A DNA stretch of 64,000 nucleotides from Bdellovibrionales bacterium (GTDB lineage Bacteria > Bdellovibrionota > Bdellovibrionia > Bdellovibrionales > CAYMLA01): positions 1,248,001 to 1,312,000 of the forward strand of contig OZ244239.1 in the NCBI GenBank assembly GCA_965217115.1, written 5' to 3'. Shown here piece after piece: positions 1-64,000 of this stretch (position 1 is its first letter; every line of letters starts with the position of its first letter). Position numbers and translations under genes: made by a program. A model generated the notes under the pieces. That model did no database searches and was not told the DNA's origin. It worked only from the letters and a program-made list of their open reading frames with translations.

Positions 1-717
1 CTGACAGCCATTCAGCCTCAATTTGTTTTTGCCTCTGCCTCAATGCTTGCTCGAGATCTTTTCCCACGAGTGAGCGCCCGTGTCGACGGAGGAATTGCTT
101 CAGACTGCACAGAGTTAAAGATTGATGGGGACAGCTTTGTTGTTCGAAAACCTCTCTACGCAGGAAGATGCTCAGCACAAGTTGATTTTAAGAGTGACAC
201 TAAATTTATCCTTATGCGCCCCAACCAATTGCCCGTCGAAGAGAGTTCTGGTGGAACTGCTCAGATTCACCGTTACGATCTCCCTCCATGCAATCTAAAA
301 ACTCTTCTGCGAGACATCGTTAAAGGAACCTCTGAAAAACTCGACCTCACCGAAGCCAATGTTATTGTCTCTGGCGGACGGGGGCTGAAAGAAGCGATCC
401 ATTTTAAACTCTTAGAAGACTTGGCCGAAACCCTTGGAGCCACCGTTGGTGCCTCTCGTGCCGTTGTTGACTCTGGGTGGGTACCCCACTCCATGCAAGT
501 CGGGCAGACAGGAAAAACGGTCGCCCCCTCTCTATATATCGCTGTAGGAATTTCAGGGGCCATTCAACATCTTGCTGGAATGAACGGGAGCAAGGTTGTT
601 GTTGCCATTAACAACGATCCGCAGGCACCTATTTTTCAAAAATCAACTTACGGTGTTGTCGGTGATCTCTTTGAGGTTATCCCCGCTTTAAATGATGAAT
701 TTAAAAAAATACTTTAG
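1..717 (+). CDS. etfA: Electron transfer flavoprotein subunit alpha (5' truncated by window edge)
   Basis: Frame open from base 1; motifs VSGGRG, GASRAVVDSGW, QVGQTGKTVAP, AVGISGAIQHLAGM. Confidence 0.95.
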   Translation: MTAIQPQFVFASASMLARDLFPRVSARVDGGIASDCTELKIDGDSFVVRKPLYAGRCSAQVDFKSDTKFILMRPNQLPVEESSGGTAQIHRYDLPPCNLKTLLRDIVKGTSEKLDLTEANVIVSGGRGLKEAIHFKLLEDLAETLGATVGASRAVVDSGWVPHSMQVGQTGKTVAPSLYIAVGISGAIQHLAGMNGSKVVVAINNDPQAPIFQKSTYGVVGDLFEVIPALNDEFKKIL

Positions 718-1366
718 ACGACATTTTTTTCCCTTCCTTGTTTATTGGCTCTATCGTCTCTGGTCCTTTTCTTGGAGGATTCACCTCGATGAACCCCCTG
801 AAATGCAAAAAGCTCTTAAAAATAACCAACCCTTTATTTTGGCCCATTGGCATGGAGATGAGTTGGCTCTTCTTGTTTTAGCCAAACGCTATCGGATTGC
901 AACGATGACTTCCACCTCCCAAGACGGAGAGCTTATGAACTATGTTCTAAAAAAACTCGGAGCTAAAACCTCCCGTGGGTCCTCTACTCGCGGCAGTATC
1001 TCCGCCTTGAGAGGACTTTTGAATTTAATGAAAAAAGGAAATAACGGCAGTATGGCCGTCGATGGCCCAAAGGGTCCTCTGCACAAAGTAAAACCTGGCG
1101 TCTTCGAGCTTTCACGACTGACAAAGGCCCCTATCTTTGCTGGAGGCGTCTCTTGTAGCAACGCTCTTGTTTTCAAAAATGCATGGAATAAAGCCAGGTT
1201 ACCTATGCCTTTTTCTAAAATTGTTGTTAAATGGGCCGAGCCTATTGCCTTTATTGATAAAACCCAAGACCTTCGATCAAGACAGCTCGCCTTAAAACTC
1301 GAAGAATCGATTCATACCGCACGCCAGCAAGCTCTTAATTTAATTGTGAAAGAGGGGGGCCGATGA
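692..1366 (+). CDS. DUF374 / lysophospholipid acyltransferase family protein
   Basis: Motifs AHWHG, S.DGEL, RGSSTRG, AVDGPKGP, WNKARLPMPFS. Confidence 0.85.
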   Translation: MMNLKKYFRRHFFPFLVYWLYRLWSFSWRIHLDEPPEMQKALKNNQPFILAHWHGDELALLVLAKRYRIATMTSTSQDGELMNYVLKKLGAKTSRGSSTRGSISALRGLLNLMKKGNNGSMAVDGPKGPLHKVKPGVFELSRLTKAPIFAGGVSCSNALVFKNAWNKARLPMPFSKIVVKWAEPIAFIDKTQDLRSRQLALKLEESIHTARQQALNLIVKEGGR

Positions 1367-1432
1367 TAAATTTTTACATGGCATGTCGAGGTTTTCGCCA
1401 AAGCCTATTTTAAGTTTGATTAAGGAGTCACT

Positions 1433-2254
1433 ATGACCGCAGCTCAGAAGTTTTCTTACATCCTATGTCTTTTGTTTCTTATTAACCCAGCTTTGGCTGC
1501 CAAAAAAAACTCCGTCGTTGCCGTTGTTGGCAAAGAAAAAATCACTCGAGGAGAATTTGATCGGCGATACAAGGAAGTTCAAGAAAAAACAGTGAATCCT
1601 CCAAGTAAAAAAGTATTTCTTCAAGACATCATTCAATACAAAATGGGCGTACAGGAGGCTAAACGACGTAAGCTAACCAGCGACCCCGTTTTAAAAGAGC
1701 GTGTTAACCAAGAACTCTATAAAATCCTCGTTGAGAGAGGGATTACAAGCCAAGTAAATAGTATCCGCATAAAAAAAAGAGAAATGAAGTCTTGGTATAA
1801 AAAAAGCCCTAACATCCGCACAAGTCATATTCTTATTGAGCTAAAGCCTAATTCAACTCCAAAACAAATAAAACAGGTTAGAGCCCGGGCAATAGAAATC
1901 TTAAATGAAGTTAAAAAAAGCAAACGTCCTTTTTCCGAATTGGTAAAACTATACACAGACGACTCTCTTAGCCGAAGAGTTGGTGGAGACCTCGGTTTTC
2001 AGAATAGCCAAACCCTAGACTCTAAGTACTATCTCGCGGCCCTAAAGTTGAAAAAAAACCAGATCAAAGGGCTTGTTCAAACAAAATATGGCTTTCATAT
2101 TATTAAATTTACAAATAAACAAAGCTACAAAAAGGCAAGCAAAAGAGCTATCCGAGCTTATATTTTTGAAGAGAAAAAGAGACGTGTTTTTAAAAAGTTT
2201 TTTGCTAAACTTAAAAAAAAATATCCTGTTAAAATTATTAAGAAAAACTTATGA
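1433..2254 (+). CDS. Exported parvulin-type (PpiC/PrsA-like) peptidyl-prolyl isomerase
   Basis: Signal peptide; SHILI, GGDLG and TKYGFHIIK motifs; AAGGAG RBS. Confidence 0.85.
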   Translation: MTAAQKFSYILCLLFLINPALAAKKNSVVAVVGKEKITRGEFDRRYKEVQEKTVNPPSKKVFLQDIIQYKMGVQEAKRRKLTSDPVLKERVNQELYKILVERGITSQVNSIRIKKREMKSWYKKSPNIRTSHILIELKPNSTPKQIKQVRARAIEILNEVKKSKRPFSELVKLYTDDSLSRRVGGDLGFQNSQTLDSKYYLAALKLKKNQIKGLVQTKYGFHIIKFTNKQSYKKASKRAIRAYIFEEKKRRVFKKFFAKLKKKYPVKIIKKNL

Positions 2255-3234
2255 ACAGAATAAATTTCCGCCCTTTAAAAAACCTCGCTATAGCGGGGTT
2301 TTTTCTTCTAATTTTACCTTCTTGCAATTCCCCTGAATCTTTAAAAAAAATGGTTGTTTTAAAAATTAACAACGACACCGTGACTGCCGAAGAATTCTCC
2401 CTCTCATTGGCAAAAGAGCTACAGAAACAGGAAGCTGCCTTCATAAAAGACCCTTTGACTATCCAGAGAATAAAGACTCAACTCACAAAAAAACTCACCC
2501 TCAAGAAAATAACTCAGCAATGGGCCAAAGCACACGGAATTACAGTCAGTCAAGCCTCCTTAGAAGAAGAAACAACCAAGATTCGCTCTCAATACCCCAG
2601 TGATATTGAATTTCGAAAAAACCTTGCCACTGGGAACACCTCTTTTAAAGAGTGGCAAAAGGGGCTTCGCTTCGCTCTCCTTGAAAAAAAAGTCGCTTTT
2701 GAATTAAAAAAAAACCTCTCCCCCGTTACCGATAGAGAGAGGCGCATTTTCTACAAAGAGCACCGCTTTCTCTTCTTGCTGCCCGACAGGCTTCTGTTAA
2801 GGCAAATTGTTCTCAATAAAAAAAATTCTGCAGAGAGAATCTACAGAGAGCTTCGATCCCGCAAATCAAAGACAACATTCAAAGAGCTTGCAAAAAAATA
2901 CTCTGTCTCTCCTGAGGCCAGGGAGGAGGGGCTTGTGGGGTGGATCGAGAAGCCCACCCTGCCTATATTTGACAAGACTTTTTCTTTGCCCCTTGGCCGA
3001 ATTAGTAAAATTTATAAAAGCGATTACGGATTTCATATTTTTAAAGTTGAGAAAAAGCAAAAAGCCCGTTATATTCCTTATCAAGAGGCTAAAGAGCGCA
3101 TAAGAAAACGCCTTCTTTCTCAACGAGAACAGGCTCATTATCTGTTTTGGTTAGAAAAACAAATTCATCGGTCAAAAATTTATAAAAATGACTCTTTGAT
3201 TGATAAACTAAAAGTTAGCTTAAAAGGTAGTTAA
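2251..3234 (+). CDS. Lipoprotein peptidyl-prolyl isomerase (SurA-N plus parvulin domain)
   Basis: Lipobox-like LPSC; FKELAKKYS.SPEA..GLVGW and SDYGFHIFK. Confidence 0.8.
   Translation: MNRINFRPLKNLAIAGFFLLILPSCNSPESLKKMVVLKINNDTVTAEEFSLSLAKELQKQEAAFIKDPLTIQRIKTQLTKKLTLKKITQQWAKAHGITVSQASLEEETTKIRSQYPSDIEFRKNLATGNTSFKEWQKGLRFALLEKKVAFELKKNLSPVTDRERRIFYKEHRFLFLLPDRLLLRQIVLNKKNSAERIYRELRSRKSKTTFKELAKKYSVSPEAREEGLVGWIEKPTLPIFDKTFSLPLGRISKIYKSDYGFHIFKVEKKQKARYIPYQEAKERIRKRLLSQREQAHYLFWLEKQIHRSKIYKNDSLIDKLKVSLKGS
2277..2310 (+). terminator. Terminator-like hairpin plus U-tract inside the 5' end of the second PPIase gene
   Basis: AAAAAACCTCGCTA/TAGCGGGGTTTTTT followed by CTTCT. Confidence 0.35.
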
Positions 3235-3236
3235 AA

Positions 3237-4190
3237 ATGAAGGTTTTCTTGTCTATTCTGCTGTTTTTTCCACTATTGGCTCACTCCGCCCGTGTTGTCG
3301 ACCGTATTATGGCCATTGTTAACGACGAAATTATCACTCTTTCTGATTTTCAAGCGTTTCGCAATAAAATTAAAAACAAAAAACCTCTTGATGATATTTT
3401 GTTTTTTAACAAAAAGCCTCGGTTTTTTCTTAATAAGAAGAGCGAACTTTTAAATCTCCTCGTTAACGAGAGTATCTTGGAATCTGAAATTAAAAAAAAT
3501 TCTCTTCAAGTAACTCAACAACAGGTTGCTGGTGAAATTCGTCGAATTGCCAAAAACTACGGTATTTCACAAGAACAATTAGTTAAGGAATTAAAAAAAG
3601 ACGGTCAAAGTTTTTCTGAATACAAGGCCTTTATTAAAACCCGCATGGAGAGGCAGAGGCTCGTTGGACAGGCCATTACTTCAAAAATTAAAATCACTGA
3701 TGACGAAGTTCTTCAATACTATCTTAAACAAAATTCTTCAGCAAAAGAGCAGGTCTTTGAATACACGCTCTCCCATATTTTTTTCTCTCCGAACAAGAGC
3801 GGGGGTCACGATGCTGCTATTGAGAGAGCTAGTCGGGTTTTACGGAAACTTAAAGGCGGTGAAAACTTTGAGCTTGCAGCAAAAAAGCACAGCGAAGATC
3901 CTAATTTCAGCTCAGGGGGATATCTCGGCACAGCAAAAGCTGGAGAGTTTAATGCCTCTGTCTCCCGTTCTATTTCTAAACTCAAGCCTGGCCAATTTTC
4001 AAAAGTTGTTAAAACACCTGCTGGCTATTCAATTTTAAAAATTATTAAGATTCAGATCGCTGACGACCCAAAATTTGCTAAAGCCAAACCCCAAATTAGA
4101 GATCTTTTAACTCAAAAAGCCTTTAAAAAACAATTTTATTTATGGATAAAAGAAAAACGACGTCTCGCCTTTATTAGGTTCAACAAATAA
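3237..4190 (+). CDS. surA: SurA-like periplasmic chaperone / PPIase
   Basis: VVDRIMAIVNDEIITLSD N-terminus, parvulin domain (FELAAKKHSED..GGYLG); directly upstream of pdxA. Confidence 0.85.
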   Translation: MKVFLSILLFFPLLAHSARVVDRIMAIVNDEIITLSDFQAFRNKIKNKKPLDDILFFNKKPRFFLNKKSELLNLLVNESILESEIKKNSLQVTQQQVAGEIRRIAKNYGISQEQLVKELKKDGQSFSEYKAFIKTRMERQRLVGQAITSKIKITDDEVLQYYLKQNSSAKEQVFEYTLSHIFFSPNKSGGHDAAIERASRVLRKLKGGENFELAAKKHSEDPNFSSGGYLGTAKAGEFNASVSRSISKLKPGQFSKVVKTPAGYSILKIIKIQIADDPKFAKAKPQIRDLLTQKAFKKQFYLWIKEKRRLAFIRFNK

Positions 4191-5194
4191 TGCTCAAACC
4201 CCTTCGCATCTCCCTTACAACAGGTGATGTTGATGGGATTGGCTTAGAAGTCACCTCAAAATCTCTTGCTAAAATAAAGCCTCTCCGCGGAGTTCATTTT
4301 TATATCTGGCGAAATCCGAGGTGTGACAAACGATATCTTCGGCTTATTGATTCTCAGTTTAAAAGAAAGACCGTTAACACTTGGTACGAAGCTTTGAACA
4401 CGCCCCATGAGTCTTATAAGTGGATCATCGATATAAGTACTCAACAGCCCCCTGCTAAGTGGGTCGAAGAATCCTCTCTGGCAGGGGCTTTTGGGCATAT
4501 AGACGGAATAGCTACGGCTCCTTTATCAAAAACATCCATTATAAAAGCAGGAATGAAAGACCTTGGCCATACTGATATTTTAAAGCGCATTACTAAAACA
4601 AAAGAACTCTATATGGGTTTTCTCGGTTCCAAATTTAATATTCTTCTGGCAACAGGCCATCTTCCCATAGAAAATATTACCCAGTCTATAAATAGCAAAT
4701 CTATCGAAAAATCTATTCTTGCTGCCAATCAGCTAAGACAAATTCTTCCCAAAAAATTTATCCACAGGCCCCTTGCTCTGCTTGGATTAAATCCCCACTC
4801 TGGAGAAAATGGACTTATCGGCTCTCAAGAAAAAAAATACTATGAAAAGGCCCTAAAAAGTGTCCGTGAGAAAAAAATTAACATCTCCGATATCCTTGTT
4901 CCTGATTGCGCTTTTTTTGAAAAAAATTGGCGTAAGTTTTCTGTTTATATTTGTTCCTATCATGATCAGGGCCTTATTCCATTTAAGATGGTTCATGGCC
5001 AAGATGCTGGCGCTCAAATTACAATGGGCTTAAAATTTATTAGAACAAGTGTCGACCACGGCACGGCAAAAGATATTTTTGGTAAAAACAAGGCTAACCC
5101 CTCCTCTATGATTGAGGCTATACTGCTTTGTACAAAACTTTGCCAAGTCTCTAATAGAGAAGGGACTGTTTTAACTAAAATAACTAAGGACTAA
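4190..5194 (+). CDS. pdxA: 4-hydroxythreonine-4-phosphate dehydrogenase
   Basis: GDVDGIGLE, TAPLSK, GHTD, GLNPHSGE, YHDQGLIPFK, RTSVDHGTA. Confidence 0.93.
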   Translation: MLKPLRISLTTGDVDGIGLEVTSKSLAKIKPLRGVHFYIWRNPRCDKRYLRLIDSQFKRKTVNTWYEALNTPHESYKWIIDISTQQPPAKWVEESSLAGAFGHIDGIATAPLSKTSIIKAGMKDLGHTDILKRITKTKELYMGFLGSKFNILLATGHLPIENITQSINSKSIEKSILAANQLRQILPKKFIHRPLALLGLNPHSGENGLIGSQEKKYYEKALKSVREKKINISDILVPDCAFFEKNWRKFSVYICSYHDQGLIPFKMVHGQDAGAQITMGLKFIRTSVDHGTAKDIFGKNKANPSSMIEAILLCTKLCQVSNREGTVLTKITKD

Positions 5195-5197
5195 CAT

Positions 5198-6565
5198 ATG
5201 ATGAACCCCGTTATTTTCAGAGAATATGATATTCGTGGTGTTTACCAAAGAGACTACGATCTTAAGTTTGTCGAAGACCTGGGAAAGGCCTACATTCAAC
5301 TCTTTTTAAAAAAAACGGGAAAAAAAAACCCCACAATAACATTAGGGTATGATGCCCGTCTCTCCAGCCTTGAAATTGAAAAAGCTCTTACCAGAGGAAT
5401 TACAAAGAGCGGTGGCCATGTTATTCACCTGGGACTAATTACGACACCAATCTCTTATTTTAGCACTTTTGATATGGACAATGTGGACGGGGCAATCATC
5501 GTCACAGGCAGTCACAACCCCCCCGAATACAACGGCTTTAAAATCTCTGTTGGCAAGAGCACTATTTTTGGTGAAGACATACAGACTTTAATGGCAATTG
5601 TTGAAAAAAAAGACTTCTTGTCTGGAATCGGGACAGAAGAGACTTTTAATATTTTTCCTCAATATCTCTCTAAATACACCCAAGAATTTAAAAATCTTAA
5701 AAAAATAAAGGTTGTTTTAGATCTCGGGAACGGGGCTGCTGGTTGTATCGCTCGATCTCTTTATGAAGGCTGTGGCTTAAGCCCTGTGATTATATTTGAA
5801 AAACCCGACGGTACCTTTCCAAACCATCATCCAGATCCGACGGTAGAAGAAAACCTTGAGGCTCTTAAAGAAAAAGTCACCGAAGTCGGGGCTGAATTAG
5901 GTATCGGATTTGATGGAGATTCTGACCGCATTGGTCTTGTTGACAAAAATGGTTCGATGGTTATGGGCGATGAAATTATTTATCTTTTTGCTAAAAATAT
6001 TTTGAAAAAAAATCCAAATTCAAAAATTATCGGTGATGTTAAGTGTTCTGATAGAATGTATAAAGCTATTAATAGGTCTGGCGGTAAAGCTATCATGTGG
6101 AAAACAGGGCATAGTCTCATTAAAGAAAAAATAAAATTAGAAAAGGCGCCTTTTGGTGGGGAATTAAGCGGACATATTTTCTTCTCTGATCGAAACTATG
6201 GTTATGACGATGCCCTCTATGCTGGTTTACGTATGATCGAAATCATCTCAGAAACAGGACTATCTATCAAAGAAATGCTCGCCGATATGGGACACGGCTA
6301 TAGCACCCCTGAAATTCGTATTAATACAACAGAAGAAAAGAAGGTCTCTATTGTTGAAAAAATAAGAGATATCTACACCAAAGATCAGAGTGGTATAGAG
6401 GTTAATCAAATTGACGGTGTTCGCATTAGTTATAAAGATGGCTGGGCCCTAGCTCGTTCCTCTAATACCCAGCCAGTTTTGGTCTTGCGTTTTGAATCAG
6501 AGACACAAGAGGGTTTGAACCGTATACAAACCGAGATTAACAATATCGTCAACCCTCTGCTCTAA
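5198..6565 (+). CDS. Phosphomannomutase/phosphoglucomutase
   Basis: FREYDIRG, TGSHNP, FDGDSDR, GELSGH, RSSNTQP. Confidence 0.95.
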   Translation: MMNPVIFREYDIRGVYQRDYDLKFVEDLGKAYIQLFLKKTGKKNPTITLGYDARLSSLEIEKALTRGITKSGGHVIHLGLITTPISYFSTFDMDNVDGAIIVTGSHNPPEYNGFKISVGKSTIFGEDIQTLMAIVEKKDFLSGIGTEETFNIFPQYLSKYTQEFKNLKKIKVVLDLGNGAAGCIARSLYEGCGLSPVIIFEKPDGTFPNHHPDPTVEENLEALKEKVTEVGAELGIGFDGDSDRIGLVDKNGSMVMGDEIIYLFAKNILKKNPNSKIIGDVKCSDRMYKAINRSGGKAIMWKTGHSLIKEKIKLEKAPFGGELSGHIFFSDRNYGYDDALYAGLRMIEIISETGLSIKEMLADMGHGYSTPEIRINTTEEKKVSIVEKIRDIYTKDQSGIEVNQIDGVRISYKDGWALARSSNTQPVLVLRFESETQEGLNRIQTEINNIVNPLL

Positions 6566-6579
6566 ACTTGCGCTCTAAA

Positions 6580-6885
6580 CTAGATTTTTCCAACTAATTG
6601 GAAAGCAATAACAAATGCGTAGATCACCAGAGATTCAATCAAAGCAAGACCGATAATCATTGGCACAAAAATCTTCGGTTGTGCCGCTGGATTTCGAGCA
6701 ATTCCTTCCAAGGCGGCGGCAGCCACTTTTCCCTGTCCTAAACCACCGCCAATGGCAGCAATACCTATCGCGAGGCCTGCGGCTAAGCCAATAAGGCCTG
6801 ATGCTTCTGGAGAACCCCCCTCTGCAGCGAAGGCAGGAGCTGAAATTAAAACCGTAGTGACTGCTAACATTGCTTTGTTAAACAT
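6580..6885 (-). CDS. atpE: ATP synthase F0 subunit c
   Basis: GGGLGQG..ARNP..LIES hairpin with conserved Glu. Confidence 0.95.
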   Translation of the reverse strand: MFNKAMLAVTTVLISAPAFAAEGGSPEASGLIGLAAGLAIGIAAIGGGLGQGKVAAAALEGIARNPAAQPKIFVPMIIGLALIESLVIYAFVIAFQLVGKI

Positions 6886-6901
6886 TGTGAATCTCCCTTA
6901 A

Positions 6902-7600
6902 CTAGTGATCGTGTGATGTCGCCATCGCCACATAAACCATTGATAATAAAGTAAAAACAAATGCCTGCACAATACAGACAAATAAACCCAAACCATAAAA
7001 AATAACCGGAATTCCTATTGGCACTAAATCTAAAAAAATTCCTAAAACGGTGTGATCTCCAGACATGTTTCCAGCCAAGCGAAGTCCTAAACTCATTGGT
7101 CGGACAATATGAGAAATCAATTCAATTGGCAACATAATAGGCGCTAACAAAGCTAAAGGGCCAAGAAAGTGCTTTAAATAACCCACCCCGTGCTCTCTTA
7201 TTCCTTCAAAGTTATAGACGATAAATATAAACAAACCTATTGCCAGTGTTTTATTAATGTCTGCAGTTGCCGATGTCATTCCAGGGATAAGACCAAAGAC
7301 ATTGTTGACAAGAATATAGATAAAAACTGTTGCAAACAAAGGGACGTATTTGCGGCCATTAGGGCCGATGATCATGTCCGTTTGCGCTGCAATAAACTCA
7401 GTTAAAACCTCAAAAACACCACGAACTGAGAATCGACTGGCTGGCAAAAAAGTCCCCTCACCCGAGCCAAGTCTTTTTCTCGCTATGAATCCAAAAGTGA
7501 TTAAAGCTATCCCCACAAGCAAAGACGTCGCAACCCCAAGGTTGTCGTGATTGACTCCAATGCTATCTAAAAATAATAACCAACTAAAATGATGTTCCAC
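6902..7600 (-). CDS. atpB: ATP synthase F0 subunit a
   Basis: RPMSLGLRLAGNM and VQAFVFTLLS. Confidence 0.95.
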   Translation of the reverse strand: MEHHFSWLLFLDSIGVNHDNLGVATSLLVGIALITFGFIARKRLGSGEGTFLPASRFSVRGVFEVLTEFIAAQTDMIIGPNGRKYVPLFATVFIYILVNNVFGLIPGMTSATADINKTLAIGLFIFIVYNFEGIREHGVGYLKHFLGPLALLAPIMLPIELISHIVRPMSLGLRLAGNMSGDHTVLGIFLDLVPIGIPVIFYGLGLFVCIVQAFVFTLLSMVYVAMATSHDH

Positions 7601-7611
7601 TCTATAAACCT

Positions 7612-7965
7612 CTAAATGGGGCCTTTAATCTTTCCTATATATCTAATAAAACCATAAAAAAGACAACTTATAACCAATGAGCCGACTCCAAAACCAAAAA
7701 ATAAGCCTTGAATCAAATTATTGCTTATCAATAAATAGATTCCCCAGCCTATTAATGCGTATTTAAATATAATAATATTTATAAAAAGCACAATTACTTT
7801 TTTATTTAAAATAAAATGATAGGCCAGACTCAAAAAGAGGATGTTCAGAGTAACAGCTAACCCCCCCGCAAAGAAAGACAGGCTTTTATGCGTTGTGTAA
7901 AAGCCCGCTACCAAGAGTCCCAACCCCCCTAATATGATCAAATGAAGTAAGATAAACTCTTTCAT
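7612..7965 (-). CDS. ATP synthase subunit I-like membrane protein
   Basis: Four hydrophobic segments; immediately upstream of atpB. Confidence 0.65.
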   Translation of the reverse strand: MKEFILLHLIILGGLGLLVAGFYTTHKSLSFFAGGLAVTLNILFLSLAYHFILNKKVIVLFINIIIFKYALIGWGIYLLISNNLIQGLFFGFGVGSLVISCLFYGFIRYIGKIKGPI

Positions 7966-7968
7966 CTC

Positions 7969-8178
7969 CTATTTTATGTCCTCTTCTCTGTCGGTTAATC
8001 TTTTTAATAGGATAACTAGGTGATAAAACCAAGAAATCAGGCCGAGGAAGATAAGAGAGATTAAGCCTATTCCGTTTAGCTCGTACTTCCTATCTAGCCA
8101 TGAACCAAAAAAAGCCATTGTTAAAACAATCCCAATTAATTCAACTCCAATACCGATAAATATGTAATATTTTCCCAC
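7969..8178 (-). CDS. AtpZ/AtpI-family small membrane protein
   Basis: G.WLD.K motif between two TM helices; atp cluster context. Confidence 0.7.
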   Translation of the reverse strand: MGKYYIFIGIGVELIGIVLTMAFFGSWLDRKYELNGIGLISLIFLGLISWFYHLVILLKRLTDREEDIK

Positions 8179-8996
8179 TATTTTTTAAACCTTTTGCCCT
8201 CTGGTAAATTCTTTTTTCTTTTAATAAGATTTTCAATTCGTATCTGGATGAGTTGAGGGTCCTCAGCTCTAACAATTTCTGATTTTAAAACCTCTATGGC
8301 TTTATCAAATTCTTTTAGCTCTTCGTAGGATGTGGCTACGACCATAAATATTTTTTCTTTGAAGGCTTTTACAGGGAACTTTTTAATAAGGGACAAAAAA
8401 ATCTCAATTGCTTTTTCTGTTTTCTTTTCAACAAGATAAATGTTCCCTAAAATCAGGTGGGCCTCAAACAAGAATGTCCCATTTTTCTCCTCTGCTATTG
8501 TCTTAATCTCTATTTTCGATTGATAAAATTTATTCAGGAAAAAATAGCTTCGAGCAATTTGTAACCGGTATATGTTTTTATCAATATTTTTTCCTCCTAT
8601 TTTGAGAAGCTGATTATAATACAAAATAGCTTGGTTGTAATTATTAAAAACAGAAAAATTTAATGTTGCTAATTGTCTCTGTGACATTGTTTTCTCTGTC
8701 TTGCTTTCTGAGTGGATAAGAAGAGTTTTATAGTATTTTTCAGCTATTTTAAATTTTTTTAGGTAGAAATAACAAATATCTGCTGCTCTTCGGATCGCTT
8801 TAAGCCCCCTTTTTGTTGGACCGAGCTTTTTAAAAACATTCTCATAGTGAAAAAGGGCTGTTTTAAAATTTTTAACTTCCTCAGCTGTTTGGGCTTTTTC
8901 CCAATCGATGTTAACAGGAGATTGACACGAAGAGAGACCAAAAATAAAAATAAAAAAGAACTTTTTAATCTTTTTTCTCTTCTCTAGAATCGTCAT
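8178..8996 (-). CDS. TPR-repeat lipoprotein
   Basis: Lipobox LSSC; repeated TPR-like helices (A..YY..LL); overlaps the gyrA stop. Confidence 0.75.
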   Translation of the reverse strand: MTILEKRKKIKKFFFIFIFGLSSCQSPVNIDWEKAQTAEEVKNFKTALFHYENVFKKLGPTKRGLKAIRRAADICYFYLKKFKIAEKYYKTLLIHSESKTEKTMSQRQLATLNFSVFNNYNQAILYYNQLLKIGGKNIDKNIYRLQIARSYFFLNKFYQSKIEIKTIAEEKNGTFLFEAHLILGNIYLVEKKTEKAIEIFLSLIKKFPVKAFKEKIFMVVATSYEELKEFDKAIEVLKSEIVRAEDPQLIQIRIENLIKRKKNLPEGKRFKK

Positions 8997-11421
8997 CAGT
9001 AATTAAGGCGAGACCTTTAACTGTTTCGTTAGAAGAGAGATTCATTAGCCTTACCCCTTGAGTGTTTCTTCCTAAGACTGAAATATCTGAACAGGCCATA
9101 CGGATAACCTTACCCTGGTCAGTAATAACCATGATGTCTTCATTGCCCTCAACTTTACGTGTTGAAACAACCTTCCCTACTTTATCTGTTGTCTTTTGAG
9201 TAATGATTCCCACTCCTCCGCGACTTTGGCAACGATACTCTCCGACTTTAGTTCTTTTCCCATAGCCTTTCTCTGTAACCATTAACACTGTCGTGTCTTC
9301 TTCTTTAGAGATTATGTCCATGCCGATAACTTCATCGTCTTTACCTAAAGAAATTCCCTTAACTCCTCTAGCTGAACGACCCATGGAGCGTACATCAGAT
9401 TCATTAAAACGAATCGACATTCCTGATCTCGTTGCAATAAAAACGTCATCATTTCCTGAGCTTAATTTTGCTTGCAAAACAGTGTCGTCGACATTGGTTG
9501 TTAAGGCGATAACTCCGGAGGGACGTGGCTTAGAGAAAACCGATAATTGTGTTTTTTTAATAATCCCCTTTTTCGTTAGCATAACAACATATTTATTCGG
9601 GTCAAAACCCTCAACAGGTAATATTGCCCTTACTTTTTCACTCTTGTCTAAGTTGACAACATTGGCAATAGCTCTGCCTTTAGAGATTCTTGTTCCTAAA
9701 GGCAAGCGATAAACTTTTTGCCAATATAATTTCCCTTTATCAGTAAAAACAAGCAGTGTTGTTAAGCTGTTTGCAAAAAAGATGCGGTCAATAAAATCTT
9801 CTTCCCTTGTTTCCATGCCCTTAAGGCCCTTGCCGCCCCTCTTCTGAGTTCGATACTGATCCGAAGAGATTCTCTTAATATAACCCGTGTGTGTTAAAGT
9901 AACAATCATGTCCTCTTTAGCAATAAGGTCTTCGTCTTCAATGTCTGAATTATCAAGGCTTATCTGTGTTCTTCTTTTGTCAGAAAATCGTTTTTTTATA
10001 TCCTCTAATTCTTCAACAATAATTTTATAGATCTCGTTAACATCACCTAGAACCATTCTTAGCCAGTTTATTTTTTTCATAAGCTCGTCTAGTTCTTTTA
10101 AAATTTTCTCTTTTTCAAGTCCTGTGAGTCTCTGTAATTTCATCTCTAAAATAGCTTGAGCCTGTTTTTCTGTATACTCAAACCGCTCTATTAAAGCACT
10201 TCTCGCAGAATTGGCATCACGGCTTTCTTTGATTGTTTTAATGACTTCGTCGATTTGGTCTAAAGCCTTTCTCAGCCCTTCAAGTATGTGCGCTCGTGCT
10301 TCTGCTTTCTTTAAATCGAAAATGCAACGTCTCGTGACAACGTTCTTGCGGTGATCAATAAATGATTCAAGCATGGCTTTTAAATTAAAAACACGGGGTT
10401 GATTTCGAGCATCCAGCGCCAAAAATATAATACCGAAGCTCACTTGCATCTGCGTGTATTTATAAAGGCGATTAAGAAGAACATTTGCGTTTTCATTTTT
10501 CTTTACGTTAATAACAATGCGCATTCCTTCTCGGGAAGACTCATCTTTAATATCAGATATTCCTTCTATTCTTTTGTCTCTAACTAATTGAGCCATGCTT
10601 TCAATCAATTTAGCTTTATTCACCTGATAAGGAAGCTCCGTCACGATAATATCTTCACGCCCGTCTTTTTTAATAATAATCTCGGCCACAGCCTTGATTG
10701 TAATAACACCCTTTCCTTTTTTGTAGGCTGACTGGAGTCCATTTGTTCCTGAAAGAACGCCAGCTGTTGGAAAATCTGGCCCTTTAATATGTCCCATAAG
10801 ATCATCAATTGTTACTTCTGGATTATCAATAAGAGCAATACACCCATCCACAACTTCCCCTAAATTATGAGGAGGAATATTTGTTGCCATTCCAACTGCA
10901 ATTCCAGAACTTCCGTTAATTAAAAGGTTGGGGATCTTAGCCGGTAGCACAAGGGGTAACTCTAAGGAGTCATCATAGTTCGGCCCCCATGGAATTGTTT
11001 CTTTTTCAATATCCTCTAAAAGCTCTTCAGCCATTTTAGTCATGCGAACTTCTGTATAGCGCTGTGCAGCAGCTCTATCTCCATCAATAGAGCCAAAGTT
11101 ACCCTGTCCATCAATTAGAGGGTAACGCATAGAAAAACCCTGTGCCATACGAACCATCGTATCGTAAACAGCAACATCACCATGGGGGTGGTACTTACCT
11201 ATAACATCTCCAACAACACGTGCTGATTTTTTATATGGTTTGTCGTGAGTGTTATTTAAAACATGTTGTGCATATAAAATTCTTTTATGCACTGGTTTTA
11301 AGCCGTCACGAACATCCGGTAAAGCTCGGCCAACAATTACGCTCATAGAATACTGAAGATAAGCTTCACGCATTTCTTTGCTTATATCTACATCAGTTAT
11401 TCCTAATTCATTCATTGCCAT
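8965..11421 (-). CDS. gyrA: DNA gyrase subunit A
   Basis: [23 protein letters not shown], GyrA-box QKRGGKG, C-terminal pinwheel repeats. Confidence 0.98.
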
Positions 11422-11438
11422 TCTTAATTACCCCAACA

Positions 11439-15015
<3,577 letters not shown>

Positions 15016-16128
15016 TTATATCCGCATCGGCATAACAACACAGGTGTAATTTGAATCTGTCTCTGGCCTAATCAAACCGGGAGAAAGTTGATCTTTTAGT
15101 TCTAATTTTATGTTTTCTTCATTGATACTACTTAAAACTTCTAAAATATATTTTGCATTAAAACCAATTTTCAACTCATTTCCTTCATAATTAATTTCAA
15201 CTTCTTCTTTAGAATCACCAAGATCAGGATTATTAGAAGTGATCTCCATTTTGCCAGAGTTAAAAGTAAAAGTAACTCCTTTAGACTTTTGGTTAGAGAG
15301 AAGAGACACTCTTTTTAAAGAAGTCAGAAGATTGTTTTTTTGTAAATTAATAACTGATGAGAGCTTTTTAGGAAGAAGTTGCTCATAATTTGGATATTTC
15401 CCTTCAATTAACCTTATCATTAAAAGAGTTGTTTTATAGCGAATAACAACTTGAGAACCCTCTACAGCTATTTCAAACTCACCATCGACGGCATCTAATA
15501 GTTTTTTTATTTCAGAAAGACCTTTCCGAGGAATAATAACCCCGCTATTAATATTTATTTCCTCATTTGAAGTTCTATCAATCATCGATAAGCGGTGGCC
15601 ATCTGTTGCAACCATACGATAAAAAGTTTTATTATTTTTTGAATATTGTTCGAAATAAACTCCATTCAAATGATAACGTGTTTCATCACTAGAGACACTG
15701 TAAATTGTTTTTTCTATCATTTCACAAATAATAGCTGCTGACATTTTAACAAATTTTTCTGCTGAGTGAGTTGGCAGTTTAGGGTATTCTTTAACACTAA
15801 TACCAACAATGTTTGAAACAGATTTATTTTGTTTTATCTCTAGCCAATTATTTTCTTTTTTAGTTAAGTGAATTTTTCCCTCGTTTAATTCTCTAATAAC
15901 ATCAAAAAAAACTTTAGCTCCAACTGCAACTTGCCCTTCTTTTTTTATGTTTGCAGAAACTTGATCTGTTAAACTAACTTCTAAATCTGTCGCAAAAACA
16001 GTTAAAGCATTTTTACCGGTGCTCAGCAAGATATTTACCAAGACAGGCATCGTATTTCTTACCTCAACAATTTTTTGTGTTTTAGAAATCAGGTCCATTA
16101 AATCTTTCTTTTCTATCTCTAATTTCAT
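15016..16128 (-). CDS. dnaN: DNA polymerase III beta clamp
   Basis: ATDLE, ATDGHRLS, GFNAKY, C-terminal MPMRI. Confidence 0.97.
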   Translation of the reverse strand: MKLEIEKKDLMDLISKTQKIVEVRNTMPVLVNILLSTGKNALTVFATDLEVSLTDQVSANIKKEGQVAVGAKVFFDVIRELNEGKIHLTKKENNWLEIKQNKSVSNIVGISVKEYPKLPTHSAEKFVKMSAAIICEMIEKTIYSVSSDETRYHLNGVYFEQYSKNNKTFYRMVATDGHRLSMIDRTSNEEININSGVIIPRKGLSEIKKLLDAVDGEFEIAVEGSQVVIRYKTTLLMIRLIEGKYPNYEQLLPKKLSSVINLQKNNLLTSLKRVSLLSNQKSKGVTFTFNSGKMEITSNNPDLGDSKEEVEINYEGNELKIGFNAKYILEVLSSINEENIKLELKDQLSPGLIRPETDSNYTCVVMPMRI

Positions 16129-16380
16129 CTCTTTTTTCCATCCTTTATTTACTATATATTATTAATATTATTAATAAGTAGAAGTAGTAGTGGTGTAGAT
16201 TGTGTGTGTTTCTTGTCAACCCTTCGAAAACACTTAATAATTACTGTGGATATCTCACTTCATATTCCCCTTGTCTATTCTATTTTTTTGTTAATAAGTT
16301 TAATCCACAAATTTGATAACACGTTTTTACACAGAGTTTTCCACAGAGGTTATCTACATCCCTGTGATATTGTGGATTTT
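16129..16380. other. Chromosomal replication origin oriC (dnaA-dnaN intergenic region)
   Basis: DnaA-box-like 9-mers: TGTGGATAT 16245-16253, TAATCCACA 16301-16309, TTTTACACA 16325-16333, TTTTCCACA 16337-16345, TTATCTACA 16350-16358, TGTGGATTT 16371-16379. AT-rich tract ~16144-16177 and TAG/AAG trios at 16176-16190. By eye the + strand is C-rich to the left and G-rich to the right. Confidence 0.88.
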
Positions 16381-17757
16381 ATTTGTTAACTCCTCGATAT
16401 CTCGTTTTAAATCTAAATTTTTCGTCTGTAGATTCGTTATTTTTCGGACGGCACTAATAACGGTCGTATGATCTCTGCCACCAAACGCCCGGCCAATATC
16501 TACAAGGGACTTATCTAAGTGTTTTTTTATTAAATACATAGCAACTTGACGCGCTATAACAACAGGTTTTGATCGTCCTTTGGATTTTAATTCTGAAATT
16601 TTAATGTCGTAATGCTCAGAGGCCAGTTTTTGAATTTCCTCTAAGCTGATAGAGGCTGGGTCGTCATGAATTGAGAGGATTTTTTTAGCAATTTCTAAGT
16701 TCATTTTAAGGCCCTGTAACTCGGCAAACATTTTAACCTTATTTAAATTTCCCTCAAGCTCACGAATTGATCTTTTTGAAATCCGTGAAATATAATTTAT
16801 AACCTCCCCAGGAAGGGAAAAACCAATTTGCTCGGCTTTATAACGCAAGATAGCAATGCGAGTTTCAAGGTCGGGCATTTGAATATCAGCAATTAAACCC
16901 CACTCTAAGCGCGAGCGAATACGATCTTCTAAACCATTAATATCTTTAGGCATTCGGTCACTTGCAACGACAACTTGCAGGTTTTTTTCAAAAAAATGAT
17001 TAATTGTGTGAAAAAATTCCTCAGGGGTCGCCTGCCCGCGACCAAGAAATTGACCGTCATCCATTAGCAAAACATCACATTGATTGCGAAATTTATTTCG
17101 AAAACTTTCCATGGTTTTTCTATGGATATTAGAGACGACTTCATTCATAAATCTTTCAGCGGAGATATAAACAACCCTTAATTCAGGCCTATTCTCTCGA
17201 ATCTGGTTACCAACAGCATTTAGTAAATGAGTTTTTCCCATTCCTACAGGGCCGCAAATAAAGAGAGGATTATAACCACCGACACCTGGGTTTTGAGCGA
17301 CGTTGTAAGAAGCTGCGTGGGCAAACTCATTATTTCGACCAACAACAAAGGTTGAAAAAGAGTAATTCCGATTAAGGGCATCTTGCCGAGATGGAGGTTT
17401 TTTTAACTGTGGGCTCTGTTGAGAATCAATACTTTGGACTTCAGACCCGTCTCCTTCAGGTTTGAGAGGGGCTTGCGTCTGTCCCGTCACTTCAAATTCA
17501 ATTTCGAAGCCCCCCTTGTAAACAGCTGAAATCTCTAGGCAGATTCTGTCAAAAAGATTTTCTATTATCCAATACTTGTGGAGTTTTGTAGGCACTCCGA
17601 GGCGCATCTTAGAGTGGCCATTTTTATCAGTTATCACAGAGATCAACTCAGTTGGCTCAAACCAAGTTTGAAGTAATTTATTGTTAGAGTTTTTAATTTT
17701 AAGACTATTCTTAATTGCGGACCAAAGTTCTTTATTTTCGTTTAATTCAATTTCCAA
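16354..17757 (-). CDS. dnaA: Chromosomal replication initiator DnaA (start moved to TTG 17757 behind AGAGAGG)
   Basis: FVVGRNN, YNPLFICGPVGMGKTHLL, RSRLEWG, RELEG, GGRDHTTV. Confidence 0.97.
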   Translation of the reverse strand: MEIELNENKELWSAIKNSLKIKNSNNKLLQTWFEPTELISVITDKNGHSKMRLGVPTKLHKYWIIENLFDRICLEISAVYKGGFEIEFEVTGQTQAPLKPEGDGSEVQSIDSQQSPQLKKPPSRQDALNRNYSFSTFVVGRNNEFAHAASYNVAQNPGVGGYNPLFICGPVGMGKTHLLNAVGNQIRENRPELRVVYISAERFMNEVVSNIHRKTMESFRNKFRNQCDVLLMDDGQFLGRGQATPEEFFHTINHFFEKNLQVVVASDRMPKDINGLEDRIRSRLEWGLIADIQMPDLETRIAILRYKAEQIGFSLPGEVINYISRISKRSIRELEGNLNKVKMFAELQGLKMNLEIAKKILSIHDDPASISLEEIQKLASEHYDIKISELKSKGRSKPVVIARQVAMYLIKKHLDKSLVDIGRAFGGRDHTTVISAVRKITNLQTKNLDLKRDIEELTNKIHNITGM

Positions 17758-18043
17758 TAGGGCCTCTCTTACGCTGATCGTATTTATTCTTGATGCACAC
17801 GCAAAAACCAAGCCTAAATTGGATCTATGTATGATTTATAGGGTGCTTTTACTAAGATGATAAAATTCTGAAATTTTGTCTAGATGTGATTTTTGAAGGT
17901 CATAACAGAGATAAAGTGACTTTTCAATACCTTGACCTGTTTGCTGCAATGTGCTTTTATCCTGGCTTAATTTAATAAGCCTAAAGAAAAAAATAAATAA
18001 CTTACGTTTATATGGCATTATTTCTAATCAGGAGTCTTTAGAT

Positions 18044-18193
18044 ATGAAAAGAACATTTCAACCGAGTCGAAAAAAGAGAGCAGGGGCCCATGGCTTTCGC
18101 TCTCGAATGGCAACAAAAAGTGGTCAAGACACAATTTCTCGTCGTCGAACCAAGGGGCGAAAGCGCTTAACAGTTGCTGTTGGTGGAAAATAA
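18044..18193 (+). CDS. rpmH: 50S ribosomal protein L34
   Basis: [23 protein letters not shown] upstream of ATG 18044. Confidence 0.97.
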
Positions 18194-18198
18194 AGAGT

Positions 18199-18588
18199 TT
18201 GTTAAAAGTTCTCAAAAGGCGGAGTCAGTTTTCTACGATCAAAAAGAATGGCAAGCGTTTCTTTTCAGACCGCTGGTTGCTCATTAACTACTTAAGCAAT
18301 CCAAACCTTGAAAACTCTTTTGAAAAAGCCAGCCCTAAAGAAATTCAAGTGGGATGGACGATTTCTAAGAAAGTCGGAAAAGCGGTTGTTAGAAACAAGT
18401 TAAAACGATGGTGTAGAGAATATTTTAGGGAAGATATAAAGAAAAACTCCTATGACTTTTCGATGCACGTGAATATTGTACTACGCAAAGCCGATAAGGG
18501 TTTGTATAAGTCAATCCGCCGGGAGTGTTTTTTGGAAAAGTTAAACGAAGGATGGATTGAAGTTGTTAAAAAAAACCAAAAGAGCTGA
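18199..18588 (+). CDS. rnpA: Ribonuclease P protein component
   Basis: ISKKVGKAVVRNKLKR motif; position after rpmH. Confidence 0.93.
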   Translation: MLKVLKRRSQFSTIKKNGKRFFSDRWLLINYLSNPNLENSFEKASPKEIQVGWTISKKVGKAVVRNKLKRWCREYFREDIKKNSYDFSMHVNIVLRKADKGLYKSIRRECFLEKLNEGWIEVVKKNQKS

Positions 18589-18856
18589 AATTATTTTTAA
18601 TAAATTAAGTCGTCTTGGACTTCTAGTTGTTTATTTTTATCAACGCAGTTTTGCGTTGTTTCTAGGGGGAGCCTGTCGTTTTCAACCAAGTTGTTCTGAG
18701 TACGCTGTGTCGGCCTTGAAAACCAGTGACTTTCCGAAAGCCGTAAAATTAATTATTAAAAGACTACTTAAATGCCAGCCCTTCGGGCCCTACGGATACG
18801 ATCCAGTGCCTTGTTGCGAAAAGAAAGATATTAAAAGGCAAATTTATGGAAAATAG
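18557..18856 (+). CDS. yidD: Membrane protein insertion efficiency factor
   Basis: CRFQPSCSEY..RLLKCQPF..GYDPVP. Confidence 0.93.
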   Translation: MKLLKKTKRAEIIFNKLSRLGLLVVYFYQRSFALFLGGACRFQPSCSEYAVSALKTSDFPKAVKLIIKRLLKCQPFGPYGYDPVPCCEKKDIKRQIYGK

Positions 18857-20480
18857 AAATGGCAATTTTATGGACCCTAAGACGATATTTGCTGTCGTTT
18901 TAGTTGGATTAATGTGGTTTGGTTGGCAGTATCACTTACAACAGAAATACCCCGAGGCCTACAAGAAGAAAGAGACGGCCAAAAGAAGCCAAGGTATTAA
19001 AAAGAGTTTAGAACCCCCTCAAGCAGCAATGGGAAGGCAAAAAGAAAGGGAGCCGTTTCAAAAAGAAACTAAAGAGAAAAAAGAGCGTATTTATGAATAC
19101 TCTTCAGAAAACGTAGACTTTGAAATTTCCTCTCAGGGAATGGCCCTGCAAAATGTTTATTTAAAAAAATACACAGACAGGGAAAATCAGACAATTGTTC
19201 TTAATTCAAAAAACAATAATTTCCCTTTTAAATCTTTGCAAAGTAATTTCGTTGATTCTGATGAAGCTATCCCATTTGAAATTTCAAAAAAAGATGAGAA
19301 CACCTATGTTGGCCACTATGTCACAGAATTTATTAAAATTGAAAAAACACTCTTTATAGACCCGGTTCACTATACGATTAGCAGTGTGATAGAAATTTCA
19401 AAAATATCAAAAAACTTCAAGGGCATAAGTGTTTTTCTAACAGAGAAAATGGAGAGTGGAGAGGACAAAGGTTCTTTTTTTATGCCTCAGTTTGGTCGAC
19501 AAGAGGCTTATGTTTCTTATGAAGACACAGACAATCGCGTTCCCCTTGCAGCAAGCGAGAATATTGATAGAGATGAGGCGCACTACAAACAAGTTAATTT
19601 AATAGCTCTGAGTAGCCACTATTTTTCGACAGCGCTTATCGACAAATCAGCAATACTTCCAGAGGTGAAAATAGAACAAAATAAAGCGGCTCAAATGATT
19701 GTCGCCCGTGTTGATTACAAGCCAACAAATCACCTCAATTCCTTAGAAATAAAGAGCTTGTTTTTCATCGGTCCGAAATCAGCAAACCTGATGGAAGAAG
19801 TTGATGGAGTCTTGGCAAAAGTCATTGATTTTGGAATTTTTCACTCTTTAGCAGTTCCGATGTTAAAATTGATGAATTGGTTCTTTAGCCTTTTTGGGAA
19901 CTACGGCTTAGCTATTATACTCCTCACTTTAGCGGTGAGAACGGTTGTTCTTCCCTTTAATTTAATGTCGTATAAATCAATGAAAACGATGCAAAAAGTC
20001 CAGCCACAAATCAAGGCGTTAAGAGAAAAGTATAAAGAGGAACCACAAAAACTGAATCAAGAAATGCTTGTTCTTATGCGAGAAAATAAAGCGAATCCCC
20101 TGGGGGGATGTTTACCCATGCTTTTGCAATTCCCTGTCTTTATTGCTCTATATCAAGTGTTTGGGCAAAGTATTGAATTGTACAAAGCCCCGTTTGCTCT
20201 ATGGATTTCGGACTTGAGCCTAAAAGACCCCTATTTTATTCTACCAATTGCCATGGGAATAACCATGTTTTTACAACAAAAGATCACCCCGACAAGCATG
20301 GACCCAGCTCAAGCTAAAATACTAATGTTCATGCCTATAATGTTCACTCTTTTTATGTTATTTCTACCGAGCGCCTTAACGCTTTATATTTTTATAAGTA
20401 CTTTATATGCTATTTTACAGCAAATTTTATTTTTAAAAGACAAAAAGAAAAGCAAGGCTGTAACCACTGCCAATGCTTAA
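18846..20480 (+). CDS. yidC: Membrane protein insertase
   Basis: NYGLAIILLT, NPLGGCLPMLLQ, WISDLS..DPYFILP. Confidence 0.96.
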   Translation: MENRNGNFMDPKTIFAVVLVGLMWFGWQYHLQQKYPEAYKKKETAKRSQGIKKSLEPPQAAMGRQKEREPFQKETKEKKERIYEYSSENVDFEISSQGMALQNVYLKKYTDRENQTIVLNSKNNNFPFKSLQSNFVDSDEAIPFEISKKDENTYVGHYVTEFIKIEKTLFIDPVHYTISSVIEISKISKNFKGISVFLTEKMESGEDKGSFFMPQFGRQEAYVSYEDTDNRVPLAASENIDRDEAHYKQVNLIALSSHYFSTALIDKSAILPEVKIEQNKAAQMIVARVDYKPTNHLNSLEIKSLFFIGPKSANLMEEVDGVLAKVIDFGIFHSLAVPMLKLMNWFFSLFGNYGLAIILLTLAVRTVVLPFNLMSYKSMKTMQKVQPQIKALREKYKEEPQKLNQEMLVLMRENKANPLGGCLPMLLQFPVFIALYQVFGQSIELYKAPFALWISDLSLKDPYFILPIAMGITMFLQQKITPTSMDPAQAKILMFMPIMFTLFMLFLPSALTLYIFISTLYAILQQILFLKDKKKSKAVTTANA

Positions 20481-20506
20481 CGAAATACAGACAGAAGGGA
20501 GGAAAA

Positions 20507-21052
20507 GTGGGATTTTTTAGTAAAATTTTTGGTGGACAAAAGGGAGCCTCAAAAGAAGTTAAAGCCTTGGTTGATGAAACTATTCAAGGGGTTTTAGAAA
20601 GAAGCGGGCTAGAGCTTTCTTATGAGTTAAAGGTCGTGGAGGGAAAAGGCGACAGATACGACACGCTTCATGTTGAATTTTTTGGTCCTGATGAAGAGAT
20701 GTTAACAGAGAGAGAGGGACAATTGTTGGAGTCGTTACAGCTTTTACTCAAAAGAATTTTGCAACACAATATAAACGGAGAGCCTTATAATGTCTTGTTT
20801 GATTCAAACGATTTTCGTAGCAACGTTGACAAGGCCTTGGTCGAATTAGCTGAAAAGCTTAAGGGAATTGCCATTGACAAAGGAAAGCCCGTTTATTTTC
20901 GAGCCCTTCCACCGAAAGATCGAAAAACAGTGCATCAACACCTCTCTTCAGACGACCGAGTAAAAAGTCGCTCTGTTGGAGATGGCTTGTATAAGAAAAT
21001 AAAAATTTTCCCAGCAAAGTCTCAACAACAGCGAAATGAAGCTAGAAGATAG
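20507..21052 (+). CDS. Jag/EloR-like KH-R3H RNA-binding protein
   Basis: R3H motif RKTVH; degenerate KH domain; position between yidC and mnmE. Confidence 0.8.
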   Translation: MGFFSKIFGGQKGASKEVKALVDETIQGVLERSGLELSYELKVVEGKGDRYDTLHVEFFGPDEEMLTEREGQLLESLQLLLKRILQHNINGEPYNVLFDSNDFRSNVDKALVELAEKLKGIAIDKGKPVYFRALPPKDRKTVHQHLSSDDRVKSRSVGDGLYKKIKIFPAKSQQQRNEARR

Positions 21053-21083
21053 CTCTTTAGATATTTTTGATTGAGATTTAGAT

Positions 21084-22478
21084 ATGTGGAAGCCCTTAAA
21101 TGACAAAGAAACAATTTGCGCGGTTTCGAGCCCATCAGGAGTTGGTGGGCTTTCGGTTATTCGAATAAGCGGTTCAAAATCATTGAACTACCTAAGAGAG
21201 CTCTCTTTTTTGTTTCCTGAAAAACCAGAAAGTCACAAGGCCTATCTTACGCGGTTAAAATACTTGGACAAAAAAGATGTCATCGACGAGGTTCTTGCCA
21301 TTTATTTTGCCAAGGGAAGATCCTATACAGGAGAAGAAACAATTGAAATCTCCTGCCATGGCAACCCCTTTATTTGTTCAGAAATTATAAGAGTTTTTCT
21401 CTCCTTAGGTTGTCGAATTGCAGAGCCAGGAGAGTTTACTTATCGGGCCTTTATAAATGCCAAGATTGATTTAGTACAAGCTGAAAGCGTGCTGTCTTTA
21501 ATTAATTCTCAATCAAAGAATGCGGCAAAAAGCTCTTTAAAGCAGTTAAAAGGAGAACTCTCTGAACGTCTTTATGAAATAGAGAATATCTTAACCCATG
21601 TTTTAGCACACATAGAGGCGGGTATTGATTTTACCCATGAAGACATTGAGATAGACGAAGAAAAAAAACTAATTAAAGAAATCGAGGCAGCATCTAAAAA
21701 AATACAAACACTTGTTGAGACGTACAAACAAGGACGGGTTATTCAAGAGGGGCTTTCCGTGGCTTTATTGGGAGAGCCTAATGTGGGGAAATCTAGTTTA
21801 TTAAACTCTCTATTGGGCGCAGAGAGAGCGATTGTTACCGATACAGCAGGAACAACTCGCGATACGATTGAGGGATCGATAATTGTTGATAATCAACTTA
21901 TTAACTTTATTGATTCTGCTGGAGTTAGAGAATCAAAAAACAAGGTTGAAAAACTGGGCGTTCAAAGAGCTCTTGAAGCAGCAAGAGCAAGCGACAGAGT
22001 TCTTTTTATTATAGACATGACTCTTGAATCTACAGATTTTCGTATTTTAAATGAAATTGAAAAAGAAAAAGTAATTATTGTTTTAAACAAACAAGATATG
22101 GATAAAAATAATATTAAATATAAAAGGTGGCGGAAGATAATTTTAGAAAAAGGTTTTTCCGATGACGATCACTGCAAAACGGACACACTTTCTCAAAGAG
22201 GAACTGAGCCCCTACTTCGACTGTTAAAAGAGAAAAAAATAAATCAGCAGGATTTAGATAACTCGATTGTTATTACACAAGCCCGTCATTTTGATCTATT
22301 AACAAAAGCCCTTGATAGCTCAAAGAGGGCTTTGGCTGGGGTGAAAGAGAACATTGGTCTAGAGTTTATAGCTTTAGATCTCTATGAGTCCTTGAACTTT
22401 GTAAAAGAGGTTTTAGGAAAAAAATTTGACGATGATGTTATGGACCGGGTTTTTAAAGAGTTCTGCATAGGAAAGTAA
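21084..22478 (+). CDS. mnmE: tRNA modification GTPase
   Basis: GEPNVGKSS, GTTRD, DSAG, NKQD, terminal FCIGK. Confidence 0.97.
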   Translation: MWKPLNDKETICAVSSPSGVGGLSVIRISGSKSLNYLRELSFLFPEKPESHKAYLTRLKYLDKKDVIDEVLAIYFAKGRSYTGEETIEISCHGNPFICSEIIRVFLSLGCRIAEPGEFTYRAFINAKIDLVQAESVLSLINSQSKNAAKSSLKQLKGELSERLYEIENILTHVLAHIEAGIDFTHEDIEIDEEKKLIKEIEAASKKIQTLVETYKQGRVIQEGLSVALLGEPNVGKSSLLNSLLGAERAIVTDTAGTTRDTIEGSIIVDNQLINFIDSAGVRESKNKVEKLGVQRALEAARASDRVLFIIDMTLESTDFRILNEIEKEKVIIVLNKQDMDKNNIKYKRWRKIILEKGFSDDDHCKTDTLSQRGTEPLLRLLKEKKINQQDLDNSIVITQARHFDLLTKALDSSKRALAGVKENIGLEFIALDLYESLNFVKEVLGKKFDDDVMDRVFKEFCIGK

Positions 22479-22522
22479 AGAAGGCTGAAGCAAAAAAATA
22501 TTTTTACAAATGGAAAATCACC

Positions 22523-24403
22523 GTGATGAATGAATTTGATATTATTGTAATAGGGGCAGGCCACGCAGGGATAGAGGCTTGCTTGGCGAGTTCAAAAAAG
22601 GGGATGAAAACCCTGATGATCACTCAAAGCCTGGAAAAAGTGGGCTTTATGAGTTGTAATCCCTCTATTGGAGGTTTGGCCAAAGGACATATGGTTAGAG
22701 AGCTGGATGTGCTTGGAGGTGAGATGGGTCGAGCCGCCGACACAACGTGCATTCAATTCAAAAGACTGAACGCGCGGAAGGGCCCCGCGGTGAGAGGCTC
22801 TCGTAGCCAAAACGACAAGGAAAAATATGCGCTTTATATGAAACAAAGATTAACTCTCCAGGAAAACTTAACTTTAAAACAGGGAGAGGTAAAAACTCTT
22901 CTTATTAAAAACCACCAGTGTCGTGGTGTTGTTGTAAAAGACGGGAGTGAAATTCATGCTAAGGCCGTGGTTATTACCGCTGGCACGTTTATGAATGGAG
23001 TTATACATGTTGGCGATCGCTCTATAAATGAAGGTCGAGTGGGAGAAAAAGCTTCCACGGGCTTGTCTGATCAAATTCGTGAAAATGGTTTTTCCGTGCA
23101 ACGCTTAAAAACGGGTACCCCTCCCCGTCTTCACCGAGACTCCATTGATTGGGATAAAACAGAGGCCCAAAATGGAGATAAAGAGTTCTACCCTTTTAGC
23201 TTTCGCTCATCCCGAAAGCTACAACTACCACAGATTCAATGCTTCTTAACGATGACGAACGAAAAAACCCACGAGATTATTCGCAGTAACTTGAAAAGGT
23301 CTCCTCTTTACGGAGCTCTTATTGATGGTGTCGGCCCCCGTTATTGTCCAAGCATTGAAGATAAGATTGTTCGTTTCTATGAAAAAACGACTCACCAAAC
23401 TTTTCTTGAACCAGAGGGTTTAAACTCTAAGAGTATTTATTTACAGGGAATTTCAACAAGTCTTCCAGAGGAAATACAGTATCAGTTTTTAAGAACAATT
23501 CCTGGTTTAGAAAACGTAAAAATGATTCAACCTGGATACGTTGTTGAATATGACTTTATCGAACCGACTCAAATTTTACACACCCTGGAAACCAGAACAG
23601 TTCAGTCTCTTTTCTTGGCAGGCCAGGTGAATGGTTCCAGTGGCTATGAAGAAGCTGCCGCTCAGGGATTTATTGCGGGAATTAATGCTGCACAAAAAGT
23701 TTTAAATGAAAAAGAGTTTATACTTTCTCGTGACGAGGCCTATATTGGAGTTTTAATAGATGATCTTGTGACAAAAGGAACTAAAGAACCCTACCGCATG
23801 TTTACGTCCAGGGCCGAACATCGACTGGTCTTAAGAGAAGACAACACGTTGGATCGCTTGAATGAAAAAGGTTTTTCACAGGGAGTTTTAGATAAAAAAA
23901 CGCATGGTGAAGTGACAGCTTATCTGTTAGAAAAAAAAGAGTATTTCGACAAGCTTGAAAAAACACAGGTTTGTCCGAGTAGAGAAATCCAAAGAAAACT
24001 AGAAGGGCTCAACTCCCCTACTTTGTCAAAACCGATAAGCCTCAAAAGCCTTATTAGGCGTAATGAAATCTCATGTGCTCACGCACCTTTATTTGCCGAA
24101 GGTTTTGAAATACCAAGCTTATTTCATGATCCACTGGAGATAGAGATCAAGTATGAAGGGTATATTAAAAGGCAGTTGGAAATTATTAAGCAGCTAGAAA
24201 AACTTGAAAAAATGAAAATTCCTGCAGATTTAAACTATGCCAATATCCACGGACTGTCGAATGAAGAGGTGGAAAAACTGGGAATCGTAAAGCCGAGAAC
24301 GATCGCTCAAGTTCAAAGAATTAGCGGGGTGAATCCCTCCGCGGTGCAGGCTATATTGGTTCATCTAAAGGGCCATCGAAAAACAAACGAACGACCTGAG
24401 TAG
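22523..24403 (+). CDS. mnmG: tRNA uridine 5-carboxymethylaminomethyl modification enzyme
   Basis: GAGHAG, SCNPSIGG, KTGTPPR, GPRYCPSIEDK, EPYRMFTSRAE. Confidence 0.97.
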   Translation: MMNEFDIIVIGAGHAGIEACLASSKKGMKTLMITQSLEKVGFMSCNPSIGGLAKGHMVRELDVLGGEMGRAADTTCIQFKRLNARKGPAVRGSRSQNDKEKYALYMKQRLTLQENLTLKQGEVKTLLIKNHQCRGVVVKDGSEIHAKAVVITAGTFMNGVIHVGDRSINEGRVGEKASTGLSDQIRENGFSVQRLKTGTPPRLHRDSIDWDKTEAQNGDKEFYPFSFRSSRKLQLPQIQCFLTMTNEKTHEIIRSNLKRSPLYGALIDGVGPRYCPSIEDKIVRFYEKTTHQTFLEPEGLNSKSIYLQGISTSLPEEIQYQFLRTIPGLENVKMIQPGYVVEYDFIEPTQILHTLETRTVQSLFLAGQVNGSSGYEEAAAQGFIAGINAAQKVLNEKEFILSRDEAYIGVLIDDLVTKGTKEPYRMFTSRAEHRLVLREDNTLDRLNEKGFSQGVLDKKTHGEVTAYLLEKKEYFDKLEKTQVCPSREIQRKLEGLNSPTLSKPISLKSLIRRNEISCAHAPLFAEGFEIPSLFHDPLEIEIKYEGYIKRQLEIIKQLEKLEKMKIPADLNYANIHGLSNEEVEKLGIVKPRTIAQVQRISGVNPSAVQAILVHLKGHRKTNERPE

Positions 24404-24415
24404 TCAAACTGGCCA

Positions 24416-25108
24416 GTGGAGAACAAAAAAATGAGTAAAACTGCCAATGGGAAAGGCCGAGCACCGGAAAACTGGCGTATTCCTGAGTGGTTTCCAAAAA
24501 TGGAAAAGGAAAAAAAAGAAAAGCTCTACGTTTATTATGGGGAGTTAAAGCACTTTAATAATAAGATTAACCTTGTCTCGCCAAAGACAATGGACAATGC
24601 AGATTTAATTCATTTTGCGGATTCTATTTGTGCTTGTAACTTGATCGTAAAAAACGAGAGTTTTCTCACTGACATACATGATATTGGTAGTGGGAACGGC
24701 TTTCCTGGACTGGTTATGGCGATTTTGTTTCCAGACCTAAAGATAACAGTGGTTGATCGTGATAAGAGAAAAATTGAATTTATTAAACACGTGGCTTGGA
24801 AAATCAAAATAAATAACGTGAGCTATTTAGCTTGCCCCGTAGAGGATTTGCCGAGATGTTCAATTGAGACAGCTATCTCCAGAGGGTTTGCTCCCCTGGA
24901 CAAAGGGCTGGCGTTAACGGGGAATTTATTTAAAAAAGAAAGTCGCTATTTCCACTTAAAAGGGAGCCAATGGAGGGAAGAGGTTAGTCAGGTCTTAGCT
25001 TCTGCCGAGGGACATCCCCTTTGGAGGTCCAGTCTTCTTGGAGAATACCGACGCCCCCTTGAAGAGACGGCATTTGCCGTGATCAAAACAGTAAAAATCG
25101 CCGATTGA
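24416..25108 (+). CDS. rsmG: 16S rRNA m7G527 methyltransferase
   Basis: N..INLVS, HFADS, DIGSGNGFPG; position after mnmG. Confidence 0.92.
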   Translation: MENKKMSKTANGKGRAPENWRIPEWFPKMEKEKKEKLYVYYGELKHFNNKINLVSPKTMDNADLIHFADSICACNLIVKNESFLTDIHDIGSGNGFPGLVMAILFPDLKITVVDRDKRKIEFIKHVAWKIKINNVSYLACPVEDLPRCSIETAISRGFAPLDKGLALTGNLFKKESRYFHLKGSQWREEVSQVLASAEGHPLWRSSLLGEYRRPLEETAFAVIKTVKIAD

Positions 25109-25231
25109 GAATTGTTTTATAAAAACCGAGTATAATCAGAAGATTAGAGGCGATAAGGGTGTTTTTTGTTCATCTTCAAGGGAGTTTATTGGTCAAAAAA
25201 GACATCAGACAGGCCCTGGATAAAGACAAAG

Positions 25232-25247
25232 TGTTCCACGTGAAACA
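25232..25247. promoter_or_regulatory. parS centromere site
   Basis: TGTTCCACGTGAAACA, one mismatch from TGTTTCACGTGAAACA; intergenic, just upstream of parA. Confidence 0.9.
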
Positions 25248-25334
25248 TAAATAACTAGCGTTAAAGAGAAATTATCTTGAAAATTAGGCCAAACTCCGCA
25301 AAAACTAGGGGAGGGACTTTAAGTGAGAGGGGTT

Positions 25335-26180
25335 ATGGGGAAAATAATTTGTGTGACTAATCAAAAAGGCGGGGTTGGGAAGACAACAACAGCCGTAAAC
25401 CTATCTTCGTTCTTGGCCAGTATGGGGAGAAAGGTTCTTCTTGTGGACATGGACCCCCAGGGAAATGCTTCATCAGGCCTTGGAATCAAGCGATTTGATA
25501 TTCAAGACAGCAATGTTTACCATGTTCTTATTGGAAACAAGGAGGTTCATCAGGCTATCCATAAAACGTCTGTTGAGCGTCTTGAGATTGTGCCAGCCAA
25601 TCCTGACCTCGTTGGGGCTGAAATTGAATTAGTGGATATTGAGAGGCGTGAGTTTCGCCTCAAAGCGTCCCTTGAATTGGTAAAAGAAAACTATGATTAT
25701 ATATTTATAGACTGTCCCCCGTCGTTGGGGCTATTAACCTTAAACTCTCTTTCGGCGGCAGATAGTTTTATTGTGCCCCTTCAGTGTGAGTACTACGCCC
25801 TAGAGGGGTTGAGTCAGCTTTTAAACACGGCTGGCCTCGTTAGAAAGGGGCTTAATCCCCGTTTAAAAATAGAGGGAATTGTGCTGACGATGTTTGATAC
25901 CCGGAACAAGCTTAGCCATCAGGTGGTTTCAGAAATTCGAAATCACTTTGGAGACAAGGTTTTCGATTCTGTTATTCCAAGAAATGTGAGAGTGAGCGAG
26001 GCTCCAAGTCACGGTCAGGCTATTTTTGAATATGACCCCCGTTCAATAGGGGCCATTCGTTATTCAGAATTGGCGGCTGAGGTGGATCAAAAAAACAATC
26101 AACAGGCAGATGTGTCTTGCGGTGAAAATCGCAATGGGAATCAAGACGAAGGTCGAGGGGAAAACATTTATGTTAGATAA
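25335..26180 (+). CDS. parA: Chromosome partitioning ATPase ParA/Soj
   Basis: NQKGGVGKTTT, DPQGN, DCPPSLG, QCEYYALEG, IPRNVRVSEAPS. Confidence 0.97.
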   Translation: MGKIICVTNQKGGVGKTTTAVNLSSFLASMGRKVLLVDMDPQGNASSGLGIKRFDIQDSNVYHVLIGNKEVHQAIHKTSVERLEIVPANPDLVGAEIELVDIERREFRLKASLELVKENYDYIFIDCPPSLGLLTLNSLSAADSFIVPLQCEYYALEGLSQLLNTAGLVRKGLNPRLKIEGIVLTMFDTRNKLSHQVVSEIRNHFGDKVFDSVIPRNVRVSEAPSHGQAIFEYDPRSIGAIRYSELAAEVDQKNNQQADVSCGENRNGNQDEGRGENIYVR

Positions 26181-27084
26181 AAAGACAACTAAAAATAGCA
26201 ATCCGCTGGGGCGGGGTTTAGAGGGACTTTTTAAGCATAGCGAGATTGAGGAAAAAGAAAACAACAACAATGTCAGAGACCTATCTGATGAAAAGAGGGT
26301 TTGGTCTATTCCAGTGGAAAAGCTTGTTGCCAACAAAAAGCAACCGAGAAAAACTTTTAATAAAGAGACTCTTCTTGAATTGGCAAATTCGATTCGAGAG
26401 AAGGGGGTTATTCAGCCTATTCTAGCAAGAAAACGAGAGAATGGTTTTTTTGAAATTATCGCAGGGGAGAGGCGATGGAGGGCCTCCCAAGAAGCGGGCC
26501 TAAAAGAAGTCCCTGTTGTTTTAAGAAAGTCTAATGATAAAGACACCTTAGAGGTTGCTTTGATTGAGAATATTCAAAGACAAGATCTTAATCCCATTGA
26601 AGAGGCCGAGGCCTATCAGTTCCTGTTAGAGTCCCACTCAATGACCCAAAAGCAGGTTGCTCAGAAAGTGGGCAAGGACCGAGTGACTGTGGCCAATTCT
26701 TTGCGTCTTTTAGGGTTGGCTCCAAGGGTGAGAGAGATGGTGGTGAACTTGCTTCTATCTGCGGGGCATGGGCGAGCGCTCTTGTCAGTTGAAGAGAAGT
26801 CAGAGCAATTGCAAATGGCGAAAAAAATAGTCACAGAAAAATTGAGTGTAAGGGCTGTGGAGATATTGGTGGCCAAGAAAAACAGAATTTCCAGGGGCGG
26901 GGGGCACGAAGAGCCAGATGCTAGTGAAAAAATGGTTAAACTCTTAGTTGAAGAGCTACAAAGAAAAACAGGAACAAAGGTTAAAATTGACTACAACAAA
27001 GGAAAGGGCAGGGTCTCGGTGTGTTTTTATTCTGATGACGAGTTGGGTAAAATTGTAGAAATGATGGGGAAGGGATGTCGATAG
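26170..27084 (+). CDS. parB: Chromosome partitioning protein ParB/Spo0J
   Basis: LGRGL, QPRK.F, IAGERRWRA, ENIQRQDLNPIEEA, HTH. Confidence 0.97.
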   Translation: MLDKKTTKNSNPLGRGLEGLFKHSEIEEKENNNNVRDLSDEKRVWSIPVEKLVANKKQPRKTFNKETLLELANSIREKGVIQPILARKRENGFFEIIAGERRWRASQEAGLKEVPVVLRKSNDKDTLEVALIENIQRQDLNPIEEAEAYQFLLESHSMTQKQVAQKVGKDRVTVANSLRLLGLAPRVREMVVNLLLSAGHGRALLSVEEKSEQLQMAKKIVTEKLSVRAVEILVAKKNRISRGGGHEEPDASEKMVKLLVEELQRKTGTKVKIDYNKGKGRVSVCFYSDDELGKIVEMMGKGCR

Positions 27085-27482
27085 TAGAAAGGGAAGAAAG
27101 GGAAGAAAGGGAAGAAAGGGAAGAAAGGGAAGAAAAAGAAGCTCCCTCTGAATTTGATTCAGAGGTCTCAGCCATTTTAGACAGAGGGTCTTCTTTCGAG
27201 GGAAAGCTTACTTTTGCTGGAACGGTTCAGATTGGAGGAAATTTTAAGGGAGAGATCTTTACCAATGATATATTGGTTATTAATCGAGGGGCGAAGGTTC
27301 AGGCAGAGATTGAGGCCAGTGTTGTGATTGTTAGCGGCGAGGTTGAGGCCAATATTTACGCCAAGAACAAAGTTTTGATGCACCCTCCGGCCATCTTTAA
27401 AGGGACGGTGACGACGCCAAGTTTACGCATTGATGAAGGGGTTGTGTTTGAGGGGGCTTCTTATATGCCCAGCAAAAAATAA
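27075..27482 (+). CDS. Bactofilin (polymer-forming cytoskeletal protein) with an N-terminal EER repeat
   Basis: Beta-helix pattern FEGKLTF.G.VQIGG.FKGEI..LRIDEGVVFEG. Confidence 0.9.
   Translation: MSIVEREEREEREEREEREEKEAPSEFDSEVSAILDRGSSFEGKLTFAGTVQIGGNFKGEIFTNDILVINRGAKVQAEIEASVVIVSGEVEANIYAKNKVLMHPPAIFKGTVTTPSLRIDEGVVFEGASYMPSKK
27086..27130 (+). repeat. Tandem repeat (AGAAAGGGA)x5, in frame
   Basis: Five exact 9-nt copies read directly; encodes EREEREEREEREERE. Confidence 0.95.
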
Positions 27483-27529
27483 AGGCACGTCTAAGGGACT
27501 AGAATTCTTATCATTGCATGATCAAAGGC

Positions 27530-27558
27530 TTGCCAATGTTTATAGGAAGTATTACTAA
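27530..27558 (+). promoter_or_regulatory. Possible sigma70 promoter of the atpF'FHAGDC operon
   Basis: TTGCCA-N17-TACTAA about 40 nt before the start codon. Confidence 0.35.
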
Positions 27559-27596
27559 GTTCTCTGGAAAAACAAAATAAAACAAGGCAAAGAGTT

Positions 27597-28037
27597 ATGG
27601 AACTACTGACGTCTTTAGGCGTGAATTCGACAATTTGGGCTCAGTTGATTATTTTCATGGGTGTTTATTTTGTCCTTTCCAAGACAGTGTTTGGTCCCTA
27701 CTTAGAAGCTTTGAAAAAGAGAGAAGAAAGTACGGTCGGTGGAGAGGAAAGTGCAGAAAGAATTTTGGAAGAAGTGACCTCCTTAAAAAAAGAGTTTGAA
27801 GAAAAAGCAAAGAAATTAAGCTCTGAACAAATGGTTTTGTATAATCAAGCGCGCGAAGGGGCTCAAAAAAAACATGATAGAGCGATTAGTCAAGCCCGTG
27901 AAGAAGCTGAAGATGTGATTGAAGGTGTTCGTCAAAAAATAAAAAAAAACATAGAACAGGTCAGGAAAGAGATGTTTTCAGAAATTCCAGCTGTTAGCAA
28001 AAACATTGTGGGCAAGTTAGTGGGAGGCGGAAGCTAA
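27597..28037 (+). CDS. ATP synthase F0 subunit b'
   Basis: N-terminal TM helix, P....LKKRE, coiled coil; first gene of the atp cluster. Confidence 0.85.
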   Translation: MELLTSLGVNSTIWAQLIIFMGVYFVLSKTVFGPYLEALKKREESTVGGEESAERILEEVTSLKKEFEEKAKKLSSEQMVLYNQAREGAQKKHDRAISQAREEAEDVIEGVRQKIKKNIEQVRKEMFSEIPAVSKNIVGKLVGGGS

Positions 28038-28607
28038 GTGCTACAGATAAAGGCCATTTTAATTGTTTTAGCTTCTGTGTCTCAAGAGGTTTTTGCGTCG
28101 AACAGTTCTCACGGGGAGGTCATTGAGGTTCCTGGAGTTGTTTTTTATCAAGCCTTAAATGCAGGAATTTTTTTTTTGGGACTGTTTTTGATATTGAGAC
28201 CTCATATAAAAAAATATTTTACTGATCGAAAGAAAAACTTCGATGAGGCGAAGCAGAGAGCTGAAAACTTGTTAGAGGAGGCTCAACAGAGTCACACTCT
28301 TCTTACAGAGAAACTTCTAAAACTAGAGAGAGAGTCGAAAGCCGGAATAGAAAAGGCAAGGGCTGAGGCCGCAGAAATGGGAGAAGAAATAATCAAAGAA
28401 GCTCAGAGAGTGTCTGAAAGAATAAAACGAGAAGGAGCAAGAACGGCAGATCGAGAGATCTCGTTAGCCAAGGAAGCCCTGCGAAAAGAGATGTTAGAAA
28501 AAGCGCTGCAAGCAGCTGAAGAGGCTTTATCTGAACAATTATCTGGTGATGATAAGACTCGATTGCAAAAAGATTTTTGCACTCGAGTTGAGGCGATGAG
28601 ACCATGA
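28038..28607 (+). CDS. atpF: ATP synthase F0 subunit b
   Basis: TM (QALNAGIFFLGL) plus charged coiled coil, upstream of atpH. Confidence 0.85.
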   Translation: MLQIKAILIVLASVSQEVFASNSSHGEVIEVPGVVFYQALNAGIFFLGLFLILRPHIKKYFTDRKKNFDEAKQRAENLLEEAQQSHTLLTEKLLKLERESKAGIEKARAEAAEMGEEIIKEAQRVSERIKREGARTADREISLAKEALRKEMLEKALQAAEEALSEQLSGDDKTRLQKDFCTRVEAMRP

Positions 28608-29143
28608 ACAAAGAATTGTCACGCGCCTATGCGACAGCCTTGTATGAGAGCCTGAAGAAAGAGGAGAGGTTGAATACTCTTGAGCAATTAAAAAAAGTTT
28701 CTTCTGCATTTAGAGACAATGAAGTGAAACTTTTTTTTGAGAACCCTTTAATTAGTGAGATTGAAAAAAAAGAAGTTTTTCACAAAGCCCTCGCCCCTTT
28801 AGAAGCAGGGGAGGTTTTTAAAAGCTTTCTCTCTGTTGTTGCAGACAAAAGAAGAGCGGCTTTTTTACCCGAAATCACTGAAACCTTTGAAGAGGTTCTC
28901 AACAAAGAGACAGGCATTACAAAAGGAATAGTTTATAGTGTGGCGAAACTGGAGTCCCATGATAAAGACGATATTGTTCTGAGTATTGAGAAGATTGTTC
29001 AGAAAAAGGTAAATTTGGATTATAAACAAGATGCAAGTTTGCTTGGTGGCTTAGTGGCCGAAGTGGGAAGCTGGCGTTTTGATGATTCTTTAAAATCCCA
29101 TCTTAAAAATTTAAACGATGAATTAAACAGGAGCGTTAACTAA
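28604..29143 (+). CDS. atpH: ATP synthase delta subunit
   Basis: [21 protein letters not shown]. Confidence 0.92.
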
Positions 29144-29144
29144 T

Positions 29145-30668
29145 ATGGAAGTCCAAATTCAAGCTGATGAAATCAGTCGGGTGTTGAAAGATCAAATTAG
29201 TAATTACAATAAAAAAATTGAAGTGAGTGAAACGGGGCAGGTTTTAAGTGTCGGTGACGGTGTTGCTCGTGTTTATGGATTAGAAAACGTGATGGCTGGA
29301 GAGCTAGTTGTTTTTCCTAATGATGTTACGGGAATGGTTCTGAACCTAGAGTCAGACATTGTCGGTGTTGTTGTTTTTGGCGAAGACAGAAGCATAAAAG
29401 AGGGCGATAGAGTTAAGAGAACGGGTTCTATTCTTTCGGTGCCAGTGGGCAAGGGGTTATTGGGAAGAGTTGTTGATACATTGGGAAACCCTATTGATGG
29501 CATGGGAGCAATCGACTCAACTCAGAAGAGGCAAGTTGAGTTCAAAGCCCCTGGAATTGTGTCTCGTCAGCCAGTTGAAGAGCCTTTGCAAACTGGAATT
29601 AAGGCTATTGATTCCATGATTCCCATTGGTAGAGGGCAGCGTGAATTGATTATTGGAGACCGTCAAACAGGGAAAACAGCGATTGCAGTGGATACAATTA
29701 TTAATCAAAAAGGACAAAATGTTCACTGCTTTTATGTTGCGATTGGGCAGAAGCGATCTACTGTGGCTCAAGTGGTAGAGAAACTAAAAGCTTCTGGTGC
29801 TATGGATTACACAACGGTGATTGCGGCAACGGCTTCTGATCCAGCGCCTCTGCAGTTTTTATCTGCCTATAGTGGTTGTGCTATGGCTGAATATTTTAGA
29901 GATAATGGAATGCATGCTTTAATTGTCTATGATGATTTAACGAAACAGGCCCAGGCCTATCGTCAGATTTCTTTACTTCTTCGTCGTCCCCCGGGCCGAG
30001 AGGCTTATCCTGGAGATGTGTTTTATATTCACTCTCGTTTATTAGAAAGAGCGGCAAAAATGAGTGAAGATAAAGGTGCCGGATCGTTGACGGCACTGCC
30101 TATTATTGAAACTCAAGCCGGAGATATTGCGGCCTATGTTCCAACGAACGTAATTTCAATCACTGACGGTCAGATTTTTCTTGAAGCGGACCTGTTTAAT
30201 AGTGGTATTCGTCCTGCGGTAAATGTGGGAAAATCAGTGTCTCGAGTGGGCGGTGCAGCTCAGATTAAGGCCATGAAGAGTATTGCGGGAACGTTGAAAT
30301 TAGATTTAGCTCAATTTCGCGAGGTGGAAGCTTTTTCTGCTTTTGCATCTGACTTAGATGATGCGACAAAGGCGCAGTTAAATCGAGGATACCGTCTTGT
30401 TGAGATGTTAAAACAACCGCAGTATCAACCCTATAAAGTGGAAGAACAGGTTGTCATTATCTATGCGGCTTCAAAGGGGTATTTGGATGAAGTCCCTGTA
30501 AAAGATATTCAACGTTATGAAGTTGAATTTATAGAGTTTATGCGATCAAAATACAAAAATCTTTTAGATCAAATCATTAACGATAAAAAAATAACAGATG
30601 AAACTTCCGAGAATCTTGTCGCTGGAATTCAAGAATTTTCAAGGGTTTTTAAAGTTTCTAAGGATTAG
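29145..30668 (+). CDS. atpA: ATP synthase alpha subunit
   Basis: [20 protein letters not shown]. Confidence 0.98.
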
Positions 30669-30671
30669 TGA

Positions 30672-32958
<2,287 letters not shown>

Positions 32959-32967
32959 GGGAAGAGA

Positions 32968-33363
32968 GTGTTTAAATTAACCATAGTTACGCCTGAAAAG
33001 AAAATTCTTATGGATGAAGAGATGTCAGATCTTCTTGTCAGTGGATACAGAGGGGAATTGAATATCCTTCCTGGGCATGCTCCGATGATGACAACTTTAG
33101 AGACGGCCCTCTTACGATATAAGTTAAAAAATGATTCTGATTATAAATCACTGGCAATGAGTTCGGGTTATTTAGAAGTAGATAGCAATGGTGTAAATAT
33201 TCTTGCTGAAACGGCAGAGACGAAAGAGGATATTGATGTGGATAGAGCTAAAGAGAACTTAAAGAAAGCAAACGACCTTTTGGCCAGTGGCGAGTTACAG
33301 GGTAAAGAGCTTGCTAAATATGAGAGAAAGGCCAAAAGAGCGGAGATAAGGCTTTCTCTTTAA
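32968..33363 (+). CDS. atpC: ATP synthase epsilon subunit
   Basis: IVTPE, GEL.ILPGHAP, IDVDRA. Confidence 0.95.
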   Translation: MFKLTIVTPEKKILMDEEMSDLLVSGYRGELNILPGHAPMMTTLETALLRYKLKNDSDYKSLAMSSGYLEVDSNGVNILAETAETKEDIDVDRAKENLKKANDLLASGELQGKELAKYERKAKRAEIRLSL

Positions 33364-33381
33364 TTTTTTAGAGTTTAGCTC

Positions 33382-34056
33382 GTGTGGTTGAGGCGTACAG
33401 GGAGAGAATTTATTTTAAAACCGCCTTTAAGAGCGATAGGACTCTTGTTATTTTCGGCTGTTTTATGTCTTTTGTTTTTTGACCAAAAAATAACGTGTTT
33501 TTTTTCTAAAAATGAACCAGAACCTTTTGATTCCATAGCAATGGTTATAACTGATCTTGGCGAAGCGGGTGTATATCTTGCTTTAAGTTTTTTAGGGACT
33601 GTTGTTTTTAAAGTTTTTTCAAGGATAAGTGTTAAAAATAGAGCGAGCCACAAAAAAAAATACGAAGTTTTTTTGATGAGCTTAATTGCGTTTTTATTCT
33701 CTGGTTTTGTGATAACGGTTCTTAAAGTTTTGTTTGGTCGAGAGAGGCCTTATTTTTCGGAGAGTTGTGATCCGTGGGTTTTTACTTGGTTTAACGCCCA
33801 TTGGAATTTTCACTCGATGCCTTCAGGGCATGGGCAAGTTGTTTTTACTTTATGGGCGCTAACTCATTTTTTTAATTGGAAATGGTCTTGGTTTGTTTTA
33901 ATTTATGCCATTTTGATTGGATCCACGAGGGTTGTTATCTTCCGGCACTTTCCGTCGGATGTTTTGGTGTCTTTTGCCGTGAGCTATCTTTGTGTTTGGT
34001 GGCTCTTTTTTAGAAAACAAAAAAAATTATTAAAAGAAAACAATGAACAGCTATAA
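33382..34056 (+). CDS. PAP2-family membrane phosphatase
   Basis: K...GRERP, SMPSGH, TRV....HFPSDV catalytic motifs. Confidence 0.9.
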   Translation: MWLRRTGREFILKPPLRAIGLLLFSAVLCLLFFDQKITCFFSKNEPEPFDSIAMVITDLGEAGVYLALSFLGTVVFKVFSRISVKNRASHKKKYEVFLMSLIAFLFSGFVITVLKVLFGRERPYFSESCDPWVFTWFNAHWNFHSMPSGHGQVVFTLWALTHFFNWKWSWFVLIYAILIGSTRVVIFRHFPSDVLVSFAVSYLCVWWLFFRKQKKLLKENNEQL

Positions 34057-34166
34057 TTTAGTTTTACGAGGGGAGAAGACCCGCTGTCTCGACTTTTGGA
34101 GAGGCTAAGGCGAAGAGTTATTGCTATTAAAAAGACAGACAAAGAAAAAGTAGTTAAAATAAAGCT

Positions 34167-34919
34167 ATGCTAAGGATAGAGAAAAAGAGAAGAATAACAA
34201 AAGGGCTGTTTGCCTTGGTTTTTCTTTTGAACTTCGACGCTTCAATTTGGGCAAATGACTCTCATTCAAACAAAAAAGAAAATCAAGTCATAGACGATGG
34301 ATTGTGGGTTGTGAAAGAGACTGATGGGGGAGCCAGAATTGATGTGGATGGTTTGGTTATTCCTAGGGCCTATGAAGAGAGATATTTGGGATGGGGAACT
34401 CAGTGGAGCATTGGAGTCGGGGCCTTTGGGTGGTTGTTTGATGAACCGAATATAAAAGGGGATCACAGTGAGGTGGGCTTAGGATTTCGTTATGGTTTTG
34501 GTTGGGGAAGTGTCGAGCTTCACTTAGGTTATGGGCTGTTGGAAACAAAAGACCTGGGTCGTGTTGACAATGAAAAATTAACACTGACTTCTATAAAAAC
34601 TTTTCGAGCGGGATTGGCTTATTATGGAGAAAACTTCTTTTTTTCAGATTATTTTTCTCCTTACATAGAAGGAGGAGCCTGCCAATTGAGCTACGCTGTT
34701 GAAGATTCTGAGAGCCAAAAGAGAACGATCTCCTCTAAAGCAGCTCCCTATGTGGCCGTGGGTTTTAACCTGCCTTTGGGTTGGCTTGATAAAGAGAGTG
34801 CTATTTTATCTTATGATGAAATTAGCTTAAGTGATATAGCCCTTTATGTGGAGGCCCAAAAAAAACTTCTCTCAGAAACAGAAGTTTATCTCTCAGGAGG
34901 CTTTAGCCTTATTTTTTAG
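34167..34919 (+). CDS. Hypothetical exported protein, probable outer-membrane beta-barrel
   Basis: Signal-like N-terminus, Gly/aromatic beta-strand pattern, C-terminal Phe (YLSGGFSLIF). Confidence 0.55.
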   Translation: MLRIEKKRRITKGLFALVFLLNFDASIWANDSHSNKKENQVIDDGLWVVKETDGGARIDVDGLVIPRAYEERYLGWGTQWSIGVGAFGWLFDEPNIKGDHSEVGLGFRYGFGWGSVELHLGYGLLETKDLGRVDNEKLTLTSIKTFRAGLAYYGENFFFSDYFSPYIEGGACQLSYAVEDSESQKRTISSKAAPYVAVGFNLPLGWLDKESAILSYDEISLSDIALYVEAQKKLLSETEVYLSGGFSLIF

Positions 34920-35009
34920 CAATGCCTTTGTCACTGTTATTCTCTCTTCCCTTTTTATTGGCTCAAAGAGGGAACCTTAGTTTTTGGGTTTGTTATGGGA
35001 AGGCTTTAT

Positions 35010-35044
35010 AAAAAAACCCCCGTTGTTGATAGGCAACGGGGGTT
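35010..35044 (-). terminator. Intrinsic terminator of the minus-strand gene 35074-36243
   Basis: Stem AACCCCCGTTG/CAACGGGGGTT with an A-run on the + strand 5' side (U-tract on minus). Confidence 0.8.
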
Positions 35045-35073
35045 CATTAGAATTCTTGCAGACTAACTAGTAA

Positions 35074-36243
35074 TTATAGGCTATTATCGAGGTCTATTAC
35101 AACTTGAATACTGTTGATTTTAGCTTTTCCAAAATCAGGACTGAATTCGATGGATGAAGCATAGTCTTCGATGGTGACAGTGTATATTGGGTCTCTTCCA
35201 GGGACGTAAATTGTTCCCTTATTTTCTTTATTGACGATCACTTCAAACTTTGCATCGTTTCGTACTCCTTCAGCAGCGATGATGAGTTTTTTGATATAAC
35301 GATCTCTATTTCGGAGGGAGACGAAATTTGGATTTCCTTTGGCGACGTAAATAGGACGACTAATTAGAGAGTAGCTACTCGTCCTGTCTTCGTCGAAATC
35401 ACCATTTCTCGGAGGTCTTATATCTCCACAAGAACGATTTGAACTGTGGGAGAGATTTTTAGCTGTGTGGTAGAATCGATTAACGGCGATAACTTCGTTC
35501 GGGTATCCGTAGCTATTTCCAGCTCTGTTGAAGGACTCAAGATCATCAGATAGGCCGTAGAGCCCTTCAATGCGACAAGCGTAGAGATGAGAGTAAATGG
35601 ATCCCTCAAGGTCTTGGGCAGTCCACTCACTCATGTACTGCAGTGATATTAAGAAAGTTCTGGCAGAGCCTTTGGGGTAAATCTGTCCGTTACTTGGGAT
35701 AGCTAGGTGACTAAGAACCATGCGAGTTTGTTCGAAAGCAAAACGAATAAAAGTTCTTTCCATCTTTTCATAGTCACTTTGGCAGTAGCCTCCGTATCTG
35801 TGGCAACGCCGTCCTCGATAAAATGGGCGATCTAATCTGTGGGCCACATTCTTTATAAAATCGTAGTATTTAAAAAGAAAGTAATTAAGAACTCTCAGTG
35901 AATTGGGTTCATGACTGATATGGGTTTCGATGGCATCAGTAATGATGATGCCTCTCTTGATGGACTTGATAGTCAGTGCACCTGAAAGAGAAGGGTCCTG
36001 ATTTTCAGAGGCACTCCTCAGTCCATCTTTTAGGATGGCAATACTGCTAACATGATCGTTAGCTGTGTAATGAACCCAGGCATTGTTCTTAGCTCTATCT
36101 AATAGGTAGAGTCTATTGTGAGACCATTGGGAGAAAGAACTTCTTTGCTGAGATTTAGGAGTTGGATCGGCGTGAGCTAGATGACTGAGTGTCATTAGCA
36201 TGCCAGCAATAAAAATCCCTCCGGATTTGATAAATTGTTTCAT
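35074..36243 (-). CDS. Secreted hypothetical protein: helical domain homologous to 38872-39768 plus a C-terminal beta-rich domain
   Basis: Signal peptide ending AHA; GGAGG RBS; shares YYDF..VA..LD, TA.DL and YP....AVN with 38872-39768. Confidence 0.75.
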   Translation of the reverse strand: MKQFIKSGGIFIAGMLMTLSHLAHADPTPKSQQRSSFSQWSHNRLYLLDRAKNNAWVHYTANDHVSSIAILKDGLRSASENQDPSLSGALTIKSIKRGIIITDAIETHISHEPNSLRVLNYFLFKYYDFIKNVAHRLDRPFYRGRRCHRYGGYCQSDYEKMERTFIRFAFEQTRMVLSHLAIPSNGQIYPKGSARTFLISLQYMSEWTAQDLEGSIYSHLYACRIEGLYGLSDDLESFNRAGNSYGYPNEVIAVNRFYHTAKNLSHSSNRSCGDIRPPRNGDFDEDRTSSYSLISRPIYVAKGNPNFVSLRNRDRYIKKLIIAAEGVRNDAKFEVIVNKENKGTIYVPGRDPIYTVTIEDYASSIEFSPDFGKAKINSIQVVIDLDNSL

Positions 36244-36288
36244 GTGAAAACCTCCAAATAAAAGATTAAAGTTAGTAATACAGAGCCT

Positions 36289-36370
36289 TTTATAATCTAA
36301 AGGAATATATTTTCACAAGGTTTGAAGGTATTTAGAGGTGACTGTAGTCAGCAGGTGAGTTTTTTACAAT
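36289..36370 (-). promoter_or_regulatory. Promoter with upstream palindromic site (copy A)
   Basis: Minus strand: ATTGTAAAAAACTCACCTGC-TGACTACAGTCA-N20-TTGTGA-N18-TATAAA. Confidence 0.6.
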
Positions 36371-36482
36371 CCATGGGGTTTCTGGCAAATGACGACTTTC
36401 TCCATTACTCGACAGGGTATTCGTCTCATCTCTTTAGATTAAAATCAAATAATGAGGAATACGGGGGGTTGTCGGTGATTAT

Positions 36483-37568
36483 TTAATTTGTATTAAGAAT
36501 AAGGACATTAAAGGTTTCTTTGTTCTTAGGAGGAGATTTCCTCAGCACAGAATAAGGGAATTTTTGTTCGATCCAGATATGAAGATATGAATTCCTTTTA
36601 TTTCTTATCTGGTTATAAGTTTGAAAGTCTAAATAAAGAGGAGTGTAAGGAGGGAGATTTTCGTAGGTTTCTTGTAACTGGGGGGGCGACAGCTCTGAGA
36701 GAGAGGCTTTTTGGCTTGTGTGGAGGAGTTGATATTTATTTTTATTCCCATCAATCCAGAAGAGTTTTTTGTTGAGAACGCGAGCTATTTCAAAATGAAT
36801 AAAACTCTCTTTAAAAGAGTGGCATTGCTTCTTATCGAGATTGATAGAAAGAGCGCCCTTTAAAACAGAGTCAATCATTTCTGCCCCTGTAGATGTTCTT
36901 GCCCCTTGAGAGAGAGTCCAAAGGAGGTCGTCTTGGCCACAATTTTTTAGGAGATAGTAGAAATAAAGAAAGTGATGCCCATAGAGTTTTTTGTTTTCTA
37001 GGGAGATATCGTATTGTTCGATTAATGAAGTAGATATATTGTTAAAACTTGCGTGGATGTTATGACTGTTAAGGGTTTTAGTGGCGAGATGTTCAAAGAC
37101 TTGAGCCAAGCCTTCTTTGACCCATGTCTCTTCTCCAGGGTTAAGAATATGGTGTATGGCGTGGAAGTACTCATGGGCTAGAAGTAATTTGAAACTGGAT
37201 TTAAGAAATATTTTAGAATCAATCTCAATTCTCATTCCTTCAGAGTTGGCAATAAAGAGACCGTGTCTCTGGTTTGTTTTTTTAAGAATAATTTTAAGAG
37301 AGTGCTGTTGAATTCTTTTTAGTATTTTCTGAGGGATAAGCGGGTGAACTTGCGTATGTAGAAAGTCCATAGTCGATTGCGCGTGTTGTTTAAGCAGCTC
37401 ATGGGCTTGGAGAGAAACCTTATCTGTCTCTAAGTTTTCTATTTCAATACGAATATGGGGAGATGAGTAGAGGCTAGCGCCCTGGGCGAGGGAGATAAAA
37501 ATGATATTAACTCCCGTCAGAAAAAAAAACGAGAAGGTAGATAAGAGTGTAAAAGATCTTTTTATCAA
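36483..37568 (-). CDS. Secreted gluzincin-type zinc metallopeptidase-like protein
   Basis: Signal peptide; LAHEYFHAIH followed by WVKEGLA; AGGAG RBS before TTG. Confidence 0.75.
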   Translation of the reverse strand: MIKRSFTLLSTFSFFFLTGVNIIFISLAQGASLYSSPHIRIEIENLETDKVSLQAHELLKQHAQSTMDFLHTQVHPLIPQKILKRIQQHSLKIILKKTNQRHGLFIANSEGMRIEIDSKIFLKSSFKLLLAHEYFHAIHHILNPGEETWVKEGLAQVFEHLATKTLNSHNIHASFNNISTSLIEQYDISLENKKLYGHHFLYFYYLLKNCGQDDLLWTLSQGARTSTGAEMIDSVLKGALSINLDKKQCHSFKESFIHFEIARVLNKKLFWIDGNKNKYQLLHTSQKASLSELSPPQLQETYENLPPYTPLYLDFQTYNQIRNKRNSYLHIWIEQKFPYSVLRKSPPKNKETFNVLILNTN

Positions 37569-37807
37569 TTGATAACTCCTAAAAAAAAGTACTCACGCCA
37601 CGATGGATGATTAATTTTGGTGATGACTATGAGTTCGCAATAAGTATATCAGAATTCTTGTGCACATGTTGTTCTCAAGGGAGATTTTATAAAAAATACA
37701 GGGTTGGTTTAGGGGAAAATTGCTCTGAACTTCTCACAAATGGGATGTCAGATGGCCATTAACCATTAGATCAGTCACAGACTTCCCCTGATTTCTTTTT
37801 AAGGGAA

Positions 37808-37889
37808 ATTGTAAAAACTACAGGTGCTGACTGCAAGTCACCTGAAAAGGTTTCAAAAATTTGCAATTAATCATTACGTAGTTCATAAA
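37808..37889 (+). promoter_or_regulatory. Promoter with upstream palindromic site (copy B)
   Basis: ATTGTAAAAACTACAGGTGC-TGACTGCAAGTCA-N20-TTGCAA-N17-CATAAA. Confidence 0.6.
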
Positions 37890-37924
37890 GGGTCATCAGT
37901 TACAAAAAACTAAAGAGGAATGCT

Positions 37925-38875
37925 TTGGAAATATTGATGGATAATGAAAAACAGGAAAATGAGTTGAGTCATAAGGAAGGCCAAAAGAAGCCTTCTGTTT
38001 ATGAATATATAAGTTTCCGCCGTTTTTTAAAAGAGAGTTATGAGCATCTAGCTTCTAAGAACTCTTCTTTTAGTGAATCGGCTTTTATGAGAAAAGTGGG
38101 ATATAGTACCAGTAGTCGTGGTTATTTTAGCCTTATTCTTAAGGGAAAGAGAAACTTAAGTCACTCTTCTGTTTTGAAGTTTTCTAAGACATTGAAGCTC
38201 TCTAAAAGAGAGACAGATTACTTTGAGAGTCTTGTTTTCTTTAATCAAGCTCAGAATGAAGAGGATAAGAGTTATTATATGGATAAGATGTCTCAGTTCA
38301 TAAAGGGTAAAGAGACTGAAGGGTATGAGCTTTTAAAGAGCCAGCACAACTACTTGTCAAAATGGTATCTCGTAGCAATTAGAGAGATTGTTGTGCTCGA
38401 CGATTTTGTGAATGATGAAGAGTGGATTGCTAAGAGGCTGCGCAATAAAGTGAGTAAGAGAGAAGTTCGAGAGGCGATCAATGACCTTCTTCGTTTGAAG
38501 CTTTTGAAGTTCGACGAGGCGAGAAACCTTTGTCAATTAGACCCGGTGGTGAATTTTTTGGACAATGAGTTGAATCATACAGTCGTCAGTGGAATACATA
38601 AACAGTACTTAAATAGAACCGAAGAGTTGTTAAGTGAAGACAGTTACAATCACCGTAGCGCCAGTTCTGTGACAATTTCTTGTTATGGCGAAGATTTTTT
38701 AAAGATAAGAGAAGAAATTATCAAATTTAGAGAACATATTATTAATAAATACGGAACTCGAGATCAAAGTATGGATACCGTTTTACACATGGGAATACAG
38801 TTGATTCATTTAACTGAGCCTGACTGTGTTAATGGGAGTGGCGTTGATGAGAGTCATAAGGAGAAAATAGGATGA
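37925..38875 (+). CDS. TIGR02147 / DUF4423 family protein (putative DNA-binding regulator)
   Basis: YEY.SFRRFLK...FS..F...G..S.GYFSLILKGKRNLS..YFESLVFFNQA and WYLVAIRE, recognised as characteristic of this family. Confidence 0.85.
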   Translation: MEILMDNEKQENELSHKEGQKKPSVYEYISFRRFLKESYEHLASKNSSFSESAFMRKVGYSTSSRGYFSLILKGKRNLSHSSVLKFSKTLKLSKRETDYFESLVFFNQAQNEEDKSYYMDKMSQFIKGKETEGYELLKSQHNYLSKWYLVAIREIVVLDDFVNDEEWIAKRLRNKVSKREVREAINDLLRLKLLKFDEARNLCQLDPVVNFLDNELNHTVVSGIHKQYLNRTEELLSEDSYNHRSASSVTISCYGEDFLKIREEIIKFREHIINKYGTRDQSMDTVLHMGIQLIHLTEPDCVNGSGVDESHKEKIG

Positions 38876-39768
38876 AGTGGGTTTGCGAAAAAAAGAATTG
38901 TTTAATGTTCGTGTTTAGGAATTTGTCCAAAGTACTCTTGGTCTTTCTTTTGTGTTCCAGTTCAGCGGTGGGGCTTGAAACACCTTTTCTTTCTTCTGGA
39001 ACAAACATTGGTGGAGGTAATGAGTCCATTGATTTTGTAGCAACTTGGTGTCAGGAGGCCGTATCGACATTAAAGGAACATAAAGAGAGTGCTAAAATAC
39101 AGGTTCATCAGGGGAACTATCACACGGCTTCTTTGACTTTGGTCAGTGGTTTAGTTCGGGCTTTGGAGCAGAGCCAATCAGAGAATAATTACCTATTTAC
39201 TTATAAGGCCCTCTTAAGGGGTTTGAGTTTGGCAGAATTCCTTGATGTGGGAAGGGTTGATAAAAGTAGTTTTGAAAAAGAAGCGACTTATAATCTACTC
39301 AGAAGTTATTACGATTTTGTTATTGAGACTGTCGCTAGGGATTTAGATTTTGATGTGTACATTCCTTATCTTAGATGTGTTGATTGTGAATTGCATGATG
39401 CAGATCATTTTGAGCGTCGTTTTGTGAATTATGTTGTGAAGCAGTTGAGTTATATCCAAAGGACTTTAGTCAATGTGATCCATAGGGAAGGATATATAGA
39501 AATAACCCCTATAGGACCTGAGAGTTACTATTTAAAATCGATGGAGTTCTTTGCTCAGTACACGGCGGAGGATTTAAAGAACAGTCTTTGGAAGCAGCGT
39601 TTTAGTTGTGTGATTAGTGAGCTTAAGTCTTTAAATGGTAAACTTCAGCACTACAATCAGGGCAATACATCACTGTATCCAGACTCTCGTATTGCAGTCA
39701 ATATGGTGGGGAATCAGGTTTATAGAATTATTTCTCGTCTAAGGACAGAGGCAAATTGTTATTATTAA
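38872..39768 (+). CDS. Secreted hypothetical protein, paralogue of the N-terminal domain of 35074-36243
   Basis: ATGA overlap with the TIGR02147 stop; hydrophobic signal; GTNIGGG; shared motifs with 35074-36243. Confidence 0.75.
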   Translation: MKWVCEKKNCLMFVFRNLSKVLLVFLLCSSSAVGLETPFLSSGTNIGGGNESIDFVATWCQEAVSTLKEHKESAKIQVHQGNYHTASLTLVSGLVRALEQSQSENNYLFTYKALLRGLSLAEFLDVGRVDKSSFEKEATYNLLRSYYDFVIETVARDLDFDVYIPYLRCVDCELHDADHFERRFVNYVVKQLSYIQRTLVNVIHREGYIEITPIGPESYYLKSMEFFAQYTAEDLKNSLWKQRFSCVISELKSLNGKLQHYNQGNTSLYPDSRIAVNMVGNQVYRIISRLRTEANCYY

Positions 39769-39802
39769 GTTTAGAATTTATATATCTTAGGAGGATATCG
39801 CA

Positions 39803-40669
39803 ATGAAACATTTAATTTGGACAATGGTTTTTTATGTAGGTTTGATAATGCAGGGGCAGTTGGTCATGGCGTTTTCTTTACAAGAAGGCACTTATAAGGG
39901 GTCACATTACGACTCTTTAAAAAAAGGGAAGGCGGCTGTTTACTTAATGTTAAAGCCAGTCTCAGGAAGGGAAGGGAGCTTTCTTGCTGTTCTAATGAAG
40001 AGTAAGAAAAGAAAGAAGCAAGTGTCTTTTTATGTGATGGACTTGGCGTCAAAATTTTCTTACTCTCTAACCCCCCTTGATGTGACCACTGATGGACAAA
40101 TAGGTATTATCAATGATGACCCCAGTCTTGTTTTGTCGATGAGTACAGGAGAGAAGAATAAGTACTCCATTAAGATAACATCGAGCAATAGTGGCAATAC
40201 TAAGGGTTTTTCAGGGTATATGGTGTTTGAGGAAAGATCAGATAATTACCAGTGGATTGCTAATGGAGCTGGTAATTACAACTATGCAGGTCGAAAAAAC
40301 GCATTACAAATTTCTAGCTGGGATATTCTGGAAGGAGAGGCAGATGCCATTTTCACAACAGCTTCATTGAACGGGTCCTTTAAGATCAGTGAAAGTTTTC
40401 CTCAAATGTATTTAATCAATGCCAACAAGGTTTTAGCTACTGGCAGTAAAGTGGATTCTATCCCACGTAAAATAGGTTTCTTTATTAAAGAGAAAGGAGA
40501 ATGGTCGGGTAAAAAAGAGTGTTTTGTTCTGGTCAACCCAGAGAATGATAGAGATGTTATGACTTTTACGACGGGAAGTAGTGGGTCGAGTTCTTGGTTT
40601 AGTGGAGATTCAGGAACCTTTGATGATGATGATAATGATGGCGGGATGAGAGGTTCCGGACGAAAATGA
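39803..40669 (+). CDS. Secreted beta-rich hypothetical protein with an acidic Gly/Ser tail
   Basis: AGGAGG RBS; signal peptide ending VMA; tail GSSGSSSWFSGDSGTFDDDDNDGG. Confidence 0.75.
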   Translation: MKHLIWTMVFYVGLIMQGQLVMAFSLQEGTYKGSHYDSLKKGKAAVYLMLKPVSGREGSFLAVLMKSKKRKKQVSFYVMDLASKFSYSLTPLDVTTDGQIGIINDDPSLVLSMSTGEKNKYSIKITSSNSGNTKGFSGYMVFEERSDNYQWIANGAGNYNYAGRKNALQISSWDILEGEADAIFTTASLNGSFKISESFPQMYLINANKVLATGSKVDSIPRKIGFFIKEKGEWSGKKECFVLVNPENDRDVMTFTTGSSGSSSWFSGDSGTFDDDDNDGGMRGSGRK

Positions 40670-40742
40670 TCACAATTGGAACTAAATGAATTAAGAGGCT
40701 CCATTGAAGTTAAACAGAGAAGACATTAAAGAGGAAGATATT

Positions 40743-42398
40743 ATGAAAATCTTAAGCAAAGTGAAGAGAGTTTTAAAAAAGGGAAGTGTGTTGACTTTGT
40801 CCATGTCTTTGTTTTTAGGGTTGAGTTTCTCCCAAGCGGAGATTGCCGGCAATTTAGGCGGCAATTTAGGTCTTAATCTAGGTATTAATATTGAAGCCGT
40901 GCTCAATGAAGGGACTCAAGTTGAGTTATCTCAAGAGCAGATATCAGAGATACTCCCCTGGGCTAAGAACTCGAAGATTTTCCTAGAGAATCTTCTTGAG
41001 GATGTGGCAGGTTTGCGTAAGGCAGAGCAATTACAGCAGTTGAAGGGAGGTATTCGAGATGTGGTTTTAAAAAGTGCCCCTAAGAACACTGAACTTTTAA
41101 TGCGTTATGTGTTGAACCGTTCAATGAAGCTTGTTGATGTGATCTCCACTGAATCAGTTTCTGGTGATCGGGGAATTATGAGCAATCAACTTCGCCTACT
41201 TAAAAGAAGTGTTGAGATGGCTTTGGGTTATTATAAGAGTGATCTGTCCTACTTAAATGGTGAGGATGACAGTGAAGACCGTGTTTCTTTTGGGGTCTTT
41301 GGATTGGAGTATTCTGTGTTTTTAGCAGATTTAGGAAAATCGATCTTAGATGCATCGGCTCAATATAAAGTTATAAGAACGGGTTTAGGTTTTCTGCAAT
41401 GGGATCTTTATAGGGATCAGAACAATAAGTTATTTGCTCCATCGATTATGTCGTTAAATAACGTCCTAAAGGCGAATCCTGAAGACGTAGAAGCCAGTGA
41501 TCAGAATTACCTAGAGAGAATTCGTCAGTTAAAGAGGGTTTACAAAAAACAAAAAAACAGTATCGTGCAAAAGTTAAGAATAGCAGGCGTGCAAGTGAGA
41601 AAAGAGAGAAGGAAAGAGCGGGGAGTTTCTTCAAGTGTGCTCCAAGCTCTTTTTGTAAAGGTAGAGCCGGGTAGGTTTCAGATGGGAAGTTCCACTCGTG
41701 AAAAAGGTCGTTATGATGATGAGACCCAGCATGAAGTGACTTTAACGAAAGGTTTTGAGATGCAAGCGACAGAGGTCACTCAGGAGCAATGGTTTGAAGT
41801 CATGGGCGATAGCCCCTCCGACTTTAATAAAAAAACATACTGTGAAGATTCTTTTAAGGATGTGGATGGGACTCCACTATGCCCTCAACATCCTGTGGAG
41901 AACATTTCTTGGAAAGATGTTCAGGATTTTATACGTGAGTTAAATATATTAAGTTCTACTCATACTTATAGATTACCGACTGAGGCCGAATGGGAGTATG
42001 CGGCCCGTGCAGGGACGAAAACCCCTTTTAATTTAGGGGGAGATATCTCTCCAGAGAGAGTGAACTATAATGGTGATGAGCCTTATAGAGGTGTTAAAGG
42101 TCTTAATAGAAAACAGACAGTCGCGGTGGCTAGTCTTGATAATGCGAATAGATGGGGTCTTTATGATATGCACGGTAACGTGTGGGAATGGGTGAAGGAC
42201 CGATACACTAAGTACCCCGATAGGCCTATGATAAATCCAAATCTCTTGAATCGCCCACGCTCACAAGTTGTTTTGCGTGGTGGTGACTGGGCATCCAAAG
42301 CTAGGCACATGCGGTCGGCGATGCGTCTTAACAGCGATTATTCTTGGAGCGACGAAGACGGCAGTGCGGGCTTCCGTCTTGTGAGGACTGCCAAATAG
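40743..42398 (+). CDS. Secreted protein: conserved helical N-domain plus non-catalytic FGE/SUMF1 (CLec-fold) domain; DGR-target-like
   Basis: FQMGS, TEVTQ, HPVENISW, RLPTEAEWEYAARAG, GLYDMHGNVWEW, RGG.W, GFRLV; no FGE catalytic Cys pair; start at ATG 40743 after GAGGA. Confidence 0.88.
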   Translation: MKILSKVKRVLKKGSVLTLSMSLFLGLSFSQAEIAGNLGGNLGLNLGINIEAVLNEGTQVELSQEQISEILPWAKNSKIFLENLLEDVAGLRKAEQLQQLKGGIRDVVLKSAPKNTELLMRYVLNRSMKLVDVISTESVSGDRGIMSNQLRLLKRSVEMALGYYKSDLSYLNGEDDSEDRVSFGVFGLEYSVFLADLGKSILDASAQYKVIRTGLGFLQWDLYRDQNNKLFAPSIMSLNNVLKANPEDVEASDQNYLERIRQLKRVYKKQKNSIVQKLRIAGVQVRKERRKERGVSSSVLQALFVKVEPGRFQMGSSTREKGRYDDETQHEVTLTKGFEMQATEVTQEQWFEVMGDSPSDFNKKTYCEDSFKDVDGTPLCPQHPVENISWKDVQDFIRELNILSSTHTYRLPTEAEWEYAARAGTKTPFNLGGDISPERVNYNGDEPYRGVKGLNRKQTVAVASLDNANRWGLYDMHGNVWEWVKDRYTKYPDRPMINPNLLNRPRSQVVLRGGDWASKARHMRSAMRLNSDYSWSDEDGSAGFRLVRTAK

Positions 42399-42457
42399 TC
42401 ATGAATTAAGAGGCTCTATTTAAATTAAACAGAGAAGATATTAAAGAGGAATATATT

Positions 42458-43639
42458 ATGAAAATCTTAAGCAAAGTGAAGAGAGTTTTAGAAAAGGCAA
42501 GTGTATTGACTTTGTCCATGTCTTTGTTTTTGGGATTGAGTTTCTCCCAAGCGGAGATTGGTGGCAATTTAGGTAGTAATTTAGGTCTTAATCTAGGTAT
42601 TAAGATTGAAGCCGTGCTCAATGAAGGAACTCAAGTTGAGTTATCTCAAGAGCAGATATCAGAGATGCTTCCCTGGGCTAAGAACTCGAAGATTTTCCTA
42701 GAGGATCTTCTTGAGGATGTGGCAGGTTTGCGTAAGGCAGAGCAATTACAGCAGTTGAAGGCAGTTATTCGAGATGTGGTTTTACAAAGTGCTCCTAAGA
42801 AGACTGAACTTTTAATGCGTTATGTGTTGAACCGCTCAATGATGCTTGTTGATGTGATCTCCAATGAATCGGTTTCTGGTGATCGAGGAATTATGAACAA
42901 TCAACTTCGGCTGCTTAAAAGAAGTGTTGAGATGGCTTTGGGTTATTATAAGAGTGACCTGTCCTACTTAAATGGTGAGGATGACAGTGCAGATCGTGTT
43001 TCTTTTGCGGTCTTTGGCTTGGAGTATTCTGTGTTTTTAGCAGATTTAGGAAACTCGATCTTAGATGCATCGGCTCAATATAAAGTTATAAGAATGAGAT
43101 TAGGTTTTTTACAGAATAGTCTTTATAGGGATCAGAACAATAAGGTATTTGCTCCATCAATTATATCGTTAAATAACGCCTTAAAGGCGAATCCTGAAGA
43201 AGTAGAAGCCAGTGACCAGAATTACCTAGAGAGAATTCGTCAGTTAAAGAGGATTTATGAGAAACAGAAAGCTCATATTGTACAAGAGTTAAAAGAGATG
43301 AAGTATGATATCAGTAATTTTGAGTCACAGGAAGTCGAAAGAGAAAACTATAGGAATAGGAGAGAAATTGACAGGAAGAAGATGAAAAAAAAGATGAGAA
43401 AAAAATACTACAGTTGTAGAAACGTAGAGAGAGGGAGTCGTTTCGATTTTGCCCGTTATGATAAACGCGATAACGCTCAAAAATGTATAAAAAAATATGC
43501 AAAATTTATCTCTACTGGAGATTGTCGCTACAGCCTTGGATTTACCCGGCCATTTCTCAATTATTCAATCTACTCATTTATCCCCGCAAAAGTTTTTGTG
43601 AAGGATGTTATGGACACTTGTCGTAGATACGTAAAATGA
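42458..43639 (+). CDS. Secreted paralogue: same N-domain with an unrelated basic, four-Cys C-terminal domain
   Basis: First ~270 aa nearly identical to neighbours, then diverges after RQLKR. Confidence 0.85.
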   Translation: MKILSKVKRVLEKASVLTLSMSLFLGLSFSQAEIGGNLGSNLGLNLGIKIEAVLNEGTQVELSQEQISEMLPWAKNSKIFLEDLLEDVAGLRKAEQLQQLKAVIRDVVLQSAPKKTELLMRYVLNRSMMLVDVISNESVSGDRGIMNNQLRLLKRSVEMALGYYKSDLSYLNGEDDSADRVSFAVFGLEYSVFLADLGNSILDASAQYKVIRMRLGFLQNSLYRDQNNKVFAPSIISLNNALKANPEEVEASDQNYLERIRQLKRIYEKQKAHIVQELKEMKYDISNFESQEVERENYRNRREIDRKKMKKKMRKKYYSCRNVERGSRFDFARYDKRDNAQKCIKKYAKFISTGDCRYSLGFTRPFLNYSIYSFIPAKVFVKDVMDTCRRYVK

Positions 43640-43745
43640 TAATAAAATAGTTTTAGTCGTCCGAAAAGGATTATAATTGGAACGAAATGAATTAATAGAG
43701 GCTCCATTTAAATTAAACAGAGAAGATATTAAAGAGGAATATATT

Positions 43746-45353
43746 ATGAAAATCTTAAGCAAAGTGAAGAGAGTTTTAAAAAAGGCAAGTGTATTGATTT
43801 TGTCCATGTCTTTGTTTTTGGGATTGAGTTTCTCCCAAGCGGAGGAGATTGCCGGCAAATTAGGTAGTAATTTAGGTCTTAATCTAGGTATTAAGATTGA
43901 AGCCGTGCTCAATGAAGGAACTCAAGTTGAATTATCTCAAGAGCAGATATCAGAGATGCTTCCCTGGGCTAAGAACTCGAAGATTTTCCTAGAGGATCTT
44001 CTTGAGAATGTGGCAGGTTTACGTAAGGCAGAGCAATTACAGCAGTTGAAGGCAGTTATTCGAGATGTGGTTTTACAAAGCGCTCCTAAGAAGACTGAAC
44101 TTTTAATGCGTTATGTGTTGAACCGCTCAATGATGCTTGTTGATGTGATCTCCAATGAATCGGTTTCTGGTGATCGAGGAATTATGAACAATCAACTTCG
44201 GCTGCTTAAAAGAAGTGTTGAGATGGCTTTGGGTTATTATAAGAGTGACCTGTCCTACTTAAATGGTGAGGATGACAGTGCAGATCGTGTTTCTTTTGCG
44301 GTCTTTGGCTTGGAGTATTCTGTGTTTTTAGCAGATTTAGGAAACTCGATCTTAGATGCATCGGCTCAATATAAAGTTATAAGAATGAGATTAGGTTTTT
44401 TACAGAATAGTCTTTATAGGGATCAGAACAATAAGGTATTTGCTACATCGATTATATCGTTAAATAACGCCCTAAAGGCGAATCCTGAAGACGTAGAAGC
44501 CAGTGACCAGAATTACCTAGAGAGAATTCGTCAGTTAAAGAGGGTTTACAAAAAACAGAAAAATCATATCATGCAAGGGTTAAAAAGAGCAGGCGCGCAA
44601 GTGAGAAAAGAGAGATGGAAAGAGCGGGGTGTTTCTTCAAATGTGCTCCAAGCTCTTTTTGTAAAGGTAGACCCGGGTAGGTTTCAAATGGGAAGTTCCA
44701 TTCGTGAAAAAGGTCATTTTGAGGATGAGACCCAGCATGAAGAGATTTTAAAGAAAGGTTTTGAGATGCAAGCGACAGAGGTCACTCAGGAGCAATGGTT
44801 TCAAGTCATGGGTGATAGCCCCTCCTACTTTAATAAAAAAACATACTGTGAAGATTCTTTTAAGGACGTCGATAGAACTCCACGATGCCCTCAACATCCT
44901 GTGGAGAACATTTCTTGGAATCATGTTCAGGATTTTATAAAGGAGTTAAATAAATTAAGTTCTACTCATATTTATAGATTACCGACTGAGGCTGAATGGG
45001 AGTATGCGGCCCGTGCAGGGACGAAAACCCCTTTTAATTTAGGGGGAGATATCTCTCCAGAGAGAGTGAACTATAATGGTGACAAGCCTTATAAAGGTGT
45101 TAAAGGTCTTAATAGAAAACAGACAGTCGCGGTGGCGAGTCTTGATAATGCCAATAGCTGGGGCCTTTATGATATGCACGGAAACGTGTGGGAATGGGTG
45201 CAGGACTGGGGCAGCTATGAGTGGTACCGTGTTTTGCGTGGCGGTGGCTGGCCGAACCCCGCTTGGCGCGTGCGGTCGGCGGCGCGTACTAATCGGGAGA
45301 AAGGTTCGATTCACCGAGCTGTGGGCTTCCGTCTTGTGAGGACTGCCAAATAG
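43746..45353 (+). CDS. Secreted protein: conserved helical N-domain plus non-catalytic FGE/SUMF1 domain; DGR-target-like
   Basis: Same motifs as 40743-42398; start at ATG 43746 after GAGGA. Confidence 0.88.
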   Translation: MKILSKVKRVLKKASVLILSMSLFLGLSFSQAEEIAGKLGSNLGLNLGIKIEAVLNEGTQVELSQEQISEMLPWAKNSKIFLEDLLENVAGLRKAEQLQQLKAVIRDVVLQSAPKKTELLMRYVLNRSMMLVDVISNESVSGDRGIMNNQLRLLKRSVEMALGYYKSDLSYLNGEDDSADRVSFAVFGLEYSVFLADLGNSILDASAQYKVIRMRLGFLQNSLYRDQNNKVFATSIISLNNALKANPEDVEASDQNYLERIRQLKRVYKKQKNHIMQGLKRAGAQVRKERWKERGVSSNVLQALFVKVDPGRFQMGSSIREKGHFEDETQHEEILKKGFEMQATEVTQEQWFQVMGDSPSYFNKKTYCEDSFKDVDRTPRCPQHPVENISWNHVQDFIKELNKLSSTHIYRLPTEAEWEYAARAGTKTPFNLGGDISPERVNYNGDKPYKGVKGLNRKQTVAVASLDNANSWGLYDMHGNVWEWVQDWGSYEWYRVLRGGGWPNPAWRVRSAARTNREKGSIHRAVGFRLVRTAK

Positions 45354-45469
45354 TCATGAATTAAGAGGCTCTATTTAAATAATGCCTTAAAGATGAGACC
45401 TGAAAAAGCACAAATTAAAGATTAGGGACAAAGAGTGAGAATGTTTTTTAAGAAGAGACTGATCTTTGA

Positions 45470-48400
45470 TTATAAAAACAATTCAGGGAGTTTTTGGTAA
45501 ACAGATGACCAAGACATATTGTCCATTTGTACGGCGATTTTATGACTACCTACGAGAGTGACAGAGCCTTTTTTCTGTTTGGAAGTTTTTTTGACGAGAG
45601 CTAAAATAGTCTCAGATTTAATGGAGGTGTCTCGTCTAAAAGTAATGGAGAGATTTTTCTTTCCACTAGAGATGTCGGTGATATAAAGTTTTTTACAAAG
45701 ACTTCGTATAAGCATCAGGCCTATGAGGTTAATAACGGGTTCAGGTATTGAACCAAATCGATCCTTAAATTCGTCCTCTATGGTGTCAGCATCCTCTTCG
45801 CCTCGAATCTGTGTGAGTTTTTTGTAGTAGGCTAGACGAGTGCGAATATCTGGAATGTACTTATTAGGAATAAGGGCTGCAATGCGGAGATTTATTTCTG
45901 GTTCAAAACTGTTTTCTTCAAGTTCCTCTCCTTTTAATTTTTGGATTTCCTGTTTGAGAAGATCCATGTAGAGTTCATACCCAATGGAGGAGACCTGTCC
46001 TGATTGATCTTGTCCGAGAATATTTCCAGAGCCCCTTAGTTCAAGGTCGTATTGAGCGATGAGAAGACCGCTGCCAAAACGGGTGTTTTCTTGAATAATA
46101 CGTAATCTCTCTTGGGCCAGAGGCTCAATGGTCTTGTCTTTTGGTATAAGCAGATAACAATAAGCCTTTTGATGACTGCGACCAACTCTTCCACGCAATT
46201 GATAAAGTTGGCTTAAACCAAAGGTATGGGCGTTATCAATAAAAAGAGTGTTGGCTTGTGGAATATCAATGCCCGATTCAATAATTGTTGTGCAAACGAG
46301 AAGATCTACTTCGTGTTTAAAGAAACTCAAAATAGTTTTTTCCAAACCTTTTTCATCCATTTGCCCGTGACCGACAGCGATTTTTATTTCAGGTAAAAGC
46401 TCTCGTAGTTCGAGAGCAACCTGATTTATAGACTGTACGCGGTTGTGAAGAAAGAAAACCTGGCCATCACGAGCGACCTCAGCAAGAACTGCCTTGCGAA
46501 GAGTTTCTTTTTCAAATCGAGTGATAAAAGTTCTTATTGGCTGACGATTTAAGGGCGCCGTATTGATAAGGCTTAGGCTGCGCAGTCCAGAAAGGCTTAA
46601 GTTTAAGGTGCGTGGAATAGGGGTGGCCGACATAGCAAGAGTGTCGATGACGTTTTTGAGTTTACGAATTTTTTCTTTATGGGCGACACCAAACTTCTGT
46701 TCTTCGTCAACAACAAGTAAACCAAGATTTGCAAAGTGAATTTTCGAGCTAAAAACTTTGTGAGTTGTGATTAAAATATGAACATCACCACTGTTAATAG
46801 CATTAATTGTTTTATGAATATGTTTGTTAGACATAAAACGATTGAGGAGCTGTATGTTAAAAGGCCAATTTTTAAATCGTTTTTTAAAGGTTTCATAATG
46901 TTGAAAGGTAAGGACTGTCGTCGGAGCTAAAATGACAACCTGTTTGCCATCTTTAGCTACGCGAAATGCGGCTCGCATGGCGACCTCTGTTTTTCCAAAG
47001 CCGACGTCTCCACACAAAAGACGATCCATGGGTTGCTCTTTAGAGAGATCCTCTTGAATTTCACCGATGGCTTTTTGTTGGTCGACAGTTTCTAGATAGG
47101 GGAATTCTTTTTCGAAGAGCTCGTAATCCTGATTTAGCGCAGAAAAAGGGGGCCTTGTTATCTGGGCTCGTTTGGCATAAATACTTAGTAATTCTGAGGC
47201 GAGGTCCTTTAAGTGTTTCTGTGTTTTACTTTTTGTCTCCTGCCATTTTTGACCGCCCAGTTGATCTAATATAACAGACTTGTCGGGTCCTGAGTATTTT
47301 TGTAAAAGACCAACACGGTAGGTGGGAACATAAAGTTTATCCTGTTTTTTGTAGGTGAGTTCTATAAATTCATTTTCGACCCCTTCAATAGAGATCATTT
47401 TAAGACCATGGTAAAGACCAATACCGTGTTCAATATGGACAACGCTGTCCCCTATTTTGAGATCACCAAAACTAAGTAGGCTGGCGTTTTCTTGAAAACT
47501 TTGGTGGGCTTCTTTTTGTCTGTTGACGAGAGCCTTGCGTCCGAGGAGGTCTTTTTCTTGGATAAGCACAACTTTATCATCCATGTTGTGTAGAGTCTCA
47601 GAGATTTGCCCCTCAAGAATATGTATAAGAGGGACCTCCGATTGATTTTGCTCCTCAAACCATTGATTCCAGTGACGGTCTTTTTTTGGAACAAGTTTGT
47701 ATAAGAAGCCCATTTGTTTAAAAAGAGCTTGGACTCTTTCAAACTGGTTATGGTGACTGATACAGGCAAAAATAAAGCAACCCTGTTCCTGCCAGTGAAC
47801 TATTTTTTGGGAGAGTTTGTCCTGCCAAGGAGAGTTGTCATTTTCCCTGTGAATATTTCTTAATTCAGAGGGGTAACGGGAGCGAAGGGAGACGGAGTCT
47901 GGGTTCCCCTCGGTTTGGCTATCCTGAATACTCATGACCTGAACTGTTGTGACCAAAACAGTGTTGTGGTTTTTTATAAGAAGCTCTTCACTGTAGGGAC
48001 TGTAAAAAAAATGACTTGGATACTGCAAGGTTTCGATTGGAGCCTGAGCTTGCTCTATTTGAAGATCAGAGAAGAGAGTGTCGGCCTGGCGTGTGATTGA
48101 AAGGGGATCAAAAAGCCATAAACAGCGCTCGGGGTGGATAAAATCGAGGGGAGTTCCTGGTTTATTATAGGCAACGGGTAAGTAAAATTCAAAGCCAGGG
48201 AAAGTGCGCTCTTGGCTTAAATTTCGAACTTGGTGCTTAATCCAATCAGCACTGGCTTGGGGGTGTCTCCATTTATGAAATCGCTGGATGGTTTCCTCTA
48301 AGGAATCTCCGTCGTAGAGGACTTCTCGAGAAGCTATAATATCTATTGAATCGATTTTGTTTTGCGATCGTTGAGTATCAAGGTTAAAGAAGCGGATGGA

Positions 48401-49018
48401 ATCAATCTCATCACCAAAGAATTCAATTCGAACAGGAAGAGAATAAGAGGGAGTGTAAATATCTAGAATACCACCTCTAATTGAAAACTGCCCAATATCC
48501 TCAACGCTTGGAGAGTGAATGTAACCGAGTTTTTTAAGCTCTTGGGCAAAGCCGGGGATTTCATTGCCAACGGACCATTTGCTTTGGGTGCTCTTAAAAA
48601 GAGGCTGGGGAATTGTTTTTTGGAGAAAAGCATTGATGGGGGCGATGAGAATGTTTTTTGCTAAATTTTGTTCAGCTAAATAAAGCCAATGAAGGCGTTC
48701 GGCTGCTGTGCCAGGAGAGGAGCTGAGTCCAGAATAGGGAGACACATCCGTCGCTTTAAGGATGTTGCAGGAGATATCTGGGTCAAAAAAGAAAAGATCT
48801 TCTTTTAGGCGAAAGGCTTCTTTTTCTGATGAAACAAGAACGACGTGGGAAAGGCTTGATTGGAAGGATAAATCACTTAAGGAGGCGGCGAGTGTTGGAA
48901 TCGAGCTGTGTCCATGAATTTCAAGGGAATGTTTTTTATGGGAAGAATCAGAGTTGGGAGAGAGCAGTTTCTTGCTCAAAACCCCAGAAGATCGCCAAGA
49001 TAAAGATGAGTAAAGCAT
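45470..49018 (-). CDS. mfd: Transcription-repair coupling factor
   Basis: RGGILDIY, VVHIEHGIG, CGDVGFGKTEVA, DEEQKFG, SATPIPRTL, QLRGRVGRS, TRCF C-terminus. Confidence 0.97.
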   Translation of the reverse strand: MLYSSLSWRSSGVLSKKLLSPNSDSSHKKHSLEIHGHSSIPTLAASLSDLSFQSSLSHVVLVSSEKEAFRLKEDLFFFDPDISCNILKATDVSPYSGLSSSPGTAAERLHWLYLAEQNLAKNILIAPINAFLQKTIPQPLFKSTQSKWSVGNEIPGFAQELKKLGYIHSPSVEDIGQFSIRGGILDIYTPSYSLPVRIEFFGDEIDSIRFFNLDTQRSQNKIDSIDIIASREVLYDGDSLEETIQRFHKWRHPQASADWIKHQVRNLSQERTFPGFEFYLPVAYNKPGTPLDFIHPERCLWLFDPLSITRQADTLFSDLQIEQAQAPIETLQYPSHFFYSPYSEELLIKNHNTVLVTTVQVMSIQDSQTEGNPDSVSLRSRYPSELRNIHRENDNSPWQDKLSQKIVHWQEQGCFIFACISHHNQFERVQALFKQMGFLYKLVPKKDRHWNQWFEEQNQSEVPLIHILEGQISETLHNMDDKVVLIQEKDLLGRKALVNRQKEAHQSFQENASLLSFGDLKIGDSVVHIEHGIGLYHGLKMISIEGVENEFIELTYKKQDKLYVPTYRVGLLQKYSGPDKSVILDQLGGQKWQETKSKTQKHLKDLASELLSIYAKRAQITRPPFSALNQDYELFEKEFPYLETVDQQKAIGEIQEDLSKEQPMDRLLCGDVGFGKTEVAMRAAFRVAKDGKQVVILAPTTVLTFQHYETFKKRFKNWPFNIQLLNRFMSNKHIHKTINAINSGDVHILITTHKVFSSKIHFANLGLLVVDEEQKFGVAHKEKIRKLKNVIDTLAMSATPIPRTLNLSLSGLRSLSLINTAPLNRQPIRTFITRFEKETLRKAVLAEVARDGQVFFLHNRVQSINQVALELRELLPEIKIAVGHGQMDEKGLEKTILSFFKHEVDLLVCTTIIESGIDIPQANTLFIDNAHTFGLSQLYQLRGRVGRSHQKAYCYLLIPKDKTIEPLAQERLRIIQENTRFGSGLLIAQYDLELRGSGNILGQDQSGQVSSIGYELYMDLLKQEIQKLKGEELEENSFEPEINLRIAALIPNKYIPDIRTRLAYYKKLTQIRGEEDADTIEDEFKDRFGSIPEPVINLIGLMLIRSLCKKLYITDISSGKKNLSITFRRDTSIKSETILALVKKTSKQKKGSVTLVGSHKIAVQMDNMSWSSVYQKLPELFL

Positions 49019-49219
49019 GGCAGAGAGTCTATGGGGGATCGGTCAAGAGGTCATTAATACGACGCGGCAAAAAGTTTAAGGAAAATTTAAGTTCTGCATT
49101 ATGACATTGAATTTACTGATATTTCTTGGAATATCTAAGGGAGATTTGTATAAATAGACACAGTAAAATTTTGTCACTAAAGAGTAAGACACTTTGTGGT
49201 GTTCAGAGGGAGTATTCTT

Positions 49220-49588
49220 TTGCCAATAGAAGGTATTATTGTTTTTGCCACATTTATTGCTTTTTTTGGCTCAGCCTTGTTGTTCTTGGCTTCGCGTTTG
49301 GGTGAAAAAATCCCATACAGTTCAGTTAAGATGGAGTCCTATGAGTGTGGTTTGCCTGCAGAGGAAAAGAAGGACACTAAAATTTCTGTGAAGTTTTATC
49401 TGACAGCTATTTTGTTTATTCTCTTTGATATTGAAATTATTTTTATGTACCCATGGGGAGTTACGTTTAAAGAGTTTGTTGTTGAAGGGCATGGAGCTTA
49501 TATCTTTTATTCAATGCTTTTTTTCCTAGCGCTTTTTGTGTTTGGGTTATTCTGGGAAATTAAATCAAAAGCTTTGGAATGGGATTAA
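49220..49588 (+). CDS. nuoA: NADH-quinone oxidoreductase subunit A
   Basis: YECG, FYLTAILFILFDIE, ALEWD; TTG start after AGAGGGAG. Confidence 0.95.
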   Translation: MPIEGIIVFATFIAFFGSALLFLASRLGEKIPYSSVKMESYECGLPAEEKKDTKISVKFYLTAILFILFDIEIIFMYPWGVTFKEFVVEGHGAYIFYSMLFFLALFVFGLFWEIKSKALEWD

Positions 49589-49592
49589 GAAC

Positions 49593-50759
49593 ATGGGCGC
49601 AGATTTTGTTGAAATGACTATTAACTATTTAAAGCTTCTTGTTATTTTTTTAATGATGGTGCAGGGAGTTCCAATTCTTGTGTGGTTAGAGCGTCGTGGA
49701 TCGGCTTATATTCAAAACCGTTTTGGACCGAATCGAGTAGGTCCTTTGGGTTTAACTCAATTACTTGCTGATGCGGTTAAGTTTCTTTGGAAAGAGGAGT
49801 TTTTACCAAAGAGAGGTGTGGCTCTGCTTTATTATGGAGCACCTGTAATGGCTTTAATTCCTGGTGCATTGGCTTTTGCGGCAATCCCCCTTTCTGTCCC
49901 TATTGACGTGGCATCGTTTCAAATGTTTGGCCAATCTTGGGGACCATACACTTTTTTATTTCAAGGTTATGAAGTTGGAATAGGAGTGATTTTTATTTTT
50001 GCTGTATCGTCTTTAGCTGCCTACAGTGTTTTAATGGCAGGATATGGGTCAGCCAATAAGTACTCTATGCTTGGAGCTTTACGAGCAAGTGCGCAAATCA
50101 TTAGCTACGAGCTTGCTTTAAGTTTATCTGTTGTTGGTATCTTGCTTGTTTATCAAACTGTAAATTTGACGGAAATGATCCAAGCACAACAAGGTCCATT
50201 GAGTTTTATTTTTATGGGGCAAAAGTACGTTTTTTCTTTTTTGCCAAACTGGGGATTCTTTTATCAACCATTTGGAGCTATTTTATTTTTTGCGACAACA
50301 TTTGCTGAGGCGAACAGATTGCCATTTGATTTGGCAGAGTCAGAGGCTGAACTCGTTGCGGGATTTCATACAGAGTATGGTGGGTTTAAAATGTTATTAT
50401 TTTTTATTGGTGAGTACGGTCATATGATGGTGGCATCAGGATTACTGGCAACATTTTATTTTGGTGGTTATGGATTGCCAGTGTCTTCATGGACGCCTGA
50501 GGTTGTAAGCAGTTTTATAGGAAGTTTTGTTGAGGGAACAACGGCGGTGAGTTTATTGACGTCATTGCTTTTCTTTTTTTCATTCTTTGTTAAATTTGCA
50601 CTTTGTCTATGGTTTTTTATTTGGGTTCGTTGGACACTCCCTCGGTTTCGTTATGATCAGTTGATGGATTTGGGTTGGAAAACCATGCTACCTTGGGCGC
50701 TAGTGAACACTGTTCTTACGGCGGCAGTCATTGTTCTTTCTTATGGAGTGGACTTATGA
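49593..50759 (+). CDS. nuoH: NADH-quinone oxidoreductase subunit H
   Basis: LERR..Q.R.GPNRVG, AQIISYE, NRLPFDLAESEAELVAG, PRFRYDQLM. Confidence 0.96.
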   Translation: MGADFVEMTINYLKLLVIFLMMVQGVPILVWLERRGSAYIQNRFGPNRVGPLGLTQLLADAVKFLWKEEFLPKRGVALLYYGAPVMALIPGALAFAAIPLSVPIDVASFQMFGQSWGPYTFLFQGYEVGIGVIFIFAVSSLAAYSVLMAGYGSANKYSMLGALRASAQIISYELALSLSVVGILLVYQTVNLTEMIQAQQGPLSFIFMGQKYVFSFLPNWGFFYQPFGAILFFATTFAEANRLPFDLAESEAELVAGFHTEYGGFKMLLFFIGEYGHMMVASGLLATFYFGGYGLPVSSWTPEVVSSFIGSFVEGTTAVSLLTSLLFFFSFFVKFALCLWFFIWVRWTLPRFRYDQLMDLGWKTMLPWALVNTVLTAAVIVLSYGVDL

Positions 50760-51280
50760 GTTTAGAAGCGGGGACGTTTTGGGTTTTATCAGTTTGGACG
50801 GTTGTAGGAGCGTTGGGCATTCTTTTTCAAAGAAACCCCTTATATTCGGCGTTTTCTCTTGTTTTAACAATGATAGGAATAGGGTCTTTGTTTGTGACTC
50901 TAGAGGCATTTTTCTTAGCTGGAGTTCAGGTTGTGGTTTATGCAGGGGCTGTAATGGTTTTGTTCATTATGGTATTAATGATTTTTGATTTAAAAAAAGA
51001 AGTACAAACTTTTTCGAAGGGCTTTTTAACAGGGGTTTTAAAATTAGCGGCGGCGGCGGTTATTTGTGGTTTAATTGTTGGTTCCATTATGATGTCGACA
51101 GAAATAATGTTGCAGGGGAGTGCTCGTCCAGAGATAGAGACAACAATGAGGGACCTGTTTAAACTAATTTTCACACAATATCTTTTTGCTTTTGAGGCCG
51201 TGGGAGTATTGCTTTTGTTTATAGCGATTGGTGCAGTGGCATTGTCTCGTTCAAAAGGAGGAACACATGCCAAGTCTTGA
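50756..51280 (+). CDS. nuoJ: NADH-quinone oxidoreductase subunit J
   Basis: [20 protein letters not shown]. Confidence 0.93.
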
Positions 51281-51593
51281 AGTTTTTACTGAGGTGGGTT
51301 TGAGCCACTACCTCTGCCTATCGGCATTGCTTTTTACGATGGGCCTACTTGGCGTCTTGTTACGAAAAAATATTCTGATTATTTTAATGTCCATTGAATT
51401 AATGTTAAACGCAGTGAACTTGTCTTTTGTGGCTTTTAGCCGCTATGGAGATAATATTGAGGGGCAAATAGTCGTCTTCTTTGTCATGACTATTGCGGCG
51501 GCGGAGGCCGCGGTGGGCTTAGCGATAGTGGTGTCTATCTTTAAGCGTTTTGGAGAAGTTAATATTCGTTTTTTTGAAAAACTAAAAGGATAG
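51267..51593 (+). CDS. nuoK: NADH-quinone oxidoreductase subunit K
   Basis: [21 protein letters not shown]. Confidence 0.95.
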
Positions 51594-51598
51594 TTTTT

Positions 51599-53536
51599 AT
51601 GAGTTATGAGTTATTGATTGGGACTTTAATTTTATCTCCGTTTATTGGGTTTCTTATCAACGGAGTTGGTTTCCGTAAATTTAGCAATAAGTTTTCGGGA
51701 AGTATCGCCACAGTTGCGGTTGTGATTTCTTTTATATCTTCTCTGATGTTGGTTTCTGAACTTATTAGCTTGCCTGAGGAACAAAGAAGAATTGCCGTTG
51801 ATTTTTTCTCTTGGATGAAGCTGGGAAATCTCAACGTGAATTTTGGGTTTGTTGTTGATCAAATTAGCGCGATTATGATTTTAGTGATAACAGGTGTGGG
51901 CTCGTTAATTCATCTTTTTAGTATCGGGTATATGAGCCATGATGCCCGACCAGCGAAGTATTTTTCTTATTTAAACCTATTTCTCTTTAATATGCTTTTG
52001 CTTGTTCTTGGAAGTAATCTACTCGTTATGTTTGTTGGCTGGGAAGGGGTTGGGCTTTGCTCCTATCTTCTTATTGGCTTCTGGTTCACGGACAAGGAAA
52101 AAGCGACGGCGGGAATGAAGGCATTTATTACTAATCGTATTGGTGATGCCGCCTTTATTTTAGGAATGTTCTTCCTATTTATGACAGTAGGGAGCTTGAA
52201 CTTTGATGCCCTTAACGAATTTGGTTCTCGCGCAGTGATGGAGTCGGGGTGGACGGGACCTTTAACGTTGGCCAGTTTATTTTTGTTCATCGGGGCTACG
52301 GGTAAGTCTGCACAAATTCCCCTTTACGTCTGGCTGCCTGATGCTATGGCGGGTCCGACGCCAGTATCGGCTTTGATTCATGCGGCGACGATGGTTACGG
52401 CGGGGATTTATATGATTGTGCGTTTAAGTGGCATCTTTATTATGGCACCTAATGTGATGATGGTTATAGCTATTGTTGGTGCATTGACGGCTCTATTTGC
52501 CGCAACAATTGCAATAACACAAAATGATATTAAGAAGATTTTAGCTTATTCCACGATATCTCAACTAGGCTATATGTTTTTAGGTGTTGGTGTTGGGGCT
52601 TTCGGTGCGGCGATGTTTCACTTAATGACTCACGCTTTTTTTAAGGCATTGATGTTTTTGGGTTCAGGCAGTGTAATTCACGGAATGCATGAAGAACAGG
52701 ATATTCGTAAGATGGGTGGCCTTAGAAAATACATGCCTATAACCCATATTACATTTTTTATCGGCTGGATTGCGATCATAGGCTTGCCGCCATTAGCAGG
52801 CTTTTTTAGCAAAGATGAAATTCTGTGGTTGTCTTTTCACAGTCCGAGAGGGCATGAGATTTTGTGGTTTATTGGCCTTATCGCGGCGGGGTGCACGGCT
52901 TTTTATATGACTCGTTTAATGTGTTTAACTTTTTGGGGAAAGAGTCGAATCTCTTCGGATATCCACCCCCATGAGTCGGGAATTTCCATGACGATTCCTC
53001 TTGTTATATTAGCGCTGCTCTCTTTTGTTGGTGGGTGGATAGGAGTTCCACATGTTATTTCTGATGCTCTACCAGGGCATATTCCTAATATTTTTGAGCA
53101 TTGGCTACAACCAGCCATCGCTAAAATTCCTCATTTAGCTCCTGCAAACCACCTTAAGGAGTGGGCTCTTATGGGAATTTCAGTTTTATTAGTTGTAATC
53201 TGTTCTTCTTTAGCTTTAGAGATTTACCTTTTCTCTCCAGATAAGGCTGGGAAATTGAAAAAAAGAATGGGCCGTCTCTATGATTTTTCTTTGAATAAAT
53301 ATTGGATTGATGAACTGTATTCGAGTCGAATAATTCAACCTTTGATAAATATGAGCAAAAACCTCTGGTTTTATATTGATGTGCGGTTTATTGACCGTGG
53401 AACTTATTTTTTAGCAGATGTTGTGAAGGGAGCAGGGGCTGTTGTGCGATCATTTCAGTCTGGGAATGTACAATCTTATGCAATGTATATTGTTCTTGGA
53501 GTTGCTTTAGTTTTGACCTTTATCTTGATGAGGTAG
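51599..53536 (+). CDS. nuoL: NADH-quinone oxidoreductase subunit L
   Basis: GWEGVG, GKSAQ.PLYVWLPDAMAGPTPVSALIHAATM. Confidence 0.97.
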   Translation: MSYELLIGTLILSPFIGFLINGVGFRKFSNKFSGSIATVAVVISFISSLMLVSELISLPEEQRRIAVDFFSWMKLGNLNVNFGFVVDQISAIMILVITGVGSLIHLFSIGYMSHDARPAKYFSYLNLFLFNMLLLVLGSNLLVMFVGWEGVGLCSYLLIGFWFTDKEKATAGMKAFITNRIGDAAFILGMFFLFMTVGSLNFDALNEFGSRAVMESGWTGPLTLASLFLFIGATGKSAQIPLYVWLPDAMAGPTPVSALIHAATMVTAGIYMIVRLSGIFIMAPNVMMVIAIVGALTALFAATIAITQNDIKKILAYSTISQLGYMFLGVGVGAFGAAMFHLMTHAFFKALMFLGSGSVIHGMHEEQDIRKMGGLRKYMPITHITFFIGWIAIIGLPPLAGFFSKDEILWLSFHSPRGHEILWFIGLIAAGCTAFYMTRLMCLTFWGKSRISSDIHPHESGISMTIPLVILALLSFVGGWIGVPHVISDALPGHIPNIFEHWLQPAIAKIPHLAPANHLKEWALMGISVLLVVICSSLALEIYLFSPDKAGKLKKRMGRLYDFSLNKYWIDELYSSRIIQPLINMSKNLWFYIDVRFIDRGTYFLADVVKGAGAVVRSFQSGNVQSYAMYIVLGVALVLTFILMR

Positions 53537-53537
53537 T

Positions 53538-55076
53538 TTGATGTTATTAAGTGCGATTGTTTTTTGTCCACTTGTCTATGCTGTTTTTCTTATGCTGTTG
53601 CCTGGCCATCGCATAGTGCGTCCAATTGCTCTTCTTTTTAGCTTAGTTGAGTTTGCTTTGAGTTTGTTGTTGCTGAGTTATTTTGATCCAAATTCGGCAC
53701 AATTGCAGCTTGTTGAAAAATATACTTGGATCGAGAGGTTTGGGATCAATTATTTTTTTGGAATTGATGGAATATCATTTTGGCTAGTTCTTTTAACAAC
53801 ATTCATGTTGCCGATTATTGTTTTAGCAAGTTGGAAATCTATTGATAAAAGGGTTAAGGGGTTTTACGCAATGATGTTTGTTTTACAGACAGCTATGCTA
53901 GGGACCTTTTTAGCTCTTGACGGAATTTTCTTTTATTGCTTTTGGGAGCTGTCCCTTGTTCCTATGTATTTCATTGTGGGTATATGGGGGGGGCCGAAGC
54001 GGATATATGCTACGGTGAAATTTTTTATATTTACCATGTCAGGCTCCGTGTTGATGTTGATTGCAATGATTTACATGATGTTTTTAAACATGGAAACAAC
54101 AGGAGTTATGAGCGCTAATTTGATTGATTGGTATCAGCTAAAGATACCGTTTGTTTCGGTGGCATTTTTAAGTCCTCAGACGCTTATGTTTTTTGCCTTT
54201 GCACTGGCTTTTTCCATTAAAATTCCAGCATTTCCCCTGCACACATGGTTACCTGATGCTCACACGGAAGCCCCGACTCCAGGATCGGTTATTTTAGCGG
54301 CAGTGATGTTAAAAATGGGTGGTTATGGTTTGATGAGATTCACCATTCCGTTATTTCCCCAGGCTGCGGAGCAGTGGGCGTGGCTGTTTCTTCTTTTAGG
54401 GGCGATTGGTATTATTTATGGAGCACTTGTAGCGATGGTGCAGACGGATATAAAAAAACTAGTGGCCTATTCGTCTGTTTCTCACATGGGTTACGTAATG
54501 ATGGGTCTTTTTGCGATGAATGTGTATGGCATGACAGGTGGTCTTTATCAGATGCTTTGCCACGGAATCAGTACAGGGGCATTGTTTCTTTTGGTGGGAA
54601 TGATTTATGAAAGAACTCATTCACGGGAAATTAAAAAATACGGAGGCTTGGCTTTGGCGATGCCCATTTATACGATCTTCTTTTTTATAATAACTCTTTC
54701 GAGTATTGCGGTGCCGTTGACGAATGGATTTATCGGTGAATTTATGATTTTACTAGGAGTTTTTCAGGTTCATCCTGGTTATGCGATGGCAGCAGTTCTA
54801 GGAGTGGTTCTGGGAGCGGCTTATATGCTTTGGATGTTTAAAAGAGTCTTTTTTGGTTTGCCTGGTGAATTGGTTAAGGGAGACAGAGAGGGCGTGTTTA
54901 GTTCTTTATTAAAAGACATTGGGGCGCGAGAAGTTAGCGTGCTTGTTCCATTGGTAATTTTGGTTTTTGCTATGGGAATCTTTCCAAATTATTTTCTCGA
55001 CTGGAGTAAAAAGAGCTTAGATCATTTATTAAAAAACAAAAAGACCTATAGTTTAGTTATAGAGGGTAAACGATGA
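53538..55076 (+). CDS. nuoM: NADH-quinone oxidoreductase subunit M
   Basis: HTWLPDAHTEAP, LKMGGYG, AYSSVSHMG. Confidence 0.97.
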   Translation: MMLLSAIVFCPLVYAVFLMLLPGHRIVRPIALLFSLVEFALSLLLLSYFDPNSAQLQLVEKYTWIERFGINYFFGIDGISFWLVLLTTFMLPIIVLASWKSIDKRVKGFYAMMFVLQTAMLGTFLALDGIFFYCFWELSLVPMYFIVGIWGGPKRIYATVKFFIFTMSGSVLMLIAMIYMMFLNMETTGVMSANLIDWYQLKIPFVSVAFLSPQTLMFFAFALAFSIKIPAFPLHTWLPDAHTEAPTPGSVILAAVMLKMGGYGLMRFTIPLFPQAAEQWAWLFLLLGAIGIIYGALVAMVQTDIKKLVAYSSVSHMGYVMMGLFAMNVYGMTGGLYQMLCHGISTGALFLLVGMIYERTHSREIKKYGGLALAMPIYTIFFFIITLSSIAVPLTNGFIGEFMILLGVFQVHPGYAMAAVLGVVLGAAYMLWMFKRVFFGLPGELVKGDREGVFSSLLKDIGAREVSVLVPLVILVFAMGIFPNYFLDWSKKSLDHLLKNKKTYSLVIEGKR

Positions 55077-56551
55077 AAATCGATTTTGGTTTGCAGGATA
55101 TTTTATTGGTTTCGCCTATTTTGGCTTTACTTGTGACGAGTATGATTCCTCTTACGATTAAAGTTCTTAGGGGAAATAGAGAGCAGGAATCATCGGCGAC
55201 ACTGTTTCAATCTTTGGTGGGAATTGCCGTGGCGATTATTCTCTCGGTGGTTTTTTCAGGTACAGGAAAAACTGTTTTTTCAAGGGCACTTATTTTTGAT
55301 GGGATATCGATGTGGATGTCAGTGATGACGTTGCTTATTACGGCGGGAAGCTTGTTTTTAGCCCATGAAAATGTGGCAACCCGTGGCAGACAGTTTTCGG
55401 AGCTTGTGTTTCTTATTTTGGGTTCCACTATTGGTATGCTGATAATGATTTGGTCGAATGATCTTTTGACCTTATTTATTGGTTTAGAAACGATGTCCTT
55501 GCCTCTGTATCTTATTATTGGCATGAGCCATGAAGAAAAGCTGTCAAAAGAGGCGTCTTTAAAATATTTTATTTTAGGAAGTTTTGCCTCGGCTGTTTTT
55601 CTCTATGGCGTAGCGATGATTTTTGGTGTGGTGGGCAGCACTTATTTTTCTGAAATAGCAAAAGTGGCTGAAGAGTTTTCTTCAGTGAATCGCTTGTTTT
55701 TGTTTGGTCTGACTTTACTGAGTTTGGGGTTTTGTTTTAAGGTGTCTATTTTTCCTTTTCACGCTTGGACGCCTGATGTTTACCAGGGATCGGCAACCCC
55801 GATAACCTCTTATATGGCTACGGCGGTCAAAGCCGTTTCATTCATAGCATTTTTGCGTATAGCGCTCATGCAGGGCTTTCTTGGATCTGAGGAACTTTTT
55901 GATACTTTGCAGTGGTTGGCTGTGTTGACGATGATTGTTGGGAATGTGGCGGCTATTTTACAGGATAATTTTAAAAGAATGTTGGCTTATTCGAGCGTGG
56001 CCCATTCGGGTTATGCATTGGTGGGAATTATAGCAGCAGGGGTTGGTGGCGACGCTGGGCTGGGGGCATCGGGACTGATTTTCTATATGTTTTCCTACAG
56101 TATAATGACCTTGGGAGCTTTTGCGATTGTTTGTTTGTTTGAAAAAAACGAAAATGATTCGTTGAGTGTAACAGATTTTAAGGGTTTTTCTTCAAAGCAC
56201 CCTTGGTATGCCTTGGCTTTGACTGTGATTATGTTGAGTTTGGCTGGCATTCCACCAACAGTTGGTTTTTTTGGTAAGTTCTATCTTTTCACTGCAGCTA
56301 TTGGAGAGGGGCTTCTTTGGTTAGCGCTATGGGGTGTTATTGGTTCAGTGATAAGTGTTTATTATTATTTACGACCTGTGGTCTTAATGTATATGAGTGA
56401 TGGAGCTGAGGAACAGCCGATTATTGAGCTAAGAAAGGGGCTGAATGGTACGAAGCTTGTTGTGTGGATCACTGTTCTTCTTGTGATTTTAATTGGCCTT
56501 ATGTCGTCGCCTTTTTATTACATGGTAGAGTCCTCTGTGCGTAATATTTAG
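55073..56551 (+). CDS. nuoN: NADH-quinone oxidoreductase subunit N
   Basis: EASLKYF, PFHAWTPDVYQG, LSLAGIPP. Confidence 0.96.
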   Translation: MKIDFGLQDILLVSPILALLVTSMIPLTIKVLRGNREQESSATLFQSLVGIAVAIILSVVFSGTGKTVFSRALIFDGISMWMSVMTLLITAGSLFLAHENVATRGRQFSELVFLILGSTIGMLIMIWSNDLLTLFIGLETMSLPLYLIIGMSHEEKLSKEASLKYFILGSFASAVFLYGVAMIFGVVGSTYFSEIAKVAEEFSSVNRLFLFGLTLLSLGFCFKVSIFPFHAWTPDVYQGSATPITSYMATAVKAVSFIAFLRIALMQGFLGSEELFDTLQWLAVLTMIVGNVAAILQDNFKRMLAYSSVAHSGYALVGIIAAGVGGDAGLGASGLIFYMFSYSIMTLGAFAIVCLFEKNENDSLSVTDFKGFSSKHPWYALALTVIMLSLAGIPPTVGFFGKFYLFTAAIGEGLLWLALWGVIGSVISVYYYLRPVVLMYMSDGAEEQPIIELRKGLNGTKLVVWITVLLVILIGLMSSPFYYMVESSVRNI

Positions 56552-56580
56552 TTTTTCATTAAAATTTTTCAGATAAGTTA

Positions 56581-57792
56581 TTACAGATCATGCTTGCGAA
56601 GAACCGTCAAAGCTGAGCGAAATCCTGTGCGGACGATGCGTTTTAAAATTTCTGGGTTTAGGCTGAAATGATCAACAAAGAACATCTCATAATCCTGTGG
56701 GTCAGGCTTGATATAAAGATAGTCGACATTTGAACGATAGTTAACTCTCTCTGAAATAATCTCAAGTAATTTTTCTCGATGTTCAGAGGGGAGATCCACT
56801 TGTTTTAAATAGCCATTGATAGCGTTGTAAATGTGACGAATATCATCCTGTCTCTCGATGTGCTTTTGGATTTTTTGTTCGATAACTTGGTAGAGAGCTT
56901 GATTCAAAATAATGGGTATTCCGTATTCGTGTAGGCTCCCCATAGTGTCATTATAATGGTATGGCTGAACAGAATAGCTAGAGATAATTAAATCGGCACC
57001 ATGGTCGGCAGCAACATGGGCAGACAGGGTTTCGCGAATTTCTCCATCAAAAAAGAAAATCTCTTCTCCGCTTTTGTTTTTAATTCCGTAGGGAGCAAAA
57101 ACTGGAGGAAGGCTACCTGAGGCGGCAACAGCCTCACTAATAGTGGCATAGTCAGCATATTCGGTTGTAGGGTCCTTTGTGGTTTGCCCATGATTGCTAA
57201 AAATAACCTTACAACTGTGGTTAAGCTGAGTAGCCACAATAAAGAGTTCAGCATCTAAAGCACTGAAATTATTGTTTAAAAAAACATGTTCGCGCAAGTA
57301 CTTCTCAATTCCATGGGCAGTAAAGAGTCCGTTGAGCTTGAAGCCGTTTTTTATAAGGGCCTCCAGTCCTCCGCTGACGAGGGACTTGCTGAACAGTGAT
57401 TTTGGTAAAAAGCGCAGAAAGTTTTTGCTGTTAATAGAAAAAATATCTTTGTAACCGAGGGGTTTGAGTCGCCCGTCTCCCCTTGGTTTGGAAGTGTCTT
57501 TTTTTCCAATGCCGATTTCGAAAGCATGAACAAGTGATTCAACACTGTATCCAGAGGCGAGAATAGAGCTAACAACGGCGCCAGCACTTGAGCCGACATA
57601 AGTGCGAATAAGCCTGGGGTCATCGGTCTCTTCGTGGTTGGTTGTGCTGTCTTCGGAGGGATGGTTACTACCACCAGCAAAGCGAAAACCCCTTTCCTGG
57701 AGGGCAAGACAAACGCCAATATGAAAAGCTGCCGCTTTAATTCCCCCGCCACTTAAGACAAGAGCTACTTTTTTTTTGTTGTTGAGCTTCAT
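56581..57792 (-). CDS. Patatin-like phospholipase
   Basis: LVLSGGG, GSSAG nucleophile elbow, DGE; start moved to MKLNNKKKVAL. Confidence 0.88.
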   Translation of the reverse strand: MKLNNKKKVALVLSGGGIKAAAFHIGVCLALQERGFRFAGGSNHPSEDSTTNHEETDDPRLIRTYVGSSAGAVVSSILASGYSVESLVHAFEIGIGKKDTSKPRGDGRLKPLGYKDIFSINSKNFLRFLPKSLFSKSLVSGGLEALIKNGFKLNGLFTAHGIEKYLREHVFLNNNFSALDAELFIVATQLNHSCKVIFSNHGQTTKDPTTEYADYATISEAVAASGSLPPVFAPYGIKNKSGEEIFFFDGEIRETLSAHVAADHGADLIISSYSVQPYHYNDTMGSLHEYGIPIILNQALYQVIEQKIQKHIERQDDIRHIYNAINGYLKQVDLPSEHREKLLEIISERVNYRSNVDYLYIKPDPQDYEMFFVDHFSLNPEILKRIVRTGFRSALTVLRKHDL

Positions 57793-58116
57793 GTTTTGAT
57801 TATCTCTCAAATCAGATAAGAGGCCAATAGGCATTGGTGTTATTTGTAGAGAACTAGATAATAAGCCAACAAGCCCTGGTATTATTTGCAGAGAACGGGA
57901 CAATAATGAAACTATTAGGGCGTTAAAAAAAACAGATTAACCAATGAATACTCATAAAACCCTTAGAGATGATTTGAGGAAAAGGTTTTAACGCATGGTC
58001 ACGAAGTTACTAGACGTAGGTCTAAATGTGGTTTTGTGTCTTTAGGACCTATTTATTTGGGCTTGCCAAGCACCTGGACTATGGTAAGGTTGGATAGTCG
58101 GCAAGGAGAGGGCATC

Positions 58117-58575
58117 GTGAATTCGGCAACTTGGTTATCACTCACTGATTATTCAACTAAATACAGAGTTAGTGTGTCGACGTTACGCCGTAGGATTAAA
58201 TCCAATGATGTCCCCTTTGAGTTTAGAGATGGAAAGTACCTCTTGAAAGACAAGGCGCAGTCCCTTCACCGTTGGCATCGTCCCTCCCTGGATATATGTG
58301 ATGAAGAGATTGTCGCTAAACACCGCCCCTCCCTGGAGCAAAACAAAAAAGAAGAGAGCGCGCCAGCCGTTCTTGAAACAGCAAATAGGATGATTAATGA
58401 GTTAAAATCAGCCTATGATTTAGCTCTCAAAGAAAAACAAGAGCAGATATTATCGTTAAAAGGAGAGCTGGTTGGTTTGCGAACTCTTGTTAGCGTGTTG
58501 GAGTCAGAGAATGGAAAATTAAAAAAGGCGAAGTTAGAGTCGGCTTTTTCATTACCCCATCATAGTCTTAAATAA
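58117..58575 (+). CDS. Small HTH plus coiled-coil protein
   Basis: GTG start after AGGAGAGGG; WLSLTDYSTKYRVSVSTLRRRIK HTH-like segment; heptad C-terminus. Confidence 0.7.
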   Translation: MNSATWLSLTDYSTKYRVSVSTLRRRIKSNDVPFEFRDGKYLLKDKAQSLHRWHRPSLDICDEEIVAKHRPSLEQNKKEESAPAVLETANRMINELKSAYDLALKEKQEQILSLKGELVGLRTLVSVLESENGKLKKAKLESAFSLPHHSLK

Positions 58576-58582
58576 AAGCTTT

Positions 58583-60979
58583 TTAAGCAGCAGCTTGCTT
58601 GCTTGCACCTTTCTTCTTTTCTCGAATTGTTTTTGTGGCTTTTTCTTTGATAAGAACGATGGATAGAACTTCATCTAGGTTTTCAACAAAGATAAAATTA
58701 ATTTTTTCTTTAAACTCTTTAGGAATGTCAGAGATATCTTTTTTACAAGACATTGGAATAATGACATCTTTAATTCCTTGATTCAAAGCAGCCAAAGCTT
58801 TTTCTCGAACGCCTCCGACAGGAAGAACTCTCCCCGAGAGAGTGAGCTCACCCGTCATGGCAATATCATGACGAATAGGGGTGTTAGTCATTAAACTGAT
58901 TAAAGTTGCCGCCAATGTAATTCCAGCTGAAGGCCCGTCTTTAGGAATAGCTCCCGCAGGAAGATGAACATGGATTTCATATTTATTAAAAAAACTTTCA
59001 TCAATACCCAGTTCTTCATGATGGGCACGAGCATAGGACATAGCTGCTTGGGCAGATTCTTTCATCACATCACCGAGTTGCCCTGTTAGTTTGAGGCCAC
59101 CTTTGCCCTTCATCTTTAAAGCTTCGATAAAAAGAGTTTCTCCTCCAGCTTGAGTCCATGCAAGACCAGTGGCAACACCGACTTGGGATTCTTTGAGGCG
59201 CTCTTCTCTAGTAAACTTAGCAGCACCAAGAAGTTCTGAAACTTTTTTTGCATTTAGAATAATCTTTTCTTTGTGTCCAGTGACAACATATTTTGCAACC
59301 TTACGACATATTGATCCAACTTCTCGTTCAAGGTTTCTTAATCCAGCTTCACGGGTGTAGCCAGAAATAAGAGTTTTTATTCCTTCATCAGTGAATTCAA
59401 TTTGATCATGATTAAGACCATTATTCTCAATTTGTCGATCAATGAGATGTTTTTTAGTAATAAGCAATTTATCATTTTCTGTGTACCCAGAAAGATAAAT
59501 AATTTCCATTCTATCTCTTAGCGCTGGAGGAATATTTTCCAGAACATTGGACGTTGCCACAAAGAGACATTTACTTAAGTCAAAATCTACATTGAGGTAG
59601 TTATCTCTAAATGTTGAATTTTGAGCTGGGTCTAGAACTTCTAGCATAGCAGAACTAGGATCTCCACGGAAATCACTTCCCAATTTATCAATTTCATCTA
59701 GAACAATAACAGGGTTATTTGTTTTAACTTGTTTTAGGGCTTGAATAATTTTTCCTGGCATAGCTCCGACATAGGTGCGTCTGTGTCCACGGATTTCGGC
59801 CTCATCTTTAACTCCACCAAGAGCGATACGAAAATACTCTCGCCCCATCGCTTTAGCTATGCTTTTGCCGAGAGATGTTTTTCCAACCCCTGGAGGGCCT
59901 GAAAAACAAAGAATAGGCCCTTTCATATCTGCTTTAAGACTACGGACAGCAAGAAATTCTAAAATACGATCTTTTATTTTGTGTAAATCATAGTGATCTT
60001 CGTCGAGGACGATTTTAGCATGGGTGAGATCCAGATTATCTTCACTTGATTTATTCCAAGGAAGATCTGCGAGTGAATCTAAATAAGAGCGAATCATAGA
60101 GGCTTCACTTGCATCAGGGTGCATTTTCTCTAGACGAGCAAGCTGTTTTAGAGCTTCTTCTTCAACTTCTGAAGGCATCTTTGCCATCTCAATTTTTTTA
60201 TAAACCTCTTCGATCTCTTCAGAACGGGAGTCTCCATCACCAAGCTCACTTTTAATCGCCTTCATTTGTTCTCGAAGAAAATGCTCTCTTTGTGAACGGC
60301 TCATTTCATCTTTTGCTGTTGAACGAATCTGTTGTTGCATTTGTAAAATTTCTAGTTCTTTAGTTAATATTTGATTAACAAGATCTAGGCGTTCTTTGTG
60401 ATCTTGAGTTTCAAGAACCTTTTGTGCGCTTTCAACACTTAGCCCTAAGTTACTGGCAATAAGATCAGCGAGACGACCTGGGCTTTCTACATCATCGAGA
60501 ACCAGTAGAATGTCGGGTGAGAGCATTTTTCCAAGAGAAATAATTTTTTCAATTTGTTCTTTTGCATGACGGATCATAGCTTCACATTCTAAGAAAAGAG
60601 AATCTTTCTTTGGCTCATCAATTTTATCTATACTAACTTCAAAAAATGGAGAGAGCTGTTTAAAATCTTTAATAGTGCCTTTACCAACACCTTGGATGAG
60701 TATTTTAACTCGCCCGTCAGAGAGTTTACGCATGCGCATAATCATGGCGATTGTTCCGGTGGTATAAATAGAGTCACGGGAGGGACTTTCTTCTGTTATG
60801 TCTCTCTGAGAAGAGAGAAAAATAAAACGATTTTTTGTCAGAGCTTCTTCAACGGCACTAATAGAGCTTTCTCGTCCAACAAAGAGAGGAAGTATCATGT
60901 AGGGAAAGACAACAATATCCCTTACAGGCAACAGTGGTAATGTTTCAGGGACCTCTAAGGTCTTATCATCAAAACTCAT
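58583..60979 (-). CDS. lon: ATP-dependent Lon protease
   Basis: GPPGVGKTS, RGHRRTYVGA, LDEIDK, PKDGPSAG. Confidence 0.98.
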   Translation of the reverse strand: MSFDDKTLEVPETLPLLPVRDIVVFPYMILPLFVGRESSISAVEEALTKNRFIFLSSQRDITEESPSRDSIYTTGTIAMIMRMRKLSDGRVKILIQGVGKGTIKDFKQLSPFFEVSIDKIDEPKKDSLFLECEAMIRHAKEQIEKIISLGKMLSPDILLVLDDVESPGRLADLIASNLGLSVESAQKVLETQDHKERLDLVNQILTKELEILQMQQQIRSTAKDEMSRSQREHFLREQMKAIKSELGDGDSRSEEIEEVYKKIEMAKMPSEVEEEALKQLARLEKMHPDASEASMIRSYLDSLADLPWNKSSEDNLDLTHAKIVLDEDHYDLHKIKDRILEFLAVRSLKADMKGPILCFSGPPGVGKTSLGKSIAKAMGREYFRIALGGVKDEAEIRGHRRTYVGAMPGKIIQALKQVKTNNPVIVLDEIDKLGSDFRGDPSSAMLEVLDPAQNSTFRDNYLNVDFDLSKCLFVATSNVLENIPPALRDRMEIIYLSGYTENDKLLITKKHLIDRQIENNGLNHDQIEFTDEGIKTLISGYTREAGLRNLEREVGSICRKVAKYVVTGHKEKIILNAKKVSELLGAAKFTREERLKESQVGVATGLAWTQAGGETLFIEALKMKGKGGLKLTGQLGDVMKESAQAAMSYARAHHEELGIDESFFNKYEIHVHLPAGAIPKDGPSAGITLAATLISLMTNTPIRHDIAMTGELTLSGRVLPVGGVREKALAALNQGIKDVIIPMSCKKDISDIPKEFKEKINFIFVENLDEVLSIVLIKEKATKTIREKKKGASKQAAA

Positions 60980-61029
60980 CTCTCTCCTCCATAATTTCTA
61001 AAACAATGGCATTTCTGATAGTAAGAGTT

Positions 61030-61057
61030 TTTTCGGCTAGAAAAAGGCGGGCCTTTA
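61030..61057 (-). promoter_or_regulatory. Putative sigma28 (FliA) promoter upstream of lon
   Basis: Minus strand TAAAG-N15-GCCGAAAA, about 50 nt before the lon start. Confidence 0.5.
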
Positions 61058-61100
61058 AGAAAAAGAGAGCATCAAAGGTCTGGAATTTATAATTATTGCT

Positions 61101-61135
61101 AAAACACCCTACAACAGTTGGTAGTAGGGTGTTTT
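61101..61135. terminator. Intrinsic terminator downstream of dksA (potentially bidirectional)
   Basis: AAAACACCCTAC-N11-GTAGGGTGTTTT. Confidence 0.75.
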
Positions 61136-61193
61136 GGTGGGGAGAAAGGTAAAACGTTAGTCCTGTTGGAAAGAGAGTTTCCTACTATTTTAT

Positions 61194-61559
61194 TTATAGA
61201 GACCTGTATCTTTTTAGAAAAGATTCTCGAATTTCAGCACCTTCAATACTTAGGCGAGTCCATGGAATAATAAGAAGACGCTCTTCCTCAATAGGATCAT
61301 TTGTTTCATCACAAGAGCCAAAAGCCCCCTGTTCTATTCTACCTAATGCTGCCTCTATCTCTACAAGCGTTGCTCTATATTTGTTTTGTATGGAGAGAGA
61401 TCTATTTTCTGCTGAAATACCAAGAGATTGGTCTATTTCATCACCACCGTTATCACGGGAGAGGAGTTCTGTTTTTAAATTAGAGAGAATCTCTAAAAGG
61501 TCTTGTTTTTTAGAGAGAAGTTTTTTTTTACACTCTGTAATGAGTTCTTTTTTTAACAT
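61194..61559 (-). CDS. dksA: DksA/TraR family protein, non-C4 (zinc-independent-like) variant
   Basis: Coiled coil with DEIDQS, IEAALGRIE.G.FG.CDET...IEEERL..IPWTRLS. Confidence 0.85.
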   Translation of the reverse strand: MLKKELITECKKKLLSKKQDLLEILSNLKTELLSRDNGGDEIDQSLGISAENRSLSIQNKYRATLVEIEAALGRIEQGAFGSCDETNDPIEEERLLIIPWTRLSIEGAEIRESFLKRYRSL

Positions 61560-61635
61560 TGAGGTCTCCTTTTTAAAACTTTTGGCTAAAATTATGGCCA
61601 TTTTAAAAAGAAGACACAGGGGGAATAGAAAGGGG

Positions 61636-63633
61636 TTAATTTGAATCTTCGTCTCTTTGCTTTTTTAGATAATTTTCTGGATCAAATTCAGTGATGTCGT
61701 TGTTATCGACAGTAAGAGTGACGAGAGGGCGGATAACTTCTCTTTTTGCAGAGATACTGAGGTTTTTTATAAAGCCAGGGAATATTTTTAGAGAGGAGAG
61801 CTTCTCTTTAAGGTCTGTTCTTGATGTGGCCCCTGAAGTGATGAGTTGTCGAAGCAAAACAGCAGAATCGTAGGCTTGAATCTCAAATGTCCCAGGGCTT
61901 GTTTTAAAGACACGGGAAAAATCTTTATACAGAGAGGTCTGCTTAGTTTGTTCACTGACTAAAGCCCCGCCGATGAAAATGGTTAATTGAGAGAATCGCC
62001 CTGCGCGCTTTGGAAGAGATGATGTATGCCAAAGGTTTGTGCCGAGGAGAGAGAGATTTTCTACATCATTGTAGGCTAACATAGGGGCGACTTGTCCGAG
62101 AGTTTTTACGCTGTCTGGAATAAAAAGAGCTTCAAAATCAACAACAGGAGGAAGAATATCGTTGGGGATGTTTTTTCGTAGAGTTCTTCTTGTTTGAGAT
62201 TCGGTCCATTCTCGAAGACGAATTTTGTACTCAGGTAGTCGATCCTCAATATAGAATGTTCCAACAAGTCTTTGGATATGGGAACGAAAATCTGTTTCCT
62301 TTGGATTGTAACTGACGGCGCCTCGGATTTCTCCGCCGCGAGCAAGGACTTCATCCCAAAAAAGACTGGCATATTCTGTGCCATAGTTATCGTTGGGGTA
62401 GAGGATAGCAAAACGCTTGAGTTTCATTTCTTCCATCGCTGTGCGAACGAGGTGTTTCACTTGCATGTGACTGGTTGTGGCGTTTCTAAATACCGACCGA
62501 CCGACTTCTGTAACATTGCTTTTTTGAGAGAGAGCGATGCTTGGAACACCGAGTTCATGAGCTTTTGAAGCAACGGCTAAGGAGGTTTTACTTAGAAGAC
62601 TACCAACGATGGCAACGACGTGGTCCTCTTGAACCAGACGCTCAACGGCCTTTCGTGCAACGTCAGGGTTTCCTTCGCTGTCAATGACAGCTAACTTGAA
62701 TTGAGAGGGATTGTTATCATAAAGACCTAAGCCGAGTTGAAGTCCTTTTAGAGTTTTTTTTGCAATTTTAGCATGCTTTCCCGTTAGGGGGAGAATGGCC
62801 CCAATGGTGTAGGAAGATGTTTTTTTTAAAGAATTAATTTGGAAAATCAATTGTGAAGCTTCTTCAGAGAGGTCACTTTCTGGTAGTAAAACAATCACTT
62901 TATTTAGATAGTATCGAGCAAGGCTTGTGTTCTGTTTCTCGATATAATTATGTCCCAGTTGTAACATTGCATAGGGACGAATAAATGAATAGTCAGAGTT
63001 AGAGGAGACATCCTCTCTTTGAGAATCAGTGAGCTTAGATTCGGTGAGTTCTATGGCCTGTAGACGATATTGAGAACGATTCTCTGGAGAAGTATCCTCA
63101 ATAGATAAATAAACAAGGGTTTTAAGTTTTTCTAGTGGATGTTGAATTTGTGTTAATAACAGTAGAGACAAACGGTGGGCAAGGAGAGACTCTTTTTTTG
63201 AAAGCCCTGATTTGTTAATGAGTTTTTGATTGAGTTTAAATGCTTTTTCAAGTTGATTCATATGAAAAAGAGCACGAGAGGCATAGAGAAGAGCTTCAAT
63301 TTCTCGATCACTTTCAAAGCTAGATTGAATAACCTTTAAATAGTGTTGATAGGCTTTAGAGAAGTTTTGTTTTTTATTATAAATATGCCCTATTTCTATA
63401 GAAGCATCATCAGCGAGGTCTGAACCAGGAAAAGAATCTGTCACTTGGGAGAAAGAGAGAATAGCCTGAGAAAAGTGGCCATGTTTTTTTTGCCATAACC
63501 CTTTTTTATAAAGATTTTGAACAGAGAGAGGAGATTTGATTGCAGGCCGCTTAAAGAGCTGAGTTGAACAAGAGGAGAGAAAAAGTAAACAAGAAGAAAA
63601 TATTAATAGATTGTAAAATAAAATTTTGCTCAT
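61636..63633 (-). CDS. LpoA-like penicillin-binding protein activator (TPR plus type 1 periplasmic-binding fold) lipoprotein
   Basis: Lipobox LSSC, TPR helices, IGAILPLTG, VAIVGSL, FEALFIPDS, AYDS. Confidence 0.75.
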   Translation of the reverse strand: MSKILFYNLLIFSSCLLFLSSCSTQLFKRPAIKSPLSVQNLYKKGLWQKKHGHFSQAILSFSQVTDSFPGSDLADDASIEIGHIYNKKQNFSKAYQHYLKVIQSSFESDREIEALLYASRALFHMNQLEKAFKLNQKLINKSGLSKKESLLAHRLSLLLLTQIQHPLEKLKTLVYLSIEDTSPENRSQYRLQAIELTESKLTDSQREDVSSNSDYSFIRPYAMLQLGHNYIEKQNTSLARYYLNKVIVLLPESDLSEEASQLIFQINSLKKTSSYTIGAILPLTGKHAKIAKKTLKGLQLGLGLYDNNPSQFKLAVIDSEGNPDVARKAVERLVQEDHVVAIVGSLLSKTSLAVASKAHELGVPSIALSQKSNVTEVGRSVFRNATTSHMQVKHLVRTAMEEMKLKRFAILYPNDNYGTEYASLFWDEVLARGGEIRGAVSYNPKETDFRSHIQRLVGTFYIEDRLPEYKIRLREWTESQTRRTLRKNIPNDILPPVVDFEALFIPDSVKTLGQVAPMLAYNDVENLSLLGTNLWHTSSLPKRAGRFSQLTIFIGGALVSEQTKQTSLYKDFSRVFKTSPGTFEIQAYDSAVLLRQLITSGATSRTDLKEKLSSLKIFPGFIKNLSISAKREVIRPLVTLTVDNNDITEFDPENYLKKQRDEDSN

Positions 63634-63691
63634 AGTCGCATGACTCCTCTTTACTGTGAAAACACTACCTTTTTTGACGATTTTTTTAAAC

Positions 63692-64000
63692 TTATTGTGA
63701 TGGTTTTTTTCTTAATTGTTCAAGGGTCTTTTTAAAATCGGCGACCTTCGGAGTGTCTTTAAGATCTGTTTTCATCTGCTTAAGTAGCTTAATTTGTTGT
63801 TTATTTAGGTCTTGAGGTGTGTCGACGAGTATTTTAATGAGCATATCTCCGTCCCCCGATCCTTTTAGTTCTGGAAAACCCTTTCCTTTGAGGCGAAAGA
63901 CTTGTTCAGAGGTGCTTCCCGGAGGAATTTTAAGGTGTCCACGCCCTGATAATGTGGGAATTTCGAGGGAGGCTCCCAAAATGGCATCAATGAAACTGAC
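63692..64000 (-). CDS. DnaJ-family chaperone, C-terminal part (truncated by window edge)
   Basis: AILGASLEIPTL, IPPG, FRLKGKG.P, GDMLIKI.V.TP. Confidence 0.85.
   Translation of the reverse strand, partial: VSFIDAILGASLEIPTLSGRGHLKIPPGSTSEQVFRLKGKGFPELKGSGDGDMLIKILVDTPQDLNKQQIKLLKQMKTDLKDTPKVADFKKTLEQLRKKPSQ

What the first reader, a model, noticed from the sequence alone, without database searches (positions are those of the whole stretch)
42195..45380. Two FGE/CLec-fold genes with DGR variable-region signatures but no RT or template repeat in the window
Seen: the FGE domains are highly similar up to GNVWEWV, diverge over 42195-42367 versus 45201-45322, then are identical for 58 nt (42368-42425 = 45323-45380). 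In the alignable 21 codons (VLRGG...R.N) I count 17 differences, 13 at codon positions 1-2 and 12 with an A in one copy. The scaffold codons (GTT TTG CGT GGY GGT TGG GCT CGG TCG GCG CGT, then GGC TTC CGT CTT GTG) contain no A despite an AT-rich genome. Known: DGRs mutate template adenines, keep scaffold residues in A-free codons, often target the C-terminus of FGE-type CLec folds, end in an invariant IMH and can act on remote targets. Inference: these are current or former trans-targets of a DGR that diversifies secreted ligand-binding proteins in a probable predator. Caveats: the two regions also differ by in-frame indels (15 and 2 codons), which DGRs do not normally make, and I see no clear downstream stem-loop.
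Basis: partly seen in the sequence, partly recalled or inferred. Interest (0 to 1): 0.87.

Follow-up and report, generated by a model that had tools for sequence, protein, structure and literature searches.

The report
Likely orphaned DGR variable-region genes
Two neighbouring genes for secreted binding proteins carry the hypervariable tail typical of targets of a diversity-generating retroelement, but the retroelement is not in view, so they are probably leftover or remotely served targets of an already known kind of system.

Summary
Genes A (40743-42398) and C (43746-45353) are tandem paralogues. They differ at 99 of 1452 aligned nt outside one block (42195-42367 / 45201-45322). Inside it identity falls to 35-58%, and 58 identical nt follow. 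In the 22 alignable codons, 11 variable codons differ at 18/33 nt and 11 interleaved scaffold codons at 1/33. All 16 scaffold codons are A-free (P about 7e-4).

The window holds no RT, Avd or template repeat. A relative in a Bdellovibrionales MAG (L015) is a true DGR target: 124-nt VR/TR, 19 mismatches, all at TR adenines, RT adjacent. It shares the scaffold codons, the GFRLVRTAK tail and the A-poor composition with the window genes. Three full-length homologues appear to share contigs with RTs of that clade. A VR-versus-VR comparison in the true DGR gives the same statistics as A versus C.

Against a live DGR:
- The source genome is not in the searchable collection.
- None of 139 listed RTs of that clade lies on its 2.17-Mb contig.
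- The two blocks differ by indels.
- They lack the downstream hairpin.
- They carry K/E/Q/M/W at background frequency.

Best reading: DGR-written variable regions, now probably orphaned. This is a known kind, as in Treponema denticola.

The parts
40743..42398 (+). Gene A: signal peptide, all-helical N-terminal domain, C-terminal FGE/CLec-type domain. The listed ORF starts at TTG 40704; ATG 40743 is the start shared with B and C.
   Evidence: ORF; PF03781 E 1e-47; shared start in the alignment. The signal peptide is read from the sequence (inference).
42195..42367 (+). Divergent VR-like block of gene A. The alignable core is 42270-42335; the block is 15 and 2 codons longer than in C.
   Evidence: A 26%; A-free choice 21/31, z 1.1. 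In the core, 17/22, z 1.8.
42368..42425 (+). 58 nt identical to 45323-45380: the coding tail GFRLVRTAK with its stop, then 27 nt of the array's leader.
   Evidence: The tail is almost identical at the nt level to the end of the L015 variable region.
42458..43639 (+). Gene B: same N-terminal domain (57-60 of 60 nt identical to C over about 850 nt), unrelated K/R- and Cys-rich C-terminus, no FGE domain.
43746..45353 (+). Gene C: paralogue of A, 82% protein identity. The listed ORF starts at TTG 43677.
   Evidence: Model pLDDT 70. Best fold match is TvpA 2y3c, E 2e-11, closely followed by PvdO.
45201..45322 (+). Divergent VR-like block of gene C. The alignable core is 45231-45296. It is A-poor and GC-rich.
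   Evidence: A 14.8% against 31.8% in the rest of the gene; A-free choice 22/24, z 3.3. Core 23/24, z 3.9. Core GC 68%.
45323..45380 (+). 58 nt identical to 42368-42425: coding tail, stop, and a partial leader copy that marks the end of the tandem unit.
40686..40715 (+). Leader copy upstream of gene A. A second copy lies at 43687-43718, upstream of gene C. It is the same sequence as the post-stop part of the 58-nt identity.
   Evidence: 90-91% identity

Best explanation
Genes A and C encode secreted proteins whose C-terminal FGE-type C-type-lectin domain ends in a DGR-style variable region. The hypervariable codons, interleaved with A-free scaffold codons, were most likely written by mutagenic retrohoming. 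In that process an RT copies a template-repeat RNA, misreads its adenines, and the cDNA replaces the variable region up to the conserved GGCTTCCG..GTGAG end.

The RT and template are not in this window. For these two copies the element is more likely lost or no longer acting (about 0.4) than still acting in trans (about 0.2). They would then be leftover targets, like those described in Treponema denticola isolates without a core DGR.

Shown: the pattern in the sequence, the homology to a verified DGR target, and the absence of RT and TR from the window. Inferred: that a DGR made the A-versus-C differences, and that it is now gone.
For: 1. The divergence is interleaved at the codon scale. Variable codons differ at 18/33 nt and scaffold codons at 1/33, with dS 0.136 in the rest of the genes. 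7 of 11 variable codons differ at two or more positions. Third positions of variable codons differ at 4/11 against 49/485 (P 0.019), which points to mutation rather than selection alone.

2. The scaffold codons are A-free (P 6.7e-4) and rare (CGG, TCG, GCG). The rest of the same FGE domains shows no A avoidance (z -0.18 and 0.49).

3. L015 is a true DGR in the same family: 124-nt VR/TR, 19 mismatches all at TR adenines, RVT_1 RT with IGNLTSQ and YMDD. It has the same scaffold layout, the same GTG-CGG-...-GCG codons, the same coding tail, and an A-poor core (A 14%, GC 59%, against gene C A 14%, GC 68%).

4. Positive control. The variable regions of L015 and L010 (genes 96% identical) differ at 28 nt, by codon position 14/9/5, 68% with an A. 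A versus C differs at 19 nt, 8/6/5, 68%.

5. A-free choice by group:
- TR or Avd/RT in view: z 3.4, 3.9, 2.3 (3 of 3 above 2).
- 9 VR-like genes with no DGR in view: z 2.0-3.8.
- 3 other FGE-family genes: z -0.7, 1.1, 1.7.
- Gene C 3.9; gene A 1.8.

6. Full-length homologues P0026, P0028 and P0040 share contig length and source with clade RTs P0201, P0163 and P0249.

7. The same source contig holds a second pair, P0096 and P0104. They have the architecture of the L015 target, and their last 35 residues also diverge.

8. Precedent for leftover targets without RT or TR: PMC4891356 (passages read). L010 also lacks the RT-TR that L015 has at the same site.
Against: - No TR or RT was found for this genome. 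None is in the window.
- None of 139 distinct clade RTs lies on the 2,170,531-bp contig. The two lists of 120 share 101, which gives a Lincoln-Petersen estimate of about 143.
- The two blocks differ by 15- and 2-codon indels, so they cannot both be copies of one TR over their whole length.
- K/E/Q/M/W, which AAY codons cannot yield, stand at background frequency: A 5/23, C 3/21. In likely live variable regions they are 0-2 of 21-22. T. denticola TRs do, however, contain lysine codons (PMC4891356).
- The downstream hairpin and post-stop element of the L015-type loci are absent.
- 'A in one copy' is not above background (p 0.45).
- Any difference between two variable regions can be assigned to a TR adenine, so without a TR the adenine rule is untested.
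- Gene A alone is not significantly A-avoiding (z 1.1-1.8).
Confidence: 0.6

Rival explanations
1. Still active trans-targets. A DGR elsewhere in the genome, on another replicon of the assembly, or with a divergent RT, currently rewrites one or both blocks. This is a sub-case of the DGR reading and a rival only to 'orphaned'.
For: Remote targets more than 100 kb from the RT are documented (10 DGRs; seven non-adjacent targets in Treponema; PMC5758913, passages). Gene C's block has the canonical 26-residue core length and the strongest A avoidance (z 3.9). P0096 and P0104 on the same contig look like AAY-type variable regions (1/21 and 2/22 K/E/Q/M/W). The RT lists only reach about 56% identity, so a divergent RT would be missed.
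Against: No clade RT lies on the contig among 139 listed. There is no downstream hairpin or post-stop element. Indels separate A and C. K/E/Q/M/W stand at background frequency.
Confidence: 0.2
2. No DGR acted in this lineage. The family inherited A-free scaffold codons from DGR-targeted ancestors. The A-versus-C differences arose by ordinary point mutation and indels under diversifying selection on the ligand-binding loops, while gene conversion kept the rest of the tandem genes alike.
For: Gene conversion is active in the array: B and C are 57-60 of 60 nt identical over the N-terminal half. Indels, purine third positions and K/E/M/W residues fit ordinary evolution. The variable positions are the usual variable positions of the fold. 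No RT or TR was found.
Against: Multi-nucleotide changes occur in 7 of 11 variable codons at dS about 0.14, with only 1/33 change in codons interleaved at a 3-9 nt scale. Conversion tracts cannot be interleaved that finely. Apparent synonymous change inside the variable codons is also raised (pS 0.49 against 0.125). Gene C's block is A-depleted (A:C direction 10:3 against 21:35, p 0.014).
Confidence: 0.28
3. Mosaic origin. The GC-rich block of gene C (or of A) was imported by recombination from another paralogue or from a foreign FGE gene.
For: The block has sharp borders, 64% GC in a 39% GC genome, and a 15-codon length difference.
Against: Scaffold codons inside the block are as similar to gene A as the flanks are (1/33). 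There is no similar donor among the other paralogues at protein level (by eye from the sequences), in the window, or among the 15 loci (alignments). The same GC-rich, A-poor core is found in every VR-like homologue, so it is a property of the cassette and not of a foreign origin.
Confidence: 0.1

Closest known systems
Treponema denticola DGR: TvpA, its remote targets, and leftover targets in isolates without a core DGR
   Same: An FGE-type CLec domain with the variable region at the C-terminus, and secreted or lipoprotein targets. There are several paralogous targets far from the RT, and target genes persist where RT and TR are absent (PMC5758913 and PMC4891356, passages). TvpA 2y3c is the top fold match (E 2e-11, TMt 0.60).
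   Different: Sequence identity to TvpA is low (25% in the fold alignment). PvdO and true FGEs score almost as well. In Treponema the TR is known and the variable regions differ from it mostly at adenines; here no TR is available.
DGR of the Bdellovibrionales MAG contig CAIYID010000036.1 (locus L015), found here
   Same: Same FGE subfamily (44-47% identity), the same RGG.W...A...R.A.R scaffold with A-free codons, and the same coding tail GFRLVRTAK with near-identical nucleotides. The N-terminal architecture matches the source genome's P0096 and P0104.
   Different: L015 has the RT, the TR, an HTH gene, a conserved post-stop element and a strong hairpin (z -5.5). The window has none of these. 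The window genes have a different, all-helical N-terminal domain.
Cyanobacterial plasmid DGR with an FGE-type target (Anabaena sp. 90 pANA02, locus L019)
   Same: FGE-type target with an A-free scaffold (z 3.85) and no K/E/Q/M/W in the core.
   Different: It has annotated Avd and RT next to the target, and a 125-nt TR at 86% identity. The C-terminal tail differs (GFRVVC...).
Bordetella phage BPP-1 Mtd (prototype DGR)
   Same: By recall: a C-terminal variable region in a CLec fold, adenine mutagenesis, and an invariant 3' end with a hairpin.
   Different: By recall: a phage tail-fibre protein of the non-FGE CLec subclass, with a single adjacent target. Nothing here was compared with it by a tool.

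Membership tests
Diversity-generating retroelement (as a target of one) | A DGR-clade reverse transcriptase in the same genome | tested here: inconclusive
   Absent from the window: Pfam on 48 ORFs of 120 aa or more, and tblastn with two DGR RTs, two Avd and one HTH, with no hit better than E 2.9. For the genome, none of 139 distinct clade RTs lies on the 2,170,531-bp contig. Divergent RTs and other replicons were not covered. The genome is not in genome contigs.
Diversity-generating retroelement (as a target of one) | A template repeat: a second copy of the variable region that differs from it only at TR adenines | tested here: inconclusive
   The window holds no third copy. The TR-only pattern found 0 matches in genome contigs, but the source genome is not in that collection, so the rest of the genome is untested.
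Diversity-generating retroelement (as a target of one) | Variable region at the 3' end of a gene for a CLec/FGE-fold protein | tested here: met
   PF03781 reaches the last residues. The divergent block covers the last 40-57 codons before the tail. Fold matches are TvpA, PvdO and FGEs.
Diversity-generating retroelement (as a target of one) | Variation confined to codons that carry adenines in the TR, with A-free scaffold codons between them | tested here: met
   The test used the TR of a homologue, not the genome's own. 10 of 11 variable codons and 1 of 11 scaffold codons coincide with A-containing codons of the L015 TR (p 3e-4). All 16 scaffold codons are A-free (P 6.7e-4).
Diversity-generating retroelement (as a target of one) | Variable residues of the AAY-derived set (no K, E, Q, M, W), with pyrimidine third positions | tested here: not met
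   K/E/Q/M/W: A 5/23, C 3/21, against a background of 24-25%. Third positions of variable codons differ at 4/11. Lysine codons do occur in some TRs (PMC4891356), so this is not a strict criterion.
Diversity-generating retroelement (as a target of one) | Variable regions that share a TR have equal length | tested here: not met
   Gaps of 45 nt and 6 nt separate the two blocks. Core lengths are 28 (A) and 26 (C) residues.
Diversity-generating retroelement (as a target of one) | Conserved 3' end (IMH) followed by a hairpin or cruciform. The criterion is recalled from work on BPP-1. | tested here: inconclusive
   The coding 3' end matches the L015 VR/TR end apart from two synonymous changes. No stable structure lies downstream (z 0.15 and 0.46, against -5.5 in L015). 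The post-stop element shared by six related loci is absent.
Formylglycine-generating enzyme (catalytic FGE/SUMF1) | FGE-sulfatase domain | tested here: met
   PF03781, E 1e-47 and 1.3e-40
Formylglycine-generating enzyme (catalytic FGE/SUMF1) | Match to a curated enzyme family, and the catalytic cysteine pair in the C-terminal segment (the cysteine pair is recalled) | tested here: not met
   All NCBIfam matches (PvdO, GldK, EgtB, SenA, GldJ) lie far below their cut-offs, for example 103 against 500 bits. No cysteine occurs in the last 60 residues of A or C (sequences).

The most novel reading that the evidence does not exclude
A small-genome bacterium related to Bdellovibrionota (2.17-Mb contig) keeps a repertoire of at least four secreted FGE-type binding proteins in two architectures. 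A DGR located far from the origin-proximal array, or one with a divergent RT, rewrites them in trans. This would be hypervariable ligand or prey recognition in a lineage where DGRs have not been discussed in print. Two full-text searches found none: one search gave one incidental citation and one search gave 0 papers. The searches cover open-access text only, and the supplements of the large surveys were not read.
Probability: 0.2. Interest if true: 0.65.

Novelty: new member of a known kind. Interest (0 to 1): 0.4.

Why it matters
If a DGR wrote the blocks, the array records targeted hypermutation of secreted binding proteins in a lineage related to predatory bacteria. It would also be a second natural case, after Treponema denticola, of target genes outliving or sitting far from their retroelement. 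That helps annotators, because FGE-domain genes with an A-free, GC-rich tail in an AT-rich genome can be flagged as DGR-type variable proteins even without an RT nearby. The codon-level tests used here separated verified variable regions from other FGE genes in a small sample, and could be reused. It does not change what is known about how DGRs work.

Tried and rejected
1. A TR-only IUPAC pattern (A at every A/C difference) searched in genome contigs gave 0 matches. This is uninformative, because the source genome is not in that collection. One search returned 15 loci and none came from a 2,170,531-bp contig.

Accessions and names were therefore not obtained.

3. Two RT searches looked for an RT on the source contig and found none. 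I had first rated their power as low. The 101/120 overlap raised it, but only for RTs at least about 56% identical to the queries.

4. The two FGE genes of Treponema locus L006 were tried as a VR-versus-VR control. They are not copies of one TR, so this was dropped.

5. A consensus structure for the post-stop element of six loci gave only 2 predicted pairs and no covariation. Rfam gave nothing but tRNAs and SRP RNA in the loci, and nothing in the window.

6. Cyanobacterial plasmid FGE genes were tried as negative controls for A avoidance. All 5 of 5 showed it (z 2.3-3.9), including 3 with no DGR within 5 kb, so they are not true negatives. Three other plasmid genes (Klebsiella, Methanomethylovorans, Spirosoma) then served, with z -0.7 to 1.7. 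That is a small sample, and their DGR status was not checked beyond 4 kb of annotation.

7. An Atlas search for the N-terminal domain gave no usable hit. Its function stays unknown.

8. I first held that a shared TR would need stop-prone AAA, AAG and AGA codons and was therefore implausible. I withdrew this after reading that T. denticola TRs contain lysine codons.

Full report
SETTING

The window is the origin region of a chromosome of about 39% GC. It holds dnaA (16354-17811, minus strand), dnaN, recF, gyrB, gyrA, parAB, the ATP synthase, nuo genes, mfd and lon. The cumulative GC skew turns near 18 kb.

Three tandem paralogues lie between a TIGR02147/DUF4423 gene with two unknown secreted-looking proteins (37925-40669) and mfd (45470-49018, minus strand).
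- Gene A is 40704/40743-42398.
- Gene B is 42458-43639.
- Gene C is 43677/43746-45353.
- A and C carry a C-terminal FGE-sulfatase domain (PF03781, E 1e-47 and 1.3e-40).
- B shares only the N-terminal half and ends in an unrelated K/R- and Cys-rich segment.
- All three begin with a signal-peptide-like sequence (read; inference).

Outside one block, A and C differ at 99 of 1452 aligned nt (6.8%; dS 0.136, dN 0.055). Identity per 60 columns is 49-60 until GNVWEWV. It is then 21, 28 and 35 of 60, and then 56 of 60. The alignment shows gaps of 45 and 6 nt and 58 identical nt at 42368-42425 = 45323-45380.

For 22 codons they are 19, 14 and 13.

The strongest feature is the interleaving.
- Eleven variable codons differ at 18 of 33 nt (P 4e-13 against the background).
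- Eleven scaffold codons between them differ at 1 of 33.
- All 16 scaffold codons, including GFRLV, are A-free (P 6.7e-4 from the codon usage of 17,640 window codons).
- Three of them (CGG, TCG, GCG) are rare, with a product of 5e-4.

The block of gene C is A-poor (14.8% against 31.8% in the rest of the gene) and GC-rich. The same FGE domains upstream show no A avoidance (z -0.18 and 0.49).

- 'An A in one copy' (13/19) is not above the 56/99 seen elsewhere in the genes (p 0.45). Only the direction is skewed: 10 in A and 3 in C, against 21 and 35 (p 0.014).
- The 58 identical nt are partly tandem-unit structure. The 27 nt after the stop are a copy of the leader that also precedes genes A and C.

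WHAT THE WINDOW DOES NOT HOLD

- No reverse transcriptase. Pfam was run on 48 ORFs of 120 aa or more.
- No Avd or HTH homologue. tblastn with two DGR RTs, two Avd and one HTH protein gave nothing better than E 2.9.
- No third copy of either block.
- No Rfam family.
- No stable structure downstream of either stop (z 0.15 and 0.46).

RELATIVES

The proteins of the window lie on a contig of 2,170,531 bp. That contig also encodes two further FGE paralogues, P0096 and P0104. They are 82% identical to each other, end in GFRLVRTAK, and also diverge in their last 35 or so residues.

That genome is not among the genome contigs representatives. A degenerate pattern for GFRLVRTAK plus a stop found 15 loci, none from that contig.
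- Six of the 15 carry Bdellovibrionota-type labels.
- A seventh (L010) is 96% identical to one of those six.
- One (L004) is a chance hit outside an FGE gene.

One locus is decisive for the family. L015 is a Bdellovibrionales MAG contig.
- Its FGE gene is at 3094-4461.
- Its last 124 nt before GTGAG (4325-4448) are repeated at 5362-5239 on the other strand, with 19 mismatches.
- All 19 mismatches are at adenines of that second copy, which has 33 adenines.
- Next to the second copy lies a 347-aa RT (RVT_1, E 3e-22, with IGNLTSQ and YMDD).
- An HTH protein lies between the RT-TR pair and the target.

This is a bona fide DGR. Its TR and variable region share three things with the window genes:
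- the scaffold R-G-G-x-W-xxx-A-xxx-R-x-A-x-R in A-free codons;
- the run GTG-CGG-...-GCG;
- a coding tail that differs from the window's only at synonymous sites.

Ten of the 11 variable codons of the window, and 1 of its 11 scaffold codons, fall on A-containing codons of that TR (p 3e-4). Natural variability of the fold would predict the same.

Among the 15 loci and the window, tblastn with this RT finds only L015. Pfam on 64 of the 187 ORFs of 170 aa or more finds RVT_1 only there. L004 and L009 were left out entirely, and distal ORFs of other loci were left out too.

The N-terminal architecture of the L015 target is that of P0096 and P0104.

The window's own architecture is a helical N-domain plus FGE. 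Of the nine contigs that carry its ten full-length homologues, three match a clade RT in both contig length and source: P0026/P0201 (16,542), P0028/P0163 (40,196) and P0040/P0249 (492,572). A fourth match (2,874) has different sources and may be chance.

CALIBRATION AGAINST TRUE AND FALSE CASES

L010 carries the same gene as L015 (96% identity) but lacks the TR and RT; homology ends at L015 position 4756. Comparing the two variable regions gives 28 differences, by codon position 14/9/5, 68% with an A in one copy and 22 at TR adenines, against 4.2% divergence elsewhere. A versus C gives 19 differences, 8/6/5 and 68%.

A-free synonymous choice in the core, against the rest of each gene:
- Genes with a TR or Avd/RT in view: z 3.4, 3.9 and 2.3 (L015, L019, L018).
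- Nine VR-like genes with no DGR in view: z 2.0-3.8.
- A Klebsiella, a Methanomethylovorans and a Spirosoma plasmid gene: z -0.7, 1.1 and 1.7.
- Gene C: 3.9. Gene A: 1.8.

Residues that AAY codons cannot give (K, E, Q, M, W):
- 0-1 of 21-22 in L015, L019, L013, L014, P0026, P0028 and P0040.
- 1/21 and 2/22 in P0096 and P0104.
- 2/21 in L003, 3/22 in the TR-less L010, and 4/21 in the Klebsiella gene.
- 5/23 and 3/21 in genes A and C, which is background frequency.

IS THERE AN RT IN THE SOURCE GENOME?

Two searches with RTs of the clade each listed 120 proteins, down to 56-57% identity. 101 are shared and 139 are distinct, so the clade at that depth has about 143 clusters. None is on the 2,170,531-bp contig.

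This speaks against a typical clade RT on that contig. It does not exclude a divergent RT, another DGR clade, or another replicon.

STRUCTURE

A model of gene C (pLDDT 70) has an all-helical N-domain (residues 65-281) and an FGE fold. The best PDB match is the T. denticola variable protein TvpA (2y3c, E 2e-11, TMt 0.60). PvdO and the FGEs score almost as well.

All NCBIfam enzyme families are far below their cut-offs. The C-terminal segment has no cysteine. The catalytic role of a cysteine pair is recalled, not tested.

READING

Codon-interleaved, multi-nucleotide divergence at low background divergence fits writing by a DGR better than point mutation under selection or a recombined tract. So do the A-free rare scaffold codons and the homology to a verified DGR cassette.

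Four things argue that these two copies are not being rewritten now:
- the indels;
- the missing downstream elements;
- the residue content;
- the absence of a clade RT.

Target genes left behind after loss of the core DGR are described for T. denticola isolates (PMC4891356, passages). Remote targets are described there and in a survey of 372 DGRs (PMC5758913, passages).

I put the probabilities as follows:
- 0.6 on DGR-written blocks, of which about 0.4 orphaned and 0.2 still served in trans;
- 0.28 on ordinary diversifying evolution of an inherited scaffold;
- 0.1 on a mosaic origin.

One speculation: the 15-codon deletion in gene C abuts the 5' edge of the block, as an imprecise 5' junction of cDNA integration would.

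NOVELTY

This is a new member of a known kind. Full-text searches for DGR together with Bdellovibrio or Bdellovibrionota found only an incidental citation and nothing else. The searches cover open-access text only, and the supplementary tables of the large surveys were not read.

Noticed in passing
L015:3094-6418: A complete DGR in a Bdellovibrionales MAG contig with a convergent layout. The FGE target is on the plus strand. RT (6418-5375), TR (5362-5239) and an HTH gene (5015-4620) are on the minus strand. No Avd was seen.
   Followed up: yes
L003, L008, L010, L012, L014, L015: the 30-130 nt after the stop of the FGE gene: A pyrimidine-rich post-stop element (TTCTTGGCTCTTTTACTCTTTTTCCCTTG-like) is conserved across genomes of 41-63% GC and across different N-terminal architectures. 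GNRA-type hairpins follow it (L015 z -5.5). It has no Rfam match and no consensus fold was found. It may be a target-recognition element. It is absent from the window.
   Followed up: partly
L010:10030-11831 versus L015:4461-6418: Two loci are 96% identical over 3.9 kb but differ in having the DGR core. L010 has a resolvase gene where L015 has HTH, TR and RT. The L010 variable region differs from the L015 TR at 18 positions, 13 of them TR adenines.
   Followed up: partly
window:42458-43639: Gene B keeps the signal peptide and helical N-domain, almost identical to gene C, but has an unrelated 110-residue K/R- and Cys-rich C-terminus with no Pfam or NCBIfam match. This is a domain swap inside the tandem array.
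   Followed up: no
source contig outside the window (proteins P0096, P0104): A second pair of FGE paralogues has the architecture of the L015 target. Their tails diverge, include a one-residue indel, and look more AAY-like than those of A and C. Their DNA and flanks could not be fetched.
   Followed up: partly
window:16354-18600: The cumulative GC skew turns near 18 kb, beside dnaA-dnaN-recF-gyrB-gyrA. The array therefore lies about 23-27 kb from the likely replication origin.
   Followed up: no
L005:10001-10111 and L007:10001-10111 (minus strand): In two spirochaete MAG contigs, labelled Treponema sp. (L005) and Spirochaetales (L007), a 37-codon open frame ends in ...YYRDETDNADYGFRLVRTAK and stands alone next to recA and an M23 peptidase gene. 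It may be a remnant of an FGE-type variable region.
   Followed up: no
L016, L017, L020 (cyanobacterial plasmids): FGE-family genes with no Avd, RT or TR within 5 kb still show strong A-free scaffold choice (z 3.1-3.5) and Y/D/S-rich cores. They may be remote DGR targets.
   Followed up: partly
window:37925-40669: A TIGR02147/DUF4423 family gene (E 2.6e-56) and two genes for unknown proteins with hydrophobic N-termini lie directly upstream of the array on the same strand.
   Followed up: no
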